A stretch of DNA of 64,000 nucleotides from Bdellovibrionaceae bacterium UBA2339 (GTDB taxonomy: Bacteria; Bdellovibrionota; Bdellovibrionia; Bdellovibrionales; JAMPXM01): contig DDUL01000047.1 of NCBI GenBank assembly GCA_002344785.1, positions 2,247 through 66,246 of the forward strand, given 5' to 3'. The position numbers were made by a program, and so were the translations under genes. Below the pieces are notes generated by a model that made no database searches, had not been told where the DNA came from, and saw only the letters and a list, made by a program, of their open reading frames with translations. The first letter of the stretch is position 1; each line of letters opens with the position of its first letter. Shown here in pieces: positions 1-64,000 of this stretch.

Positions 1-848
1 CTGTTGACGTAAGTTCCCACAACAGCCACGTGTCCGTTGGCTAAAAACTGTTTAACGTTTGCAATCGCGCTATCCGTGCCGATCCCGATCGAGGCCACTG
101 CGCGCATGCGGGTGAACAGCGCCTTGCGCCAGTGTTCTTCGTTGGTGCTCCATGAGAGATAGTCTGATGAGTTATAGGGGAGCTCGGCGTGGAGGGCTGC
201 GCCGTGGTTTTGCAGGAGTGCGAATGCCGAAGAGAATGTCGAGCCGGCGTCTTGGCCACCATTGATCATATTGTAAGTCCATCGCGGAGCGAACACGCTT
301 TCGCCAAGCTTGTTGTTGCAACCCTTTTGCAAACAGTACTCGTGGCTCATGGCATAGTAGGTGGTGGCCCATCCGACACATGATCCTTGTGCACCTTGAT
401 TGCCGATGTTGGGAAACGCTGCGAGCGTTGAGTTATCGACTTGAGTTGGAGTACTGGAGATCGTGGGCTCGGACAGCGAACTCGCGCTTGCGTCCGTCGA
501 CGCGGCATCTTGAGTGCTGGTCGATACGATGTCGAACTCGGACTGCGACTTCTTTGGAGTTGGCAAGGGAGATTGTCCTCGGGCCGCGCGCTCTCGATTG
601 ACTCGCTCGATCGCGAGTGAGTTAGGTCGTACGGTGCGAATCACTCGCGCCTTGAGAATTCGTTCTTCGTCAGCTGACCACTTTAAGCCTTTAGCTCTGA
701 GTGCATCTTCATCGACGGGCGAGGCGTTGAAGTAAAAGAGTTGCAGAGCAATCAGCGCCAGCCCCAAGGTCAGCATTGCCCGACGTCGAGGTGAGGGCTG
801 AAGCAAGGATTGAATGGCCGAGATCACTGAGCGCATTGAGGTTCTCAT
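1..848 (-). CDS. Papain-like (peptidase C1 family) cysteine protease, N-terminal 282 codons; the 3' end lies beyond the window start
   Basis: Absent from the ORF track because it has no stop in the window. My manual translation of the reverse strand from ATG (848-846) stays open to position 1. GGAGG (revcomp of 854-858) sits 5 nt upstream. The product has an N-terminal membrane anchor (AMLTLGLALIALQLFYF) and a Ser/Thr-rich linker. It then has FPNIGNQGAQGSCVGWATTYY, the Gln...Cys-x-x-Trp catalytic-Cys block of C1 peptidases, followed by ANVKQFLANGHVAVVGTYV. Confidence 0.6.
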   Translation of the reverse strand, partial: MRTSMRSVISAIQSLLQPSPRRRAMLTLGLALIALQLFYFNASPVDEDALRAKGLKWSADEERILKARVIRTVRPNSLAIERVNRERAARGQSPLPTPKKSQSEFDIVSTSTQDAASTDASASSLSEPTISSTPTQVDNSTLAAFPNIGNQGAQGSCVGWATTYYAMSHEYCLQKGCNNKLGESVFAPRWTYNMINGGQDAGSTFSSAFALLQNHGAALHAELPYNSSDYLSWSTNEEHWRKALFTRMRAVASIGIGTDSAIANVKQFLANGHVAVVGTYVN

Positions 849-1216
849 AGTTGCCTCCACAAAGTTGGAGATAGGGCTCGGCCTTGAGCTCAATCGGACG
901 GACTCATTGAATTACGAAAACGCAATTAACCTAGGTGAGTCGCTCCCATACTGACGTCCGACATCCGGCGACCTGCGGTTCTCATTCATCTTGGCAGAAC
1001 TTCGCGCCTCAAGCCTCAACCTGATTGCATTTCGGATCAGCTTGGAACGTTCAAAGTGAGGCAGTGTTGAAGGTTTGGATGGGCGTTAGGTTTCCGAATT
1101 CAACTGGCTCACTTGAGTGGTAGTGGTTTCAGCTCAGGAGATTGGCCGACGCTTCAAACTTATGCGCTTTGAGGGCGAGCTCAATGGACTTAAAAGCCAT
1201 TAGCTTAGATCTCGCC

Positions 1217-2611
1217 CTAAGGAGATTTTGGACTCTGGGGGGTTGGGCCCGTAGAAGTTGTTTGGGATCTGCCAGAGGTGCAGAGGTCAATTTTCCCTTC
1301 AGCTTTCAGGTTCTTAGCGTCACGACCACTCAAGTGTGCCAGCTGGGAGAGTACCACGGACGCAATCCGTCGATACCCCAACTCGTTATACTGAATCGCA
1401 TCTGTCCTCATGATGATGATGGCTTGATTGGAGACTTGTTCTTTTGTGACGCCGATCTCGTCAAGCCAGTTGGGCTTTGACCAGAAGGCCTCGACCTCTT
1501 CGGCTGTGGCGGGCACATCGCGAACGGCGCTGGTGGTGTCGATCAAGTAACTGTTCTGGGCGGGCTGGTGATAAGGCTCGTATTCGCTACGGTCGATGGA
1601 GACTCCGTCGTGTCTCAGAAACACGATGGGGATCTTGCGTTCGCGGGCCCATTGTTGAGCACGGCGATTGGCCTCTCGCCAACCGCTGAGACTGGCTTCG
1701 CGATCAAGCTCTGTGACTTTTCGCTCGAGACGAATGCAGAGCTCCCATCGGCGCAGTTGGGAGCGCGCGCAGAGGCGACGCAGTTGTTGAATGGAGGAAC
1801 CGACGCGGCGAATTCGTTCGGCGTCGCCGCCGCCTGTGTCGCCCTGGTCAGTTCGCAGATACTTTTCGATCCAGCCGTAGTCCCAGATGATGAGATCGGG
1901 GCGGATTTGATCTCCTTCTGCGCTCAGTCTCGACCAGCCCATGATGGCGGTGGCGCCTTGGCGACCACCGTTGAGAAACTGAAAGCGGGGTGGACGTGTG
2001 CAGCCCTGAGCTTTGAGTTCGTTTTGAAATTGTGGCGAGTTCATTGAAGTCTCAAGTCGAGCGGCGTAGGTCTCGTCATCGTTTACGGCGTGACCAAATG
2101 CGGGGTACGAGCCGAGCACGAGAACTCGGAAGATGGGTTGTGAAGTAGTTCTCTTGGTGAGTGGCGCGCTCATTTGACCATCGTTGGATCGAAAGCCTTC
2201 AGCTGTCGAAGTGATGGTGTGAAGCGAAGGGCTATCGGGATGGCGGAGGAAGTTCGGGACTTTCCACTGCTGAGAGACCGGCAAACGAGTTCGCGTGAGA
2301 ATGCGCTGCATGCGCTCGGGATCATCGAAGCCGCGATTCACGAAAGTGTCGAGAGGTGGTGAGAAGATGTTCGGTCGCTGGTCGGGTGGCGTGAGCCAAA
2401 GCCGATCAATGCGCGGTTGAACCGCCTTGCGCATGGCTGCTCGCTGAAGATCGCCGGCGGGGATCAAGCCGGACGCGTTGGTGGTGAGTGAAGTCGGTCG
2501 TTCGCGATCAAGGCGGTAAATTCCCTCGACAGCCAACAGCGCCAAGAGCGTCGAACCGATCATCAAGGTGAGCCACTTTGCTGTGAGCAAAATTCGATTG
2601 GTGTTGGGCAT
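1217..2611 (-). CDS. Membrane-anchored SGNH/GDSL-like protein, probably catalytically inactive paralog of 2722..3924
   Basis: 464-aa ORF with an N-terminal TM helix (WLTLMIGSTLLALLAVEGI). It aligns to its neighbour at block I (VLVLGSYPAFGHAV vs VLLLGPSSAFGWGV), block III (IIWDYGWIE vs LLAYGVNDI) and block V (TDAIQYNELGY vs VDPIHFSVVGH). In this copy the Ser, Asn and His positions read Y, I and Q. Confidence 0.5.
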   Translation of the reverse strand: MPNTNRILLTAKWLTLMIGSTLLALLAVEGIYRLDRERPTSLTTNASGLIPAGDLQRAAMRKAVQPRIDRLWLTPPDQRPNIFSPPLDTFVNRGFDDPERMQRILTRTRLPVSQQWKVPNFLRHPDSPSLHTITSTAEGFRSNDGQMSAPLTKRTTSQPIFRVLVLGSYPAFGHAVNDDETYAARLETSMNSPQFQNELKAQGCTRPPRFQFLNGGRQGATAIMGWSRLSAEGDQIRPDLIIWDYGWIEKYLRTDQGDTGGGDAERIRRVGSSIQQLRRLCARSQLRRWELCIRLERKVTELDREASLSGWREANRRAQQWARERKIPIVFLRHDGVSIDRSEYEPYHQPAQNSYLIDTTSAVRDVPATAEEVEAFWSKPNWLDEIGVTKEQVSNQAIIIMRTDAIQYNELGYRRIASVVLSQLAHLSGRDAKNLKAEGKIDLCTSGRSQTTSTGPTPQSPKSP

Positions 2612-2721
2612 GCCTCATTATCCAAACACAAGTGAGGTTTGGGCCCAAGTCAATTTCGGCCGTTGAGCGAGGGCCTCACGCTGACTGTTGACAGGCTCGT
2701 GACTCGGCTCTCCAATGTGGC

Positions 2722-3924
2722 ATGCAATGGCGAAGAAGATTGTTGGTCATGCTCATCGCAAGCGGTTTTTGGTTACTCGTCGCCGAGTTGGGTGCTCGAG
2801 TTTGGCGAGGAATTGCCGCTGATCCGCTTGATCGAGCGCGGCGAGTGATGCGCACGCACGATGATCGGCTATGGATGATGCGGCCCGATTTGCAGACTGA
2901 GTTTGAAGGCGCGGAGTTGCATACCGACGAAGCTGGATTTCGAAAGTCAGGGCGCGAGGCCTCGGATGACTTTGTTGTGCGTTTGAAGAATGCCGAAGTG
3001 CTGTTGCTTGGTCCTTCTTCGGCGTTTGGATGGGGAGTGAGCGCGGAGCAAACGTATTTGCATTTGGCGCTTCAGTCTGTGGCGGCAAGGGGTGTGAACC
3101 TCTCGCAAGTTGGCTATGGCTTGCAGCAAGGAATTGAAACTTGGCGTGAGATCGCCGCGCAGGTGCCGGAGCTTTTGGAGTCGGCGAAGTCACCGCGTGT
3201 GATCTTGTTGGCTTATGGCGTGAATGACATCGATCGGGCTCGCTTCTTCGTTTCCAATGGTCGACCAGATCGGGAATTTTTTGGCGATCAAAGCGACGAG
3301 GAGTCTCGACGGGTTTGGCATCAGCAATTGCGAAGTGAGTCGCAATTCATTTCAACGGCGCTGGGGCAAATGCTGCTCCGTTCGCTTCAGGAATTGGCCT
3401 TTGCGGTCGGCTGCGCCAGCCCCCACAAATTGGAGACTCGCTCAACGCCCGAGGAGTTTATCGAGCTGTTGCTGAGGTGGAAAACGGATCTCGAAAATTT
3501 GGGTCACAAAGTCATCGTCTTGGACTCGCCCTTTCGGTATCCATTTGATTTAGATCAAGGCTTGGCGATTCAGGCCGAAACTTGGTTTGCGAAATCGGCC
3601 GAGTCCTCTCGAGCTGGAGATTGTGGCGAAGCGAGGCGCTGGTTGCGTGAAGCCAGGCGGGCCGAACCTCATCGAGTGATGATGAGTCTGCAAAAAATTA
3701 ATGTCCTCTTGGATGAGGCCTTTGGTGAATCCGCAGCGCCGACGCCATCCATATCAGAGGGCCAAGGCGGCTATGTTCGCGTTCGAAATGAATTGAGTTC
3801 GCCTGAGGATTTTGTTGATCCCATTCATTTTTCGGTCGTTGGGCATCAGAAAATTGAGGCGAAGTTGCGTCCATTTCTGTTGCGGGCCTTGCCGAGAAGT
3901 GAAGAGGCTCGCGCGGAGAAATAA
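2722..3924 (+). CDS. Membrane-anchored SGNH/GDSL-family hydrolase (esterase/acyltransferase-like)
   Basis: 400-aa ORF with an N-terminal TM helix (LLVMLIASGFWLLVAELG). SGNH blocks are recognisable: I = LLLGPSSAFGWG, III = AYGVND, V = DPIHFS (D-x-x-H). Confidence 0.55.
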   Translation: MQWRRRLLVMLIASGFWLLVAELGARVWRGIAADPLDRARRVMRTHDDRLWMMRPDLQTEFEGAELHTDEAGFRKSGREASDDFVVRLKNAEVLLLGPSSAFGWGVSAEQTYLHLALQSVAARGVNLSQVGYGLQQGIETWREIAAQVPELLESAKSPRVILLAYGVNDIDRARFFVSNGRPDREFFGDQSDEESRRVWHQQLRSESQFISTALGQMLLRSLQELAFAVGCASPHKLETRSTPEEFIELLLRWKTDLENLGHKVIVLDSPFRYPFDLDQGLAIQAETWFAKSAESSRAGDCGEARRWLREARRAEPHRVMMSLQKINVLLDEAFGESAAPTPSISEGQGGYVRVRNELSSPEDFVDPIHFSVVGHQKIEAKLRPFLLRALPRSEEARAEK

Positions 3925-3983
3925 CGGGGCAAAGTGATCTAAAAATAAATTGACGGGAACTTAGCTCAAGCGATGATGGTCCT

Positions 3984-4241
3984 ATGTCAGATCTTCCGCC
4001 CAATTCACAGAACCAAGATCCCAAATCGCCCAACACGGCATCTCAGAAAACGGCCACTGAGAGCAACACGTCTGTGCCACCGCGGACTCTCAAGGAGTTT
4101 GTGTTCTTTGTATTGGCGCGCATTCGGCAAGAGGGGAAGTGGTGGCTCATCCCGCTTTGGATTCTTCTCGTGATCTTGGCCGTGCTGCTGGTGTTGTCGG
4201 GAAATGGAGCTTTGTTGCCGGCGATCTACTTGGCGTTTTAG
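3984..4241 (+). CDS. Small membrane protein of the DUF5989 type
   Basis: 85 aa. The C-terminal half, KWWLIPLWILLVILAVLLVLSGNGALLPAIYLAF, matches the pattern I remember for DUF5989 (K-W-W-L-x-P ... hydrophobic ... A-L-x-P-x-I-Y-x-x-F at the C-terminus). The polar N-terminal extension is unusual. Confidence 0.55.
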   Translation: MSDLPPNSQNQDPKSPNTASQKTATESNTSVPPRTLKEFVFFVLARIRQEGKWWLIPLWILLVILAVLLVLSGNGALLPAIYLAF

Positions 4242-4247
4242 TTCACA

Positions 4248-4310
4248 GATCCGTACGCAACTTCAGTCTGTCTCACTCTGAGACAGACTGAAGTTGCGAG
4301 TGGACGGATC
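4248..4310 (+). terminator. Long near-perfect hairpin downstream of the DUF5989 gene (terminator-like, no U-tract)
   Basis: GCAACTTCAGTCTGTCTCA (4257-4275), CTC loop, then TGAGACAGACTGAAGTTGC (4279-4297) form a perfect 19-bp stem. GATCCGT (4248-4254) and ACGGATC (4304-4310) extend it across a bulge. Confidence 0.55.
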
Positions 4311-4474
4311 GCTCGATGAGCCGAAGCTGGCGAAGTTCAGTCTCAATTCTATGCGAATTAAGGGGCATATGGCGGCGCCTTGGCTGTCGAACTGATGAAC
4401 GAAAATCAGGATTTCGACAGCTGTCCAATCGCCGTTCACCTGTATAAAAGTTCTCAGCTGTCACCGGACTTGCA

Positions 4475-5725
4475 ATGACCTTCCATCGAGCGATGGCGCG
4501 TGAGCTGGATTCGCAGTTCGAAAGCGCCGATGAGTCAAGACGACCAGACGCTCAATGGGGGAACGTCCAAATGAACAACGTGAGCAACTCAAAGACACGG
4601 ATCAAAATGAAACACCTGAGCCCTGGTCGCTTCAAAGCAGGTCTGCTGTTGTCGTCATCTTTATTATTGATGATTGGCTTCCAGAACTGCTCGAGCCCAA
4701 TGAACATGACCCAAGTCGACGGCTTCTACAATGCCGACAAAGGCGGAGAAGCTGGGCCGATCGAAGATGGTCAGTTGAATGAAGGCTTGGTTCCTCCTCA
4801 GGGTCCCGTTGCGCCCGCGCTTCCGCCTGCACAAGATGACGAAGATGATTCGTCGGAAATGCCGGAGCAAATGCCTTCGCCAACGCCTCCCTCACGAGAT
4901 GACGACGAAGATGACGATCAAGATATGATGCCTCCCGTTGCTCCTACACCGACGCCGACACCTGTGGCGACGCCGCCTTATATGGCGCCTTCGCCGACGC
5001 CTGTGGCCTCGCCCACGCCGCCTTCACAAGATGATGAAGAAGATCATGATGATCATCATCAAGTCGTGATCGACGATTCGAATCGCGGTTTGCGCGGTGG
5101 ACACATTGATGTTCAGGTCGCATCCAAGGTCTACGCCTTTAACTCCGGTGCCGTCGATGCGCACGCACATGCATACGATGACAAGCATCACACCAATGTC
5201 GTCGACATGATGGATCTCAAAGAGAGCGGCATGGCCAATGTGCAAGACGCGGTGCCGAGTTCGAAGGTGTTTGTCGTGACACTGGCCAACGCTCACTTGA
5301 ACCCTGGTGCGGTGATCGAGATCAACGGTGTTTCGATGACAGCTGCTGAGTATCAACGTCGCGTTGATCGTGCGCTGGCAGGTGGTGCGCCATTGCAATC
5401 TCTGTCGATTGGTCAGGCAGGAAGTGTGGCCCAGCTTTCCTCACTGAAGATCAAGTACGATGTGATGGCACTTAAGCAGAACCAAGTGCATCGCACGCAG
5501 ATCAAGTGTGTGGTCGAGAACCGCGAGGGCGCAGGCGGAGAGTATCGTCACGGCGCCTTGGTGGTGCAAGTGCACGCTCTTGACAGCATCAAGATGGATT
5601 CACAGATGCGCGTGTCCGCTCCGAACGGCGGGCTGTTGTGGGAAGCTTCGATCTTCCATCACCACGGCGACGGCGAGTGCATCAATGAGTCGAATTCACC
5701 CAACGGTAACAGCAAGAAGAAGTGA
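4475..5725 (+). CDS. Lipoprotein of unknown function with an acidic/Pro-rich linker and a conserved His-cluster C-terminal domain (paralog A)
   Basis: 416-aa ORF. The likelier start is ATG 4607 (MKHLSPGRFKAGLLLSSSLLLMIGFQNC, lipobox-like GFQNC). The linker has repeated PSPTPPS-DDDEDD units. The C-terminal roughly 210 aa align along their length with 5854..6723. Confidence 0.6.
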   Translation: MTFHRAMARELDSQFESADESRRPDAQWGNVQMNNVSNSKTRIKMKHLSPGRFKAGLLLSSSLLLMIGFQNCSSPMNMTQVDGFYNADKGGEAGPIEDGQLNEGLVPPQGPVAPALPPAQDDEDDSSEMPEQMPSPTPPSRDDDEDDDQDMMPPVAPTPTPTPVATPPYMAPSPTPVASPTPPSQDDEEDHDDHHQVVIDDSNRGLRGGHIDVQVASKVYAFNSGAVDAHAHAYDDKHHTNVVDMMDLKESGMANVQDAVPSSKVFVVTLANAHLNPGAVIEINGVSMTAAEYQRRVDRALAGGAPLQSLSIGQAGSVAQLSSLKIKYDVMALKQNQVHRTQIKCVVENREGAGGEYRHGALVVQVHALDSIKMDSQMRVSAPNGGLLWEASIFHHHGDGECINESNSPNGNSKKK

Positions 5726-5740
5726 GTCTGACTTGCGGGG

Positions 5741-5771
5741 GAGCGGCGGCAATCCATGGGATCCGCCGCTC
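5741..5771 (+). terminator. GC-rich hairpin between the two lipoprotein paralogs (possible terminator, no U-tract)
   Basis: GAGCGGCGGCAATCC-ATG-GGATCCGCCGCTC forms a 13-bp stem with a 2-nt bulge, 16 nt after the stop of 4475..5725. Confidence 0.3.
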
Positions 5772-5853
5772 GGCGGGTTGCCAACGGGGCTGCGAATTGA
5801 GCTGCAGATTTTTGAGTGACTGACTCGGTGGGCGGGAAATTCGACGAAGAGTT

Positions 5854-6723
5854 TTGTGGGGTAGCGAAATGTTCAGAACCAACGACGACAAAATTGGAGT
5901 TCAAGCTGGCAAAGTGGCCGCGTCGGCGTGTCTCTTTGGCCTCGCTCTGCTGCTCGGTGGCTATCAAAACTGTTCGACGAAATTTGATATGGCCGCGACC
6001 GATCAGTTTAAGAGTCTCAATTGTGATGAAGGTGAATGCGGCGACTCGCATGACCATGCTGATGAGAACCGCGGCCTGCTCGCGGGGCATTTCGACTTCG
6101 ATACCGCGGGCAAAGTCTATTCATCGCGTGAGGGTCGGACCACTCGACATGAGCATGCGTACGACGACACCCACGATCTCACGCATGTGGACTTCTTTAA
6201 CATGCGACACTCCTCGCATCACTCGGATCGGAAGTTTCTGCAAATTCGCGACGCTCTCGGTGGCAGCACCTCGAAGGTGTTTGTCATCACGGTCGCAAAC
6301 GCTGAGCTTTCGCCAGGCGGAATTTTGGAAATCAATGGTGTGGACTATCCGGTGGTCAGCTATCAGAACTCACAAGATGCGGCCGTTGCAGGTACGGGGC
6401 CGGCTCTGGCGCGCTTCTCGCTCGCAGGTGGAGCAACGTCCACGGCCTTGAGCTCGCTGAAACTTAAGTTTGCCAAAGACGCGATCGTCAAAGGCCAATT
6501 GCTGACGACGGTTTGGTGGTGCCCGGTTGAAAACTACCCGGGCGCCAAGGGCGAATATCGAAACGGTGCTTTGCTCGTGCAGATTCACGAGATTGAGCGC
6601 TTCAAGCTCAACTCCAAGCGTGTCGCGCCATCCGACGGTGGGCTCGTGTGGGAAGGGATGGTCTTTCACCATCCCAAGGAACTCGACACTTGCTATGGCG
6701 GTCACAAGCGCGAGAGAGATTAA
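5854..6723 (+). CDS. Lipoprotein of unknown function, His-cluster domain (paralog B)
   Basis: 289 aa with a signal plus lipobox-like LLLGGYQNC. Shared blocks with paralog A: GH(F/I)D, (H)xHAYDDxH, SKVFV(I/V)T(V/L)ANA, EINGV, GEYR(N/H)GAL(L/V)VQ(I/V)H, GGL(V/L)WE, FHH. Confidence 0.6.
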   Translation: MWGSEMFRTNDDKIGVQAGKVAASACLFGLALLLGGYQNCSTKFDMAATDQFKSLNCDEGECGDSHDHADENRGLLAGHFDFDTAGKVYSSREGRTTRHEHAYDDTHDLTHVDFFNMRHSSHHSDRKFLQIRDALGGSTSKVFVITVANAELSPGGILEINGVDYPVVSYQNSQDAAVAGTGPALARFSLAGGATSTALSSLKLKFAKDAIVKGQLLTTVWWCPVENYPGAKGEYRNGALLVQIHEIERFKLNSKRVAPSDGGLVWEGMVFHHPKELDTCYGGHKRERD

Positions 6724-7244
6724 GCGCCACGCTTGGCCGCAAGTTCCTTCCAGCCTTCGCGATCAAAAAGAATAACCGCGCGATCACCTGTCGGCTTGAA
6801 GAAGTGCACGTATCCAAGTCCAAAACGAGGGTGCCGAACCGGCCCTTCGCGTAGAGCGGCGCCCATTTGGTAAAGCTGTGGGTCGGTGTGAGGCGCTGTG
6901 CTCGAGGCCGGTGGCGCGATCAAATCTCCGTCGGCAGAACGATCAATGAAGAAGTACTCACCCTGCTTGGCCGTGCGCGGAGCCGCGAGCTGGAGAGGTC
7001 GCCAGTTTTCAAACTCAATGATGAACTTTCCATTCATGGGCAGAATGCGCCGAACGCTGGCTTTGCCGATAATCTGATTCTGTTTTTGGTGGGTGGCATA
7101 AATGTAGATCCACAGCCCGCGGTGATCTTCAATGGCTTCGCGGACTCGGGCCGTGGTTGTGATGCTGATCAGGCGCTCTTTATCCCATAGATTTTCGAAG
7201 CTTTGCTTTTCTTGCGGTGGGTGAACGACGAGATAGAGGCTCAT
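6720..7244 (-). CDS. Hypothetical cytoplasmic protein with a C-terminal Tudor/DUF3553-like motif
   Basis: 174 aa. The C-terminus, VRHPRFGLGYVHFFKPTGDRAVILFDREGWKEL, resembles the small SH3/Tudor-like module found at UvrD/PcrA C-termini and in DUF3553 (V-x-H-x-x-F-G-x-G-x-V ... V-x-F ... G-x-K-x-L). I do not recognise the N-terminal domain. Confidence 0.4.
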   Translation of the reverse strand: MSLYLVVHPPQEKQSFENLWDKERLISITTTARVREAIEDHRGLWIYIYATHQKQNQIIGKASVRRILPMNGKFIIEFENWRPLQLAAPRTAKQGEYFFIDRSADGDLIAPPASSTAPHTDPQLYQMGAALREGPVRHPRFGLGYVHFFKPTGDRAVILFDREGWKELAAKRGA

Positions 7245-7424
7245 GCGAGATCGTCCTTTCGCGGGGATTGAAAGTGTGCGGCGACTTCATGAGTGTGCCA
7301 ATTCCCAAGTAGGGGGCCGAGTCCAGACGCAACGTTTCGAAGTCGCAAGACACGGTTGGGTCGCGCGTTGAGAATCGCGTTAAGTACTTGAGTCCACGAA
7401 GGGGCGATGGGTCTGGACTTGAAT

Positions 7425-8966
7425 TTAGTCCCGACTGCGGATCACTAACCCACACAGGTGTCGCCCATGCGACGCGAGCAAGCTTTCCAAATCACGACAG
7501 GACGTCATTTGATCAGTGTCTCGGGATGCGTTTTGCGTGATCGAGCAGAGCATGTCTCGCCAAGCTCCGTCGACCTCGCTCAGTCGAGCCAGCTCTGTCC
7601 ACGGAATTGAGCCAGTGTTCAGGCCCGTGATTTGCCGCGTGCAAGCTTCGCGCACCTCAGGGGACACGGCATTCGCTCGCTGTTGGACATCGACGCTCTT
7701 TGTACGATGGGTCTCTTGAATTTTCACGTAACTGAATGACGCCCAATTCACAGGCTCTTGCGACAACGCCAGTTCCGCAGGCGCACTCGAGCGGAGCCTT
7801 TGCGCTTGCGACCGCAGGCTCGGCTGGGAGTCGCGACTGAGTTGGCGAATGAAATTGCGCAAGAAGACTTCGTTGATTTGCGCCGAAGCCGCAGACGGCT
7901 GGGCGGATGATCCGTAGGCTTGATTTTGGCGTGCGCGAAGGGGGTGAAGCGGACCAAGGTGAACTTGCAGCGAAGTAACTGGACCGAGCCGAGCAGAGGG
8001 GGGCGAATGCGGCGAGGCTGTCGGACGCAAGTCGTTGAGCGATCTTTGCCAAGCCGAGATCCACGATAGAGCCAGCTGAGCGCTGGGAATTTCGCGAGTA
8101 TTCGTGAAATCTTGGGTCCACGCGATCCACATGTTCATGTGATTTGAGTGCTGGGTTGGCGACGCTGAGTTCAGCGTCGATTGGAGTTCCGTGGCTTCGC
8201 AATGATGCAAAGCCAACCAGGTCAGCTCGAGACTCCAGAGACTGCGCGAATGACGGATGCGATCGCGGCAAGCATTTTCAGCAAGCTGAAAGCTCATATG
8301 AGGAGTCGCGCCGAGACTCCAGACTTGGGCCACCAATTGCGCTTCACCAGTAACTTGTGGACCGCCTGCGATGCAGTCGCAACGGACGAGATCAAGCCGC
8401 GAAGATTGGATCATCTCTTGGGACTCGCGCGCGAGAGCCTGTGTGCGGCGATCGTCGAGCACATCCAAACTGAGTAGTTGGAGATGAGATTGAGAAGGTC
8501 GCAGTGATCGAGCTTGAGTTCCTGTGATTTGATCGGCGACAGCCACACGAGGTGGGGATTCTTCGCGGCGAGGTGAGTTTCGAAAGACTTCAGCGGGACC
8601 GATTGGCGTTGACCAGCGCAAAATCCAGGCGGCGTTTCGCTCACCAAGATTGCGGACTTCCGCGGTGACAGGCAGGTTGAGTGCGGGGGCCTGTCGGGCG
8701 CGAAGTTGGGAATCAGTCTGGTCCGCATGCGAAGGACTTAAGATGAGCGCATGTGCGACGAAGCTCACGACCAAGACAAAGTTAGGGCGAAGTCGTGGGC
8801 CCGCATGAGCTGAAGAGTCTTTCAGAATCGAAGCGTTGAAATTCATGTGCAGCCCTTGATTCATATTTGAAGACTGGAGCTGGAGCCAATGGCGACGAGC
8901 CCAGTGGCCCAGATCAACTGGAAGCCGTGGGCCTGGATCGCAATCTGATTGGATAGCAATTCCCAT
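7425..8966 (-). CDS. Hypothetical secreted protein
   Basis: 513-aa ORF. An internal start at 8846 (MNFNAS...) gives a signal-peptide-like FVLVVSFVAHALILSPSHA. The protein is rich in Ser, Leu, Gln and Arg. I recognise no motif. Confidence 0.45.
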   Translation of the reverse strand: MGIAIQSDCDPGPRLPVDLGHWARRHWLQLQSSNMNQGLHMNFNASILKDSSAHAGPRLRPNFVLVVSFVAHALILSPSHADQTDSQLRARQAPALNLPVTAEVRNLGERNAAWILRWSTPIGPAEVFRNSPRREESPPRVAVADQITGTQARSLRPSQSHLQLLSLDVLDDRRTQALARESQEMIQSSRLDLVRCDCIAGGPQVTGEAQLVAQVWSLGATPHMSFQLAENACRDRIRHSRSLWSLELTWLALHHCEATELQSTLNSASPTQHSNHMNMWIAWTQDFTNTREIPSAQLALSWISAWQRSLNDLRPTASPHSPPSARLGPVTSLQVHLGPLHPLRARQNQAYGSSAQPSAASAQINEVFLRNFIRQLSRDSQPSLRSQAQRLRSSAPAELALSQEPVNWASFSYVKIQETHRTKSVDVQQRANAVSPEVREACTRQITGLNTGSIPWTELARLSEVDGAWRDMLCSITQNASRDTDQMTSCRDLESLLASHGRHLCGLVIRSRD

Positions 8967-9104
8967 GTTCGAGTCCGCTCAGCTCAGGTCAGCGACATTC
9001 GACTCTAAGGTGCTGGCATCGAGCCGCCGTCATGAAATGAGGCGGAAAAGTGGCGGCTGAGGCAATTTTCCGTAAGGATATGAGCCGCAAAAGTTCGGAG
9101 GTGT

Positions 9105-9911
9105 TCAAGGACGGGCTTTGAGGCGAAACACCCCAATGCGTTTCCATTGGAGCAACACATCTTCTTCGCGTGGCGAAGCGCCAAGATGGTGAATGACCAA
9201 GGGGCGGTGATCAGTGGTTCGTTGATCCGAGACCCAACCCATATGCGTCACCCCGCCGCCCAAATCCCAGGCGACAATATCGCAAGCGCGGTAGTCGGGT
9301 TCGGGCGTGAGGGCGAGGCGATGCTCATGCCGAGCGAAGAAGCGCATGAGATTGGGAACGCGACGATGATCGATGTTGGGATCAGGGGACGAGGACCACC
9401 AAATCTGCGGATAGGCTTCGAAGCTCTCGCGCATGTCGGCGTGAACCTCCATTTGTAAATCGCGATCGAGGGCGCGAAGGCCTCGTACAATGAGGTCTGA
9501 GCAAACGCCGCGATCCAACGGCACATCGCCGCCGGGGTAGGCGAGCTTGCTGTAGGAGGCGTCGTAGGCTTTGACTTGCTCGGTGAGGGCTCTCGCTCGC
9601 TGTAGAATTCTCTGACAGCTTTCCATGGAAAGGCTCACCGAGGCCTTCGACTCAATGCTCTCATTGACGAAGCTTTGGATCCATTGGGCCCGACGCGCTG
9701 ATGGTGAGTGTTTCGCGCGAACGATCGACCAAATCGTTGCACCGGCCTGGAGCAAGCCGATGAGGATCAAAACGTAGAGACCAATTTTGAGACGAGTGCG
9801 TAGATAACTTCCGACTTGATCCGGGCGCATGGGATTCATTGTTGATGAGCTGGACTGAAAATGTCGAGATGAATTGCGGGTCAGGTTAAGTGATTGCGGG
9901 CGGTTGCCCAC
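9105..9911 (-). CDS. DUF1287 domain-containing protein, membrane-anchored
   Basis: Blocks typical of DUF1287: YPGGDVPLDRGVCSDLIVRGLR, DLQMEVHADM, YPQIW, PDPNIDHRRVPNLMRFF, CDIVAW, THMGWVS, VIHHLG. The likely start is 9839 (MNPMRP...), followed by a TM helix (IGLYVLILIGLLQAGATIW). Confidence 0.7.
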   Translation of the reverse strand: MGNRPQSLNLTRNSSRHFQSSSSTMNPMRPDQVGSYLRTRLKIGLYVLILIGLLQAGATIWSIVRAKHSPSARRAQWIQSFVNESIESKASVSLSMESCQRILQRARALTEQVKAYDASYSKLAYPGGDVPLDRGVCSDLIVRGLRALDRDLQMEVHADMRESFEAYPQIWWSSSPDPNIDHRRVPNLMRFFARHEHRLALTPEPDYRACDIVAWDLGGGVTHMGWVSDQRTTDHRPLVIHHLGASPREEDVLLQWKRIGVFRLKARP

Positions 9912-9926
9912 CGTGCTTGACCGACT

Positions 9927-10829
9927 TTGCTTTGTCGCATTCTACTTGAGGTGCTCATCTCGAACAGCTTGCTGAGATCCTCAATGCTTGAGCTCGCTTC
10001 AGGAGCCACAATGAACACAAGGGTTTGGCCACTCAACTTGTTCCGCCTGTTGCGAGTCGTATCGCTGAGTCTGGTCGTAGTCTCAGCATTTCCCGAAGGG
10101 GCGGTGGCCTGTGAATGCAGTGAGAAGGTGTGGAATGAGCTGCGCACGGCGCCGGAGAAGGCGCGGATCGCGGCTTTGGTCCGCCGTCGCTCAGCGGAAC
10201 TGAGTTTGACTTCGCCCGGTGCTGTGAAATCAAACGAACCCGCCAAAGGCCAGCGAAGCGGCGGCGCAAAGCCTAGCGGATCTGACGGAGTCGTGCCGCT
10301 CGAGGTGATTCCGCTCAATGCCACGCCCCTGACGAGCTATAGGAGGAGTGGATCTTCCTGTGACGTCGAAATTTCCGAAGGACGTCAGTGGTGGCTCTTG
10401 TTGTCTCAGAATGAGCCAAACGATGCGCTGAAGAGCTGTCGCACTTTGGTATTCCCGATCGAGCGCGCCGGGGAATTGATTGATCGTTTGGCCAAGCAGA
10501 TCCCCAGCACGCCTTTACCCAACCCGGCTTGGTTGATTTGCAATGAAACCACCGACTGCGCCATGAGCCCTGAGTCAGGCTGCATAGGTCGCCTCAGTGT
10601 CAATCGTCGACATTTGGACCTCGTCCAGCAGTGGCGCAAAAAAGTCGAGCCGATGATTTCATGTCCATCACCCGCGGCTCGTCAGGCCAATGCCCAGCAA
10701 AAGCCCGGACAAAAACCCGGACAACAACCAGGACAAAAACCAGGACAACAAGCATCAGGACAAACAGGCCCATCGACGGGCGAAGAAGTTTTGGGCGAGC
10801 CTCGCTGCGTGAATCAACTTTGTCAGTAA
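9927..10829 (+). CDS. Secreted 10-Cys protein, TIMP/NTR-like N-terminus (paralog 1)
   Basis: The likely start is ATG 10011, with AGGAG 6 nt upstream. The signal peptide MNTRVWPLNLFRLLRVVSLSLVVVSAFPEGAVA is followed directly by CECSEKVW. Ten Cys sit at positions conserved in 11390..12049 and 17792..18505. A PGQK/PGQQ repeat linker precedes the terminal C-x-x-x-C. Confidence 0.5.
   Translation: MLCRILLEVLISNSLLRSSMLELASGATMNTRVWPLNLFRLLRVVSLSLVVVSAFPEGAVACECSEKVWNELRTAPEKARIAALVRRRSAELSLTSPGAVKSNEPAKGQRSGGAKPSGSDGVVPLEVIPLNATPLTSYRRSGSSCDVEISEGRQWWLLLSQNEPNDALKSCRTLVFPIERAGELIDRLAKQIPSTPLPNPAWLICNETTDCAMSPESGCIGRLSVNRRHLDLVQQWRKKVEPMISCPSPAARQANAQQKPGQKPGQQPGQKPGQQASGQTGPSTGEEVLGEPRCVNQLCQ
10704..10766 (+). 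repeat. 12-bp tandem repeat (about 5 units) encoding (PGQ[KQ])n inside paralog 1
   Basis: cccggacaaaaa / cccggacaacaa / ccaggacaaaaa / ccaggacaacaa, plus a degenerate fifth unit. Confidence 0.85.
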
Positions 10830-10924
10830 GGACTGTCACTGAATTGAGAAATTCATTTTTCTTAGAGAGTGCGAAGCCCACGGGCGAAGCATAAGGTCTA
10901 CACAAGGAAGAGGAGAAGGCGAAG

Positions 10925-11359
10925 ATGTTCTACTTCAAAACGACGTTGCTCCTGGCGGCTATGGGTTGTGTCATTCTCTTGGGTTTGAGTTTTGCCTGGA
11001 ATCTCATGGCCGCACTTCAGGCGCCCTACGTATGGAAAGCCAAGGGGCAAGTGGTCGAGATCTTGCCGCCACCTGCGGGTGACGCCGATCGAGTTCCTCC
11101 CAGCGGCTCGCAAGTTGTCGTCGAGTTCACGGACGCGGTGACCGGACAATTAAAGCGCGAAGCATTCAATCAGTTTAACTCGGGTGGAGCCACCGTCTTT
11201 CACAATCGAAATGTCGGCGACACCGTAGAATTTGAATTGCGCAGCGATTCTCCCGTTCCGGGCGCTGAGAAGACCCACGCATGGGGCGACGTCGGTAAAG
11301 TTGCGTTGATTTTTGGCGGGTCCATCGCAGGAATTGGCGCACTAATTTTATTGTTTTGA
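10925..11359 (+). CDS. Small two-TM membrane protein (DUF3592-like topology)
   Basis: 144 aa with an N-terminal TM (LLLAAMGCVILLGLSF), a central soluble beta-rich segment and a C-terminal TM (VALIFGGSIAGIGALILLF). A GGAGAAGG-type SD lies upstream. Confidence 0.4.
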   Translation: MFYFKTTLLLAAMGCVILLGLSFAWNLMAALQAPYVWKAKGQVVEILPPPAGDADRVPPSGSQVVVEFTDAVTGQLKREAFNQFNSGGATVFHNRNVGDTVEFELRSDSPVPGAEKTHAWGDVGKVALIFGGSIAGIGALILLF

Positions 11360-11389
11360 AGGGCTCACGCTCATTTCAAGTCGGGAGAC

Positions 11390-12049
11390 ATGATGCGAAG
11401 ATTGAAAGTGATCGAAGGGATTTCGTTGCGACGATGCGCGATCGTCGCGGGCTCAGCAATGTTGAGCCTACTGATTTCTGTGAACTCGGCCGAGGCCTGC
11501 TCTTGTGTGGCTGGCATTCATGAGCGTTTGATGAACAATCTCGAGCAAGTGAAGGTCGCGGCTCTTGTTCGCGCACCGACCCACGTTGTCCAAGCCGATG
11601 GCAAAATCGCGGTTGATGTGAAGAGCTTCAATGGTTTTCACTTTTCAAGTGTTGGGCCGTCGAAGTCCACCTGCCACATCGTGCCCCAAGAGGGGCGATG
11701 GATGATCGTCATTTCTGAATCGAATCCGGAGACGGGCTTCATTTCGTGCTCCACCTATAGTGAGACCTTGAATGTGAAGTCGGAAGCTCTGCAAAAACTA
11801 GCCAAGCTCTGGACGCACGGATCTTCGCCCAATCCGATTTGGTCGGTCTGCGAGAAGGATGCGGAGTGCGTGATGCAACCCGCGACCACGTGCTTGGGTG
11901 CGCTGGCGGTGAATCGCAAGAGTCAAACTCAAGCGAAGAACTGGCGAACAACTTTTGAGCGCGAGTCGAGCTGTGAGGCGACGGCTAACACGAAAAAGGA
12001 TGCGAAGCTCAGTGCGTTTTGTGATGCAGGAGTCTGCGCGCTCAAGTGA
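11390..12049 (+). CDS. Secreted 10-Cys protein, TIMP/NTR-like N-terminus (paralog 2)
   Basis: The signal peptide ends ...LLISVNSAEA and is followed by CSCVAGIH. Family blocks are conserved: STCH..EGRWMIVISES, ISCSTY...ALQKLAKLW, NPIWSVCEKDAECV, TTCLGALAVNRK, W(R)...SSC, and C-terminal FCDAGVC. Confidence 0.5.
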   Translation: MMRRLKVIEGISLRRCAIVAGSAMLSLLISVNSAEACSCVAGIHERLMNNLEQVKVAALVRAPTHVVQADGKIAVDVKSFNGFHFSSVGPSKSTCHIVPQEGRWMIVISESNPETGFISCSTYSETLNVKSEALQKLAKLWTHGSSPNPIWSVCEKDAECVMQPATTCLGALAVNRKSQTQAKNWRTTFERESSCEATANTKKDAKLSAFCDAGVCALK

Positions 12050-12082
12050 TTTGTCGGCAGGGCATGTGAATTCGCGGAGGGC

Positions 12083-15000
12083 TCAATACCCGTTGTTCGG
12101 ATAGCCGTAGATGGTGATCCCAGCGGGCCCCGCGCCGGCCGAGTACACACAAGTGCGGCCGCTATAGTCTCCATGGCCTTGATAGTAGCCAAAGTTGGGT
12201 GAGTACAAACAGTGTTCGTTGGCATGACAAAGACCATCGTCATTGCCAATTCCATCGTCGAGAATTTCAGCCGCATTGAAGAGGTAGAGCTGGGATGAGT
12301 TATCCATGCCGCTGAGTGTGCCGCTCACGGCCGCGGGGCAAGCTGCGCCCACCGTGAAAGTGCCGTTGGGATTTGTGGCGTCGCCACTGTGATTGCGAAC
12401 CTTGCCGGCTGTGGACTTAAGACTCCAGTCATAGATGCCGCCAGAGCCGGAGTTGAACGCATTTGTCAGACTCGCGTTGGCGGTGAAGTTCGTGGCGAAG
12501 GTTGTGAGAACGCGTGCGAAGTTCTCAAAATTGATGAAGTCCATACTCGCATAATAGCTCAAGCCCGTTGCGCCATTTGTGGCGGCGTTGGTCGTGGTGT
12601 TCAATGAGTCATTGGTGTTGCCAACAAAGTCGCTTTCGATCGCCATGTAGGCGGCGAAGTTACCGCCTTGGGCGTTACAGTTGGTGGCTCCGTTCCAGTC
12701 GCAAGCATTGGTGTTTTTGACTAAATGCGTGCCTTGGCTGGTGAGACTGACGCTGGTGCCACCCCAGATGGGATTGATGTTCGTAGCGACTCCAGCAAAT
12801 TGCGAAAGCCTAAGATCTGTCGCAACATCATTAATGCCAACGTCTATTCCCCACTCCGCATTGGCGACGAGAAATTGGTGCAACTGCGTTCCGGAAGAAG
12901 GGTTGAGAATCGAAGCGCCGCTAAAGTACGCTCCGATTACAGTGACGTGTGAAACCTTGAGTCCTGTGCCGTCCGTGACGTAAATTCCATTTCCATCTGT
13001 GCTGCCATCGCCGGCTCCCGAGATGACACCGCGATAAACCAAGTTGCTCGACGCGTTTTGGTCTTGCCAGATTCCGTTGGTCACGTTGTTGATGTTGAAG
13101 TTCGTAATGGCGTTGCCGGTAACTGGGTTTGTGCCGATCAGTTCAATGCCGGAGTCAAATCTCGAAATTCGCACTTCGGAAACGCGATTGTAACTGGTCG
13201 GTCCGCCCGTGCCCTCTAGCGAGAGGCCAATTGAGGCTGTGCCTCGAATGCCATCCCAGTTTGATTTGTAGAGGACATTGAACGTGGAGTCTTTAAGGTA
13301 GCTGCCTTCGCGTGTGCCGATAAAAGTGGTGCCCGCAAGAATGGAATTTCGCACACCTCTCCAGTCCGAGGCCATCCAAGTGTTCGAGGCCACGTCCACG
13401 AGAAACTTAGAGAGCATCACCCGCAAAAAGCTGGAGCTCACGGCATTGATCAGCGTGCCGGACGTCACCGACGCGACGTTCACGTCAGCCTCGATCCAAG
13501 TGTAGTTTCGACTGCCCATGCAGAATACGGAGATCACCGTTGGTGATGTGGTACTTCCTGTGGAGGGATTGCAGTTCGCGGAAGCGCCCGCGGCTAGGTT
13601 GATGCTGGCGCCGGCGGCAGTGACCACCGACACATTGTGTGCGGCGATGTTGTAGCCCTGATTCGTGCCCGACAAATTGATGTTGGTGGCCGTCGCGTAG
13701 ATTGCGGTGGTTGAGTTAAGTGTTGCGCCTGTGGTCGGGAGAGCCATCACCACGTTGGACCACCACACAGCTGGACTTGATTGCGCGACCGTCACGCCAC
13801 TTTTGACAACAGTGATGGAGTTGGTCTTCCACTGTGGGCTTCCCGAAAAGTCGATGAGTTGCCGAAGCGGTGAAGTGACATTCATTTTGCTTGTGCGAAG
13901 GATCACCGTGGGCGCCATGCTGGTGTCGTCACAAACCCAAGTGAAGGCATTGAGGGTATCGGTCGCGGTCACGCCTGCACAGCTTCCTAAGCCTAAAGCG
14001 AAATCCACGCGACGAAACTCACCAGCGTGAATGCAGCTCGTGGCTCCCGACTCCGCCATGCCACCGCAGTTCGTGGGCGCCGCGTAGGTCGAGGCCGCTT
14101 GAACATAGTCCGTCCATGCGGACTTTCCGGTGTAGAGAGCGCCGACTGTGACGCTGCCGACAACTGAGTTGGTCGAAAAGCTTCGCGTTGCGGATTGCGC
14201 GACACCATTGGCGGTCGCGCTGAGGTTGAGCTGACCACTCGAAGTTCCCACCGTCGAAGGCGTGTAGCGCACCACAACCGTGCAGCTGGCCTGCGGCGCG
14301 AGGCTTGTGCCACAGGTGGTGGATTGCACCGAAAACTCAGTGCCTGTCGAACTCGCGGCAAAACCTGAGAGCGAGTACACGCTGCTCAGATTGGAAACGG
14401 TGAAGCTCGTGTCGGAGAATGTGCCAAAGGCGACGTTCGGCACCAGCGTCGGTGACGATACTTGAATCAAGCCGGTCGAGCCCGGAGCGCTCAAGAAGTT
14501 GCACGAGTTGATTTTGGTCGTGTCATCTAAGGCCGAGTTCGCTGTGATCTCGACATTGTTTTCACCGGGCGCAATATCCAAAGTTCGTTGCCCGATGAGA
14601 TAGGGCATGGAGTACTGCGACCAAGTCAGGCTGGGATGTCCCTCCGAGCTGATCGCAAATTTTTCGCACTGACCGCTCACGAGCTTTAAGCCTGCGACAT
14701 AGAAGCGCATGCTTTTTCCTGCTGGCACTTCCAAGGTCGCAGTCGATCCTGCGGCAAACGTCCCAACGAGCTGTCCAAAGCGCATGATTTCCGTGTTCTG
14801 TGTGTTTTGGCAGGCGTTGTTCGAAAGCTCAGGGCTACTGCCGCCGACGAAGACGGCATAGCAGCCGATCTCACTGAGATTCGCAGGAGTGGCCGAGTTC
14901 CAGTTTGGCTCGCTCAGGCTCTGCGCCTGCACACTCAAGGACTTTTCGACCTGAGAAGCCGAAGCGCCAAAGATCGAGTGATCGGGCGAGCCCACGGGGC

Positions 15001-15229
15001 TGGATTTGCTATTCGAACTTTTCGTGGTGCTGCCGTTGATTTGGCCTGGAAACTGAATCGTCAGTCGGCCTGTGTCTTCTTTCTTCGCGGTACAGCCGAG
15101 AGATCCGCCCAGCCCGATGAGGCTAGTCAAAACCCAAACCGTCGGCGCGAGGCCTCGCACTCCGGCACGTGTGCGGAGTTTGTTCCGAGCAAGTGAACGG
15201 ATGAGTTGTTGAATGCGAATGACCAACAA
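12083..15229 (-). CDS. Large surface lipoprotein with an Ig-like (choice-of-anchor-D/HYDIN-like) module and a right-handed beta-helix-like repeat region
   Basis: 1048 aa with a lipobox (LIGLGGSLGC). The segment FTVSNLSSVYSLSGFAASSTGTEFSVQSTTCGTSLAPQASCTVVVRYTPSTVGTSSGQLNL matches the 'C-x-x-x-L-x-x-x-x-x-C-x-h-x-h-x-F-x-P' pattern of choice-of-anchor-D domains. A long Asn/Gly/Thr/Ser-rich periodic region follows, typical of pectate-lyase-fold beta-helices. The tail is Cys/Tyr/Gly-rich. Confidence 0.5.
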   Translation of the reverse strand: MLVIRIQQLIRSLARNKLRTRAGVRGLAPTVWVLTSLIGLGGSLGCTAKKEDTGRLTIQFPGQINGSTTKSSNSKSSPVGSPDHSIFGASASQVEKSLSVQAQSLSEPNWNSATPANLSEIGCYAVFVGGSSPELSNNACQNTQNTEIMRFGQLVGTFAAGSTATLEVPAGKSMRFYVAGLKLVSGQCEKFAISSEGHPSLTWSQYSMPYLIGQRTLDIAPGENNVEITANSALDDTTKINSCNFLSAPGSTGLIQVSSPTLVPNVAFGTFSDTSFTVSNLSSVYSLSGFAASSTGTEFSVQSTTCGTSLAPQASCTVVVRYTPSTVGTSSGQLNLSATANGVAQSATRSFSTNSVVGSVTVGALYTGKSAWTDYVQAASTYAAPTNCGGMAESGATSCIHAGEFRRVDFALGLGSCAGVTATDTLNAFTWVCDDTSMAPTVILRTSKMNVTSPLRQLIDFSGSPQWKTNSITVVKSGVTVAQSSPAVWWSNVVMALPTTGATLNSTTAIYATATNINLSGTNQGYNIAAHNVSVVTAAGASINLAAGASANCNPSTGSTTSPTVISVFCMGSRNYTWIEADVNVASVTSGTLINAVSSSFLRVMLSKFLVDVASNTWMASDWRGVRNSILAGTTFIGTREGSYLKDSTFNVLYKSNWDGIRGTASIGLSLEGTGGPTSYNRVSEVRISRFDSGIELIGTNPVTGNAITNFNINNVTNGIWQDQNASSNLVYRGVISGAGDGSTDGNGIYVTDGTGLKVSHVTVIGAYFSGASILNPSSGTQLHQFLVANAEWGIDVGINDVATDLRLSQFAGVATNINPIWGGTSVSLTSQGTHLVKNTNACDWNGATNCNAQGGNFAAYMAIESDFVGNTNDSLNTTTNAATNGATGLSYYASMDFINFENFARVLTTFATNFTANASLTNAFNSGSGGIYDWSLKSTAGKVRNHSGDATNPNGTFTVGAACPAAVSGTLSGMDNSSQLYLFNAAEILDDGIGNDDGLCHANEHCLYSPNFGYYQGHGDYSGRTCVYSAGAGPAGITIYGYPNNGY

Positions 15230-15552
15230 GCGACTTTCTCCCGATTTGAGCTAACGTACTTAGGTCCAAAAGCTTTATCGGCAGGTCGAGTCGAGTTGAA
15301 GAGTCACAAAATGAGACGAAGCGAATATTGTGAAAAACGCGATTGAGGCGAAGGCATCAACTCGCAAATCTGTTTCAAATTGATTCAAGATCTTCAAGAA
15401 CTCGTGGATGCAGACATTCGACTTGTGTTGGCGTGAAATTCATTCGCTCCAAGCCGTTGAATTTGGCGGTGATCTCGACTCAGGCCTTTGCATGTGGCAA
15501 ACATGCCCCCTGACTTCTCAATCCATAAATACAAAACTGCGGAGCGGCTTCT

Positions 15553-16035
15553 ATGCGGCGTATTCAACTCAAGATTCTTCGTTCGACTTCCACTGTGTGG
15601 CTTTTCACTTTGTTGATCATGGTACTTGTCGGTCAGCCTCGCGAGGCGACGGCAACAGCCACAGCCACTTCAGCGGTCACAACCGCAGCGAGCTCGCCCC
15701 TGCAGGCGGTGACGCAATCCCAGAGTTACCGAGAACTCTGGGATTCCATGTCGCAAATGGCGGCGCTGGATCAGAGACTTTTGAATTGGTCGGACTTAGT
15801 TGAAGAGCGACAAGCGGATGGCAAAGTGTCGATCCGCTTGAGCTTCATTGCTGTACGTCACTTTCGACCTGGTCACTCCGCTCCGCCGATGTGGAGAAGC
15901 TCGCAGCTTGGTGCAGAAGTCGGCTGGTTTGATGCGATTCGATCTTATGGTGAAGTTCGCGCTTTGGTTATGTTCGACGAATCCCAGTCAGGTTGGATTT
16001 TGATCGACTTTCACTACCGACCCTCGCTTCGCTAA
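15553..16035 (+). CDS. Hypothetical exported protein
   Basis: 160 aa with GGAG 8 nt upstream. It has an N-terminal hydrophobic segment (VWLFTLLIMVLVG) and an (AT)n linker. I recognise no motif. Confidence 0.4.
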   Translation: MRRIQLKILRSTSTVWLFTLLIMVLVGQPREATATATATSAVTTAASSPLQAVTQSQSYRELWDSMSQMAALDQRLLNWSDLVEERQADGKVSIRLSFIAVRHFRPGHSAPPMWRSSQLGAEVGWFDAIRSYGEVRALVMFDESQSGWILIDFHYRPSLR

Positions 16036-16112
16036 ACCAAACACTCAGCTGAGCATGGCTTTCCCCAAGCTTTGAGTTAATCGCGATATAAGTTTGAGTT
16101 CCAGTCAGAGAC

Positions 16113-16144
16113 AAAACGCGCCCGACCAGGGGCGCGTTTTTTTA
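16113..16144. terminator. Rho-independent terminator (bidirectional architecture)
   Basis: AAAACGCGCCC-GACCA-GGGGCGCGTTTTTTT has an A-run on the 5' side and a T-run on the 3' side. It lies about 80 nt after the stop at 16035. Confidence 0.7.
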
Positions 16145-16563
16145 TGCTCATCACTCATCTTAGAGAAACGGCAGAGCTAATGAGGGGTCGCGACACTCAG
16201 AATGCGTGTCGCACCCAGTTCTCGAACTGGCATCGAACTTGAACTCTCTCAATCTCGATGAGTGCGGTGATCGTCGCCGCCTGAAGGAGGACGTCGAACA
16301 AAAGTCGAAACGTGTTTGCGTTGTGAGTTCGAAACATGAGTCGAGTGATTTGGGTCTCGAGGCAAATCGAGACATGCGACATAAGGAGGTTATTCGAATG
16401 TCCACATTTTCGAGATCCAGGCTGCGCGGCTCACCGACATGGTCCCGACTGAGAGAGTTAGGAAGGAGTGTCACAAACCCAAGCGCAGTTCACGGCGCGC
16501 CCACTGGCACAACGACTGGTGTAATCCGGGGCATTCGCAAATCCTTGCCTCAGGTGGCGGGCC

Positions 16564-17700
16564 TTGACCCGCCCTCAGAACTTGGGCGCTGGCACGCGGC
16601 GAAACTCAGCCTCGTGTGAACAGCAATTTAGGGACTTTGACAGAAAACTCACAGAGTCTCTCCAGTGCCTCGTTGCACGCTCGGCCCGAGTCATTTATGA
16701 CTCGGGCCTTGTTTTTCGGGGGGACCTCATGCGCATTCACAACGGATCCGACTCAACTCTTTCGCTGAGCTTAAAGTTCGCTCTGTGCCTCAGTCTGCTG
16801 ACGTTGGCGGTCCCGGCTCGCTCTCAGACTCAGGCCGAAGCGCCGGCGGCGACCAGCTCGACGCGAGCTTCGGAGTTTGTCGGGCAAAAAAAGTTTGAAG
16901 AAACACAAACGATCAGTGATGCGAAACTCAAAGCAGATGGAGGCTCGCTCTCAAGGTTCTCCATGAAGGGAAGCCTCTCTTACTTTGGACCGACATTTGG
17001 AGATTTGTCGGCTGCGGATCAGCCCAATCCCGATGGTGGTGTCGGTGTCTACGCGCAAGCCGTGCGTGGCAGTGTGAGCGGTCGCTATCGATTCTCGTCG
17101 GACTCGGCCATGAGTGCGGGCACAGGCGTCGCATTTCTCAAGCCCTTTCATGGTTGGGAGCGTACCGACGTCAACAATCCCTTTGTGAGCTATGATTTCA
17201 ATTCGCGATGGGCGGGGATTCAAGCACGCAATTCTCTGGGCGCGTCCGTGACGACAGTGCCGAACTATCGCAACACCGGTCAGGTGGGTGGGCTCAACGC
17301 CGGCCAGAGTTTTGTTTATCGCTTGATGGGCTCGGGATGGGCATTGAGTTTCGACTATGATCTTTCCTACTGGATCTTTGAGCGAAGCTATCGACCCGGT
17401 TCAACTCGTCGAGGCGGCGACGGCTTGGTGTCTCAGTGGACGATGTCTTGGATTCCGGGCGTGAAGTACAACTTTTCCGATAAGCTCAATGTCAACGCCA
17501 CAGTTGGATTCTTAGCCTACAACCCGCGCTCGACCACGGACTTGGGTGTGATTTGGAGTCGCACGCCGACATTGCGCCTTGGGGCGGGCTACGCTTTGAC
17601 TCGCGATGTGTACTTGAACCCCTACATTCAAGGCTTCGCGACCAACATGCGGGCGGAAATGGTGACGATGAATGTTTCGGGAGTGTTTTCCGTTCTTTGA
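16564..17700 (+). CDS. Outer-membrane beta-barrel-like protein of unknown function
   Basis: The track ORF is probably over-extended. The likely start is ATG 16729 (MRIHNGSDSTLSLSLKFALCLSLLTLAVPARSQTQA, a signal peptide). The mature part shows alternating hydrophobic/polar beta-strand periodicity with many Tyr/Gly/Ser/Asn. Confidence 0.45.
   Translation: MTRPQNLGAGTRRNSASCEQQFRDFDRKLTESLQCLVARSARVIYDSGLVFRGDLMRIHNGSDSTLSLSLKFALCLSLLTLAVPARSQTQAEAPAATSSTRASEFVGQKKFEETQTISDAKLKADGGSLSRFSMKGSLSYFGPTFGDLSAADQPNPDGGVGVYAQAVRGSVSGRYRFSSDSAMSAGTGVAFLKPFHGWERTDVNNPFVSYDFNSRWAGIQARNSLGASVTTVPNYRNTGQVGGLNAGQSFVYRLMGSGWALSFDYDLSYWIFERSYRPGSTRRGGDGLVSQWTMSWIPGVKYNFSDKLNVNATVGFLAYNPRSTTDLGVIWSRTPTLRLGAGYALTRDVYLNPYIQGFATNMRAEMVTMNVSGVFSVL
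16683..16716 (+). terminator. Intrinsic terminator/attenuator hairpin abutting the RBS of the next gene
   Basis: GGCCCGAGTCA-TTTA-TGACTCGGGCC (perfect 11-bp stem) is followed by TTGTTTTT. The SD-like GGGGGGA starts 2 nt later (16718) and the ATG is at 16729. Confidence 0.6.
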
Positions 17701-17791
17701 TTGAGTTCAGTGCGAAATCCTCGCTCTTCACGTCAAAGCCCCAGCAAAAAAACAGTGGTCAAAGCTCAAAGCATGGTTTGAGCTTAAGGCC

Positions 17792-18505
17792 ATGAAACGT
17801 CTGATTCAAAATCTACTCGTTCTGATCATTGGTCTTTACTCGCAGGAGGCATGGTCCTGCCGATGCGCTCCCACGGTTTGGGATCAGCTCTCAAAAGATC
17901 CCACCCAAGCGGGGATCATCACGCTGCTCAAAGTTCCGAAATCAATCGAGCCAGAGAGCGGCCCACCGAAGAAGCCTGAAGCTTTCACGCCGCGCCAGTT
18001 GAAACTTGAACTGAAGCCTTACAAGCGAGGCGCGCCTCAAGTTTGGAATGAAACTGGTAGCTCGTGCGATCTGCGATGGAATGAGGACGTGTGGTACGTG
18101 CTCGTGAGTCAATCGACAGCTGAGCATCAGCCGATGCTTTGCAACTCGTGGGTTCGTCCCGTCGAAGAGGCCACAGAACTGCTCGCAAAGCTTGAAAAGG
18201 CTTGGGATAAAAGTCAAACCCAGGCGAATCCGCATTGGTCTGTGGGGTGCAAAAAGCATTCGGATTGTGTGGTTGACGAAAGTCGCGGCTGTTTGCCGAG
18301 CACGGCGATCTTGCCTCGGCATAGAGCCGCCATCACCAAGTGGCGCAAAGAACAGGAGCCGCGTCTTAACTGCGAGTCGGCTCCTGGGCCAGGTGCCGTA
18401 TCGGGCGCAAGTGCCGCCGGTAAATCAAGTCCGGCGAAGTCGGCCAAGCCTCCGAGTTTGAGCGCGCGTTGTCATACAGGAGTTTGTGAACTCGAGTATC
18501 GTTAG
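17792..18505 (+). CDS. Secreted 10-Cys protein, TIMP/NTR-like N-terminus (paralog 3)
   Basis: The signal peptide MKRLIQNLLVLIIGLYSQEAWS is followed by CRCAPTVW. Family blocks: SSCDLRWNEDVWYVLVSQS, MLCNSWVRPVEEATELLAKLEKAW, NPHWSVGCKKHSDCV, RGC, W(RK)...LNC, and C-terminal RCHTGVC. Confidence 0.5.
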   Translation: MKRLIQNLLVLIIGLYSQEAWSCRCAPTVWDQLSKDPTQAGIITLLKVPKSIEPESGPPKKPEAFTPRQLKLELKPYKRGAPQVWNETGSSCDLRWNEDVWYVLVSQSTAEHQPMLCNSWVRPVEEATELLAKLEKAWDKSQTQANPHWSVGCKKHSDCVVDESRGCLPSTAILPRHRAAITKWRKEQEPRLNCESAPGPGAVSGASAAGKSSPAKSAKPPSLSARCHTGVCELEYR

Positions 18506-18759
18506 GCTTCTCAGTGCCCGAGTGAAGCGGCGGCATGGATGGCGCGTGAGGTGAGTTATTCCTGAGAGATTTCAATAGTTTTTGCTTGGATTGAGGCGAG
18601 CCTGCGGGGTTCGAAATGGGCTTCATGAGTCGAGCGGTAGGGGGTTGCAACACAAATGGCCCGATGTCCTCTCCTGGCTGAGTGAACTTGCGGTCCGAGA
18701 CACAGGCTCCTAAGTTGGTAAAATCCAAAACGTTCAATCGCTACCGAAGGTGAGGATCT

Positions 18760-19299
18760 ATGTCACAGTCTCCAACCGTTCAGCTTGATGTTTACGAACT
18801 CACAGTTCCGCAAATGATTCGCAGTCTCGAAGCACTCAAAGGAGTTTTGAAAAAGGCGCAGTCGCACTTCGCGGATCGCAAGACGGATTTTGCGGTGGTG
18901 GCCCAGCAGCGGCTGACTCCGGATATGTTTCCTCTCGGAAAGCAAATCCAAATCGCCACCGACACCGCTAAGGGTTGCGTCGCTCGACTCACGGGTCAGA
19001 AGGCGCCGGTGTTCGAGGACACAGAGACCACATACGAACAATTTGTTGATCGAATTGAGCGCACCATTAGCTATTTGAAAACGGCGCGCCCAGAGCAGTT
19101 CGCAAACTGGGATCAACAAGTGATTCGCTTTCCTTGGTATCCAGGACAACATCTCAAGGGCCGAGCTTTCCTCGTTCAACATGCACTTCCCAATTTTTAT
19201 TTTCACTGTACGACGGCTTACGCGATCCTGCGCCAACACGGTGTCCTGTTAGGTAAGGCGGACTATTTGGGTCAGCAAGATTGGATCAAAGACACATGA
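18760..19299 (+). CDS. DUF1993 domain-containing protein
   Basis: 179 aa. The pattern Y...VPQMIRSL..L..VL.KA..H, RL.PDMFPL..Q.Q.A.D.AKG...RL.G, and LPNFYFH..TAY.ILR..GV.LGK.DYLG is how I remember DUF1993. Confidence 0.7.
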   Translation: MSQSPTVQLDVYELTVPQMIRSLEALKGVLKKAQSHFADRKTDFAVVAQQRLTPDMFPLGKQIQIATDTAKGCVARLTGQKAPVFEDTETTYEQFVDRIERTISYLKTARPEQFANWDQQVIRFPWYPGQHLKGRAFLVQHALPNFYFHCTTAYAILRQHGVLLGKADYLGQQDWIKDT

Positions 19300-20765
19300 G
19301 TGGTCGCTGGCTGATGGGTTGTGTGGTGTGCGGGGGGCTGGGCGTGTTGCTCGGCTTCTCGCTGGCCTCTGAGTCACTTCGACGACAACTCGTCAGTGAG
19401 GGTGCACGCGAAGCGCTGAAGGCCGCCAAGGTCACAACGGGGTTTGCGCCGGGCTCCTTCGATCCACTGTTAGGTCATGATGCGCGGTGGACTTGGAATC
19501 CTGGCTCGCGCTTAGCTTCCGAGGAAGTCGCGATTCGCGGTCAAAACTCGCCGGGATGTACGAAGTCGCCGGGCTGGCCGAAAGTGGAAGTGCCATTGGC
19601 ACAGTATCACGCCGCCTTTGGCGGCGGACCCGGGCAAACTCCCGAGTTCGCCATTGAAGTTGATCCACGCGAAGTGTGCTTCACGCCCGGCTACGGAATT
19701 TGGGTGATCGCCCGAGCTGAGAATGGGAAAGTCGTCTACGCTCCTGACGCGATTTGGAGTCGCATCAACCGTATCGAAGTTTTGGAATCTGGCGTTCGCG
19801 TGAAGCTCATCACGCAAGTCGTCGGTACGCCGATCTATCATTGGCCCTCGCGGGCTCGTCCGCCGTTTCACCCCGGCGCGCGCGTTCTTCACCGCGCCAG
19901 TTTGTTGACTGAACTTCCTAAGATCGAATTGGTGATTGATACGCGCAGTCGGGAGGCGCAAGAGGCGTGGCCGCTTCGCGCACCTCTCGGTGCTCGGGTC
20001 GAACTGGCGACGGAGTCACAGCTTCGCCGTGAAACTTTGCATTGGCCTTATCACGCGAGTGCGGAATCGTTGGCCGATGCGAAGGCCGACTCCAGCGAGT
20101 TGCGACGAGCGAAACATGAAGAACTGGGCGATGAGTGGGAGTCGCAGATCTGGCAAGCGTGGGATCGTGAGAAAGCGATTTTGTTGATCGGACAAAATCC
20201 ATCCGACTCGCGCGTGATCCGAGCCATTGCGTGGTTGCACGAGGCCGGGTTCAAAAATCTGTTTTGGTTTTACGAAGGAGCGGACGCGTTCCATTGGCCG
20301 CAGAACGAAGTGCAGTTGATGGGCCTACCTGGACCCAACCTGTTTGCACCACTTCCGAAGGTTCAAGAGATGGTGCTGGCGAAGTCCGCCACGCTTGTGG
20401 ATTTGCGTTCGCAGCAGGAATACCAACGCCTTCGCCATCCTTTGGCGCTTCACATTCCCTATGAAGAGAATCGCCGCGATGAGTGGGGATTGATTCGCGG
20501 CTGGATGGCCATGGATGTGTTTCAGATCTTGAGATCGGGAGATCGTTGGGATCTCGACCGAGTTCCCAAAGATCGCGACATCATTTTGTTCGCGACGGAT
20601 CGTTATGACTGGCGCGCCGTGAAAGCGTTTTGGCGTCTTCGTCATCGAAGGCCTGAGCAGAGATTGGGTTTGGTCAAAGATGGCATGGCTGAGTTCGGAC
20701 TTTGGAGTCGCATGCAGCCTGGCAAGATTCAGTTAGAAGGAAGTCACGTTCATGAAATTCAATAG
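19281..20765 (+). CDS. Membrane-anchored protein with two rhodanese-homology-like regions lacking the active-site Cys
   Basis: The likely start is ATG 19296, which overlaps the upstream TGA as ATGA. There is an N-terminal TM (WLMGCVVCGGLGVLLGFSLA). The rhodanese-like strands ILLIGQNPSDSR and IILFATDRYDWRA have Gly and Ala where the catalytic Cys of the C-x5-R loop would sit. Confidence 0.45.
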   Translation: MDQRHMSGRWLMGCVVCGGLGVLLGFSLASESLRRQLVSEGAREALKAAKVTTGFAPGSFDPLLGHDARWTWNPGSRLASEEVAIRGQNSPGCTKSPGWPKVEVPLAQYHAAFGGGPGQTPEFAIEVDPREVCFTPGYGIWVIARAENGKVVYAPDAIWSRINRIEVLESGVRVKLITQVVGTPIYHWPSRARPPFHPGARVLHRASLLTELPKIELVIDTRSREAQEAWPLRAPLGARVELATESQLRRETLHWPYHASAESLADAKADSSELRRAKHEELGDEWESQIWQAWDREKAILLIGQNPSDSRVIRAIAWLHEAGFKNLFWFYEGADAFHWPQNEVQLMGLPGPNLFAPLPKVQEMVLAKSATLVDLRSQQEYQRLRHPLALHIPYEENRRDEWGLIRGWMAMDVFQILRSGDRWDLDRVPKDRDIILFATDRYDWRAVKAFWRLRHRRPEQRLGLVKDGMAEFGLWSRMQPGKIQLEGSHVHEIQ

Positions 20766-21987
20766 TCTTCATCATTACTCCGCACTGAGGCCACAAGCAG
20801 GGACTTCGTCTTTGTGGCTGGTTTTTTGGAGCATCTCTGTAGGGATGTTCTGGGGCGCTCCCAGCCACGCTCAAGTTCAAGTTCAAGCTCAAGCTCAGAC
20901 TCAGACTCTGGCGGCGACGAAGCCTACTGTGAAATCCGTCAAGCCGCCTCAGCTGAAGGTCTTGCATGAAGGTCGCGATGTGATTTGGGGCTTTGATTTT
21001 TTGAGTGAAAATGAAGTCGTGCTGACGGAGCGAAAGGGTGAGCTCAAGATTCTTCGTTTGGATGTCCCGACTTCGCAAGCTTCGCGTGTCATCCGCGTCG
21101 AGGGAGCGCCAAAAGTTTGGGCCAAAGGTCAAGGTGGCTTGTTGGATGTGCGCGTGCATCCTGAAAAGAAAAACTGGATCTATCTGACCTACTCAGCGCC
21201 TCTCGCAAAAGGCGGCGCGACGGCTCTGGGCTTGGGGCGAATTGAGCGCGAGGCCAAAGGCGCTCGGCTCGTGGAGTGGCGCGAGCTGTTTCGTTCGGAT
21301 GCGGGCGGGACAAGCGGTGTGCACTTTGGATCGCGCATTGAGTTTCGGCGCGAGGCCAATGCCTGGTGGCTCTACATGAGCATCGGCGATCGCGATGAAC
21401 GTGACCTCGCTCAGTCTCTCAAAGCTCATAATGGTAAAATTCTTCGCCTCAATCTCGAAGGACGAGCAGGCTCAGACAATCCGTTTGCCGGTCAGGCCCA
21501 AGCTCATGCTGAAATTTGGTCGCTCGGACATCGATCGCCGCAGGGCTTGGCGCGAAATCCGACGACGGATGAATTGTGGATGGCGGAGATGGGGCCGCGA
21601 GGCGGTGACGAGCTGAACCTTGTGAAGCGTGGTGCGAACTACGGCTGGCCGAAGCTCACCTACGGTCGCGAGTATTGGGGTCCCTCAATTGGTGAAGGTG
21701 CAACCCAAGCCGGTTTTGAATCTCCCGTCGCGCATTGGGTGCCGTCGATCTCGCCATCGGGAATGGCATGGGTCAGCTCGGACAAAATCCCGGCTTGGAA
21801 GGGAAGTCTGTTGATGGGCACATTGAGCGGCACACATGTGCGGCGACTTGTGCTCAAGGGCGCGCAGGTGAGCCAACAAGAAGTGTTGTTCGCCGATCAG
21901 GGCCAGAGGTTTCGAGCGCTTCGCGAAGGTCCCGATGGCTGGATGTATTTTGCGACAGACGCTGGCCTTCTCGGCCGCATTGAATGA
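20752..21987 (+). CDS. PQQ-dependent sugar dehydrogenase (soluble aldose sugar dehydrogenase / sorbosone dehydrogenase family)
   Basis: 411 aa with a signal peptide. Family blocks: GGLLDVRVHP, HFGSRIEF, GDRDE, NPFAG...EIWSLGHRSPQGLA, ELWMAEMGPRGGDELNLVKRGANYGWP. Confidence 0.8.
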   Translation: MKFNSLHHYSALRPQAGTSSLWLVFWSISVGMFWGAPSHAQVQVQAQAQTQTLAATKPTVKSVKPPQLKVLHEGRDVIWGFDFLSENEVVLTERKGELKILRLDVPTSQASRVIRVEGAPKVWAKGQGGLLDVRVHPEKKNWIYLTYSAPLAKGGATALGLGRIEREAKGARLVEWRELFRSDAGGTSGVHFGSRIEFRREANAWWLYMSIGDRDERDLAQSLKAHNGKILRLNLEGRAGSDNPFAGQAQAHAEIWSLGHRSPQGLARNPTTDELWMAEMGPRGGDELNLVKRGANYGWPKLTYGREYWGPSIGEGATQAGFESPVAHWVPSISPSGMAWVSSDKIPAWKGSLLMGTLSGTHVRRLVLKGAQVSQQEVLFADQGQRFRALREGPDGWMYFATDAGLLGRIE

Positions 21988-22096
21988 TCGAGCCGATCAT
22001 CTCGACTGTAAATTGTCCAAACTGGTCCTGAAGAGACTTCGGTGAATGTGCCGAAGCTCGAAGCACCCCCCATGACTCTGCTAGGTCTGTCTTCGA

Positions 22097-23665
22097 ATGC
22101 GGGAGGTGGGCGTGCGGGGGCAGGTCAATCAAATCGAAGCGCGGCCAGCATGCTGGCCAGAGATCTTTGAGAAAGTGGGCGAGGCCACGGCTTCGTTCGA
22201 GCGTCTTCGCGAGCCGAATCTTCGTCGCCCGATCTTGAGCCGACTTTTACTTCTCTTGCCGTTTCTACTTTTGAGTGGAGCCGCACAGGCGACTCAGGCA
22301 CAGGTGCCCGAAGTTCGCGAAGCTGTTGTTGTCGGCGGCGGCTTGGCGGGTCTATCGGCGACTCGCGATCTGATTCGGGCGGGCGTCGATGCGATCATCT
22401 TTGAAGGCCAGGATCGATTTGGTGGTCGGGTCATGACTGTCGATGATCCTTTCGGCCTAGGCCTGCGCATTAATGCCGGTGCGGAGTTGGTCGACTCGAC
22501 ACACACGGAGATCCGCGCATTGGCTCGTGAGCTGAATGTGATGATCGTCGATCGTCCCGTGGCCAGTATTGAAAATCGCGTTGAGCAAAATGGTCGTTGG
22601 GTCAGTGAGTCGGACTACTTGCGAGCCGTCTCGACCCAAGATGCTCGCGCGCTCTCGGCTCTGGCCAAGTGGAGTGCAACTGAAGACGTGAGTTTGGCTC
22701 ACAAGCTTCGATCCGTTGGCGCTAGCGCGATGTTGCAGGAGTATGTGGCGCGAGCCGTGGAGAGCGAGTGGGGGAGATCGACTGAGCAACTGAATCGGCA
22801 GGTCTTCTTTGATACTTTTGGCGTAACGGCGGAGCCAAGCACGCGGGGGCCGCCGACTTGGCGAATTGAGCTGCTGCCCCACAATGACGAGAAGTCATTT
22901 TTTGCTCGTGGCTCGGAGTCACTGGTCGAAGCCCTGGTGCAGAAGATTCCTGAATCAAGTCGTGCACTCGGGTGGAAACTTAAGAGTCTCGAAGAAAGAC
23001 TTTTGTCTGCGACGGCAAATTCGGCAAGTCGCAATCAACGCACAAGATACCGACTCACCTTGCAAAATGATCGCGGGGAAACTCGCGTCGTTGAAACAGG
23101 CAAAGTTATTCTTGCGATGCCAGAGGCCTCGCTTCGAGAAGTTGCCTTCAAAGTTCCCGGGCTTCCACAAGATGTTTCGCGATCCAACTCGCAGTGGGCA
23201 CGAAACTCGAAAATTGTATTGTACTTTAAGGCGCGCGACTGGGCGCCCTTTGCTGGACTTGCTCGAGATCCTCGCGGTGGACTTGCCTACCAGATGTGGG
23301 ACTCCAGTCTCGACGCGCGAGGCCCTGGCGCGGCGATCACCTTGTACACGGGTCGGCTGGCGAATCGTGCGCAAGTTGAATCTGCCGTTCAGCATGCGTT
23401 GAACTTGCTTCGCTCTCGGGGCGAAGGGGCGCACTACGTCGGCTATGCCACGCATGAGTGGGAGAGATCCTATCCCGGTGCTGATCGTCCTGGGCCGAAG
23501 CGCGAAGCCTCACGTGTCCAACGGCATGGCGAGATTTATTTCGCGGGCGATGCGTGGAGTGAGTCCCACAAGGGCTATATGAATGGCGCGGTTGAGGCCG
23601 GTCGGGCTCGCGCATTGGAGATCTTGTTGACCTCGGGCCGCCAGTGCGCGGTGATGTTTCGCTGA
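22097..23665 (+). CDS. FAD-dependent amine oxidase-like oxidoreductase, exported
   Basis: It has the dinucleotide-binding fingerprint VVVGGGLAGLSATRDLIRAGVDAIIFEGQDRFGGRV and a C-terminal FAGDAWS...GYMNGAVEAG typical of flavin amine oxidases. A hydrophobic signal-like segment (LLLLLPFLLLSGAAQA) precedes it. The start codon is uncertain. Confidence 0.7.
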   Translation: MREVGVRGQVNQIEARPACWPEIFEKVGEATASFERLREPNLRRPILSRLLLLLPFLLLSGAAQATQAQVPEVREAVVVGGGLAGLSATRDLIRAGVDAIIFEGQDRFGGRVMTVDDPFGLGLRINAGAELVDSTHTEIRALARELNVMIVDRPVASIENRVEQNGRWVSESDYLRAVSTQDARALSALAKWSATEDVSLAHKLRSVGASAMLQEYVARAVESEWGRSTEQLNRQVFFDTFGVTAEPSTRGPPTWRIELLPHNDEKSFFARGSESLVEALVQKIPESSRALGWKLKSLEERLLSATANSASRNQRTRYRLTLQNDRGETRVVETGKVILAMPEASLREVAFKVPGLPQDVSRSNSQWARNSKIVLYFKARDWAPFAGLARDPRGGLAYQMWDSSLDARGPGAAITLYTGRLANRAQVESAVQHALNLLRSRGEGAHYVGYATHEWERSYPGADRPGPKREASRVQRHGEIYFAGDAWSESHKGYMNGAVEAGRARALEILLTSGRQCAVMFR

Positions 23666-23736
23666 CATTCTTTAGACAGCGAAGTGGCCAACGTGGCCGA
23701 GGTGATCTGATGCGCAATCCTGCTGACTCATCGACT

Positions 23737-24783
23737 ATGAATTCAGGTGTTCAAGCTCGCGCCTACGCGGCGTTTGATACGACCTCACCGCTAAAGCCCT
23801 TCGCATTCCAGCGCCGCTCACCTGAAAAGACGGATGTGCAAATCAAAATTTTGTTTTGTGGCATTTGTCATTCCGATCTCCATTGGGTGAAGGGAGACTG
23901 GGGGCCGCAGACTTATCCCGTGGTGCCTGGCCATGAGATCGTTGGACGTGTTGAGTCGGTCGGAAGCGGAGTTCAAAAATTCAAAGTTGGCGATCTTGTC
24001 GGCGTCGGTTGTCTTGTGGATTCTTGTCGGAGTTGTGTCAACTGCCAGGAAGATGAAGAGCAGTACTGCGAGCGTGGGGGCACGTTCACCTATGGCTCGC
24101 GCGATCCTCGAGGAGGGATCACACAGGGCGGATACGCATCCCACATTGTGGTCGAGGAACGCTTCGTCCTTCGCGTTCCGGAGAAACTTTCTCCAGCCGC
24201 AGCCGCGCCCCTTCTCTGCGCCGGCATCACCACATACTCCCCGCTGAAGCATTGGAACACAGGACCAGGCACACAGGTGGCCGTCGCGGGCTTAGGTGGT
24301 TTGGGTCATATGGCGGTCAAGATTGCTCGTGCCATGGGCGCGCATGTGACCGTGCTTTCGACATCGACAAAGAAGCAAAAGGACGCCGAACGCCTCGGTG
24401 CGCACGACTTCATCGCCCTTTCGAGTGAACGGGACTTTGCCCAAGCGGCGAAGAAGTTTGATCTCATCATCAACACCATTTCGGCTTCGCATAGCTATGA
24501 TGCATATCTGAGCCTGTTGAAGAAGAATGGCACGATGGTGCTGGTGGGACTTCCCGGCCCTCAGCCTGTGCAAGCCTTTAGCTTGGTTGGTGGACGTCGT
24601 CGTTTGGCGGGATCCCTCATTGGTGGACTTCGTGAAACTCAAGAGATGCTGGACTTCTGTAGTCAGCATGGCATCGCCGCGGAAGTTGAAACCGTAAAGC
24701 CTGAGCAGATCAATTCGGCCTATGAACGACTGTTGAAGAACGATGTTCAATATCGATTTGTCATCGACCTTCAGGAAATTTGA
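23737..24783 (+). CDS. Zinc-dependent NAD(P)-alcohol dehydrogenase (cinnamyl-alcohol dehydrogenase / YahK-like subfamily)
   Basis: Motifs GICHSDLH, PVVPGHEIVG, the structural-zinc Cys cluster C-x2-C-x2-C-x7-C (CRSCVNCQEDEEQYC) and the GLGGLGH Rossmann motif. The track ORF starts at 23644. I prefer ATG 23737 (MNSGVQARAY...) by comparison with the usual N-terminus. Confidence 0.85.
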   Translation: MNSGVQARAYAAFDTTSPLKPFAFQRRSPEKTDVQIKILFCGICHSDLHWVKGDWGPQTYPVVPGHEIVGRVESVGSGVQKFKVGDLVGVGCLVDSCRSCVNCQEDEEQYCERGGTFTYGSRDPRGGITQGGYASHIVVEERFVLRVPEKLSPAAAAPLLCAGITTYSPLKHWNTGPGTQVAVAGLGGLGHMAVKIARAMGAHVTVLSTSTKKQKDAERLGAHDFIALSSERDFAQAAKKFDLIINTISASHSYDAYLSLLKKNGTMVLVGLPGPQPVQAFSLVGGRRRLAGSLIGGLRETQEMLDFCSQHGIAAEVETVKPEQINSAYERLLKNDVQYRFVIDLQEI

Positions 24784-26239
24784 GAACAGCGCGGCAGCCG
24801 TTGGGATGCTTGGCGTGAAGTTCAAAGCTTCCGCCGTGAAGCTGCATGATCTCGTGGACAAAGCTGAGACCAAGGCCCGAACTTTTCTTTCCGGTTCGCG
24901 GCCGTTCCGTTGAGAAAAATCGCTCGGTGGCGCGTTCGCGAGCAAAGTCGGGAATTCCCACTCCGTCATCCTCCACTTCGATTCGCGTTTGCCCGTCACT
25001 CTGGAGCACGCGAATTCCGATTACGAGAGATTGATCGCGCGCGAAGTCGATGGCATTTTGAACGAGATTCGCCAGCGCACGCCACACCAAGAAGCGTTCG
25101 CCATACATACTGAGAGATTCATCCACTTCAATTTTGATCTGACTTTGGGCGCGCGCACGGATCTGGGATTGAAACGACTCCAGCACTTCGTCGACGAGAA
25201 GACTCACGCTGAAGCGCTCGCCATTGAGTCGGCCTTCACGGGCCTCAAGTGAAGCCAATTCCAACAATCGATCCGCCAAATCTCGCAGGCGCTTGGCATC
25301 TCCTTCGATATTCTGCAAGAGCTGCTGCCGATTCTCTGGCGTCAGCTGATTGGCACTGAGAAGCTCCGAAGCCCCGAGAATGCCGGTCAGTGGTGATTTC
25401 ATCTCATGCGTCAGATTGTGCACGTAGTTCTCAATGTACTGTTTGGCATCGAGCCGCCGGCGCAGTGACTCGATCGAATCGGCCAAAAAGCCAATCTCGT
25501 CTTGTGCAAGCTGCGGCCTTTGTAGTGGGCCTGTGCGACCCAAGTTCTCGACGTGGTTCTTCAGGCGACGAACTGGACGTGAGATCCAATAAGTCGCGAA
25601 CAATGACAACGGCAAAGCGACAATCAGAAGCGTGAGAAGTAAAAGTCCGCCCAAAAGCTTTTGATTTCGCTGAATCTGTGTTGCGACACTTTCAACAGGC
25701 TTGCCAATGGAGAGGACGCCTCCGATCTTGCCATTGAGCACGATGGGTGCGGCAATAAAGTGAATGGAAGTGCGAGGGTCATCTGGGTTTTCACGCGTGG
25801 CTCGTGCTCCGTAGCGACCCTTCAACGTTAAGGCGACATCGCGCCATCGGCTGAAGTCCGAACCGACGGGCTCCCGAGCTTCGGAGTCGAGTAAGAGTCG
25901 GCCTTCGGCATCGGTGATGAAAATCCTGAGACGAAGATGCGAGCTTCGGTCCACGGAGTTGCGACCTTGAAACTTGGTCGACTTCAACATCTGAAGCGAC
26001 TGCGCGAACTCGTCCACAGCGCGCCGAAGCGAGCCTTGAGTCTGCGCGCGTGCGGCCAGATCTGAGGCGAGCACTCGACTTGTGTCGATGAGTGTCAGTT
26101 CAACGGCTTCAAGAAATTGAGGTCGCAGTTCCCGATACACTCCAAGCGCCACAAGCCCGACGCTCGCAACGCTCAACACAGCGAAGCTGATCACCAATCG
26201 GGTTTGCAGTTTGAGATTACGAAGAACCGCCCGACTCAT
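24761..26239 (-). CDS. creC: Two-component sensor histidine kinase CreC
   Basis: Long blocks match E. coli CreC as I recall it: SRWRDVALTLKGRYGARATRENPDDP, APIVLNGKIGGVLSIGKP, YIENYVHNLTHEMKSPLTGI, ERFFS...KSSGLGLSFV. Confidence 0.8.
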   Translation of the reverse strand: MSRAVLRNLKLQTRLVISFAVLSVASVGLVALGVYRELRPQFLEAVELTLIDTSRVLASDLAARAQTQGSLRRAVDEFAQSLQMLKSTKFQGRNSVDRSSHLRLRIFITDAEGRLLLDSEAREPVGSDFSRWRDVALTLKGRYGARATRENPDDPRTSIHFIAAPIVLNGKIGGVLSIGKPVESVATQIQRNQKLLGGLLLLTLLIVALPLSLFATYWISRPVRRLKNHVENLGRTGPLQRPQLAQDEIGFLADSIESLRRRLDAKQYIENYVHNLTHEMKSPLTGILGASELLSANQLTPENRQQLLQNIEGDAKRLRDLADRLLELASLEAREGRLNGERFSVSLLVDEVLESFQSQIRARAQSQIKIEVDESLSMYGERFLVWRALANLVQNAIDFARDQSLVIGIRVLQSDGQTRIEVEDDGVGIPDFARERATERFFSTERPRTGKKSSGLGLSFVHEIMQLHGGSFELHAKHPNGCRAVLKFPEGR

Positions 26240-26916
26240 TTTCCGGTCTCGCTCAATGAATAACCCAGGCCGCGATGTGTTTGAATCGGCGAGAGATCAG
26301 GACGCACTTCTTTGAGCTTGGCGCGCAAAGATTTGATATGTGCATCGACTGTGCGCTCGAGACTCATTTCAGGATCATCCCAAAGGCTTTGCATGAGCTG
26401 GGCTCGGGAAAAGACAACTCCCGGCCGTCGAATGAGAAGTTCCAGCAACTTAAATTCGTAACGCGAAAGTTCCAGCGGCTTGCCGTCAAAACTGATCCGA
26501 AATTTTTCGTGATCCACCTGAAATAAGCCCCAGCGATCCGTTGGCGCGGCTTTGCGTCCCCTTTGTCCCAGAGCTCGCACACGCAGGGTCAGTTCTCGAG
26601 GACTGAAGGGCTTTGTCAGGTAGTCGTCGGCTCCCAGTTCAAAACCCACGATCTTATCCACCTCACTTGCACGTGCGGTCAAAAACAGTATGGGTGTTTG
26701 ATCGGTTCGTCGAAGTTCACGGCAAAAATCAAATCCACTTTGATCCGGCAGTCCGACATCGAGAACAATGACGGCGTAGTGATCGCGACTCATCTGCAGT
26801 CGCGCTTCACCGACGGTTTTGGCGTGAGTCAAAGAAAGGCCCTCCTGCTGGAGGGCCATGCGCACGTTGTCGGCAATCGAAATTTCATCTTCGACCAACA
26901 ACACTTTGAAACTCAT
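26236..26916 (-). CDS. creB: OmpR-family response regulator CreB
   Basis: The track ORF (to 27216) is over-extended. The real start is ATG 26916 (MSFKVLLVEDE...), which overlaps the creD stop as ATGA. It has a receiver domain (DVGLPDQSGF, K at TKPF) and a winged-helix domain (LSRYEFKLLELLIRRPG, GLGYSL). It lies directly upstream of creC with a 4-nt overlap. Confidence 0.75.
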   Translation of the reverse strand: MSFKVLLVEDEISIADNVRMALQQEGLSLTHAKTVGEARLQMSRDHYAVIVLDVGLPDQSGFDFCRELRRTDQTPILFLTARASEVDKIVGFELGADDYLTKPFSPRELTLRVRALGQRGRKAAPTDRWGLFQVDHEKFRISFDGKPLELSRYEFKLLELLIRRPGVVFSRAQLMQSLWDDPEMSLERTVDAHIKSLRAKLKEVRPDLSPIQTHRGLGYSLSETGK

Positions 26917-28268
26917 GCTTCTGACCTCAGTGACGCGGATGATTGACCAGCGATGCTCTGCGTGTCGAATTCGCCATCGGTGGGTGATGCGCCAAATGTC
27001 CGTGTCCAATTCACTCGCATGGTCATCAGCATAAAGGCCGACAGTGCCAGGAACAAGGAGATCGCACCGATCAGCAGGGCAAAGTCTTCGCTGGAGAGCA
27101 TCGTGTACACGAGGGCATCGATGGCGATCAGAATCGTGGCGAGGACAGAAGTCTGTCGCGCCTTGGCGCCGATGCCTTTGAAGTAAATGAGCAGCAGCGC
27201 TAAGACGGCCGTGCACCCGGCCACATAACTCATCGCGAAGCCCAGGTGCTCGCTCAGTGCGAGAAGAAGGATGTAGAAGGCGCTGAGGGGTAGCGTCATG
27301 AGCAAGTAGTGCAAGCCGTGCAGGCGAAGCGTCCAGAGTGTTTCCATCAGAAAGAGTGAAGTGAGCAGGAGAAGAATGATCAGACTTGAATATTTCAAGG
27401 CGCGCTCAGTTTGCGAGTAGATGTTGACGGGGCTCACGTGCCCAATGCTGATGCTTTGATTGTTTTGACTTTGCATCAGCGACCAAGTGGCAGTGAAGCC
27501 ATCGGCGGTGATGTTTTGCGTGATCGGCAGCTGCCCGCCGAAGCTGGGGTGCGGCCACCTCGACGTCATGTTCAACTTCAGTCTCTCGGCCGGAATGCGA
27601 AAGTCCACACCGGCAAATCCGTTGAGCTTCAGATCCATTTCAAAACTCACCGTCTCGCCGAGGGGAAGATCTTCAAGTTGGGCCTCGAAGCCCTTTTCGG
27701 TTCGATTGAGTCGCGCGGGTTTGCCGTTGAGCTTGAAGCTAAACTCGTGAATCGACGCACTCGTTGGCAAATCCCACACAAGCTTTTGACCACCGGCGAT
27801 GAGCACTTCGTTGGACTTTCGGGGTTGAACGTCGCGTGGCAAGCGAAACTCTCCCAACATCTTCATATTGGCCTTGTAGATCGGAATTTTGAAGATGCCT
27901 CGCTCGCGGACTTCGATGTCGTCCGACCAGGTGATCTCGACGAGCTCTGGATTCAAAAGACGTTGATCTTCGTGCCAGACGATCCGCTGACCCTTTTCGG
28001 TCTCTTCGGTTTGTGGGTACTGAAAGGGAATCACGAACTGCAGTCCTTGGATCTGGTGCCGATCGGCCCAGCCGGCGACAACACTTTGCTGAGCTTCGGC
28101 CTCATAGGTTCGGCGCTCGTGCACCACGGATCGAATGAAGCAGCTGGGCGTGTTGGCGACGAGCAAGAGCCCGCCCAACGTGAGGAGCTTTAGCCAAAGC
28201 GAAGCTCGGGCAGAGCGCGAGTGGGGTTGAGTTGCGTGTGATGATGACGGGGACTGAGCTGATGTCAT
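26913..28268 (-). CDS. creD: Inner-membrane protein CreD
   Basis: 451 aa with CreD topology: one N-terminal TM, a large periplasmic domain and a C-terminal polytopic region. Diagnostic blocks: MTSRWPHPSF, TERALKYSSLIILLL, YILLLALSEHLGF. Confidence 0.8.
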   Translation of the reverse strand: MTSAQSPSSSHATQPHSRSARASLWLKLLTLGGLLLVANTPSCFIRSVVHERRTYEAEAQQSVVAGWADRHQIQGLQFVIPFQYPQTEETEKGQRIVWHEDQRLLNPELVEITWSDDIEVRERGIFKIPIYKANMKMLGEFRLPRDVQPRKSNEVLIAGGQKLVWDLPTSASIHEFSFKLNGKPARLNRTEKGFEAQLEDLPLGETVSFEMDLKLNGFAGVDFRIPAERLKLNMTSRWPHPSFGGQLPITQNITADGFTATWSLMQSQNNQSISIGHVSPVNIYSQTERALKYSSLIILLLLTSLFLMETLWTLRLHGLHYLLMTLPLSAFYILLLALSEHLGFAMSYVAGCTAVLALLLIYFKGIGAKARQTSVLATILIAIDALVYTMLSSEDFALLIGAISLFLALSAFMLMTMRVNWTRTFGASPTDGEFDTQSIAGQSSASLRSEA

Positions 28269-28336
28269 GTGACCTCCATGGAATTTAGGATGGAGGTCGA
28301 GTGTGAAAATAGTGTGAAGTCGGGGTGAATTGTCAG

Positions 28337-30478
28337 CTAGGGGCGGGTCGGCGACGTCAGCTTAAAAAACACCTGAATCAGCCGTAGAGCCCACTCCGGC
28401 TTGCGCGCCTGTCGCCATCGACCGGCGACGAATTTGTTGGCCTCGGCCATGGTCGGATAAATGTGAATGGTGCGAAGCACATCGTTGAGGCCTCGGTTGG
28501 CCTTCATCGCGGCGATGTATTCGCTGATCCAGTCGCCGGCTTTGGCGCCAACAATGGTGACGCCCAAAATTTTGTCGCGGCCTGGGCGAGTGAGAACTTT
28601 GATGAAGCCTGTGGCCTCGCCATCGGCAATGGCTCGATCGAGATCATCGAGCGGGAAGGTGGTCACTTCGTACGGGACCTGCTGTTCGCGAGCTTCGCTT
28701 TCATTGAGACCGACGCGCGCGATTTCAGGATGTGTGAACGTGGCCCATGGAATCACTCGATAGTCGGCGGCAAAAGTCTTGAACGGTGAGAAGAGCGCGT
28801 TCACGCTGGCGTACCAAGCTTGGTGCGCGGCTGTGTGAGTGAACTGATACGGGCCAGCGACGTCGCCGCAAGCGTAGATTGTTGGAATGTTGCTGCGAAG
28901 TGTGGCGTCGGTTTGCACGCGACCATCGCTGGTCAGCTGCACACCCAGCTCTTCAAGGCCGAAGCCGCGCGTGTTGGCACTTCGCCCGAGGGCGAGTAGC
29001 ACGCGATCGAACTCGATTTGAATATCGCCAGCGAGCGTGCGGGCGCGAAGGGAGTGCGCCGAGGTGAAAGCTTGAGCCTCGGTGTTCAGGTGCACCTCGA
29101 TGCCTTCACGTCGAAACTGCTTCAGCAGCAGCTCGCTGACCTCGCGGTCTTCGCGCGGCACGAGGCGATCTCCGCGCTCCAGCAAGATGACAGGTGTGCC
29201 GAGTCGATGAAACGCTTGCGCTAGTTCGCAACCGATCGGGCCGCCGCCGAGTACCAGCAAGCTTCGCGGTTGCTGTTCGAGATTCCACACGCTGTCGCTG
29301 GTCAAATAGTTCACTTCGCTTAGACCTGTGATGTTGGGCACGCGCGGCCGAGCGCCCGTGGCGATCACGATTCGATGCGCGCTGAGTGTGGCGCCATTCA
29401 CTTCGACTTGCCACGGGGACAAAAGTCGCGCCTCGCCTTGGATGCAATTGACGCCAAGACCTGTGTAGCGCTCGACGGAATCATGCGGCTCGATGTCGCG
29501 GATCACGTGGCGGACGCGAGCCATGACTTGTGCGAAGTCTATGCGGGGAGGTGTTGTGTGAATTCCAAAGCGCGAGGCCTCGCGAATTTCGTGAGCCGCA
29601 TGTGCGGCACGAATCAGGGCCTTGCTGGGCACGCAACCTGTGTTCAAGCAGTCGCCACCCATCTTGTGTTTTTCGATCAGCGCCACTTTCGCGCGCACGG
29701 CGGCGGCGATGTACGAAGTGACCAGGCCAGCCGAGCCCGCGCCGATCACGATGAGGTTATAGTCGAACTCACGAGGCCGCTGAAATCGTCGCAGCGCTTG
29801 CCGCGACTTGAACCACGCGAGGACTCGCCGTAAAAAAATGGGCAGTAGCCCAATGGCCGCAAACGATAAGAGCACATTGGGGTGGAGAATGCCGCTGAGG
29901 GTATCGATGCGATTGAGTTCACGTCCCGCATTCACGTAGGCGACCGTCGCGGGCAGCATGCCGAGTTGGCTGACGATGATGTAGGTGAGCGTGCGGATGG
30001 GCGTCAGTCCCATCGCCAAATTCACGATGAAAAACGGAAACGCGGGAACGAGGCGAAGCGCGAATAAGTACCAAGCGCCTTCGCGTTCGATGCCTTCATC
30101 GAGAGTCTTGAGGCGATGGCCCCAGCGCTCGCGAACAAAGTCGCGAAACAAATAGCGCGATCCCCAAAACGCTAAAGTTGCGCCGATCGTGGAGCAAAAA
30201 CTCACCAGCAGAGTACCGCCCCAAAGTCCGAACAAATACCCAGCCAGCAGTGTCAGGACGGTTGCGCCAGGAAGTGAAAGGGCCGTGCTGGTGATGTAGA
30301 TCGCCGCAAAACTCAGTGCAAAGACGATGGGGTTCTCTGCCTGCGAAGTCCGCCATGCCGACTCTTGAGCCTTGAGATTTTCGAGCGAGAGTTGCTGGAG
30401 GGCTCCGCTCCACCAAAGTGCAGCGAAGCAGAGAGTGACAAAGGCAAGCAGGGCCCAGCGGAGTTGATTCGACTTCAT
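28337..30478 (-). CDS. Fusion protein: TVP38/TMEM64 (DedA-like) membrane domain + pyridine nucleotide-disulfide oxidoreductase (class I, redox-active C-x4-C)
   Basis: The N-terminal roughly 230 aa are polytopic (LLAGYLFGLWGGTLLVSFCSTIGATLAF, typical of the SNARE-associated/DedA family). The C-terminal roughly 480 aa have LIVIGAGSAGL, GGDCLNTGCVPSK, a second GGGPIGCELA fold and a dimerisation-domain HIYPTMAE motif. Confidence 0.8.
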   Translation of the reverse strand: MKSNQLRWALLAFVTLCFAALWWSGALQQLSLENLKAQESAWRTSQAENPIVFALSFAAIYITSTALSLPGATVLTLLAGYLFGLWGGTLLVSFCSTIGATLAFWGSRYLFRDFVRERWGHRLKTLDEGIEREGAWYLFALRLVPAFPFFIVNLAMGLTPIRTLTYIIVSQLGMLPATVAYVNAGRELNRIDTLSGILHPNVLLSFAAIGLLPIFLRRVLAWFKSRQALRRFQRPREFDYNLIVIGAGSAGLVTSYIAAAVRAKVALIEKHKMGGDCLNTGCVPSKALIRAAHAAHEIREASRFGIHTTPPRIDFAQVMARVRHVIRDIEPHDSVERYTGLGVNCIQGEARLLSPWQVEVNGATLSAHRIVIATGARPRVPNITGLSEVNYLTSDSVWNLEQQPRSLLVLGGGPIGCELAQAFHRLGTPVILLERGDRLVPREDREVSELLLKQFRREGIEVHLNTEAQAFTSAHSLRARTLAGDIQIEFDRVLLALGRSANTRGFGLEELGVQLTSDGRVQTDATLRSNIPTIYACGDVAGPYQFTHTAAHQAWYASVNALFSPFKTFAADYRVIPWATFTHPEIARVGLNESEAREQQVPYEVTTFPLDDLDRAIADGEATGFIKVLTRPGRDKILGVTIVGAKAGDWISEYIAAMKANRGLNDVLRTIHIYPTMAEANKFVAGRWRQARKPEWALRLIQVFFKLTSPTRP

Positions 30479-30497
30479 GCAGGTTCTGAGCTGAACC

Positions 30498-30962
30498 TTA
30501 GATGAACCAAAGGTCCAACAAATTTATGAAACGATCGCGGAAAGATTGCGGTCGATCGACGGCCCACCGGGACTCGACTTGCTTTTCCACTTCACCGAGC
30601 GCGGGGCGAAGTGCGTCTAGGTCGAACTTTTTCATGTGCAGGCTCTCAAGGTGCTCCAGGGCCATTTGTTCGTAGGTTGAGAAATCCTGATCGTGATAAA
30701 ACATCACGCGGGCGAGATAGAGCAAGCGGGCGCGATCGCGCGAGTCTTTGATTTCTTGAAAAAGCTTTTCGGGCGATTCGGCGCGACCGAAGCCACTCAA
30801 AATCTCGGCCTTCTCTTCCGGCGACAGCTTGGACTTTTCGAGAAAGTCGCTAATGAACTCTCGCTCGGCTTGATTGGTGTCGTGATCCACATGCGTGAGG
30901 GCCACCAAGGTCTTCCACATTTTGATCTGGCTCGCATTCGCATAACTCGACATACAGCTCAC
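30498..30962 (-). CDS. Hypothetical protein (possibly TerB-like helical fold)
   Basis: 154 aa. The pattern ALTHVDHDTNQAEREFISDFLEK...LSPEEKAEIL resembles TerB/DjlA-N helical modules. This is a weak call. Confidence 0.3.
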   Translation of the reverse strand: MSCMSSYANASQIKMWKTLVALTHVDHDTNQAEREFISDFLEKSKLSPEEKAEILSGFGRAESPEKLFQEIKDSRDRARLLYLARVMFYHDQDFSTYEQMALEHLESLHMKKFDLDALRPALGEVEKQVESRWAVDRPQSFRDRFINLLDLWFI

Positions 30963-30976
30963 CTCAGAAACCGCGG

Positions 30977-32071
30977 TCAGTACTTCGCCGCTGTGAAGGA
31001 CACCTGCACCTGCGTGCCCGTGGGCTCGGGCTTCAGATCCAAATCCTCGCCGAACACCAGTGCATTTCGAGTCGGATCGTAGACCCAGCCCTTTTTCGGA
31101 TCGTTGGGAATCACTTGGCTGCCAAAGGTCACGACAATGGTCTGCGGCTGGGGCGCACGGGTGAGATACAGGATGCTGCCCACTTTGCGGACCAAGTCTG
31201 CGCCGAGTGCGGCGAGCTTCAAGCCGAAGTCAGGCTCGCAAAGGCTAAAGGTCTGCGCTTTGGTCAGCCGGAAAAACTCTTCGAGTTTTTGCGGCGAAGG
31301 TTCTCCGGAGCGATCGCAGTTGCGCACATTCGAAGGCACGTGCACGCCGTACACGATGATTTTGCTGGGATCATTGCCCTTGAGCTGCAAAAGAAACTTG
31401 TGCAGATCCGAGGCGCTTAAGCGCGACTGATCGTCAGAGTCGGTGACAAACACCAAAGCCAAGTGTGCATTCGGACGATAGAAGCCTCTGTTCGCGCCTT
31501 GCAAATTGGGCGGCGTCAGCGCGGACTGAACCGGCGAAAAGAACATTTCGCTCGCCGAGCCGTCCGTGCCAGGCTTCATATTGCTTTCGAGGATCGAGGC
31601 CCCGCTCGGTGTCGTTCGCGTGACGAACTTCGTTGTGCCGTGCAGTTCGCCTTTCCATCCGTAGCCGGGGATGGGCCGCCAAGGCGGATCGTCCATGTTC
31701 GAGGTCAACACACCAATGTGATAATCGAGGATCTGATTGGCGACGATGCCTTGGGTGAACAGCTGCGAGTTCTTGGCAAGATTCTGCTGGTGTCCCGACA
31801 TCGAACCTGAATCATCGATGACAAACAAGATGTCGAGATCGCGACTGAAGGTCAGCTTGGTGTCGCTGACGTCTGTCACCTGCTCGGGCTTGTCCGTCTG
31901 CTGTGGAACAAGTTTGGGTGTTGTGGGCGAGCAAGCCGCGAAGCTGAGTGCCGCTCCCGCCAGTAGCATGGCGCTCGCAAGACGGTGCGGCCATGCTGGC
32001 ATCACATTTTTGCCCAAGCCGTTTATTGTGACTTCGATGGGGACTTTGAGTGAAACGAATCCTTGTTTCAT
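30977..32071 (-). CDS. von Willebrand factor type A (VWA) domain lipoprotein
   Basis: Lipobox ALSFAACS and the MIDAS motif DILFVIDDSGSM (D-x-S-x-S). A later LVFVTDSDDQS strand is typical of VWA. Confidence 0.7.
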   Translation of the reverse strand: MKQGFVSLKVPIEVTINGLGKNVMPAWPHRLASAMLLAGAALSFAACSPTTPKLVPQQTDKPEQVTDVSDTKLTFSRDLDILFVIDDSGSMSGHQQNLAKNSQLFTQGIVANQILDYHIGVLTSNMDDPPWRPIPGYGWKGELHGTTKFVTRTTPSGASILESNMKPGTDGSASEMFFSPVQSALTPPNLQGANRGFYRPNAHLALVFVTDSDDQSRLSASDLHKFLLQLKGNDPSKIIVYGVHVPSNVRNCDRSGEPSPQKLEEFFRLTKAQTFSLCEPDFGLKLAALGADLVRKVGSILYLTRAPQPQTIVVTFGSQVIPNDPKKGWVYDPTRNALVFGEDLDLKPEPTGTQVQVSFTAAKY

Positions 32072-32148
32072 TCCTCAATTGAATCGCCCCAGCGAAACTG
32101 ATGTCAAAGCGAAGCTGTCGAATTCGGACGCACTGCGCGCGTTGCGCT

Positions 32149-32523
32149 TTATTTCTCCTCAAGTCCCAAAGTGTTGCCTTCGCAATCCCAAAAGCTCGCA
32201 AAACGAGGGCTGCCTCCTTCACGGCGAGCTTCGCTGACTTTAACACCTCGTTCACGCAGCGACGTGAGCGTGTGGTCGATATTCGAAGTTGCGAAATACA
32301 GGATCGGGCCGAAGCCGACATCTTTGGAGTCCGCTTCGCTCGGGTGCAGGTCGAGGCGAAATTTCATTTTCTCATGGTAAAGCGAAGCGTAGGCGCCGGG
32401 GGACTCGTGACGAACTTTGAAGCCCAGCACATCTTGATACCAGCGCACTGCGCGCGCGAAATCGTTCACGTAGAGCATCGGATGTGAAAAGCCCACGAGC
32501 TGATCCATGTTCTCCATATTCAA
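32149..32523 (-). CDS. VOC-family (glyoxalase/bleomycin-resistance fold) protein
   Basis: 124 aa. The pattern F.HPMLYVNDFARAV.WY.DVLGF......G......L.L.......F......D......L...GV is the usual paired beta-alpha-beta-beta-beta module pattern. Confidence 0.7.
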   Translation of the reverse strand: MNMENMDQLVGFSHPMLYVNDFARAVRWYQDVLGFKVRHESPGAYASLYHEKMKFRLDLHPSEADSKDVGFGPILYFATSNIDHTLTSLRERGVKVSEARREGGSPRFASFWDCEGNTLGLEEK

Positions 32524-32554
32524 GCCTCCCGAAAGGGTTGATGAGGCCTCGACT

Positions 32555-33304
32555 TTAGACGCGCGAATTGCGTTTTGGCGAGTCTCGTCGCGCCGCGAGT
32601 GGCTCGGGAATCACAAGCTGAAGAACTTGCAGAATGGGCTGGAGAACTCGGCCTGTCAGCGGAATGCGAGAGAAGCGGATGAGGCGAATGATTTGCGGTG
32701 TGAGCAGGCGGATCAGCTCATGGGTTTGTTTTTGCGCCGGCGACTTGTCAAAAACCCAATAGAAGATCATGCCCATCATGTACATCCACAAGAGCTCGGG
32801 CAGATAAGTCTCGAGCTTTTTGTGCGCGCTTAGATCACTTCCGTCGATGCATTCGCGCATCAGATCGATGGTGGCTTCGCGAATGAGTTTTTGTTCGGGT
32901 CCAAAGGGCGAAAGTGTGGAGCGGGGATCGACGGCCGCTCGCGAGAGCACGATGAGCAATTCGCGTGACTCGTGAAATGTCGCCAGACGCGCTTCGAGAA
33001 GGCTGATGAATCGTGCTTCAAAGCGAGTGTGCGCGGACATGGCCTCGCGTGCGGCCTCGGCGAACTGCTGAAAGGTCCGCTCGTAAAAGCGCTGGATCAC
33101 GGCTTCTTTGCTAGGGAAGTGATAGTAAAATGCGCCCGGCGAAAGATCGGCGGCCTGGGCGAGGTCTCGCATCGTGGTCTCGTCAAAACCTCGCCGCAAA
33201 AACTGCTGGATCGAAATCTCATAGAGTCGCTCGGCGGTGCGCTCGGATTTACTTTTTTTCGACTTTGATTCCTCTGTGGAATCCAGATGTTGAGGCTTGG
33301 TCAT
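32555..33304 (-). CDS. TetR/AcrR-family transcriptional regulator
   Basis: The N-terminal HTH signature is RRGFDETTMRDLAQAADLSPGAFYYHFPSKEAVI. Confidence 0.85.
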   Translation of the reverse strand: MTKPQHLDSTEESKSKKSKSERTAERLYEISIQQFLRRGFDETTMRDLAQAADLSPGAFYYHFPSKEAVIQRFYERTFQQFAEAAREAMSAHTRFEARFISLLEARLATFHESRELLIVLSRAAVDPRSTLSPFGPEQKLIREATIDLMRECIDGSDLSAHKKLETYLPELLWMYMMGMIFYWVFDKSPAQKQTHELIRLLTPQIIRLIRFSRIPLTGRVLQPILQVLQLVIPEPLAARRDSPKRNSRV

Positions 33305-33345
33305 AACGGAATTGTAGGTCTGGGCTGAGGTGAAGCAAAGAATTA

Positions 33346-33390
33346 TTTGAACACGTTTAAAAATCGTGGCATAATTTAAACACGTTCAAA
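33346..33390. promoter_or_regulatory. Candidate TetR operator pair overlapping a sigma70-like promoter for 33423..
   Basis: TTTGAACACGTTTAAA (33346-33361) and TTTAAACACGTTCAAA (33375-33390) are near inverted copies sharing the core AACACGTT. TTGAAC (33347-52), a 17-nt spacer and CATAAT (33370-75) fit -35/-10 spacing on the + strand. Confidence 0.4.
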
Positions 33391-33422
33391 AATAGCATAT
33401 AAGCTATTGAAAGGACAGGATT

Positions 33423-33899
33423 ATGGGCCGCTATTCTCTGCCTCATCAGCTGCACGTCGCGTCCGCGCTTAGCTTCGCTTTGACGCTTTGGATGATCTAT
33501 TTGGCGCTGCGGGCGCCCTACACCCAGGACACTGAGACCCAGCAATGGGTGATTGGTGCCGCGAGCTTTGTGGTCTTGCATCTTGCGGGAGTCCTGACTG
33601 CACAAGCTCTGCCGCGTCGACTTGAAGTTTGGGTCTTGGACCGACGTCCCTTCTGGGGAGCCTGTGTGGTGAGTCTCATTCACATCTACGTGCAGATGCT
33701 GACACTGCAAGTGTTCGTGACTGTGTTGGATGTGATGGATGGACGGTTTTTAGAAGGTTGGTGGACGCTGCCGCTCATGCCTTTACTTTGGCAAGTCTAC
33801 TTTGCGCCGATCACCCTCGTCGTGCTGGCCGTGAGCACTGTGGGCGGTGGATTGATGCTTCGCTATCTGGGAGGACGTCGTGACTATTTCAGCAAATGA
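33423..33899 (+). CDS. Polytopic membrane protein, unknown function
   Basis: 158 aa with four hydrophobic helices. It is divergent from the TetR gene and overlaps the start of the next gene by 20 nt. Confidence 0.5.
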   Translation: MGRYSLPHQLHVASALSFALTLWMIYLALRAPYTQDTETQQWVIGAASFVVLHLAGVLTAQALPRRLEVWVLDRRPFWGACVVSLIHIYVQMLTLQVFVTVLDVMDGRFLEGWWTLPLMPLLWQVYFAPITLVVLAVSTVGGGLMLRYLGGRRDYFSK

Positions 33900-34815
33900 C
33901 CAACGGAAGAAACTTGTGATCGCCGGAGCGAACTCTTATCTAGGGCGCGCCGTGGCTCAGCACTTCATCGATCAAGCTTGGACAGTCGTGAGTCTTGTGC
34001 GCCGATCGGGCACGGCACCCGCTAAGACGCAAGAGGTGTTGTGGGATGGCCAGAGCCTGGGGGCGTGGACAGAATCGCTTGCGGGCGCGCACGTGCTCTT
34101 GAACCTCGCGGGCCGAAGCGTGAACTGTCGATATTCCAAAAAGAATCGTCAGGAGATGCTTCGCTCGCGGGTGGAGAGCACGCGAATTTTGGGCGAGGCC
34201 ATCGGCGCGCTCAAAGATCCGCCACAACTTTGGCTCAACTCCAGCACCGCGACGATTTATCGCGATGCTTATGATCGGGCTCAAGATGAGTTTCAGGGCG
34301 AGCTCGGCAAAGGCTTCTCCGTGGAAATTGCCAAGGCGTGGGAGCAAGAGCTCGCCAAGGCGCCGACAGCGGAGCGAGTTCGCAAAGTTGCGCTGCGAAC
34401 CGCGATGGTGTTTGGACCTGGCCGCGGTGGCGTGGGCGAGGCCTTTGGGCAAATCGTCAAACAGAGACTGGGTGGTGCAGCGGGAAGTGGCGAGCAGTAT
34501 GTCTCGTGGATTCATCTGCAAGATTTCTTACGGGCATTGCAGTTCATCATCGAGCATGACGAGCTGGAAGGAGCTGTCAACTTGGCGGCGCCGGATCCTC
34601 GACCGAATCGCGAGTTCATGCGAATTCTGCGTCAGCGAATGCAAGTCGGCTTGGGTTTACCTGCGCCGGAATGGCTCTTGGAACTGGGTGCGATTTTCAA
34701 GCGCACAGAGACCGAGTTGCTATTGAAAAGCCGCCGCGTTTGGCCCGCCCGCTTGCTTCAGGCTGGATTCAAATTTCAGTACGAGACTTGGTCGTCGGTG
34801 CCCTTGGAGGCCTAG
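33880..34815 (+). CDS. TIGR01777-type epimerase-family protein (SDR39U1/YfcH-like, with C-terminal DUF1731)
   Basis: N-terminal Rossmann fold VIAGANSYLGRAV. The C-terminal LLLKSRRVWPARLLQAGFKFQY is the DUF1731 signature. Confidence 0.75.
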   Translation: MTISANDQRKKLVIAGANSYLGRAVAQHFIDQAWTVVSLVRRSGTAPAKTQEVLWDGQSLGAWTESLAGAHVLLNLAGRSVNCRYSKKNRQEMLRSRVESTRILGEAIGALKDPPQLWLNSSTATIYRDAYDRAQDEFQGELGKGFSVEIAKAWEQELAKAPTAERVRKVALRTAMVFGPGRGGVGEAFGQIVKQRLGGAAGSGEQYVSWIHLQDFLRALQFIIEHDELEGAVNLAAPDPRPNREFMRILRQRMQVGLGLPAPEWLLELGAIFKRTETELLLKSRRVWPARLLQAGFKFQYETWSSVPLEA

Positions 34816-34863
34816 GAAGTTTTGCTGAGCAGAGCTTGTGCGCTTGCGCGTTTTTGGCGTGAA

Positions 34864-35892
34864 TCAACGATCTTCGATGGCTTGGTAGATGGCGTTTCCG
34901 AGATAGGGATTCCCACCGGAGTCGGCGCGATGATACCAAGCCAGCGCGCCTTCGACGGGATGGCCTTTGCCGAGAATGAAGTTGCCGAGGTTCTTTGGGC
35001 GATGTTCGCGGTAAAGATAAATTGCCAAATCGCCTAAAGGTGTCGGCATGGTTTCGCGAGCTTGAAGCAGTGACATGATGTGATTGTTGTCGTCGGCCTC
35101 ATCGGGATTGAGACTTGCGTGCGTGATTAGCCCGATCGAGCCCCATGCCAGAAACGCGTCCGTCACCAGCAGCATCGGATAACAGGCTCGGCACTCAAAG
35201 GCGCGAATGTATTCGCCGATCCCGACAGGGCCAATGAAGTCGTGATTCTGATACTTGCCAAGTCGAAGCGCATGCTGCTTGGCCATTTCTCGCAAGCGAT
35301 CATGCATTTTGTATTTGCCCAGCGCGATGAGTAGCGGACGATGCTGATCGCGCGAAAAGCGTCTGGGGTCGGAGCGAAATCCCGCCTGATGAGGATGCCG
35401 CACATAAATTCCAGCGCGAACTTCAAGCTGTTCCAAAGAACGTGTGAATCCGTCTCGGTCATCGTGCAGGTAGTAGAACATGCCGGTGCGTTGAGCGGTG
35501 TCACCGCCGTCGCCATCGCTCTGCACGATCAGGCCATGCTCATCAAAATGTAGCGGAAATAAATCTTCGACGGGCGAGCTCGGCTCCTGCTCCTCCAGTC
35601 GTGCCAAGTCAGCGAGCACTTGCATCTCGTGACGTGATAAGCGCTGCAGGTCGTGCGGTGGCGGCGCGAGATCCGCGCTGATCCAAGTCGACACTCGATC
35701 TGATTCGGGTGCGAAAACGGGCTGAAGCACGAATTGCGTTGAGGCGATCGAGGCCGGTGCGCGCGCGGACGGTGATGGCTTTGCACCACGAGTGAGTGAC
35801 GGAATGGATTCCGGCGCCGGTACAAACGGGTTGTAGGCGTATTGCACGCTTAAGAGGAATAGAAAAAGACCGAGCGGCCACCGCATTTTCAT
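34864..35892 (-). CDS. Hypothetical secreted protein
   Basis: 342 aa with a signal peptide (MKMRWPLGLFLFLLSVQYAYN). I recognise no motif. Confidence 0.45.
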   Translation of the reverse strand: MKMRWPLGLFLFLLSVQYAYNPFVPAPESIPSLTRGAKPSPSARAPASIASTQFVLQPVFAPESDRVSTWISADLAPPPHDLQRLSRHEMQVLADLARLEEQEPSSPVEDLFPLHFDEHGLIVQSDGDGGDTAQRTGMFYYLHDDRDGFTRSLEQLEVRAGIYVRHPHQAGFRSDPRRFSRDQHRPLLIALGKYKMHDRLREMAKQHALRLGKYQNHDFIGPVGIGEYIRAFECRACYPMLLVTDAFLAWGSIGLITHASLNPDEADDNNHIMSLLQARETMPTPLGDLAIYLYREHRPKNLGNFILGKGHPVEGALAWYHRADSGGNPYLGNAIYQAIEDR

Positions 35893-36043
35893 GCGAACTC
35901 CCTTCCTCTAGTCTAGACACTCCGCCGGGCCGAAGGGGAAAAAGCTCGGTCTGTCAGCCGCGAGCGACGTCCTGAAAGCCGCTCTGGTGGCGGATTTCAT
36001 GGCGCGCCTATGCAGTTGTTTCAATTTGAGACGGGAATAGTGG

Positions 36044-36277
36044 CTATGGATTTCGGCTCTTCGAAGCCTCAGTTGCTGGGGCTGGGGTCTCGGCGGGAGG
36101 GGTGGTCGAAGTGGCCTCATGAGTTTCGCCGCGGTGGGCGCGCTCGGCTTCCAGGGCGACTTTACCGGTGATGCCGACCCACTCAGGAAACAGCAGCATG
36201 ATGACGATGTACGCCACAATGCCGAGTACAAAAACAATTCCGCCGGCGATGATGACCCACTGACTTGAATCTTCCAT
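36044..36277 (-). CDS. Small single-TM membrane protein
   Basis: 77 aa with a TM (WVIIAGGIVFVLGIVAYIVIMLLF) and a Pro/Thr/Ala-rich tail. Confidence 0.4.
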   Translation of the reverse strand: MEDSSQWVIIAGGIVFVLGIVAYIVIMLLFPEWVGITGKVALEAERAHRGETHEATSTTPPAETPAPATEASKSRNP

Positions 36278-36361
36278 GCGAGCGATCCTAGCTGAAAATC
36301 ACATCGAGGTCTGCATGAACCTCGTGCCGCCCAGAAAATTTACTTGGCCTTGATCTTGAGC

Positions 36362-36940
36362 CTAGGCCGTGGCGCGCTTGGGCTTTTTGGTCGCGGGTTT
36401 CTTTTTCTTCTTTGAGGGCGCGGACTTTTTGCCTTCGCCTTTAGTCTTTGCGGTGCTTGCGGATTTCTTTCCCGCAGTCGCCGATGCGCGTGCGGGTGTG
36501 ACGGCCTTTGCCGCCATGAGGTGAGCGACACTTTCTTTGAGCGTGGCCTCGTCGATGGAGTGTGAGCTGGGCGAGGGCTTCACCGTCATGCTGCGTGGTT
36601 TTTGCCCGGAAGTGAAAACACTCACACGATTGAGATCGCCATCGAGCATTCCCGGGCAGTGCACGACGAGGCTTTCGCCCTCGGGACTTTGTAAGCGGTA
36701 AGCGCGAACCAAGTCGCCGTTGGCAATGCTTTCGGGTGTGCAATAGATCCGCGCATCCCATTCGCGGCCATGCACGCGAAGCTTGTTGTCGTCGATGTGC
36801 TCGATGAGAAGCGAGGTGTCTTCGATCGGCTCGAGGTTTTCGAGGCTCAGTGCCTGCGGATTGAGGACCAACGACGATGTGATCATCGCCAACACAAAGT
36901 TGCGCCAAGCATGTGGGGGTAAATTTACCGAGCGTGACAT
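36362..36940 (-). CDS. Exported protein with a Lys/Ala-rich (histone-H1-like) C-terminal tail
   Basis: 192 aa with an N-terminal hydrophobic segment (FVLAMITSSLVL). The C-terminal roughly 50 aa read ARASATAGKKSASTAKTKGEGKKSAPSKKKKKPATKKPKRATA. Confidence 0.45.
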   Translation of the reverse strand: MSRSVNLPPHAWRNFVLAMITSSLVLNPQALSLENLEPIEDTSLLIEHIDDNKLRVHGREWDARIYCTPESIANGDLVRAYRLQSPEGESLVVHCPGMLDGDLNRVSVFTSGQKPRSMTVKPSPSSHSIDEATLKESVAHLMAAKAVTPARASATAGKKSASTAKTKGEGKKSAPSKKKKKPATKKPKRATA

Positions 36941-37041
36941 AATTCCTCGCGTTGGCTTGGGTGAGTTTCAGCTCACATGATCGAGAAGAATTTGTCGAGG
37001 TCGCTTGACCGGATTGAGCGCGAGGCGCGACAAAGGTCGAT

Positions 37042-37410
37042 ATGGCCATTCTCGTCTATCAATACCCGGCGTGCAGCACTTGTCGAAAGGCGCTGCAATT
37101 TCTAAACACTCACTCGATCAAGTTTGAAACGCGACACATCGTGGAGTCGCCGCCCTCGATTGGGGAACTCACTCAAGCATTGGCGTTGCTTCGATCCGAA
37201 GACGGCGATCTCAAGAATCTGTTCAACACGTCCGGCGAGTTGTACCGAGAGATGAAAGTCGCCGAGAAGTTGAAGAGCGGAATGAAAGACGAAGAAGCCC
37301 TGAAGCTCTTGGCCGCCCATGGAAAGCTCATCAAGCGCCCCTTGGTGATCGGACCCAAATGGGTGTTGGTGGGTTTTCGAGAAGAGGCATGGTCCAGGCG
37401 CCTTTTGTAG
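37042..37410 (+). CDS. ArsC/Spx/MgsR-family (YffB-like) thioredoxin-fold protein
   Basis: 122 aa. The N-terminus is ILVYQYPACSTCRKALQFL. NTSGELYRE and LIKRPLV are family hallmarks. Confidence 0.75.
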   Translation: MAILVYQYPACSTCRKALQFLNTHSIKFETRHIVESPPSIGELTQALALLRSEDGDLKNLFNTSGELYREMKVAEKLKSGMKDEEALKLLAAHGKLIKRPLVIGPKWVLVGFREEAWSRRLL

Positions 37411-37504
37411 CTCGCGAGGTTGAAAATTGTAAGATCTTGTTTCGCCGCCATCTCGACCTATCGCAGTCTCAATCGATCTGCGTAGCATGAGGCTGAGGTG
37501 AAGC

Positions 37505-38554
37505 ATGTTACTGAGGCGCGATCAAAGTCAGCGGCTGAATCGAACAAATCGGAAGCCTGGGCAAAGGCTGCGACTTTCAATTGTCGTCGCAGCAGTCCTC
37601 GGATTCAGCGCACTGGCCTCTGTTTCAGCGCATGCTCTGGGATATGGCGATCCGATTTTTGTGTCTTCAACCGCGCTCACGCAGGTCTTTCCAACTGAAG
37701 AGATGCGGATCCAGCCGGATTTCGCTTCGCAATTGCAGATGAAAGTCTCACCGTTTCGCTTTCAACTCAATGCCAGCGAGATCCACAGCGATGATCCCAG
37801 TCAGGCGCAGGGCGCGGGACTGGTGATGTCGGCGGTGTGGACGCTTCGACAAACTGAACGGGCGGCCTATGGCTTCGGTTTGGCGTTTGCGGGATTCTCG
37901 GGTGCGGGTCCATCGCTACTGCTTGTTGCGGGCTCGCCGCTGGAGCAGTTTACGGCTGATGCCAAGCAAAGTGGCATGGTGGCGGCGCTCACAGCCAACA
38001 TGGATCTGACTCGCGCATGGGAGTCGTGGAATCTTCCGATGTTCATCGGTTTGTCATTCAATCATCTCGCATCGCAGGCGCAAGCCGACTTTGTGTCGGT
38101 GGATCGAGATGGTCTCAATGCCAGTATGCCCTTTGGCGCGGTGAACGTGAAACGTGATTCGAAGCTGACCGGGGTGGGTTTGTTTACCGGCATCGGATCG
38201 CAGTTTAAGATCTTCGACGACTTATTGCGACTTACGCCGTTTGCGATGATCTCAGTTCCGGTGCAAAAGCCACAGGAAGACATCGTGCTGTCCGACACGC
38301 GCTTCACGAGCCGCGTTCCTTTGCACGACACCAAGCCCTTCATTCCTATTTACGGAGCCGAGGTGAGCCTGCCGAAGTGGGGCTTGTCGTTTTTGTGGAC
38401 TCCGGCACGCTTGGCTCAAGGTGTAAGTGTGACGACGATGTCATGGACCAAGTCGTGGGATTTTCCGAGCCCCTCGCGCGAAGCCTCGACTTCCGGCGAA
38501 GCTTCGCCAGCGTCGCCCGCGGCGCCGGCGGGCGAAGCGCTGACGGCACCATAA
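37505..38554 (+). CDS. Hypothetical exported protein, possibly an outer-membrane beta-barrel
   Basis: 349 aa with a signal peptide (IVVAAVLGFSALASVSAHA), beta-strand periodicity and a Ser/Pro/Ala-rich tail. Confidence 0.4.
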   Translation: MLLRRDQSQRLNRTNRKPGQRLRLSIVVAAVLGFSALASVSAHALGYGDPIFVSSTALTQVFPTEEMRIQPDFASQLQMKVSPFRFQLNASEIHSDDPSQAQGAGLVMSAVWTLRQTERAAYGFGLAFAGFSGAGPSLLLVAGSPLEQFTADAKQSGMVAALTANMDLTRAWESWNLPMFIGLSFNHLASQAQADFVSVDRDGLNASMPFGAVNVKRDSKLTGVGLFTGIGSQFKIFDDLLRLTPFAMISVPVQKPQEDIVLSDTRFTSRVPLHDTKPFIPIYGAEVSLPKWGLSFLWTPARLAQGVSVTTMSWTKSWDFPSPSREASTSGEASPASPAAPAGEALTAP

Positions 38555-38602
38555 AGGAAAAAATCTTTTGGATTTCAAGTCCGCGCATGTGAGCGTTGGG
38601 GA

Positions 38603-40126
38603 ATGGCAATCTTCAATCGGCTCAAGCAAGCTGTCTTAGGCAACATCAAAAGACTTGTCCGACGAGTGGCTTGGACTCTGCTCATTGGCATCGTGGGAAC
38701 CTATATTGTGGTGGCGATGGGGCTTGCGATCCTCAAGTTTTGGCCGGCCCCTGAGTTTCATGTGGAAGAGGCGCTGACGGCGAACTCACAGAGTCCGCAT
38801 CGCATTCGACTTCTCGCTAAGGGTGAGGACAGTTTGCGAGCGCGCTTGGCGATGATTCGCTCGGCGAAGCAGAGTTTGGAACTTGAGTTCTTCATTTACA
38901 ATGTCGATGAGGCGAGTCGACTCCTGACTCGCGCCCTGATCGAACGCGCGCAGGCCGGAGTGAAGATCCGCGTGCTCGTGGACTTTTCTGCACCCGTATT
39001 CCAGTTGCAGCCGATTTATGCTCGGCATCTGCGCGCTCATGGCATTGAGGTGCGCTACTACAACACCAGCGCCAATTACCGTATCGTGAGTTTGCAACAT
39101 CGAAGTCATCGTAAGCTGCTCATTGCCGATGCGCATGCGGTGATCACCGGTGGACGCAATATTGGCGATGAGTATTTTGATTTGCACCCGAAATTCAACT
39201 TCCTCGATAGTGATGTTGAATTGGCCGGGCCGATTGTGGAGCGCATTCGCGAAAGCTTTGATCTCTATTGGACTTCGGATTTCAGTTCAGAGCCGCCGCA
39301 AATCGCGGTGCCGCTTTCAAGCGAAGAGTTGCAGACGGTGCAGAAGCTCTTTGCCGAACAAGGTCGTGATGCTGAGTTGCGCGCGCACTTTGATCCAGCG
39401 CCAGCGCCAGCGCCAGAACCAGCACCAGCACAGGGAGCAGCACTTCAAGTTGATCCCCCCAGGGGCCCCAAAGCTCACGCCTGCGAAGATCTGAGCTTTG
39501 TGACCGACTACCCTGCTCAAGGAGAAAACCAACGTCAGGTCTTCACTCGCTTGGTGGAGGAGTTGGGAAAGGCCGAAGAGGAAATCGTCGGCGAAAGCCC
39601 CTACTTTGTGATTCGCGAAGGAGGGCACGCCGCGCTCAAGCAAGTGATTGCACGGGGCGTGAAGTTGAAGGTGTTGACCAATAGCTTGGGTTCGACGGAT
39701 GCGTTCTACACGGTTTCGGCGTTGGCCTCGCGCATGGATTGGATCGCGGATTCGGGGATTGAGTTGTGGGCCTACGATGGTCGAAGCTTGCCAGAAGTTT
39801 CCAGCCAACAGTGGACGACTTCGCATCGCTGGGGGCTGCACTCCAAGCGCGCGGTGATCGATCGAAAGCATGTGCTCATCGGCACCTACAATGTGGATCC
39901 GCGTTCGGCGAACTTGAATTCAGAATTGATACTGATCTGTCGCAATCAGCCGGAGTTTGCGGCTGAAGTTCTGGCCGACCTCGAACTTCGTCTGGGTCAG
40001 TCCCAGAAAGTGATGGGCGACGGTTCATGGCAGTTGATGCCTTTGATTCAGGACGCCAGCGGGACACAAGTGCTCATGAGTATCTTGTCATTGCCGCTGG
40101 TCCGGATGTTTGATTTCCTATTGTAG
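38603..40126 (+). CDS. Phospholipase D-family protein (two HKD motifs; cardiolipin-synthase-like)
   Basis: HKD motif 1 is HRKLLIADAHAVITGGRNIGDEY. HKD motif 2 is HSKRAVIDRKHVLIGTYNVDPRS. There is an N-terminal TM helix. Confidence 0.85.
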   Translation: MAIFNRLKQAVLGNIKRLVRRVAWTLLIGIVGTYIVVAMGLAILKFWPAPEFHVEEALTANSQSPHRIRLLAKGEDSLRARLAMIRSAKQSLELEFFIYNVDEASRLLTRALIERAQAGVKIRVLVDFSAPVFQLQPIYARHLRAHGIEVRYYNTSANYRIVSLQHRSHRKLLIADAHAVITGGRNIGDEYFDLHPKFNFLDSDVELAGPIVERIRESFDLYWTSDFSSEPPQIAVPLSSEELQTVQKLFAEQGRDAELRAHFDPAPAPAPEPAPAQGAALQVDPPRGPKAHACEDLSFVTDYPAQGENQRQVFTRLVEELGKAEEEIVGESPYFVIREGGHAALKQVIARGVKLKVLTNSLGSTDAFYTVSALASRMDWIADSGIELWAYDGRSLPEVSSQQWTTSHRWGLHSKRAVIDRKHVLIGTYNVDPRSANLNSELILICRNQPEFAAEVLADLELRLGQSQKVMGDGSWQLMPLIQDASGTQVLMSILSLPLVRMFDFLL

Positions 40127-40163
40127 TAGCTCTGAATCAGGGCGAGAAAGGCCCGTGGCGGGT

Positions 40164-40901
40164 ATGGCGAAAGCGCCGATTCGATTATTAGTTGTCGAAG
40201 ATGAAGTCGAACTGCTCGATGTCGTGTCACGGCTTTTCACCTCACTCGGATTTCAAGTCAAAGTCGCCAGCGACGGCCAAGCCGCCTGGGGACTGTGCGA
40301 GTCGGAAGACTTCGACATTGTTCTGAGCGATGTGCGTATGCGGGGGCTCAACGGACTTGAATTGCTCAAACGCCTCAAGGCTCGCAACGCGGATCGACCC
40401 AAAGTCGTGATGATGTCGGGTTATAGCGATATTCCGATCTCAAAATTTTACGCCGAAGGCGCCGACGGATTTTTCGAAAAGCCCTTTAGCTCGGAGTCTG
40501 TGCGGCAGTTTCTGATCGACGGCCTCGTGCCGAGTTTTGAAAGATGGGCGAAGTACAATCGTAAACCCGCCTCGGAGCGCGTGAGTTTCACCTTTCGATC
40601 TTTTGATGAAGCGCTTCGAACGCGAAGCCTCAAGGCCGGGCGCCAAGGTTTCTTTCAGCCGAGCGACGCGCAGCTGCCGATGCTGGGCACATTTGTGGAT
40701 TTCGAGTTTCACTTTCGCGACTCACCTGGGCTTGAGAAGATCGAGGGCCAAGGCATCGTGAGGTTTCACCAGTCGGGTGAGGCGCCTCAGACGCTCGCGG
40801 GATTCGGCGTGGAGATCTTGCAACTTGAGTTGAGCGTCGGAAAGAAGTGGGTTGAGCATGTTCGCGATTGGGGAATCGTTGCGAGCATTCCCGAGTCATG
40901 A
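40164..40901 (+). CDS. Response regulator: receiver domain fused to a PilZ-like C-terminal domain
   Basis: I prefer the start at ATG 40164 (MAKAPIRLLVVEDE). The receiver has DIVLSDVRMRGLNG and KPF. The C-terminal beta-barrel-like region (LPMLGTFVDFEFHF, GQGIVRF, GFGVEIL) resembles PilZ/TIGR02266. The RxxxR and D/NxSxxG c-di-GMP motifs are not intact. Confidence 0.65.
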   Translation: MAKAPIRLLVVEDEVELLDVVSRLFTSLGFQVKVASDGQAAWGLCESEDFDIVLSDVRMRGLNGLELLKRLKARNADRPKVVMMSGYSDIPISKFYAEGADGFFEKPFSSESVRQFLIDGLVPSFERWAKYNRKPASERVSFTFRSFDEALRTRSLKAGRQGFFQPSDAQLPMLGTFVDFEFHFRDSPGLEKIEGQGIVRFHQSGEAPQTLAGFGVEILQLELSVGKKWVEHVRDWGIVASIPES

Positions 40902-40925
40902 TGAGAAATCAGCAGACACTCAGTC

Positions 40926-41264
40926 TCAGCTTGCAGTGAGCTTCAATCCCAAAATCGACACCACGAGAAGAAGCATGAAGCCGACACGTGCCAATGAGGC
41001 AGGTTCCTGAAACAAGAAAACGCCGAGTACGGCAGTTCCCAACGCGCCAATGCCAACCCAAACCGCATAGGCTGTGCCGATCGGTAGCGTCTGTGCCGCA
41101 CGCGCCAGAAGAAACATGCTGAGGGCAAGCGCCGCGAGAGTCGCAAGGCTCGGAGCCAAGCGTTTGAATCCGTCGGTGTACTTCAGTCCAATTGCCCAAG
41201 CGATTTCCAAAAATCCCGCAGCGAAAAGATAGACCCAAGCTTTTTGCATCGTCGGCATTTCCAT
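40926..41264 (-). CDS. sugE: SMR-family transporter SugE/Gdx (guanidinium exporter type)
   Basis: It aligns along its whole length with E. coli SugE as I recall it: AGFLEIAWAIGLKYTDGF.RL, LPIGTAYAVWVGIGALGTA, LGLKL. GAGG lies 8 nt upstream of ATG 41264. Confidence 0.85.
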   Translation of the reverse strand: MEMPTMQKAWVYLFAAGFLEIAWAIGLKYTDGFKRLAPSLATLAALALSMFLLARAAQTLPIGTAYAVWVGIGALGTAVLGVFLFQEPASLARVGFMLLLVVSILGLKLTAS

Positions 41265-41404
41265 ATCTTGTCCTCTTCATCGCGACTCAAGTCGTGATTG
41301 TGTCTGAACTGTTTTGTGGAGGCATGCCGAGAAGTCAAGGTGAGGTCGAGGGCAGCTTGCCGGGCTTTGGGCGCGAGTCTCACACTGAAGACTCGGAGGC
41401 TGAG

Positions 41405-42142
41405 ATGGCAAATATCATATCGAATCTATGGGCGATCCTAAGATCGAATTTCGAGTCCTCGCGGCGAATGCATCAGTTGCTGCTCGGAGCTTTGCTGATC
41501 ACGGGTGGCGTGTTCGGCGAACAGACGGTCGCGGCCAAAGAAGTTCCGGCGCAAGGCCGAGTCTTCGCAGGTCTGTCGCAAGTCAAACCGACTCAGTTCA
41601 ACGATGAAATGCGAGCCCAAGGACTTAAAGAGCTTACGCAAGCCGGAATGTTCGGGGCCGAGATCACATTCCCGATGCTCAAGATCTTTGAATTGGGAAT
41701 GAGCTACACGCGACGGCCTTTGTTTCTTGATGAGAAAGACTCGGTGCAAAGTACGGAGTATGAGGCCAGCCTCACTCAAGACGCCGTCTTCGGCGTGGCG
41801 CGCGTGGCCTTCTTTAAAACTCCTTGGCTTCGTGCCGATGTGTTCGGCGCAGTAGGCGGCGCCAATACCAGCATCAAAATCAAGACGGCTACGCAAGACG
41901 GAGAGTTGGCCAAGAAAGAAGCCAATGATTGGTTCGCAACCTTGGTCACACGCGCTGGAGCTTCAGTCGGCGTCGGCTATAATCAAGTCTTCTTCTATGT
42001 TGAAGGCGGGTATGAAACCAACAAAGTGGATTCCTTCAAACGAACTGGCAACTTAAATGGTAACATTCAAAGTTTGGATCTGAGCGGCAGCTATGTGTCC
42101 ATTGGCTTGATGTTCGATGGCGTCAAGGCGACGCGAAACTAA
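41405..42142 (+). CDS. Outer-membrane beta-barrel protein (small OMP, unknown function)
   Basis: The track ORF (from 41192) is over-extended. ATG 41405 has GGAGG 5 nt upstream. It has a signal-like segment (LLLGALLITGGVFGEQTVAA) and alternating strands including GASVGVGYNQVFFYVEGGYE and SGSYVSIGLMF. Confidence 0.5.
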   Translation: MANIISNLWAILRSNFESSRRMHQLLLGALLITGGVFGEQTVAAKEVPAQGRVFAGLSQVKPTQFNDEMRAQGLKELTQAGMFGAEITFPMLKIFELGMSYTRRPLFLDEKDSVQSTEYEASLTQDAVFGVARVAFFKTPWLRADVFGAVGGANTSIKIKTATQDGELAKKEANDWFATLVTRAGASVGVGYNQVFFYVEGGYETNKVDSFKRTGNLNGNIQSLDLSGSYVSIGLMFDGVKATRN

Positions 42143-43215
42143 GCCTTGGGCAGCGCCATCAAAAAGCTGGGGCGCTTCGCTTTAGAGTCGTACTTCAATT
42201 CACCGCCATGCGCCTCGGCAATGGTTTTGGCCACCAGCAAGCCAAAGCCCATGCCTCCTACAGCAAGGCGAGTCGATTTCGGTTGAAAGAGCTTTCTTTG
42301 TTCTGGTTCAGAGAGGGCTTGGCCGCTGTTTTCCACGCGTAGAATCCACATGGCGCCCTCAAGTTGCGCGCGAATCGAAATCTCGGCCTGAGGGATTTTG
42401 TTCTCCTCAATGTGCTCGGCGGCATTGCGAAGCAAGTTGATAAACAAGTGCGAGAGCAAGCCCGCCGATCCCCGCACTTGCATTGTCGGCTCAAGCTCAC
42501 ATTTGAACTGAACATTCGGATACATGCGTTCGTGTAAACTGACGACTTCGCCGATCAGTGGGCGAAGCGCGATGTTTTGGTTCATCATTTCGGCGTTGGA
42601 CTCTTCGTTTCGCGCCAGTCGCGCAAAGAACTGCATGGTCTGATCTAGGCTTCCGATCGTGCGCAGAAGCCGAGCGGCTGGTTCAGGAGCAAGCTGTCCT
42701 TGCGCTCGCAGGAGATCGACTTCCAAATTCAATACCGTGAGCGGGGTCTTCACCTCATGCACCAACATGCCGGTGTAAAGTCCAAGTTGGCTGGATTTGA
42801 GCAGGGGGAAAAGTCGTTCATGCAACAGCAGTTCGCGCTGAGCAAACCAAGCCATCGCAAGACTCCATGTCAGAACATAGACGAGTCCCTTAGCGGATTG
42901 AGCCAATTGCGACTGTAGGGGATGAATGGCCTCGACCAAGGCATCGGTGATGAGAATCCATGAGATCGAATAAATCGCCGACACAAAGAACACCGAGGTG
43001 TTGAAGCGCCTGGATTCATCGCCATTGAGGAGTCGAATTTCACGCTGAACATACCAAGACAGCACGAGGCTTGAGGCCAATACAAAGAAAATGCCTTTGA
43101 GGTTCTGCAGTCGAAGCGCCGTCTCGCCAGCGAAGTAGTGATACACCAGAGCATCTGTACCGATGATCCAGGTTGCCGTGATGATGAGGCAGGTGAAGAA
43201 GATTCGAAGCTGCAT
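42139..43215 (-). CDS. Sensor histidine kinase with an internally duplicated 2-TM N-terminal module
   Basis: HisKA H-box LVHEVKTPLTVL, HATPase N-box LLRNAAEH and G-box GGMGFGLLVAKTIAEAHGG. The N-terminal repeats are W-I-(I/L)-x-TDALV ... KG(I/L)..VL...L...W..QRE(I/L).LL. Confidence 0.8.
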   Translation of the reverse strand: MQLRIFFTCLIITATWIIGTDALVYHYFAGETALRLQNLKGIFFVLASSLVLSWYVQREIRLLNGDESRRFNTSVFFVSAIYSISWILITDALVEAIHPLQSQLAQSAKGLVYVLTWSLAMAWFAQRELLLHERLFPLLKSSQLGLYTGMLVHEVKTPLTVLNLEVDLLRAQGQLAPEPAARLLRTIGSLDQTMQFFARLARNEESNAEMMNQNIALRPLIGEVVSLHERMYPNVQFKCELEPTMQVRGSAGLLSHLFINLLRNAAEHIEENKIPQAEISIRAQLEGAMWILRVENSGQALSEPEQRKLFQPKSTRLAVGGMGFGLLVAKTIAEAHGGELKYDSKAKRPSFLMALPKA

Positions 43216-43435
43216 TCCTACTTATCAAAGACGAATCTTTGTCGGTCGGGCAATGGATTCTTTGGATTCACTCGCTGTGCCGGACTATGGGCGCTGGCGG
43301 CCACTTGACCTTTACTCATGGAGCCTCAAGGTCAGGTTGAGGTTTGCCCTTTGTCCGATGAAGCTTTGATTAATCTGCTGAGGTAGAGGCTTCGGCCGTG
43401 TGACATTGTCGAATTTGGGCGTAGGCTGAAACTCA

Positions 43436-45319
43436 ATGCCAATCGCTACATCGCTCATCGCGCAGACACGTAATACCTTCTTCTGGGTCACGGACGAACA
43501 CGGTGTTTGCCGTTTTGCAAATGAGGCCTATGCCAAGCTCTTCGGTTTGGACTCGAAGCTTGTGTTGAGCAAGCGCTTGGATGAAATCTTCCCCAAGGAG
43601 TATGCCGAGGAGTATCAGCGCAATAATCTCAAGGTGATCCGCGAAGGCATCTACTTGCAGACCTACGAAATGGGACCAAGCCTTCGCGGCGGCGCCGAAG
43701 CTCATTATCTCGTCAATAAGTTCCCGGTGCAGATCGGCGATGAAGTTTGCTGTGGCGGCTTTGCGGTCGATGTGGAAGAGCTTTATAGCGAAAGCGAAAG
43801 TCGCTTGCGGGAGTTGAACAAGCTTTCGCAAGTCGCTGAGCGCACCACGAATGCGGTGATTCTCACGGATCCTGAAGTTCGAATCGAGTGGGTGAATCAA
43901 GGCTTCACGCGAATCACCGAATACACGCTGGATGAGGTCAAAGGTCGAAAGCCCTTTGAACTTTTGCATGGTCCGGAGACGGATGCCGAAGAAGTACGGC
44001 GCATTCGCGCAGGCTTGGAGCGCGGTGAAGGCTTCAACGCCACACTTGTGAACTACAGCAAATCCGGACGCAAGTTCTGGATGCAGATCGAGGCACGACC
44101 TTACTTCGATCAGCGCGGAAAAGTGCTCGGCTTTGTCGCCATCGAACAAGATGTCACAGAGCGAGTGAGTCTCACGGAGCAACTCATCCATACGGAGAGG
44201 CTCGCCAGTCTCGGCACACTGGCGGCGGGTGTGGCCCACGAGATCAATAACCCGCTAGCCGTCTTACGCAATGACCTTGAACTTCTCAAAGGCCGCTGCG
44301 ACTTGGATCTGACGCGATCCTTTGTGGCCATCGAGAGAATCGCCACCATCGTAAAGGGCCTTCGCGAGTATGCTCGGGTCGAGTCGAAGACCGACGAGAT
44401 GTTCTCGCCTTCGGAAGTCGTCTGTAGCACTTTGCAGTTTCTGGCGTCGCTGCTTGAAAAGCAGGGAATTGAAGTGCGGACCTCGCTGAGTGCGCAGGGC
44501 CTCGTGCAAGGTCACTCGAGCCGTTTCCAACAAGTGATCACCAACATCATCATCAATGCGCGCGATGCGCTGATGTCGACCACGGCCACATCGGCAGATT
44601 CGCCGTCGCCGGTGATCGAAGTCGCCGTAACGACGGCGGATGACGGTCGCGAATTTGAAGTTCGCATTCGCGACAATGGTCCCGGAATCGATAAGGCCAT
44701 CATGGCCCGAATTTTTGATCCCTTTTTCACCACCAAGGCACGGACACATGGCACCGGCATTGGACTTTCAATTTCTCAGTCGATCATTCGCGAAATGCAC
44801 GGAAGCATCACAGCCGCCAACATTCAGCCACAAGGCGCTGAGTTTTTGATTCGCCTGCCGCGCACCGAAGCGGCGGAGTCGAGTTTGCGGGATCCGCATG
44901 CGGTGCATGTTGCCGGTGGCCTCGAGGCGGGCGGCAACTCCAAGCCGGCTTCGCTCACTTTGCCTGCACTCAGGATTCTGCTGGTTGATGATGAGACCGC
45001 TCTGAGAAATTTGATCGCTCAGCATCTTTCGATGGTGGGTCCGAGCGTGAGCGAGGCCAAAAGCGGGAGTGAAGCCTTGCAACTTCTCGCCAGCGGCGAA
45101 TTTGATTTGTTGATCACGGATCACCTCATGTCGCAGATGACGGGCCTGCAACTCATCGAGACCGCACGTCAGCGCTTTCCGCGATTGCCTTGCATCTTGC
45201 TCACCGGCGGATTGATGGACGATGCGCAGATTCGTAGCCTCAACATCGGCTTTCTAGAAAAGCCCTTTGGGCCGGCGGATCTTGTGAAGGTGATTTTGGA
45301 GATGGGTATTAAGACTTGA
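43436..45319 (+). CDS. Hybrid sensor histidine kinase (two PAS domains + HisKA/HATPase + C-terminal receiver)
   Basis: PAS-like segments (NAVILTDPEVRIEWVNQGFTRITEYTLDEVKGRKP), H-box GVAHEINNPLAV, G-box GTGIGLSISQSII and a receiver (RILLVDDE...LLITDHLMSQMTG...EKPF). Confidence 0.85.
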   Translation: MPIATSLIAQTRNTFFWVTDEHGVCRFANEAYAKLFGLDSKLVLSKRLDEIFPKEYAEEYQRNNLKVIREGIYLQTYEMGPSLRGGAEAHYLVNKFPVQIGDEVCCGGFAVDVEELYSESESRLRELNKLSQVAERTTNAVILTDPEVRIEWVNQGFTRITEYTLDEVKGRKPFELLHGPETDAEEVRRIRAGLERGEGFNATLVNYSKSGRKFWMQIEARPYFDQRGKVLGFVAIEQDVTERVSLTEQLIHTERLASLGTLAAGVAHEINNPLAVLRNDLELLKGRCDLDLTRSFVAIERIATIVKGLREYARVESKTDEMFSPSEVVCSTLQFLASLLEKQGIEVRTSLSAQGLVQGHSSRFQQVITNIIINARDALMSTTATSADSPSPVIEVAVTTADDGREFEVRIRDNGPGIDKAIMARIFDPFFTTKARTHGTGIGLSISQSIIREMHGSITAANIQPQGAEFLIRLPRTEAAESSLRDPHAVHVAGGLEAGGNSKPASLTLPALRILLVDDETALRNLIAQHLSMVGPSVSEAKSGSEALQLLASGEFDLLITDHLMSQMTGLQLIETARQRFPRLPCILLTGGLMDDAQIRSLNIGFLEKPFGPADLVKVILEMGIKT

Positions 45320-45343
45320 GTGAGTCGCAGAGCCCAAGACTTC

Positions 45344-46321
45344 TTAACGCTGGCGCTTCTTGGTGTAGGCCTTCGCCCAGCTTCGCACTCGAGGTAAAGT
45401 GGCGAACAGGAACTCCAGCAAGAGTCTTCGTGGAACGAATCGACGCAAGTAATAGAAGACTTCGGCGTCGTAAGTTGCTGGGATCCACAGCGGCGGATTT
45501 TTTCTTTGAATGGTCTTCAGAATTCGCCGAGCGACGGCCTGAGGAGTTGTGAGGCTTAAGCCCATTAGGCGCTCGATGAAGGGAGTCATGTGCAGATAGT
45601 AGTCGGCGTACAGTCCCGTGCTTGGATGTTCAGGGCCTGATTGGGTTGAGTATTTGACGTTCATGAAGGACTTGGATCGAACAAAGCCGGGCTGAATGAG
45701 GCTGACATTGATGCCGAGCGGTCGCACCTCATACCAAAGTGCTTCGCTGATTCCTTCAAGGGCATACTTCGAGGCGCTGTAGGAACCCATCGTCGGCATC
45801 GCCAACATGCCGCTCACAGATGAGACATTGATGATCTTGCCTCGTCCAATTTTTCGCATGGAAGGTAAGACGCCACGAATGAGGGCGACAGGGCCAAAAT
45901 AGTTAGCGTCGAATTGATCGAGCTCTTCGGCGGCGCTCATATGCTCGACAACAGCTCGGTAGCTGACCCCGGCATTGTTGACCAACACATTGACGCCCGT
46001 CCATCGTGAGTTGATTTCCTCAAGCAAGCGGTTTCGATCAGTTTCTGAAGTCACATCAAGGGGCCGGATCCAGAATCGATCGGATTCACGAAACTTGCTG
46101 CGCAAGACTTCAAGAGACTTGCTTCTCGCGGTGATCACAACTCGGTATTGAGTTTGTTGTTCAAGTAATTCCGCAAGTGCCAAGCCAATTCCCGAACTGC
46201 AGCCGGTCACGAGAATGACGGGCTTGATTTTGCCGGATGGCGCATCTCGAGCTGCGACCTCGTCTGTGTTCGGTTGAGACTTAAACAAGCGACTTGCGCT
46301 TTCTAAGCTGCTCAAAGCCAA
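45344..46321 (-). CDS. Short-chain dehydrogenase/reductase (classical SDR)
   Basis: Motifs TGCSSGIG (TGxxxGIG), NNAG and the catalytic YSASK. Confidence 0.85.
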   Translation of the reverse strand: MALSSLESASRLFKSQPNTDEVAARDAPSGKIKPVILVTGCSSGIGLALAELLEQQTQYRVVITARSKSLEVLRSKFRESDRFWIRPLDVTSETDRNRLLEEINSRWTGVNVLVNNAGVSYRAVVEHMSAAEELDQFDANYFGPVALIRGVLPSMRKIGRGKIINVSSVSGMLAMPTMGSYSASKYALEGISEALWYEVRPLGINVSLIQPGFVRSKSFMNVKYSTQSGPEHPSTGLYADYYLHMTPFIERLMGLSLTTPQAVARRILKTIQRKNPPLWIPATYDAEVFYYLRRFVPRRLLLEFLFATLPRVRSWAKAYTKKRQR

Positions 46322-46514
46322 GCTCGAGTGCCCTGAGGAACACGGAATTCTTTTTGAGCTTGATTCGTCGGTATTCGGGCTGATTGGAAAGCAGCGCGAG
46401 GATCGACTCGAATTCGTCCACGAAGGCGTCCTTCTCGTCCCGACTGACTCTGAAACCCAATATGGGGTAGTTGGCGTTGATGTCGATGGACTTTTTCTTT
46501 CGTTCTGGTGGCAT
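46281..46514 (-). CDS. Small hypothetical protein, possibly ribbon-helix-helix DNA-binding
   Basis: 77 aa. A basic N-terminus and beta-strand (ILGFRVS) are followed by two helices (DEKDAFVDEFESIL; NSVFLRALELGFEQL), as in MobC/CopG-type RHH proteins. There is no SD. The ORF overlaps the SDR start by 41 nt. Coding status is uncertain. Confidence 0.3.
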   Translation of the reverse strand: MPPERKKKSIDINANYPILGFRVSRDEKDAFVDEFESILALLSNQPEYRRIKLKKNSVFLRALELGFEQLRKRKSLV

Positions 46515-46517
46515 ATG

Positions 46518-46558
46518 ATAATTATCGGATAATTATAAAATATAGATCAAATAATTAT
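46518..46558. promoter_or_regulatory. Three copies of the 8-bp palindrome ATAATTAT at 11- and 22-bp spacing (candidate operator/promoter)
   Basis: The copies are at 46518-25, 46529-36 and 46551-58. The first is embedded in the 10-bp palindrome GATAATTATC and begins 4 nt upstream of the ATG at 46514. Confidence 0.4.
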
Positions 46559-46960
46559 TTGCTAAAGTTTCTGGAGGGAGTTGCCGAAGAGTTTTGAGGA
46601 TGCCCCTGCAAGGGCCCCATGAAACGGAGCGTTTGTGAATTATCTGAAGCGACTTGAGCGCGAACTGATTCGGGACTGGCAAAGACTCCAAGAGGAGATC
46701 AATCCGGCCCTCAAAGCTCTGGCCATCAAGGCCTACTACGTGAAATTTGAGCTGTATCGCCAATCGCGCGCGTGGAACCAAGAGTTGGTCACCCGAGTTT
46801 GAATGAGCCTGAGCGCTCTGTCGTCGAAGCAGAACTCAAGAGCTGTCGGACTTTGCGGATCCAGAAACCGCGGCGCCGAGAAAACGGCGCGTCAGAATTT
46901 TTGAGTCGCTTCGATCTTAAATCCTTCGAAGCAGTCTTTCTGACGGAGAGGCACCCCTGA

Positions 46961-46988
46961 AACGACAAAACCCGCTTGATGGCGGGTT
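46961..46988 (-). terminator. Rho-independent terminator downstream of the tRNA pair
   Basis: On the minus strand: AACCCGC-CATCAA-GCGGGTT followed by TTTGTCGTTT. Confidence 0.5.
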
Positions 46989-47018
46989 CTCAGTCGGATC
47001 CTCTCAGTCGGAAAAAGT

Positions 47019-47094
47019 TGGCGTCCCCATGGGGATTTGAACCCCAGTATCCACCGTGAAAGGGTGGTGTCCTAGGCCACTAGACGATGGGGAC
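47019..47094 (-). tRNA. tRNA-Glu (anticodon UUC), CCA encoded
   Basis: I folded it manually: acceptor GTCCCCA/TGGGGAC, D-arm GTCT/GGAC, anticodon stem CCACC/GGTGG with loop CTTTCAC, T-arm TGGGG-TTCAAAT-CCCCA, discriminator G, CCA. Length 76 nt. Confidence 0.95.
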
Positions 47095-47131
47095 CCGAGA
47101 CATTTGCGATCAGACTTCGCGCTTGAGAAAG

Positions 47132-47207
47132 TGGTGAGCCGCGATGGATTTGAACCATCGACCCCATCCTTAAAAGGGATGTGCTCTACCGGCTGAGCTA
47201 GCGGCTC
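47132..47207 (-). tRNA. tRNA-Lys (anticodon UUU), CCA encoded
   Basis: I folded it manually: acceptor GAGCCGC/GCGGCTC, D-arm GCTC/GAGC, anticodon stem CATCC/GGATG with loop CTTTTAA, T-arm GATGG-TTCAAAT-CCATC, discriminator A, CCA. Length 76 nt. Confidence 0.95.
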
Positions 47208-47354
47208 GTCACCAGGTCAAAAGCGAGGCGCCAAATTCCGATTTTTAGCTCTTACTGTCAACTAGAATGGAAGAAATCTGCGGGCAGTGGCGGAAGGATC
47301 TGTGAGCCGGTGGCCTCGCGAACATGCTGAAACTTCAAGCAAATTCGCGAGCCC

Positions 47355-48650
47355 TTAGGAGAACAGCGGCTTGATCCAGAGGGTTTGCTCGCGGCCGGGG
47401 CCGACGGAGACAACATCAATCGGTGTGGCGACCTCGCTGGCGACAAACTGGATGTAGTCGCGTGCGGCTTGCGGCAGATCCTGAAGCGCGCGCACGTTTC
47501 GCAGATCACCCGACCAACCGCTCAGCGTGCGGTACACCGGCTCAACGCGCGTGAGGTCCGTCGATGAGACGGGGAGTTCTTTGATCTCTTGTCCGTCGAG
47601 GCGATAGGCAGTGCAAACTTCGATGCGCTCGTGCCCGCTCAGTACATCCAACTTCATCAGCGCGAGCGAAGTGATGCCGTTGACGCGAATGGCGTACTTG
47701 AGCGCGACCAAGTCGAGCCAGCCGCAGCGACGCGGTCGTCCTGTGGTGGCGCCGAACTCGCCGCCTTCTTGGCGCAGGCGCTCGGCCAGATCGCCTTGGA
47801 TTTCCGTAGGAAAGGGGCCTGAGCCCACGCGCGTGGTGTAGGCCTTCGTGATGCCGACAATTTTCTGCACGAGGTTCGGGCCGACGCCTGAGCCGACGCA
47901 AGCCGAGCCCGAGAGCGTGGAGCTTGAAGTGACGAAAGGGTAAGTGCCGTGCAGGAGATCCAGCATGGTGCCTTGCGCGCCTTCGAACAAAACTTTGCGG
48001 CCGCCTTTGAGGGCTTTGTGGATGATGAACGAGGCGTCCTTGCAGCGGTAGGGCTCAAGTTCTTCCGCAAGAGCCAGCACTTCGCGCTCGACGTCTTCCA
48101 CCGCCACGGGCTTGGCGTTGTAGAACTTCTCAAGCAAGAAGTTCTTCTCTTTCAATGAGTGCTCCAGTTTCTCGCGAAGCTTGGCGCGATCAAACAGATC
48201 GCTGAACAAAATCGCGCGGCGCGAAGCTCGGTCTTCATAGGCGGGACCAATGCCCTTGCCGGTGGTGCCGATCTTTTCGTTGCCGAGTGCGGCCTCGCGC
48301 GCTTGATCGAGTTGTCGGTGATAAGACAAGAGCACGGTGCACTGATCGGAAATGCGCAGCTGCTCGGGATTTGCCAACACGCCTGCGGCCTTGAGGTCGC
48401 GGATTTCTTTGGCCACTTCGGCGAGATCCAGCACCACGCCTGCCGCAATCATGCAGGTGGTTTTTGGATGCAGAATTCCGCTCGGGACCAGATGCAATAC
48501 GGTTTTGACATTATTGACCACCAGCGTGTGGCCGGCGTTGGCGCCGCCTTGGTAGCGCACCACGAAGTCCGCGTGTGCGGAGAAGACGTCGACGACTTTA
48601 CCTTTGCCTTCGTCGCCCCACTGGGCGCCGACTACGATTAAGCCCGGCAT
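47355..48650 (-). CDS. purA: Adenylosuccinate synthase
   Basis: The real start is ATG 48650 (MPGLIVVGAQWGDEGKGKVVD, the canonical PurA N-terminus), with GGAGG 5 nt upstream. The track ORF extends spuriously to 48992. Also present: GTTGKGIGPAYEDK-like GTTGKGIGPAYEDR and GATTGRPRRCGW. Confidence 0.95.
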   Translation of the reverse strand: MPGLIVVGAQWGDEGKGKVVDVFSAHADFVVRYQGGANAGHTLVVNNVKTVLHLVPSGILHPKTTCMIAAGVVLDLAEVAKEIRDLKAAGVLANPEQLRISDQCTVLLSYHRQLDQAREAALGNEKIGTTGKGIGPAYEDRASRRAILFSDLFDRAKLREKLEHSLKEKNFLLEKFYNAKPVAVEDVEREVLALAEELEPYRCKDASFIIHKALKGGRKVLFEGAQGTMLDLLHGTYPFVTSSSTLSGSACVGSGVGPNLVQKIVGITKAYTTRVGSGPFPTEIQGDLAERLRQEGGEFGATTGRPRRCGWLDLVALKYAIRVNGITSLALMKLDVLSGHERIEVCTAYRLDGQEIKELPVSSTDLTRVEPVYRTLSGWSGDLRNVRALQDLPQAARDYIQFVASEVATPIDVVSVGPGREQTLWIKPLFS

Positions 48651-48750
48651 AAATCCTCCGCCATCGACAAGTGCATTCCGGATTGGTTCACGATGATCGA
48701 AGCCGAGAAAGTCGCAGACTTGACGAGCTTTATCAAGCCTGCGCCGAGGG

Positions 48751-49755
48751 CTATGGGTTAAAGCGACTTGTGTACCACTCCGCTTGCGGCGGCAGCATGT
48801 TCGGAGCGTCGAGGCCTTGCGTGCCCTCAATTGCCCCAAGTAATTGCAAAAGGCTTGACGCCGCCTGCAGAGAGGCCTCTCGGAAGGCGGCCTCAGTGAG
48901 AGCGCCCATGTGAGGTGTGCACAGAACTTGCGGATGCGACCAAAGTGGCGAGTCCGCAGGCAAAGGCTCACGCGCGAACACATCCAGCGCAAACACTCCC
49001 GCGCCCCCGGCCTTCAAATGCGTCAGCAAATTGTCTTCGGCAAGGACTTCGCCGCGCGAAGTGTTGATCAGAATTTGACCTTCGCGCAGATGCTGCAAGT
49101 GACCGCCGTGAATGAGCCGGCGCGTTTCATCGGTGAGTGGCACATGCAGGCTGATCACATCGGCGGCATGAATCAATTCGTCCAGCGCCAATCGATCCGC
49201 TCCGATGTTGCCGAAGGCCTCGTCGTCCAAGTACGGATCATAGGCGACCAGCTTCATGCCGAAAGCCTGTGCGATGCGGCCGACTCGGCGGCCGATGCGA
49301 CCGAGTCCCACAATACCGTAGGTGCGACCACTTAGGTTTTCGCCCAGCAATTCATCGCGCGAAGCCCAGCGGGCCTCCGTCTGCGCGCGCCAGGCGCTGT
49401 TTAACTTTCGTGCGGCTGTCAGCGCGAGGGCCCAAGTCAACTCGGCCGCCGGAGCCGTATGCGCATCAGGCGTATAAGCCAATCGCACGCCGCGCTCTTG
49501 GGCCGCGGCCAAGTCCATATGCTCAAAGCCCGCCGTGGCGGTGACGGCCGCGCGAAGCTCGGGTGCTTGAGCCAAGCGCGCGCGTGTGAGCGCAAACTTG
49601 CTTCGCACGATCAGCCCATTGCAGGCGGCGAGATCCGCACCACTTTTGACATCCACAATGCGCGCGTTCTTTTTGCCGTGAAGCTTTTCCGTCAGCCAGG
49701 CACGAGCTTCAGCATGAAAACGATCGGCCACGCCGACGACAAAGCCATCTTTCAT
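48751..49755 (-). CDS. D-isomer-specific 2-hydroxyacid dehydrogenase (phosphoglycerate-dehydrogenase-like, no ACT domain)
   Basis: NAD-binding GIVGLGRIGRRVG, LHVPLT, SRG and a catalytic His in TPHMGA. There is a 4-nt overlap with the upstream aminotransferase gene. Confidence 0.8.
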   Translation of the reverse strand: MKDGFVVGVADRFHAEARAWLTEKLHGKKNARIVDVKSGADLAACNGLIVRSKFALTRARLAQAPELRAAVTATAGFEHMDLAAAQERGVRLAYTPDAHTAPAAELTWALALTAARKLNSAWRAQTEARWASRDELLGENLSGRTYGIVGLGRIGRRVGRIAQAFGMKLVAYDPYLDDEAFGNIGADRLALDELIHAADVISLHVPLTDETRRLIHGGHLQHLREGQILINTSRGEVLAEDNLLTHLKAGGAGVFALDVFAREPLPADSPLWSHPQVLCTPHMGALTEAAFREASLQAASSLLQLLGAIEGTQGLDAPNMLPPQAEWYTSRFNP

Positions 49756-50999
49756 CGGGGGCCCTCGCTGCGCGTGGGGTTTGCTAATACAAACGGATGC
49801 TGAGTCAGCACATCCGCGGCAACCTGCAAGGCATCGCGGCGCTGAGTGGGCGAAACCGAACCAGGTCGCATGCTCTCGAGCGAGTCCGCAAGGCCCGCGA
49901 TGGCGGCGAGCAGATCTTCATCGCGAATGTAGCCCATATGCCCAAGTCGCAGCACTCGCCCTTTGAGTTGATCTTGTCCGCCCATGAGGATGAGGCCGTG
50001 TTCGACTTCCAACTTCTCTCGCCACTTTTGTCCATCAAGGCCTTCAGGCACGGCGATCGCGGTCAGCGTGGGAGCTGGCACGCGCGGAAAAACTTTGAGT
50101 CCAAGATGGGGAAGCGCGGATCGAGTCGCTAGCGACAGGCCCGCAATGCGATGCTGCCAATGTGAGGCGCCGACGGCCTCGATGCGCGAAAGTATGAATT
50201 CAAGAGCGCGAAGCAAGGGTACGGGTGAGGAGAAATGCGATTCGCCGCGCTGATTGGCGGCAAGCTCCGCGCGAATGTCGAAATAGCTGCGCGGCGCTCG
50301 CGCCTGAGGAATCTTTTGCCAAGCGCGCTGACTCCACGCCACCAGGGCCAGGCCTGTGGGCAGCATGAAAGCCTTTTGGCTGCCGCCCACCATGCCGTCG
50401 ATGTCCCACGCATCCATCGGCAGCGACATCGCACCGAGTGCGGTGATCGCATCGAGCAGCACCAAAGTTTCACTATGGCGTGCGCGCGCGATCTGCGCGA
50501 TCTCGCGCACCGGATGCAAAGCGCCTGTCGAAGTTTCGCAGACCTGAGACATGAGAATTTGCAGCGGCTCTTGATCGCGAAGCCAAACTTGCAACTTGTG
50601 CGGATCGACCGACTCGCCCCATGGCACTTCAAAGCGACTGAGCTTCGCACCATAAGCTTGCGCCATCTCCGCCCAGCGCTCGCCGAATTTTCCGCTCACG
50701 ATCACACCCACGCGATCACCGGGCGAGAGCACATTGACGAGCAAAGACTCCATGCCGCCTGAGCCTGTGCAAGTTTGCACAAAGGCTGGCTGGTTTGTGC
50801 CGAACACGCGAGGCAAAAGCGCGAGTAGATTTCGATACACCTTCAAGAATTCCGGCGTACGGTGATGCTCGATCGGTCGCGCCAAAATTTCGAGCACCTC
50901 GGGAGGTACGGGCACCGGCCCAGGAGTGAGAAGTCTCGCGGGCCTTGCCGCGTGCGCGTTTGGGGGAGCTTTGAGATTAAAATCAGCTGGCGAGTTCAC
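49752..50999 (-). CDS. Class-V pyridoxal-phosphate aminotransferase (serine/alanine-glyoxylate or phosphoserine aminotransferase type)
   Basis: N-terminal LLTPGPVPVPPEV and the PLP-lysine block GGSQKAFMLPTGLA. It is operonic with the 2-hydroxyacid dehydrogenase, an arrangement typical of the phosphorylated serine pathway. Confidence 0.8.
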   Translation of the reverse strand: MNSPADFNLKAPPNAHAARPARLLTPGPVPVPPEVLEILARPIEHHRTPEFLKVYRNLLALLPRVFGTNQPAFVQTCTGSGGMESLLVNVLSPGDRVGVIVSGKFGERWAEMAQAYGAKLSRFEVPWGESVDPHKLQVWLRDQEPLQILMSQVCETSTGALHPVREIAQIARARHSETLVLLDAITALGAMSLPMDAWDIDGMVGGSQKAFMLPTGLALVAWSQRAWQKIPQARAPRSYFDIRAELAANQRGESHFSSPVPLLRALEFILSRIEAVGASHWQHRIAGLSLATRSALPHLGLKVFPRVPAPTLTAIAVPEGLDGQKWREKLEVEHGLILMGGQDQLKGRVLRLGHMGYIRDEDLLAAIAGLADSLESMRPGSVSPTQRRDALQVAADVLTQHPFVLANPTRSEGPR

Positions 51000-51245
51000 A
51001 AGGCCTTTCGTCTGCGGGCTTGTCGACGGATGACTGCGATCCGATCCGTGCAGAACGGATGCGCAGAAATCCGACTTGAGCAGACTGAATCAGAGCAGAC
51101 TGAACCAGAGCGGCGCGAAACAGGTGGCGCTTCCTTCGAAGCTCTCCTTGAAGAGCGACCGCCTCATCGCTAAACTCATCGCATGCCAACCCGCCCTATG
51201 GGAATACCTCAGCCACGCTTTTTCCGAACTCGCGCAGCGTGTCTT

Positions 51246-51836
51246 ATGTCATTTCGCGCTGATCGTGCGCTCAGCATGGGTGTGGGGGCGATTCTCATGG
51301 CTTTTGCGCTCAGCTCTTGTGCGTATTCATGGGGCCTGGGGCCTCGGCGTTTGCCGGAAGGTCACACGCGACTGGCGATCCCCGTGTTCAAGAATCGCAC
51401 GCATGAGGCGGGCGCCGAAGTGGCGTTCACCAATTCGATGATTCGCGAGTTTCAACGCTCGCGCATTGGACAGATCGTCGATAAGCGCGAAGCCGAAGTG
51501 GTGCTGGAAGGCAGCGTGGATGAGATCGTGTCGACTTCGGTTGACCAGTTGAAAGTCGACCAGCTGGGCGGTTTGATTCCGCAAGGAACCATCTTGAACA
51601 CGGTTTATCGCGTGACGGTTCACACGAGCTTGCAGCTGAAGCGCGTGAGCGATGGACGCATCATTTGGTCGGACTCGTTCAGTGGTGAGCGTAGCTATCT
51701 GGCGCCAAAGCTGGGTCTAGAAGGCTTGAATTCGGCCAACGCGCTTTACAATCACAGCGCTCGCCAGGAGTTGATCGCGGCGATGGCTGTGGATGTGATG
51801 GCCGAGGCCCATGGCCGCCTGACGGAGAATTTCTGA
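51246..51836 (+). CDS. lptE: LPS-assembly lipoprotein LptE-like
   Basis: I prefer the start at ATG 51246 (MSFRADRALSMGVGAILMAFALSSC, lipobox LSSC). The block IPVFKNRTHEAGAEVAFTNSMIREF resembles the LptE family. It lies immediately upstream of holA, the conserved lptE-holA synteny. Confidence 0.55.
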   Translation: MSFRADRALSMGVGAILMAFALSSCAYSWGLGPRRLPEGHTRLAIPVFKNRTHEAGAEVAFTNSMIREFQRSRIGQIVDKREAEVVLEGSVDEIVSTSVDQLKVDQLGGLIPQGTILNTVYRVTVHTSLQLKRVSDGRIIWSDSFSGERSYLAPKLGLEGLNSANALYNHSARQELIAAMAVDVMAEAHGRLTENF

Positions 51837-52870
51837 TGGCCGCCACAGAGATGACCTACAACCGCCTCACGCAAGTGCTCAAAAAGAACGAGTTCGCGCC
51901 GCTGTATCTATTCTTTGGCGAAGAGAGCTTTCTTTCCGAGCGCGCCGCCGGGGATGTGGTTCAGGCGGTGGTGCCCGAGGGATATCGCGACTTCAATCTG
52001 AGTGTGTTCGACGGACAAGACTGCGACGTGAACCGAGTCCGCGATGCGCTGGAAACCTTGCCGATGATGGCGCCGAATCGCTTGGTGCGCCTCGATCAGG
52101 CCGATGAATTGAAGGACAAGGAATGGGACGTGCTCATGCCGGTCATCGAACAGATGGCCGCCGGGCGCTTGACGGGTGTGGTGTTGGTGGTGCTGGCGCG
52201 CAAGATCGACAAGCGCAAAAAACACTGGAAGCGTTTGTTGGAAAGCGGCGTGCAGATGGAGTGCAAGCGCCCCTATGAAAATCAAATTCCGGACTGGATT
52301 GATTTTTTGGGCGAAAGACATCGCATCGGCTTCGACGAAGATTCGCGCTTGGCGCTCCAGCAGGTGGTGGGCTCGCACCTCCATGATCTCGATGGCGAAA
52401 TTCGAAAGCTCTCCATTTACCTGGGCGGACGCGACGGCAGCAAAAAGGTGCAAGCCAAAGTTGAAGATGTGCTGAAGGTGGTCTCGCGCGTACGACACGA
52501 ATCCGTCTTCGATTTCACGGATGCCGTCGGTCGCGGCGATCGCGCCCGCGCGCTCTACTGCTTGGCGAATCTGCTGGATCAAGGTCAAAACGAGATGGGG
52601 ATCTTGGCGCTCGTGGGTCGGCACGTGCGAATTTTGCGCTCGATTCTTGAGGGCTCGCGCGAGGGACTGGTCGGCCAGAAGCTCGCGGCTCGCGCCGGTG
52701 TCTCGCCGTTTTTCCTTCGCGATTATGTGGATCAGTCCAAGCTGTGGTCGGCCAACAAGTTGGACCAAGCGCTCGAGGCGCTGCTCGATACGGATCGCGC
52801 GCTGAAGTCTTCGCCGATGTCGTCGCACATTTGGCTGGAGAATTTCGTTTTGCGCATTTGTTCGCACTAA
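51836..52870 (+). CDS. holA: DNA polymerase III subunit delta
   Basis: 344 aa. The N-terminal LYLFFGEESFLSERA and the overall helical C-terminal domains fit HolA. It is in synteny with lptE. The start overlaps the lptE stop (ATGA-type junction TGATG). Confidence 0.8.
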   Translation: MAATEMTYNRLTQVLKKNEFAPLYLFFGEESFLSERAAGDVVQAVVPEGYRDFNLSVFDGQDCDVNRVRDALETLPMMAPNRLVRLDQADELKDKEWDVLMPVIEQMAAGRLTGVVLVVLARKIDKRKKHWKRLLESGVQMECKRPYENQIPDWIDFLGERHRIGFDEDSRLALQQVVGSHLHDLDGEIRKLSIYLGGRDGSKKVQAKVEDVLKVVSRVRHESVFDFTDAVGRGDRARALYCLANLLDQGQNEMGILALVGRHVRILRSILEGSREGLVGQKLAARAGVSPFFLRDYVDQSKLWSANKLDQALEALLDTDRALKSSPMSSHIWLENFVLRICSH

Positions 52871-52983
52871 ACCGCGGCTTGGATCTGAGCCGCCACTGGG
52901 GCCGGGCATTTTGAAAAGCACATTCAGGTGGCCCAGCCCGAGGTCCAGCTTTCAAGCTTCGGCCCCTGTTCGCCGATACGAAA

Positions 52984-53568
52984 GTGATGGTCTTTCGACA
53001 CTTTGTTGAACAAGCCAAGCTTGAGGACTCGCGTTCGGGAACGCGACGTGCGCCTCGTCGAACCTATCGGCGGCCCATGGGCCTCTTGTTCGATGGCGAA
53101 TATCAGGTGATTGAAGGGCGTCAACTCTCCGAAGGCGGAGCCATGATCGTGGTGCCAGCGTCCTTGGCGCGACGATGGACGGCGGGACGTTCCGGCACAC
53201 TGGCGTTGATCTTGCCGGAGCAATTGGGGGCCGATACCGAGGGCAAAGCGAACTCGGACGAAGGGGCGATGGTGCTTCGGGCGGTCGCGATCTATCAAAA
53301 CGCAGTGCCTGAAGGAGTCGCGATCGGCTTGAAGTTTACGGAACTTCCGTTTCAGCATCGTCGACGGATTCGAAACTATGTGGCGGCGAAGTCCGCCGAT
53401 GAAGTCGCGTTTGAGACTCAAGGCGGGCGCGATGCCCAGCGGGCGGCATCCGAGTCTGAGCCGCTTGGGGATGGCGCATCGGCCTCCTCGGGCGGGCCGA
53501 GTCCGGCTTCGCCGATTGGGCCGAGCGATCACTTTACCCGCGCCAAGCCGCCACAGGCGGGTTCATAA
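52984..53568 (+). CDS. PilZ domain-containing protein
   Basis: RRAPRR (RxxxR) is followed about 25 aa later by QLSEGGAMI (D/N-x-S-x-x-G with Gln in first position) and GIGLKF. The C-terminal tail is low-complexity. Confidence 0.55.
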   Translation: MMVFRHFVEQAKLEDSRSGTRRAPRRTYRRPMGLLFDGEYQVIEGRQLSEGGAMIVVPASLARRWTAGRSGTLALILPEQLGADTEGKANSDEGAMVLRAVAIYQNAVPEGVAIGLKFTELPFQHRRRIRNYVAAKSADEVAFETQGGRDAQRAASESEPLGDGASASSGGPSPASPIGPSDHFTRAKPPQAGS

Positions 53569-53595
53569 CGGCGAGGCTTGAGCCTGCGTGGGAAA

Positions 53596-53625
53596 TAAAA
53601 AAAGGAGGCCAAGGCCTCCTTTTTC
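53596..53625. terminator. Bidirectional rho-independent terminator between the PilZ gene (+) and rpsT (-)
   Basis: AAAAAAAGGAGGCC-AA-GGCCTCCTTTTT has a perfect stem flanked by an A-run and a T-run. Confidence 0.75.
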
Positions 53626-53684
53626 ATTTGGTCATCGCTCATCGAGGCCAATCGCAAAATTGGTTCGGCCTCAGGTGAAGCGAC

Positions 53685-53951
53685 TTATTTCGATGCGGCT
53701 TTGTGAGCCAGCTTCGCGAGGCGGCTCATTTTTCGAGCCACTGTCTTCTTGTGCATAGCGCCCTTCGCGACGGCTTTGCTGAATTTGGAATTCAACTCTT
53801 TGAGAGCTTCGGGAACGGCCTTTTTGTCGCTGGCCAAAAGCGAGCGAACTTTCTTTTCAACCGTGCGAACCGCAGCTTTAGTTTGCGAGTTGCGTGCGTT
53901 GCGACGGACATCCTGACGAGCGCGTTTTTCTGCGGACTTATGAGTTGCCAA
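53685..53951 (-). CDS. rpsT: 30S ribosomal protein S20
   Basis: 88 aa. MATHKSAEKRARQDVRRNARN is the canonical S20 N-terminus, and the composition is highly basic. Confidence 0.95.
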   Translation of the reverse strand: MATHKSAEKRARQDVRRNARNSQTKAAVRTVEKKVRSLLASDKKAVPEALKELNSKFSKAVAKGAMHKKTVARKMSRLAKLAHKAASK

Positions 53952-54038
53952 GGGTTAACCTCCCCAATAACGACAGAGGGAGAAGGCGTAACACGTCGCA
54001 CCCCGGTTTTGCAACACTTTGTCAGGGCCCAAGTCAGG

Positions 54039-54080
54039 GGCCGAACATGGGCCGAACATGAGCCGAACATGAGCCGAAGT
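54039..54080 (+). repeat. 11-bp tandem repeat (3.8 units) spanning the murJ start codon
   Basis: ggccgaacatg / ggccgaacatg / agccgaacatg / agccgaagt. Each full unit carries an ATG (54047, 54058, 54069). Confidence 0.9.
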
Positions 54081-55769
54081 CCCCACTCATCGGAGAACTC
54101 AACTGAAACGCAGAGCGTTGGCAGGCAAGGCCCGCTCAGCCGATCCGTTGCCTCGGTGACCTCGGTTGCCAGGTCGGCAAGCCTTGTGGCGTTGGGGACT
54201 TTGGCCTCGCGCGTGCTGGGACTTTTGCGCGACATGCTGCTGGCGCGACACTTTCCGCCCGAGGTCCGCGACGCCTTCGTGGTGGCCTTTCGGTTACCCA
54301 ATATTTTTCGCCGCCTCTTTGGCGAGGGCGTGTTGGCGGCAAGCTTTCTTCCCAGCCTGGTCAGCGCACTCACGCGGCCAACATCTCCGGGCGAGGCCAC
54401 GCGACTGGTCGGAGCCGTATTCACTTTGCTGTTGTCGCTGACCTCGCTGATTTCGCTTCTCGGTATTGTGTTCATGGATGAGTTGATGCGGCTGCTGTTG
54501 AGCGGCGGATCTTTCGATGATGTGCCGGGCAAATTTCAGCTCACTGTGGACTTGGCGCGCATCATGTTTGGTTTTGTGGCGCTGGTTTCCATCTACGCGT
54601 TTTTCATGGCCGTGCTCAATAGCTTGCATCGCTTCGCACTCGCGGCGGTGGCGCCTTGCTTGTTCAACCTCAGTCTCATCGTTGCGATCCTCGGTTTTCG
54701 CGGCCAAGCCCAAGCCGAGCGAGCTTTGGCGTGGAGTGTGATTGTTGGTGGGGCGCTGCAGATGCTGATTCTCGTACCGGCGATCCGCCGCGCAAGGCAT
54801 TGGCCGAAGTTGGGTTTCTTTTGGTCGAGCCCACAGGGGCCGCAGCCCGTGTGGACGCTACCCGAAGTGCAGAAAGTGTTTGCGGCGATGGGACCAAGCC
54901 TCTTGGGCCTAGGTGTTTTGCAAGTGATGACCGTCCTCAATGTGATCTTCGCTTCAAGACTTCCGCAAGGCGCGCACACGGCCATTTACTTAGCGGATCG
55001 ACTCTTTGAGCTGCCGCTGTCGCTGATTGCGGTCAGTGTGGGCTCGGCCATGCTGCCCACTCTGTCAGGCCAATGGGCTGCAGGTGATACCGCGAAGATG
55101 ACGGCGACTTTGCGTCGCGGGCTTCGCTTCGTGTTGTTTTTGGCTTTGCCCTCGGCGGTCGGGCTTTTCATGTTGGCGGAACCGATCACCGAAGTTTTGT
55201 TTCAGGGCCGCGAGTTTCGCTATGCGGATGTGCTGATGACCTCGCAGGTGATCCGCGTGTCGGCGATCGGCTTGGTGATGGCCGCTGTGGTGAAGCTCTT
55301 GGCGCAAGGATTCTTCGCCGTGGGAAACACTTGGTTTCCGGCCGTGGCGGGCTTGGTGACCTTGGCTTGCCATGCGGTGTTTGCTTGGGCGGGCACGCGG
55401 ACCATGGGACTTGTCGGGTTGACGGCGGCGACTGTGCTTTCCAGTTTGGTGAATGCGGTGCTGTTGGGTTTGGCCTATTCAAAGTGGGTGGGGCCGTTGC
55501 AGTGGCGGCAGACCGCGGGCTTGATGTTGAAGCTGGTGTTGGCTTGCGTGGCGCTGGCGGCGGGGTGTTTGATTTACGAGCCCCTGGTGCTGGAGTTTGG
55601 TTCGCGCTTCTTGACTCGGTCGGTGGCGCTGGCGGCTGCGATTGGCCTGGCCAGTGCTTTGTACTTCATCGCAACGGCGATCTTGCGCGTGCCTGAACTG
55701 AACGAGTTCGCCGCGCGGACTCGCGAGTTGATCACGGCGCGACTTCGGCGCTCAGCCACCAAGTCCTAA
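54069..55769 (+). CDS. murJ: Lipid II flippase MurJ
   Basis: ASRVLGLLRDMLLARHFPPEVRDAFVVAFRLPNIFRRLFGEGVLAASFLPSL matches the MurJ/MviN N-terminal signature. The protein is polytopic throughout. The track ORF start (53703) runs antisense through rpsT and is spurious. ATG 54069 is the first in-frame start after rpsT. Confidence 0.9.
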   Translation: MSRSPHSSENSTETQSVGRQGPLSRSVASVTSVARSASLVALGTLASRVLGLLRDMLLARHFPPEVRDAFVVAFRLPNIFRRLFGEGVLAASFLPSLVSALTRPTSPGEATRLVGAVFTLLLSLTSLISLLGIVFMDELMRLLLSGGSFDDVPGKFQLTVDLARIMFGFVALVSIYAFFMAVLNSLHRFALAAVAPCLFNLSLIVAILGFRGQAQAERALAWSVIVGGALQMLILVPAIRRARHWPKLGFFWSSPQGPQPVWTLPEVQKVFAAMGPSLLGLGVLQVMTVLNVIFASRLPQGAHTAIYLADRLFELPLSLIAVSVGSAMLPTLSGQWAAGDTAKMTATLRRGLRFVLFLALPSAVGLFMLAEPITEVLFQGREFRYADVLMTSQVIRVSAIGLVMAAVVKLLAQGFFAVGNTWFPAVAGLVTLACHAVFAWAGTRTMGLVGLTAATVLSSLVNAVLLGLAYSKWVGPLQWRQTAGLMLKLVLACVALAAGCLIYEPLVLEFGSRFLTRSVALAAAIGLASALYFIATAILRVPELNEFAARTRELITARLRRSATKS

Positions 55770-55792
55770 GATTTCTGAGATATTGCCTTAAC

Positions 55793-57499
55793 TTGAATTT
55801 TCACACCTTGGCGCTAGTCTGTGGGAGTTTGCGGCGCTCTCGCAACGAAGGTGGTAGGCCCCTGTCCAACTCGCTCAACAATGCATTAGGCAACTCATCA
55901 GGTTCGTCGGCTTCGCTGAGAGATCGGCTGGCGAGACTTCCTTTGCGAGCATGGAAGTGGATGGGCGGCGCGGCCGCCATCATGTTGTTGATTTTAATTT
56001 GGTCGCCCATTCACGAGATTCGCGTCGCGCATTTTTTGGGCGTGCACACATTGCTTGAGATCACTTGCGTGATGATCGGGCTGATGATTTTTAGCGTGCA
56101 GCTGATCTTGCGTCGTCACGACTTCATTCAGCTTGAGAAGTTTCAATTGCTCGGACTGCCGTTTTTGGGAATCGCACTGCTCGATTTAGCCCATGCGCTG
56201 TCATTCCCGGGCATGCCCGAGTTCGTTACGCCGGGTTCCTTGCAGAAGTCGATCAGTTTTTGGTTGGCCGCGCGAGGCCTCGAGGCGCTGGCGTTTTTGT
56301 TCTTTGCGACGAACTACAGGCGAACCAGCGAGCGCGTGCTGAGCACCTGGAAACTCGTCCTGTTTCTCTCGGCGTACGTGGGCGGGACGACGGCTGTGAT
56401 TTTGGCCTCGCCTGAAATTCTTCCGAGCTTCGTCGATCTCGACGGCTCCTTGTCGACGGCGAAGGTCGGCATTGAATTGATCTTCGTGATCTTGCACCTG
56501 TTGATTGCGTGGATGCTCTTGACGGCTTCGCGCGGTGTGGACTCGCGAATTGCGGATTTGATTGTGTCGTCGATGTTGGTGGCGATCTCCGGCGCGGCCT
56601 TCACCACGTACCGCGACGCTCACGACATGCTCATGCTCTATGGGCATGTGCTCAAGGTGCTGGCGTACTTCTTCATTTTGCGAAGCTGCTTGCTGAACGA
56701 ATTGATTGAGCCCTTTCAGCGCTTGGTGGAAGTGAATCGTTCATTGCAGGAGCATTCAGCCAATCTTCGCGATCTGCAGTCGCGGCTGACTCGTAGTGAG
56801 CGGCTCGGGGCCATTGGCGAGAGTCTCGCCACTGTGGTGCATGATCTGAACAACATGTTGTTTGTGACCGAATGGTCGACAGAGAGAATCGTCAAGGCGA
56901 TGTCGGGATCTGCGCCTAACGAAGACGTTGAAAAGTCGAGTGCGGCGATCTTGATGAGTTTGCGAAAGACGCGCGAGTTTCAGAAATTGTTGTTGAGCAA
57001 AGCCAAGGGTGAAGGCGGCGGTACGGCTCGAGAGATCCGTCTCGCGGTGGAGCTCGCGGAGTTTCGGATTGTGTTGGAATCGCTCGCTGGGCGTGATGTG
57101 CAGCTCGATATCCAATGCGACAATGAGTTGAGCTGCGTCGTTGATCCATTGCAGCTTGAACAAGTGTTGATGAATTTGGTCGTCAACGCGCGCGATGCGC
57201 TGAAAGCTGTCGAACGCGTCGGCGGACGGCGGGTGCTTTTGAGCTTTCAAGAAGGGCAAGACTTGGGTCGTTACGGCGTTTGGATTCGCGTGCGCGATAA
57301 TGGGCGCGGCATGCGCTCGGAAGATTTGAGTCGCGTCTTCGATCCGTTTTACAGTACGAAGTCCGACGGCGGCACGGGCTTGGGCCTGGCCACGGTGAAA
57401 TCCATCGTGGATGCCTGGGGCGGCCGAATCACCGTGCAGTCGCGCGAAGGTGAAGGCAGCGAGTTTCAGATTTGGCTGCCACGGTCGCCCGCGGTTTGA
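55793..57499 (+). CDS. Sensor histidine kinase with a polytopic (MASE3-like) N-terminal sensor domain
   Basis: There are about 7 TM helices (including HTLLEITCVMIGLMIF). The H-box-like motif is ATVVHDLNNML, the N-box is NLVVNARDA and the G-box is GGTGLGLATVKSIVDAWGG. The start is uncertain (alternative MGGAAAIM...). Confidence 0.8.
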   Translation: MNFHTLALVCGSLRRSRNEGGRPLSNSLNNALGNSSGSSASLRDRLARLPLRAWKWMGGAAAIMLLILIWSPIHEIRVAHFLGVHTLLEITCVMIGLMIFSVQLILRRHDFIQLEKFQLLGLPFLGIALLDLAHALSFPGMPEFVTPGSLQKSISFWLAARGLEALAFLFFATNYRRTSERVLSTWKLVLFLSAYVGGTTAVILASPEILPSFVDLDGSLSTAKVGIELIFVILHLLIAWMLLTASRGVDSRIADLIVSSMLVAISGAAFTTYRDAHDMLMLYGHVLKVLAYFFILRSCLLNELIEPFQRLVEVNRSLQEHSANLRDLQSRLTRSERLGAIGESLATVVHDLNNMLFVTEWSTERIVKAMSGSAPNEDVEKSSAAILMSLRKTREFQKLLLSKAKGEGGGTAREIRLAVELAEFRIVLESLAGRDVQLDIQCDNELSCVVDPLQLEQVLMNLVVNARDALKAVERVGGRRVLLSFQEGQDLGRYGVWIRVRDNGRGMRSEDLSRVFDPFYSTKSDGGTGLGLATVKSIVDAWGGRITVQSREGEGSEFQIWLPRSPAV

Positions 57500-58344
57500 G
57501 CGCTTCGGGCCTTGGCCTCGCGCCAAAATTTTTCCAGCTCATCCGGTGACCGCGACTCATAGCTTCGCCCGTCGCGTGCTTCGTGCTCGGCGGCGATGGC
57601 GCGCATCAGAAAGAAGCGGGACTCGAAGCGGGCATTGCCTTCGCGTAAAGCTTGCTCAGGATCCAAGTCGAGATGCCGCGCCAATTGCGCGACACTGAAG
57701 AGCAGATCACCAATTTCGTGTTGGCAGGCGGCGGAGTCGCGGCTGGCCAGCGCTTCGCGCAGTTCGGCGACTTCTTCATCGACTTTCGCCATGACGTCTT
57801 CCGGCTTCGCCCAATCAAACTGCAGTCGTCGAGTTTTCTGCCCGATTTTGGCCGCACGCTGAAGCGCGGGCAGTGCGAGAGGCACGTCGAAGCTTTCGCG
57901 CGCGTGAGCGGCTTTGTGGCCTTTGGCCTCGTCCGCTTTGATTTTCTGCCAATTGACGAGAACTTCGCTCGCATCCGCCACTTGCGTGTCGCCGAACACA
58001 TGCGGGTGACGTCGAATCATTTTCTCGGCGATGCCGCGGATCACATCGGTGATGTTGAAGCGCTTGGCCTCTTCAGCGAGGCGCGCGTGCAGCACCACTT
58101 GCAGAAGCACGTCGCCCAACTCTTCGCAGATCTGCGCATCGGTGCCGCGCTCGAGGGCTTCGATCAGTTCGCAAACTTCTTCAAGCGCGTAAGGCGTGAG
58201 ACTTTGATGAGTTTGCTCAAGATCCCATGGGCAACCGCCGGGAGAGCGCAGCGAGCCGACGATCTGGACGAAAGCGGAGAACTCGTTGAGGTTTTTTGGA
58301 ATCGCGTGCGAGGCCTTTGCGGCTTTGGTCGGTGAATCGCTCAT
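57466..58344 (-). CDS. mazG: Nucleoside triphosphate pyrophosphohydrolase MazG
   Basis: SLRSPGGCPWDLEQTHQSLTPYALEEVCELIEAL and a second EELGDLLFSV-type motif indicate tandem MazG domains. I prefer the start at ATG 58344 (MSDSPTK...). The track ORF extends spuriously to 59355. Confidence 0.85.
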   Translation of the reverse strand: MSDSPTKAAKASHAIPKNLNEFSAFVQIVGSLRSPGGCPWDLEQTHQSLTPYALEEVCELIEALERGTDAQICEELGDVLLQVVLHARLAEEAKRFNITDVIRGIAEKMIRRHPHVFGDTQVADASEVLVNWQKIKADEAKGHKAAHARESFDVPLALPALQRAAKIGQKTRRLQFDWAKPEDVMAKVDEEVAELREALASRDSAACQHEIGDLLFSVAQLARHLDLDPEQALREGNARFESRFFLMRAIAAEHEARDGRSYESRSPDELEKFWREAKARSAQTAGDRGSQI

Positions 58345-58497
58345 AGCCCTAGGTCGCATCCAGTCGTGACAAAGTCCAGCGTGCAAGTGGTGACGCGAAA
58401 GTCTTTTCCTTGCTGACGGCCCCAAAGAGTAGCATGAAATGAGCAACGCAGTTCGGCATGTGCCTGTCGTGCGCGGTCGCGGATTGGTCCTGCTGGC

Positions 58498-61005
58498 GTG
58501 GCAGTTCGATCTGCGCTTCAAGGCGTGGGCGATCGAGCATCGAGAAGTCGAAGTCACCGGAGTTTGTGCAACTTGAAATTTGGCGGTCGATCCAAGCATT
58601 CCAAAAGTGGCAGTCGCGAGTCGCTGCAATACAGATCGAAGTACATCGATCACTCGCTTCGCTTTCTGGATTGGGTCAATGAGCTGGGCCTGGAGCGGAC
58701 TTGGCTCGGTCGGCATCTCGCTTGGGCGGAGGAGAAGTTCCGCCTTCGTCGTTTGGCGATGGTGTTTCTGTTTTCGATCGCCCTGTCGCTCCTGCTGTTT
58801 TGGGAAATCGACTTGTCGTACTCTTATCGCGTGGGCGATGTGGTCTCTCGCGATATCAAATCGCCCATCAGCTTTGAAGTGATCGACGAGGTGGCGACCG
58901 AACAGAAGCGGCGCCAAGCGGAGCAATCGATTGCGCCGGTTTTGGATTATGATCGTGGCGCTTATGATGATCTCTATGGTCGGTTGTATTCGGCCTTTCG
59001 GCGCGCGCGTGAAGAACTGCGACCGGTGAAGTTTTCCAAGGATGAATTTGAGCGATGGGATCAGGTCAAGGCCTTGATGGACAAGCGTCCTGACTTTGAA
59101 AAGGCCATCGGCCGACAGGTGAGCGAGCCCGTCTATGAGTGGTTGATCGAAAAGCGATTCTCGGCGCGCATCGAAGGCGCATTGACGGAGCAGTTGGATC
59201 GCTGGTCGGGGATGAAACTTGTCGAGAGCAAAACTCAAGTGGTCGCCCCCGGCGCCAAAGAGGTCGTGCTGCGCGAGGTCTCGCGTTCGGGAAAAGGTCG
59301 CGAAGTCGAAGTCTCGGTTCGTGAAGTTCGCGAGATCGCCGGTGAAATCGATCAAGGCATTGAGAGTTTGTTGCGTGCCCGTGGATTTGTCGGCAGTGAT
59401 GCCCGCCTGCTGGCGGAATTCGCGCGGGCACTACTGATCCCGACCATCACGCCAAATCGACACGAGACGCAGCAGCGACGCGAAAAGGCCCGCGCCGATG
59501 TCCTGCCCGTCGTGATTTCGGTGAAACGACGTCAAGTCATCATTCCTGAAGGCACGACGGTGCAGCCGATTCACAAGACCTTGTTGAATCAGATCGAAAT
59601 GCAGACGTCGGATCGGCATCGAAAGTCCGTCGCTCTGATCACGAGCCTTTTGTTCGTGGTGATGATCCTCGTGTTCTTTTCATATTTGCGCCGATTCACG
59701 CAAAATCGGATCGACGTCGATGGTAAGGACATGGCGGTGATGGCCACGATCACTCTCATGGTCGCCGCCGTAGTGAAAGTGTTTTTGTTTCTCACCAACT
59801 CCGCGTTCACCGCGCAGTTTGGCTCGATGATTCCCGAGGAAGCTTTCCTCTACGCCGCGCCTGTCGCCGCGGGTCCCATGCTCGTGGGGCTTTTGGTCGT
59901 GAGCGGCGAAGTCGTATGGATCTTCTCGATGTTTCTTGCCGTCGTGGTTGGTTTGATGGTCGACGCCAAGTTCTCGATGGTGCTGGTGAGTGTGATCTCG
60001 GGATTGGCCGCGGCTCGCGGTGTGTTCGCTTGCAAAAAGCGCAACGACATCTATTGGGCAGGTTTACGCACCGGCGCGGTCGCCGCCTTGACGGTGCTCT
60101 TGGTGTTCACGGTTGTGTCGCGAGGAGAAGAAGATTTTCTGCGTCGACTTTTGTGGGCCGTGCCGGCGGGATTCTTGGGCGGGATCCTTTCGAGTTTGCT
60201 CGCCATGGCGGTGGTGCCGGTTTTGGAGACGTTGTTTAACGTGACGACCGACGTGAAACTTCTGGAGCTTGCGAATCTCAATCATCCGCTGTTGAAAGAA
60301 ATGATCGTCAAGGCGCCGGGTACGTATCATCACTCGCTGGTGGTGGGCTCGATGGTGGAAAGTGCGGCGGAAGAGATCGGCGCCAATCCCTTATTGGCCA
60401 AAGTCATGAGTTACTATCACGACATCGGCAAGACCGAACACGCGCAGTACTTCATCGAGAATCAGAAATCCGGGCACAATCCGCACGATCATCTCAGTCC
60501 GCATATGTCGCGCACCATATTGGTGGCGCATGTGAAAGATGGCGTGGAATTGGGTCTTGAGCACCAGCTTGGCAAAGCCATCATCGATGGCATTGTCCAG
60601 CATCACGGGACAACTTTGATTTCATTTTTCTACAATCGCGCCATCGAGAATCAGGATGAGGATTTGGACGAGGTCCACGAGGAAGATTTCCGCTACCCAG
60701 GTCCCAAGCCGCAATTCCGTGAAGCGGCGTTGATTATGCTCGCGGACTCGATCGAAGCGGCCTCGCGCTCGCTGGATGAACCCACGCCGATGCGCCTGCA
60801 GAACATTGTGAAGAACATCATTCAACGCAAGTTCATGGATGGTCAGCTCGACGAGTGCAATCTGACTTTGAAAGACTTGTCGATCATCGAAGAGGCCTTC
60901 ATTCGCGTGTTGATTGGCATTTATCACCAGCGAATTGACTACCCGAAGTCCGCTGGCGGCGGAGCGGCGGAGGCGCCGCGAGCCTCTACGCGAGGACATG
61001 CCTGA
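58498..61005 (+). CDS. 7TM-receptor HD-domain phosphohydrolase (PgpH/YqfF-like)
   Basis: An extracellular domain and seven TM helices are followed by the HD domain HSLVVGSMVESAAEEIGANPLLAKVMSYYHDIGK and QHHGTTLISFFY. It lies upstream of ybeY, as in many genomes. The start codon is uncertain. Confidence 0.85.
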   Translation: MAVRSALQGVGDRASRSRSHRSLCNLKFGGRSKHSKSGSRESLQYRSKYIDHSLRFLDWVNELGLERTWLGRHLAWAEEKFRLRRLAMVFLFSIALSLLLFWEIDLSYSYRVGDVVSRDIKSPISFEVIDEVATEQKRRQAEQSIAPVLDYDRGAYDDLYGRLYSAFRRAREELRPVKFSKDEFERWDQVKALMDKRPDFEKAIGRQVSEPVYEWLIEKRFSARIEGALTEQLDRWSGMKLVESKTQVVAPGAKEVVLREVSRSGKGREVEVSVREVREIAGEIDQGIESLLRARGFVGSDARLLAEFARALLIPTITPNRHETQQRREKARADVLPVVISVKRRQVIIPEGTTVQPIHKTLLNQIEMQTSDRHRKSVALITSLLFVVMILVFFSYLRRFTQNRIDVDGKDMAVMATITLMVAAVVKVFLFLTNSAFTAQFGSMIPEEAFLYAAPVAAGPMLVGLLVVSGEVVWIFSMFLAVVVGLMVDAKFSMVLVSVISGLAAARGVFACKKRNDIYWAGLRTGAVAALTVLLVFTVVSRGEEDFLRRLLWAVPAGFLGGILSSLLAMAVVPVLETLFNVTTDVKLLELANLNHPLLKEMIVKAPGTYHHSLVVGSMVESAAEEIGANPLLAKVMSYYHDIGKTEHAQYFIENQKSGHNPHDHLSPHMSRTILVAHVKDGVELGLEHQLGKAIIDGIVQHHGTTLISFFYNRAIENQDEDLDEVHEEDFRYPGPKPQFREAALIMLADSIEAASRSLDEPTPMRLQNIVKNIIQRKFMDGQLDECNLTLKDLSIIEEAFIRVLIGIYHQRIDYPKSAGGGAAEAPRASTRGHA

Positions 61006-61496
61006 TGCCAGCCACACCGCCGAGGTCTAGACGCGACGTCTTTCGTGTGGACGTGATCGGGCGGCCCGCGTCCTGTGAGTTGTCGGAGCGCGAAATTGTA
61101 AACCTGATTCAGCGAGCTCGTCGGGAAATTGCGGCGCACCCGGCTTTGCGCCGCAAGGCACATCGGCAGTTGAGATCAGCGACAAGTTTGCAGCTGGCCG
61201 TGATGGGTCGGGCCAAGATGCAAAAGCTCAATGGCGACTTTCGCGGAGCGGACAAGGCGACTGACATTCTCTCCTTTGCGGCGACTGAGCCGGGTTCGCT
61301 GGGCGAACTGGCTCTGTGCTGGCCCGTGATTCGCGCCCAGGCGCGCGCGCATGCCCACTCTGTCAAAGCCGAATGCTTTTACATGCTGGCGCATGGGCTC
61401 TTGCACCTGCTGGGCTATGATCACGAGGCGACGCAGGCCGAAGCCCGTCGCATGTTCAAGATCCAAGATGAGATCTTTGCGCGGGCCAAGTTCTAG
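61005..61496 (+). CDS. ybeY: rRNA maturation endoribonuclease YbeY
   Basis: The zinc motif HGLLHLLGYDHE is present. The size (163 aa) fits, and the start overlaps the upstream stop (ATGA-type TGATG junction). Confidence 0.9.
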   Translation: MPATPPRSRRDVFRVDVIGRPASCELSEREIVNLIQRARREIAAHPALRRKAHRQLRSATSLQLAVMGRAKMQKLNGDFRGADKATDILSFAATEPGSLGELALCWPVIRAQARAHAHSVKAECFYMLAHGLLHLLGYDHEATQAEARRMFKIQDEIFARAKF

Positions 61497-61614
61497 TTCG
61501 TCGGCCTGTTCATCGCCTTTGGGAGCTCAAACGCTACGCATTTCATTTGGTTCTCGATTTCAATGCGTTCAGAATGTATAGGTTGATGAAGTTGAGATCC
61601 GCGAGGGGGCCATC

Positions 61615-62764
61615 ATGAGTCTGCAGACACAAGCTTCAGAAGTTCGCAATCGTCTCAAAGCCGTTCAGGCCAAGGGACATGAGCTTCGGGGGTATCTTTG
61701 ACATCCCCAAAAAGGAAAAACGCCTCGAGGAAGTGACGTTGCAATCGGAGAACCCGGCGGTCTGGGGTGATCCGAACAAAATGCAGAAGCTCAACAAAGA
61801 ACGCAGTTCGCTGGAAAAAGACATCACCGCTTGGAAGACTCTGGTGAGTCGCACCGATGACGCCTTGGTGCTTCTGGAGATGGCCGAAGAGGCGGGGGAT
61901 GAGTCCACCTTTGCCGAGGCTGTCAACGAAGCCGGGCAACTTGAAAAGCTCGTCGACGAACTTGAAATCAAGAAAATGCTCTCGGGTGAGCTCGATGCGA
62001 ACTCGACCTACTTGACGATCAACGCGGGTGCGGGCGGTACCGAAGCTCAAGATTGGGCGGAGATGCTTTATCGCATGTACATGCGCTACGGCGAACGCCA
62101 AGGTTATCGCGTGGCGGAGATCGAACGCAGCGATGGCGAGGCGGCCGGTATTAAGTCCGCCACTTTGCACATCGAAGGGCCCTATGCCTACGGAAATCTG
62201 AAGGCCGAAAACGGCGTGCATCGCCTCGTGCGGATTTCGCCCTATGACTCGAATGCTCGACGGCACACGAGCTTTGCCTCAGTCTTTTGTTGGGCAGAAG
62301 TCGATGACGACATCAAAATTGATCTGAACATGAGTGACGTGAAGGTCGACACCTATCGCGCTTCGGGTGCCGGCGGACAGCACGTCAACAAGACGGACTC
62401 GGCGGTGCGCATGACGCATATGCCGACGGGGATTGTGGTGTCCTGCCAAAACGAAAGATCACAGCACGCCAACCGTGATCGCGCCATCAAGATGTTGAAG
62501 GCGGCACTTTATGAACGGGAAGTTGAAGCGCGAAACAAAGCCAAGGACGAGGCCAACTCGCAAAAGAAGGCCGTCGAGTGGGGCTCGCAGATTCGCAGCT
62601 ACGTGTTTCACCCCTATCAGATGGTGAAGGATCACCGAACGCTGCATGAAACTTCACAAGTGCAAACCGTCATGGATGGGAGCATTGAGGATTTCATCTA
62701 CGCGTATTTGAAAAACCCGACGGATCAGCGCGCCCAAGGCGGCGCTGTACAAGACGAGGTCTAA
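61615..62764 (+). CDS. prfB: Peptide chain release factor 2, expressed via programmed +1 frameshift: join(61615..61698,61700..62764)
   Basis: Frame 0 reads ATG 61615 ... CGG GGG TAT CTT TGA. Skipping T61699 continues as GAC ATC CCC AAA... into the long ORF, which carries SPYDS...RRHTSF and GGQ (SGAGGQHVNKTDSAVR). The site GGGGG-TAT-CTT-TGA-C matches the E. coli prfB shift site, with the upstream SD-like element. Confidence 0.95.
61687..61702 (+). promoter_or_regulatory. prfB +1 frameshift cassette (SD-like GGGGG, slippery CUU, in-frame UGA followed by C)
   Basis: The sequence is cgggggtatctttgac. Confidence 0.9.
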
Positions 62765-64000
62765 TGAACGCTCCGACACACAAAGGGGCGTCGACGACTT
62801 GGGAGCGGCAGCGATTTCTCGCTCAGATGGCGCTTCGTTTTCTACTTCAAGGCGGCGGCAGCGAAGCTTGGCAGAGTTGGCCGATTTGGCGGCGTCTGCT
62901 TCTTCGCGCTCAATGGCGCGCTTGGGGATTGCCGACGGTGCTGTCCTTCTTTGGACTCGTCGTGGGTGTTGCAAGTCTCAGCGTCGCGATGGCTGTGGTG
63001 AGCGGCTATGAGGCGACTTTGCGTGCCGCGGTCGTGGATCTCTTTGGTCACCTCGTGATCGCCAAGCGCGACGACGCGCCGATCTCGCGCGAGCGATTCG
63101 AACATAAGTTGCGTGCGAATTTTCCCGAGGCCTGGCGCCAAGAAGTTCGGCTCACGCCATTTTTGACTCTTGAGGGAATCATCGTCGGCGATGGCCAATT
63201 GTCAGGCGTCATTCTCCAAGGCGTGGAGCCCCAGAGCGTGCGCGAAGTTTTGCGCATCGAGGCTCGTAAAGTGAAGGGCCGCTTTCTCAAGTCCGAAGAC
63301 GGCGAGACGGCCGAGAGTGATGCGGTGCCGGTGATGGTCGGGCAAGCCTTGGCCAAGCGCTACAATTTGGAATTGGACAAAGAGTTTCGTGTGGTTTTGC
63401 CAAGACCACTTGAGAGTGACACCTCGGGCTTTGCCTCCAAAGTGTTGCGACTCAAAGTCGTCGGCTGGTTAGATTTGGGCAAGGCCGAGTTCGACGAGCG
63501 CAATATTATGCTGCCCATTGACCACGCTTTGCGCTGGTCGGGCGTGCAATTGCCAATTCGCGAACAGATGCAACTGGGTGGTTGGCGCGTGCATCTGGGC
63601 CGTGATGCGCGTGCCGAAGAGGCCCAGGCCCGCGCGGGCGATCTGGCCGCGACGTTGGGACGAAACTGGAGCGTCATGGATTGGGCCGAGGGCAATCGCA
63701 ACATCTTCAAAGCCATTCAATATGAGCGCGTGGCGATCTTCTTCGTGATTCTGGTGATGGTGATTGCCGCGGCCTTCAATGTGGCCAGCAATATTTTTGT
63801 CGGCGTGCTTCGGCGCACGAGTGACATTGCCACACTTCGAGCACTGGGTTTAAGTCAGCTCGACATCGAGCGCATGTTTCGCTGGCAAGGGCTGCTGTTT
63901 GGCGCCATGGGCGCGGCACTGGGGCTATTCGTCGGTGCGCTGATGGGCTTGGCGTTTTTGGAAATCCAAAAACGCTTCGCGCTGCTGCCGGCCGATGTTT
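62764..64000 (+). CDS. Lipoprotein-releasing system permease LolC/LolE-type (FtsX/MacB family), 5' part; continues beyond the window end
   Basis: Absent from the track because it has no stop. I translated it manually, and it stays open from ATG 62764 (overlapping the prfB TAA) to 64000. It has an N-terminal TM (VLSFFGLVVGVASLSVAMAVVSGYE), a periplasmic domain with GVILQGVEP, and an FtsX region (ERVAIFFVILVMVIAAAFNVASNIFVGVLRRTSDIATLRALGL). An alternative start is ATG 62827. Confidence 0.8.
   Translation, partial: MNAPTHKGASTTWERQRFLAQMALRFLLQGGGSEAWQSWPIWRRLLLRAQWRAWGLPTVLSFFGLVVGVASLSVAMAVVSGYEATLRAAVVDLFGHLVIAKRDDAPISRERFEHKLRANFPEAWRQEVRLTPFLTLEGIIVGDGQLSGVILQGVEPQSVREVLRIEARKVKGRFLKSEDGETAESDAVPVMVGQALAKRYNLELDKEFRVVLPRPLESDTSGFASKVLRLKVVGWLDLGKAEFDERNIMLPIDHALRWSGVQLPIREQMQLGGWRVHLGRDARAEEAQARAGDLAATLGRNWSVMDWAEGNRNIFKAIQYERVAIFFVILVMVIAAAFNVASNIFVGVLRRTSDIATLRALGLSQLDIERMFRWQGLLFGAMGAALGLFVGALMGLAFLEIQKRFALLPADV

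Follow-up and report, generated by a model that had tools for sequence, protein, structure and literature searches.

The closest described counterparts of the proteins analyzed here are TIMP-1 to -4 (MEROPS I35; PF00965), whose mature chain opens with Cys1-x-Cys3 right after the signal peptide. The TIMP mechanism and its need for a free Cys1 have been described, and the related NTR/C345C modules (PF01759; netrins, complement C3/C4/C5, sFRPs, PCPE) are usually internal or C-terminal, contain six cysteines and are mostly non-inhibitory (PMC2871463). A bacterial example is Tim of Listeria monocytogenes, a TIMP-like protein that partners the metzincin Mtz (Boichis et al. 2021, PMC8235301). Listeria Tim is a lipoprotein that is cut by Mtz ~50 residues in, homologs of other Firmicutes have SPI signal peptides, and the tim gene lies beside the metzincin gene, on phage/mobile elements in Firmicutes (PMC8235301). 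The serralysin inhibitors APRin and Inh (MEROPS I38) are periplasmic proteins that shield the producing bacterium from the metzincin it makes, and their N-terminus engages this metzincin in a TIMP-like fashion (PMC8235301). Self-protection also has a precedent among predators, namely Bd3460 of Bdellovibrio, an ankyrin-type protein acting against DD-endopeptidases (PMC4686830).

The window (the whole stretch of DNA analyzed, 64 kb, from a bacterium of predatory type in the Pseudobdellovibrionaceae) contains three ORFs that the earlier note had claimed as paralogs, here called A, B, and C. All three are present, with the following features:

10011..10829, + strand, paralog A (272 aa; family HMM 168 bits)
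10011-10109, + strand, signal peptide of A, ending in AVA
10110-10118, + strand, Cys1-Glu-Cys3 of A
10110-10511, + strand, N-domain of A
10512-10826, + strand, C-terminal 6-Cys module of A, with a QKPGQ-repeat linker ahead of the final two Cys
10925..11359, + strand, 144-aa protein between A and B, with hydrophobic segments at both ends
11390..12049, + strand, paralog B (219 aa)
11390-11497, + strand, signal peptide of B, ending in AEA
11498-11506, + strand, Cys1-Ser-Cys3 of B
11498-11821, + strand, predicted TIMP-like N-domain of B
11822-12046, + strand, C-terminal 6-Cys module of B
12083..15229, - strand, 1048-aa exported protein between B and C, convergent with B
17792..18505, + strand, paralog C (237 aa; family HMM 183 bits)
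17792-17857, + strand, signal peptide of C, ending in AWS
17858-17866, + strand, Cys1-Arg-Cys3 of C
17858-18214, + strand, N-domain of C
18215-18502, + strand, C-terminal 6-Cys module of C

Paralog A starts at the ATG at 10011, which has GGAG 5 nt upstream (the TTG at 9927 is an upstream extension), paralog B at the ATG at 11390/11393, preceded by GGGAG, and paralog C at the ATG at 17792, preceded by AAGG. Pairwise identities are 24-28%, with BLASTP E values of roughly 1e-20 to 1e-24 (6e-24, 8e-20, and 1e-23), and ten cysteines are invariant among the three mature proteins; judged from these comparisons, their paralogy is far above chance. A six-frame translation of the window searched with the family HMM yielded exactly three copies, which were A, B, and C. 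Against orthologs on a related contig (L001), dN/dS was 0.18 for A, 0.24 for B, and 0.19 for C, values by which all three are judged to be real genes. Paralog A is identical to a database protein (P0004) named 'hypothetical protein [Pseudobdellovibrionaceae bacterium]', and C has orthologs in P0007 and in L001. An exhaustive search extended the family to ~70 cluster representatives, 22 of them with E<1e-10, among which no Pfam, NCBIfam, or PDB sequence match was found. Nearly all genomic matches fell within Bdellovibrionota, and the family as delimited by these searches is rare, unannotated, and essentially confined to that phylum.

Cleavage sites were predicted with the (-3,-1) rule together with conservation across the family. 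The sites that had been claimed, AVA-CEC, AEA-CSC, and AWS-CRC, were seen in A, B, and C, respectively, and the predicted cleavage leaves Cys1 as the first residue in 46 of the 50 family members. Among the 50, Ala occupies position -1 in 42 members and Ser in 5, 33 have Ala at position -3, and position -2 is mostly W/F/E/L/Y. Signal peptidase I is thus predicted to cut immediately ahead of Cys1 in A, B, and C, which are predicted to be Sec-exported, disulfide-rich, two-domain proteins. A Cys placed right behind a signal peptide could also mark a lipoprotein, with Cys1 diacylglycerol-modified, signal peptidase II cleavage, and the alpha-amino group blocked. One member (P0029, LIA-C) fits the lipobox regex [LVI][ASTVI][GAS]C and in another (P0010) a good lipobox, LASC, lies 7 residues upstream. 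However, the regex is matched by that single sequence out of 50, and A, B, and C have no canonical lipobox, as had been claimed. Position -3 is typically Ala rather than Leu, and at position -2 most members have W, F, E, Y, R, or H (A, B, and C carry V, E, and W, respectively); because of these residues lipidation was excluded, and we consider it extremely improbable.

At the sequence level, A, B, and C gave zero hits to Pfam TIMP (PF00965) or NTR (PF01759) at E<=10, so that the membership suggested for them did not hold. Sub-threshold PF01759 hits appeared in 2 of 50 relatives, on a 'C..L..G..YLI' stretch, and hhalign against human TIMPs returned P=0.03-0.08; by these measures, the similarity of the family to TIMP/NTR is not significant. 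The AF2 model of mature paralog B is confident (pLDDT 94.1, pTM 0.88), and in Foldseek searches against PDB its ranks 1-8 were all TIMP-1. These matches had E values of 0.035-0.27 and TM of 0.4-0.58, none with E<=1e-3; 9sos (TIMP-1) reached E 0.035 and prob 0.80, and 3ma2_B (N-TIMP-1) reached prob 0.85 and TM 0.58 over 116 columns with an rmsd of 4.3. Complement C345C/NTR domains (C3/C5/CVF) followed at ranks 12, 18, 31, and 43, and the negative controls (BFVD search, C-module search) gave prob <=0.10. The modelled likeness to TIMP-1 is therefore modest, and the N-domain (~108 residues) is predicted to fold as an OB barrel of the TIMP/NTR type. The motifs described earlier are present in all three proteins: the hydrophobic strand (IAALV, VAALV, or IITLL), a hydrophobic run after S-(S/T)-C, and a helix after the fourth Cys. 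In mature B they fall on predicted secondary structure (strand 20-26, strand 69-73, and helix 96-104), and the S-x-C loop ahead of a hydrophobic 'YLxL' strand is shared with TIMPs.

The disulfide wiring suggested by the family also resembles that of TIMPs, in which Cys1 and Cys3 are bonded to later cysteines in the same order. Cys3 and CysIV were lost together in 8 cases (6 database members and 2 genomic hits) and Cys1 and CysIII in 1 case, with no unpaired N-domain Cys loss across the family members compared; this paired loss therefore points to Cys1-CysIII and Cys3-CysIV bonds, as in TIMP C1-C70 / C3-C99. A local hhalign alignment placed CysIII on TIMP-1 C70 and CysIV on C99, and a forced-global alignment placed all four N-domain Cys on C1/C3/C70/C99. 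A terminal vicinal Cys-x-Cys can also bind soft metals or take part in redox reactions. That general knowledge is what favors reading the motif as metal-binding or redox-active, for example in a periplasmic copper/zinc chaperone or thiol oxidoreductase. Yet Cys1 and Cys3 were never lost as a pair but each with a distant partner, so they appear to be halves of two structural disulfides, and the Cys count of these exported proteins is even with all ten invariant, which makes a metal or redox role very unlikely.

The predicted N-domain fold and disulfide pairing thus support part of the TIMP/NTR-like proposal, whereas sequence membership, the TIMP-like C-terminal subdomain, and the third N-domain disulfide (three in TIMPs versus two in A, B, and C) do not. 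None of the outcomes named in the earlier note as contradicting it, among them lipidation of Cys1 and a confident model of a fold other than OB/NTR, was found.

The C-terminal half does carry the claimed NP.W..C....[DE]C motif in A, B, and C and, as in TIMPs, makes these two-domain proteins with three disulfides in that half. Its model in paralog B (pLDDT 89.4), however, is a 75-residue alpha/beta domain with a long helix that had no fold match in PDB. As modelled, it is not TIMP-like but an autonomous module of a fold absent from PDB, and it is also found alone and in tandem as a secreted protein. Weak Pfam Squash-inhibitor hits in 5 of 20 C-modules (best E 0.0036, on a C..D.DC......C stretch) and squash-type peptides as best PDB sequence hits (E 1.1 and 5.6) raise the question of whether A, B, and C inhibit another hydrolase class, that is, serine proteases via the C-module, or zinc-dependent peptidoglycan hydrolases employed in predation, given that predators of the Bdellovibrio type require immunity proteins to withstand the cell-wall enzymes they make themselves (PMC4686830). 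The solo and tandem secreted forms would suit this idea. On the other hand, the Squash hits are sub-significant and limited to a Cys-spacing motif, the modelled domain is far from a 30-residue knottin, and no such hydrolase gene is adjacent, so that we regard it as unlikely.

The three genes lie within a conserved block of function-unassigned exported proteins, including the 1048-aa and a 378-aa protein. The 144-aa protein between A and B had no Pfam hit; it occupies the same position in L001 (ortholog 93% identical, dN/dS 0.05) and is a probable operon partner of A and B. The 1048-aa protein is conserved in L001 (1046 aa there), and in it we detected neither an HExxH motif nor a protease domain, its only Pfam match being a weak one to Cep192_D4. 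A DUF1287 neighbor was confirmed, but the C1 protease claimed for the block was not recovered, as no Peptidase_C1 hit occurred in the 20 window ORFs scanned. No HExxH zincin gene was found in the 64-kb window, an observation that speaks against inhibition, and no conserved protease neighbor of family genes in seven other genomic contexts. In two Bacteriovorax loci (L026, L059), homologous large proteins with HEYxHxLQSR...EG.A[DE], putative zincins by this motif, are encoded directly upstream of family genes, which counts in favor of inhibition. None of the four N-domain Cys is retained in those family copies, which also have a different start, and therefore the exact Cys1 tip is not required for their role.

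In 78% of the family, residue 2 is basic (Arg or Lys); A has Glu at this position, B has Ser, and C has Arg. The departure of residue 2 from the Ser/Thr of TIMPs, like the missing third disulfide, counts against TIMP likeness. This residue also flips between close orthologs (E versus K in A, S versus F in B), and an ortholog of B that is 77% identical overall differs from it at nearly all of residues 2-8. Such variation is expected of inhibitor reactive sites. It thus argues against a TIMP/NTR fold devoid of protease inhibition, in which a disulfide-stabilized OB module would have some other component of the envelope or of the prey as its ligand, as likened to the netrin, complement, sFRP, PCPE, and agrin NTR domains, with Cys +1 serving compact packing of the N-terminus. 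Cys1 lies exactly at +1 after the A-x-A site in 46 of 50 members, where a merely structural Cys need not be, and among NTR-type proteins an N-terminal module with a free Cys1 is otherwise known only from TIMP; the NTR/C345C domains share the fold class, whereas the A, B, and C domain is N-terminal, with a predicted free Cys1 and four Cys. Nevertheless, most NTR modules are not inhibitors, a protease is absent from the window and from most contexts, and the three genes lie in the block of exported proteins with no assigned function. Cys-less relatives and others that appear N-extended (P0044 and P0010, by 2 and 7 residues) exist, which speaks against inhibition. The NTR domain of PCPE-1 begins exactly at its first Cys and yet does not inhibit metzincins (PMC2871463), so the NTR fold by itself is no guarantee of inhibition. 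A non-inhibitory role is therefore possible, if doubtful.

The best explanation, to which we assign a probability of about 0.5, combines a TIMP-type N-domain, TIMP-like metallopeptidase inhibition, and an independent C-module, which makes A, B, and C good candidates for bacterial TIMP-style inhibitors. Unlike TIMPs, the family is bacterial, and its protease inhibition and self-protection are what we purely infer. Tim, compared by its description, is likewise an exported bacterial protein that is TIMP-like by structure prediction only and not by sequence, whereas the A, B, and C family is chromosomal, shows no protease pairing in the window, and has Cys1 at the predicted N-terminus plus an extra 6-Cys module. 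APRin and Inh match the self-protection logic proposed here, but have no Cys-x-Cys tip and are encoded within the protease operon. Their fold, an eight-stranded beta-barrel, is unrelated to that of A, B, and C. Bd3460 is likewise a predator-encoded exported protein that neutralizes the predator's own prey-directed hydrolases, although its ankyrin repeats are structurally unrelated.

In a TIMP-like mechanism, a zinc metallopeptidase would have its active-site cleft blocked by the wedge of the rigid N-terminal ridge, Cys1 would chelate the zinc through its free alpha-amino group and its carbonyl, and residue 2 would enter the S1' pocket. The C-terminal 6-Cys module would probably provide binding or localization. 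The residue-2 differences would fit three inhibitors tuned to different targets, and these targets would probably be the predator's own exported metalloproteases, with A, B, and C providing periplasmic or surface self-protection, or control of timing, for which predator self-protection proteins offer a precedent (PMC4686830).

Three paralogous genes encode secreted ten-cysteine proteins, which we refer to as A, B and C:

10011-10829, + strand: paralog A, ORF of 272 aa; ATG start with GGAG five bases upstream, the start matching that of a database protein
11390-12049, + strand: paralog B, ORF of 219 aa; purine-rich site just upstream of the ATG
17792-18505, + strand: paralog C, ORF of 237 aa; purine-rich site just upstream of the ATG

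The three paralogous ORFs described in the earlier note, together with every motif listed for them, were all present. The region had been drawn from 9927, where a TTG-initiated extension upstream of A begins; for A itself the start at 10011 was retained. Family HMMs run on the six-frame translation identified exactly three copies in the window. Their pairwise identity is 24-28% (BLASTP E 6e-24, 8e-20 and 1e-23), and 28 columns are invariant among them, including the ten cysteines of the mature chain. Comparison with orthologous genes of a related contig, L001, gave dN/dS of 0.18 for A, 0.24 for B and 0.19 for C, which indicates that these are real genes under purifying selection. A copy of A is deposited under the name 'hypothetical protein [Pseudobdellovibrionaceae bacterium]', and the order A, 144-aa protein, B, 1046-aa protein, 168-aa protein, 378-aa protein, C and DUF1993 is kept in a relative.

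Some features of the surrounding sequence were also recorded. The spacing between a 174-aa gene and A is about 2 kb greater in the window (7245-10010) than on a related contig (L002:6242-6993). A DUF1287 gene (9105-9911) is present in the window and absent from the relative, so sequence has been inserted or deleted locally. Likewise absent from the relative is a 513-aa ORF (7425-8966), which finds no support in the databases and is perhaps not a genuine gene. Between its eighth and ninth cysteines (window ~10700-10770), A carries a low-complexity QKPGQKPGQQPGQKPGQQ repeat, in place of which its ortholog has a linker shorter by 22 residues. At the same place the linker of C is rich in Ala, Ser, Gly and Pro, and B has almost none. 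Of the 32 2-kb bins that cover the window (1-64000), 31 had positive GC skew and one, at 48-50 kb, was slightly negative, so the window lies within one replichore; there is no composition break around A, B and C. AT skew falls strongly below zero at 54-58 kb (-0.29 and -0.18), but this was discarded as an anomaly because the stretch (53703-57499) is occupied by genes for a MurJ/MviN-like polytopic membrane protein and for a membrane sensor histidine kinase, and it is ordinary T-rich membrane-protein coding sequence.

No Pfam or NCBIfam model matched A, B or C at E<=10, nor did any PDB sequence. Word-indexed protein searches with the family sequences returned close orthologs only. An exhaustive HMMER search of 1.84 billion representatives returned 70 proteins at E<=1e-3, 22 of them at E<=1e-10, nearly all nameless metagenomic singletons. 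The commonest plan is a protein of about 200 aa with the same two modules as A, B and C, but the modules also occur separately: P0014, P0029, P0043, P0057 and P0074 consist of the N-module only, and many proteins (e.g., P0042, P0046, P0037, P0054 and P0038) carry one, two or three copies of the C-module after a signal peptide. We also surveyed one genome per GTDB species by a degenerate DNA motif scan followed by a family-HMM filter. Of the 82 motif-scan matches, about 60 were chance ones, among them a series of Nitrosarchaeum contigs. The true matches came almost only from Bdellovibrionales, Bacteriovoracaceae/Bacteriovorax, Oligoflexia and 'Bdellovibrionota' MAGs, with stray matches in single bins of 'Endomicrobium' and Elusimicrobia.

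The predicted mature N-terminus was analyzed in a 50-member alignment of the N-module. Position -3 from the first cysteine is Ala in 33/50 members and a small residue in nearly all others, position -1 is Ala in 42/50 and Ser in 5/50, and position -2 is mainly W, F, E, L or Y. Small residues at -3 and -1 flanking a bulky or charged one at -2 follow the (-3,-1) pattern of signal peptidase I and not that of a lipobox, so Cys1 is predicted to be the first mature residue. As proposed from the sequence, the signal peptide would end directly before Cys1-x-Cys3 (A-x-A/S followed by C-x-C) in A, B, C and 46 of the 50 relatives. The exceptions are P0044, in which the likely cut leaves Ala-Asp ahead of the cysteine, P0010, with a lipobox seven residues upstream, P0055, in which Ser replaces Cys1, and P0064, whose N-terminus is truncated. 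The absence of a canonical lipobox likewise held: the residues before Cys1 are AVA in A, AEA in B and AWS in C, and [LVI][ASTVI][GAS]C fits 1 of the 50 relatives. A lipoprotein reading was rejected on the -2 and -3 residues, which are of the signal peptidase I type.

Four of the ten cysteines belong to the N-domain (Cys1, Cys3, CysIII and CysIV, in chain order), and their losses across the family are informative about the wiring. The second cysteine of the CxC and the fourth of the N-module are missing together in the same six database members and in no others, and two genomic relatives (L089 and L021) have again lost Cys3 and CysIV together. P0055 is without the first cysteine and, alone, without the third. 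All four are absent from four relatives, three in L026 and one in L059. The tally of paired loss is thus eight sequences for Cys3 with CysIV and one for Cys1 with CysIII, with no case of unpaired loss. Such strictly paired loss suggests, by covariation, the bonds Cys1-CysIII and Cys3-CysIV. CysIII sits in an S-x-C loop ahead of a hydrophobic 'YLxLS' strand, and CysIV follows that strand. The earlier expectation that Cys1 and Cys3 are bonded to later N-domain cysteines is therefore upheld by covariation, and their order, collinear in a forced alignment, matches Cys1-Cys70/Cys3-Cys99 of TIMP. A metal or redox site at the CxC is disfavoured because Cys1 and Cys3 never behave as a unit, and it was rejected on the paired losses.

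The mature B protein was modelled with AlphaFold2 from the 50-sequence alignment (mean pLDDT 94.1, pTM 0.88). Foldseek comparison of this predicted model with the PDB agreed with the proposed OB/TIMP-like N-domain: TIMP-1 chains occupied ranks 1 to 8 (E 0.035-0.27, prob up to 0.85), among them 9sos (E 0.035, prob 0.80) and N-TIMP-1 3ma2_B (prob 0.85; over 116 columns, target-normalised TM 0.58 and rmsd 4.3). Lower down, ranks 12, 18, 31 and 43 went to C345C/NTR domains, those of the complement proteins C3 and C5 and of cobra venom factor. As no match reached E<=1e-3, the likeness to TIMP is clear in the ranking and modest in the score. A control comparison of the same model against viral structures gave nothing (prob at most 0.10).

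Membership of the Pfam families, on the other hand, was not borne out. For TIMP (PF00965) there was no match at E<=10 in A, B and C and none at E<=1 in the 50 relatives, and PDB profile searches with the family returned no TIMP. For NTR (PF01759), A, B and C gave nothing and the best of the 50 relatives reached E 0.023; P0021 scored 12.5 bits where the gathering cut-off is 21.9, and sub-threshold contact was seen in 2/50 relatives, on the 'C..L..G..YLI' stretch. Alignment by hhalign to hand-entered sequences of human TIMP-1 to -4 placed CysIII on C70 and CysIV on C99 in local mode (P=0.028), and with the same sequences a forced global alignment placed the four cysteines on C1/C3/C70/C99 (P=0.084). 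The link of the family to TIMP/NTR at the sequence level is not significant. TIMPs moreover have a third N-domain disulfide (C13-C124) and 12 cysteines in all, whereas the family lacks that bond and has ten, and the NTR module has six conserved cysteines where the family N-domain has four.

The C-terminal half differs further. Its six-cysteine module was located at the following positions of the window:

10512-10826: C-terminal 6-Cys module of A
11822-12046: C-terminal 6-Cys module of B
18215-18502: C-terminal 6-Cys module of C

The pattern is W..C..D.DC......C...VN..Y...W......C....C....C, and the module is found singly, doubled or tripled in other Bdellovibrionota proteins (P0037, P0038, P0042, P0054 and L044:7081-7668). 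Modelled alone (pLDDT 89.4, pTM 0.75), it is an alpha/beta unit of 75 residues that contains three disulfides and, at its centre, a long helix; the PDB offered no fold match for it better than E 4.9 (prob at most 0.10). Weak Pfam Squash-inhibitor matches in 5/20 C-modules fall on the C..D.DC......C spacing and are regarded as a resemblance of cysteine pattern only. The suggestion that this half corresponds to the three-disulfide C-subdomain of TIMPs thus failed, as the module has no PDB match and other proteins carry it alone or in tandem; it is a mobile, autonomous secreted domain in its own right. Since the model is confident and has no PDB counterpart, the module may represent a new small disulfide-rich fold, widespread on its own in the same phylum.

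The TIMP/NTR interpretation therefore stands for the fold, the predicted free Cys1 and the disulfide topology, and falls for sequence membership and for a TIMP-like C-domain. Because the PF00965 and PF01759 profiles failed, the third N-domain disulfide is missing and the C-terminal half is different, we do not file these proteins as members of the TIMP family. The N-module is a TIMP look-alike and putative work-alike outside both profiles, and the family is a previously undescribed bacterial variant of the TIMP/NTR structural kind.

In TIMP-MMP structures, the free alpha-amino group and the carbonyl of Cys1 themselves ligate the zinc. The N-terminal cysteine of TIMPs is critical for inhibition, residue 2 enters the S1' pocket, and inhibition is lost when a single residue is added at the N-terminus (PMC2871463). 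A TIMP works through three features, namely a free Cys1, two stapling disulfides and an OB barrel, and all three are predicted in this family without detectable sequence similarity. A, B and C would accordingly resemble TIMPs in use as wedge inhibitors of zinc metallopeptidases, and we give a probability of about one half to their being TIMP-style metallopeptidase inhibitors. Residue 2 is Arg or Lys in 39/50 members, and Glu, Ser and Arg in A, B and C, respectively. It flips between close orthologs (Glu/Lys in A, Ser/Phe in B), and residues 2-8 of B are almost wholly replaced between orthologs that are 77% identical overall. This variability fits a reactive site, and paralogs that each have a target of their own. 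Where residue 2 is basic, the S1' pocket of the target would be expected to be acidic, as in M43 and M35 enzymes.

A partner protease was sought in the window and around the relatives. HExxH scans and tblastn detected no HExxH zincin in the 64-kb window, and the C1 protease that the earlier note had placed in this block was not found in the 20 window ORFs scanned. No protease recurred in eight neighbourhoods of relatives, which instead contained an alpha/beta-hydrolase gene (recurrent in Bacteriovoracaceae), pepN abutting once and an ATLF-family gene 4.7 kb off once. In Bacteriovoracaceae L005, L006, L093 and L094 (P0019/P0020/P0021), the family gene is divergent from an adjoining Abhydrolase_1 gene, amid housekeeping genes (epimerase, acyltransferase, accA, relA), and the N-module-only member of L007 (P0043) also abuts an Abhydrolase_1 gene. 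In a Bacteriovoracaceae MAG (L021:2832-6111), the gene of a family member without Cys3 and CysIV adjoins an M1 aminopeptidase N gene (HEYFHNYTGNRVT) of the same orientation, whose 3' end it overlaps by 2 nt; this adjacency is probably coincidental, as PepN is normally cytoplasmic. Two Bacteriovorax MAGs encode large PKD-containing proteins that are putative zincins:

L026:4786-7998, - strand: large PKD-containing protein, putative zincin, with the motif HEYxHxLQSR...EG.A[DE]
L059:3-2003, + strand: large PKD-containing protein, putative zincin, with the same motif

The two are homologous (29% identity, E 1.5e-40), and their HEYxHxLQSR domain matched nothing in Pfam, NCBIfam, the PDB or any known peptidase family. 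They lie directly upstream of family genes (a single copy in L059, and in L026 three copies together with a TPR protein), a suggestive link, and the one link, to a protease partner. The family copies beside them are the Cys-less variants. Furthermore, the NTR domain of PCPE-1, when trimmed to its first cysteine, shows no metzincin inhibition (PMC2871463). The lack of a zincin and of a C1 protease in the window, the lack of a recurrent protease, the Cys-less state of the family copies beside the putative zincins and the case of PCPE-1 together weaken the inhibitor claim, and a non-inhibitory binding role for the family is entertained as a tentative alternative.

TIMPs are regarded as an animal invention, and bacterial prior art is thin. 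Single-domain TIMP-like proteins have been remarked on in 'various Eubacteria' (PMC3516229, citing Brew and Nagase 2010). In the Listeria Mtz-Tim pair, the TIMP-like partner was recognised by Phyre2 structure prediction, and its authors stated that no other bacterial TIMP-like structures were on record in the literature (PMC8235301). In our full-text searches for TIMPs of bacteria, prokaryotes or Bdellovibrio, these two remained the closest precedents. The hosts of the family are predatory bacteria exporting many hydrolases, and such bacteria are known to have to shield themselves from the hydrolases that they export (PMC4686830). It is a rather doubtful proposition that Bdellovibrionota possess genuine TIMPs, in which a zinc-chelating Cys1 and the fold and staple of animal TIMPs would be fused to an unseen three-disulfide module, with residue-2 paralogs (Glu, Ser, Arg) each directed against a different predatory metalloprotease as self-immunity for protease-based predation. 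If so, their origin would lie in deep homology, ancient transfer or exact convergence. The targets predicted from Arg or Lys at residue 2, with an acidic S1' pocket, would set the family apart from the specificity of MMP-type enzymes, and new scaffolds for inhibitors could come of it. Two questions become testable with this family: where the TIMP design came from, and whether the mechanism of an N-terminal amine on the zinc serves as self-protection in Gram-negative predators.
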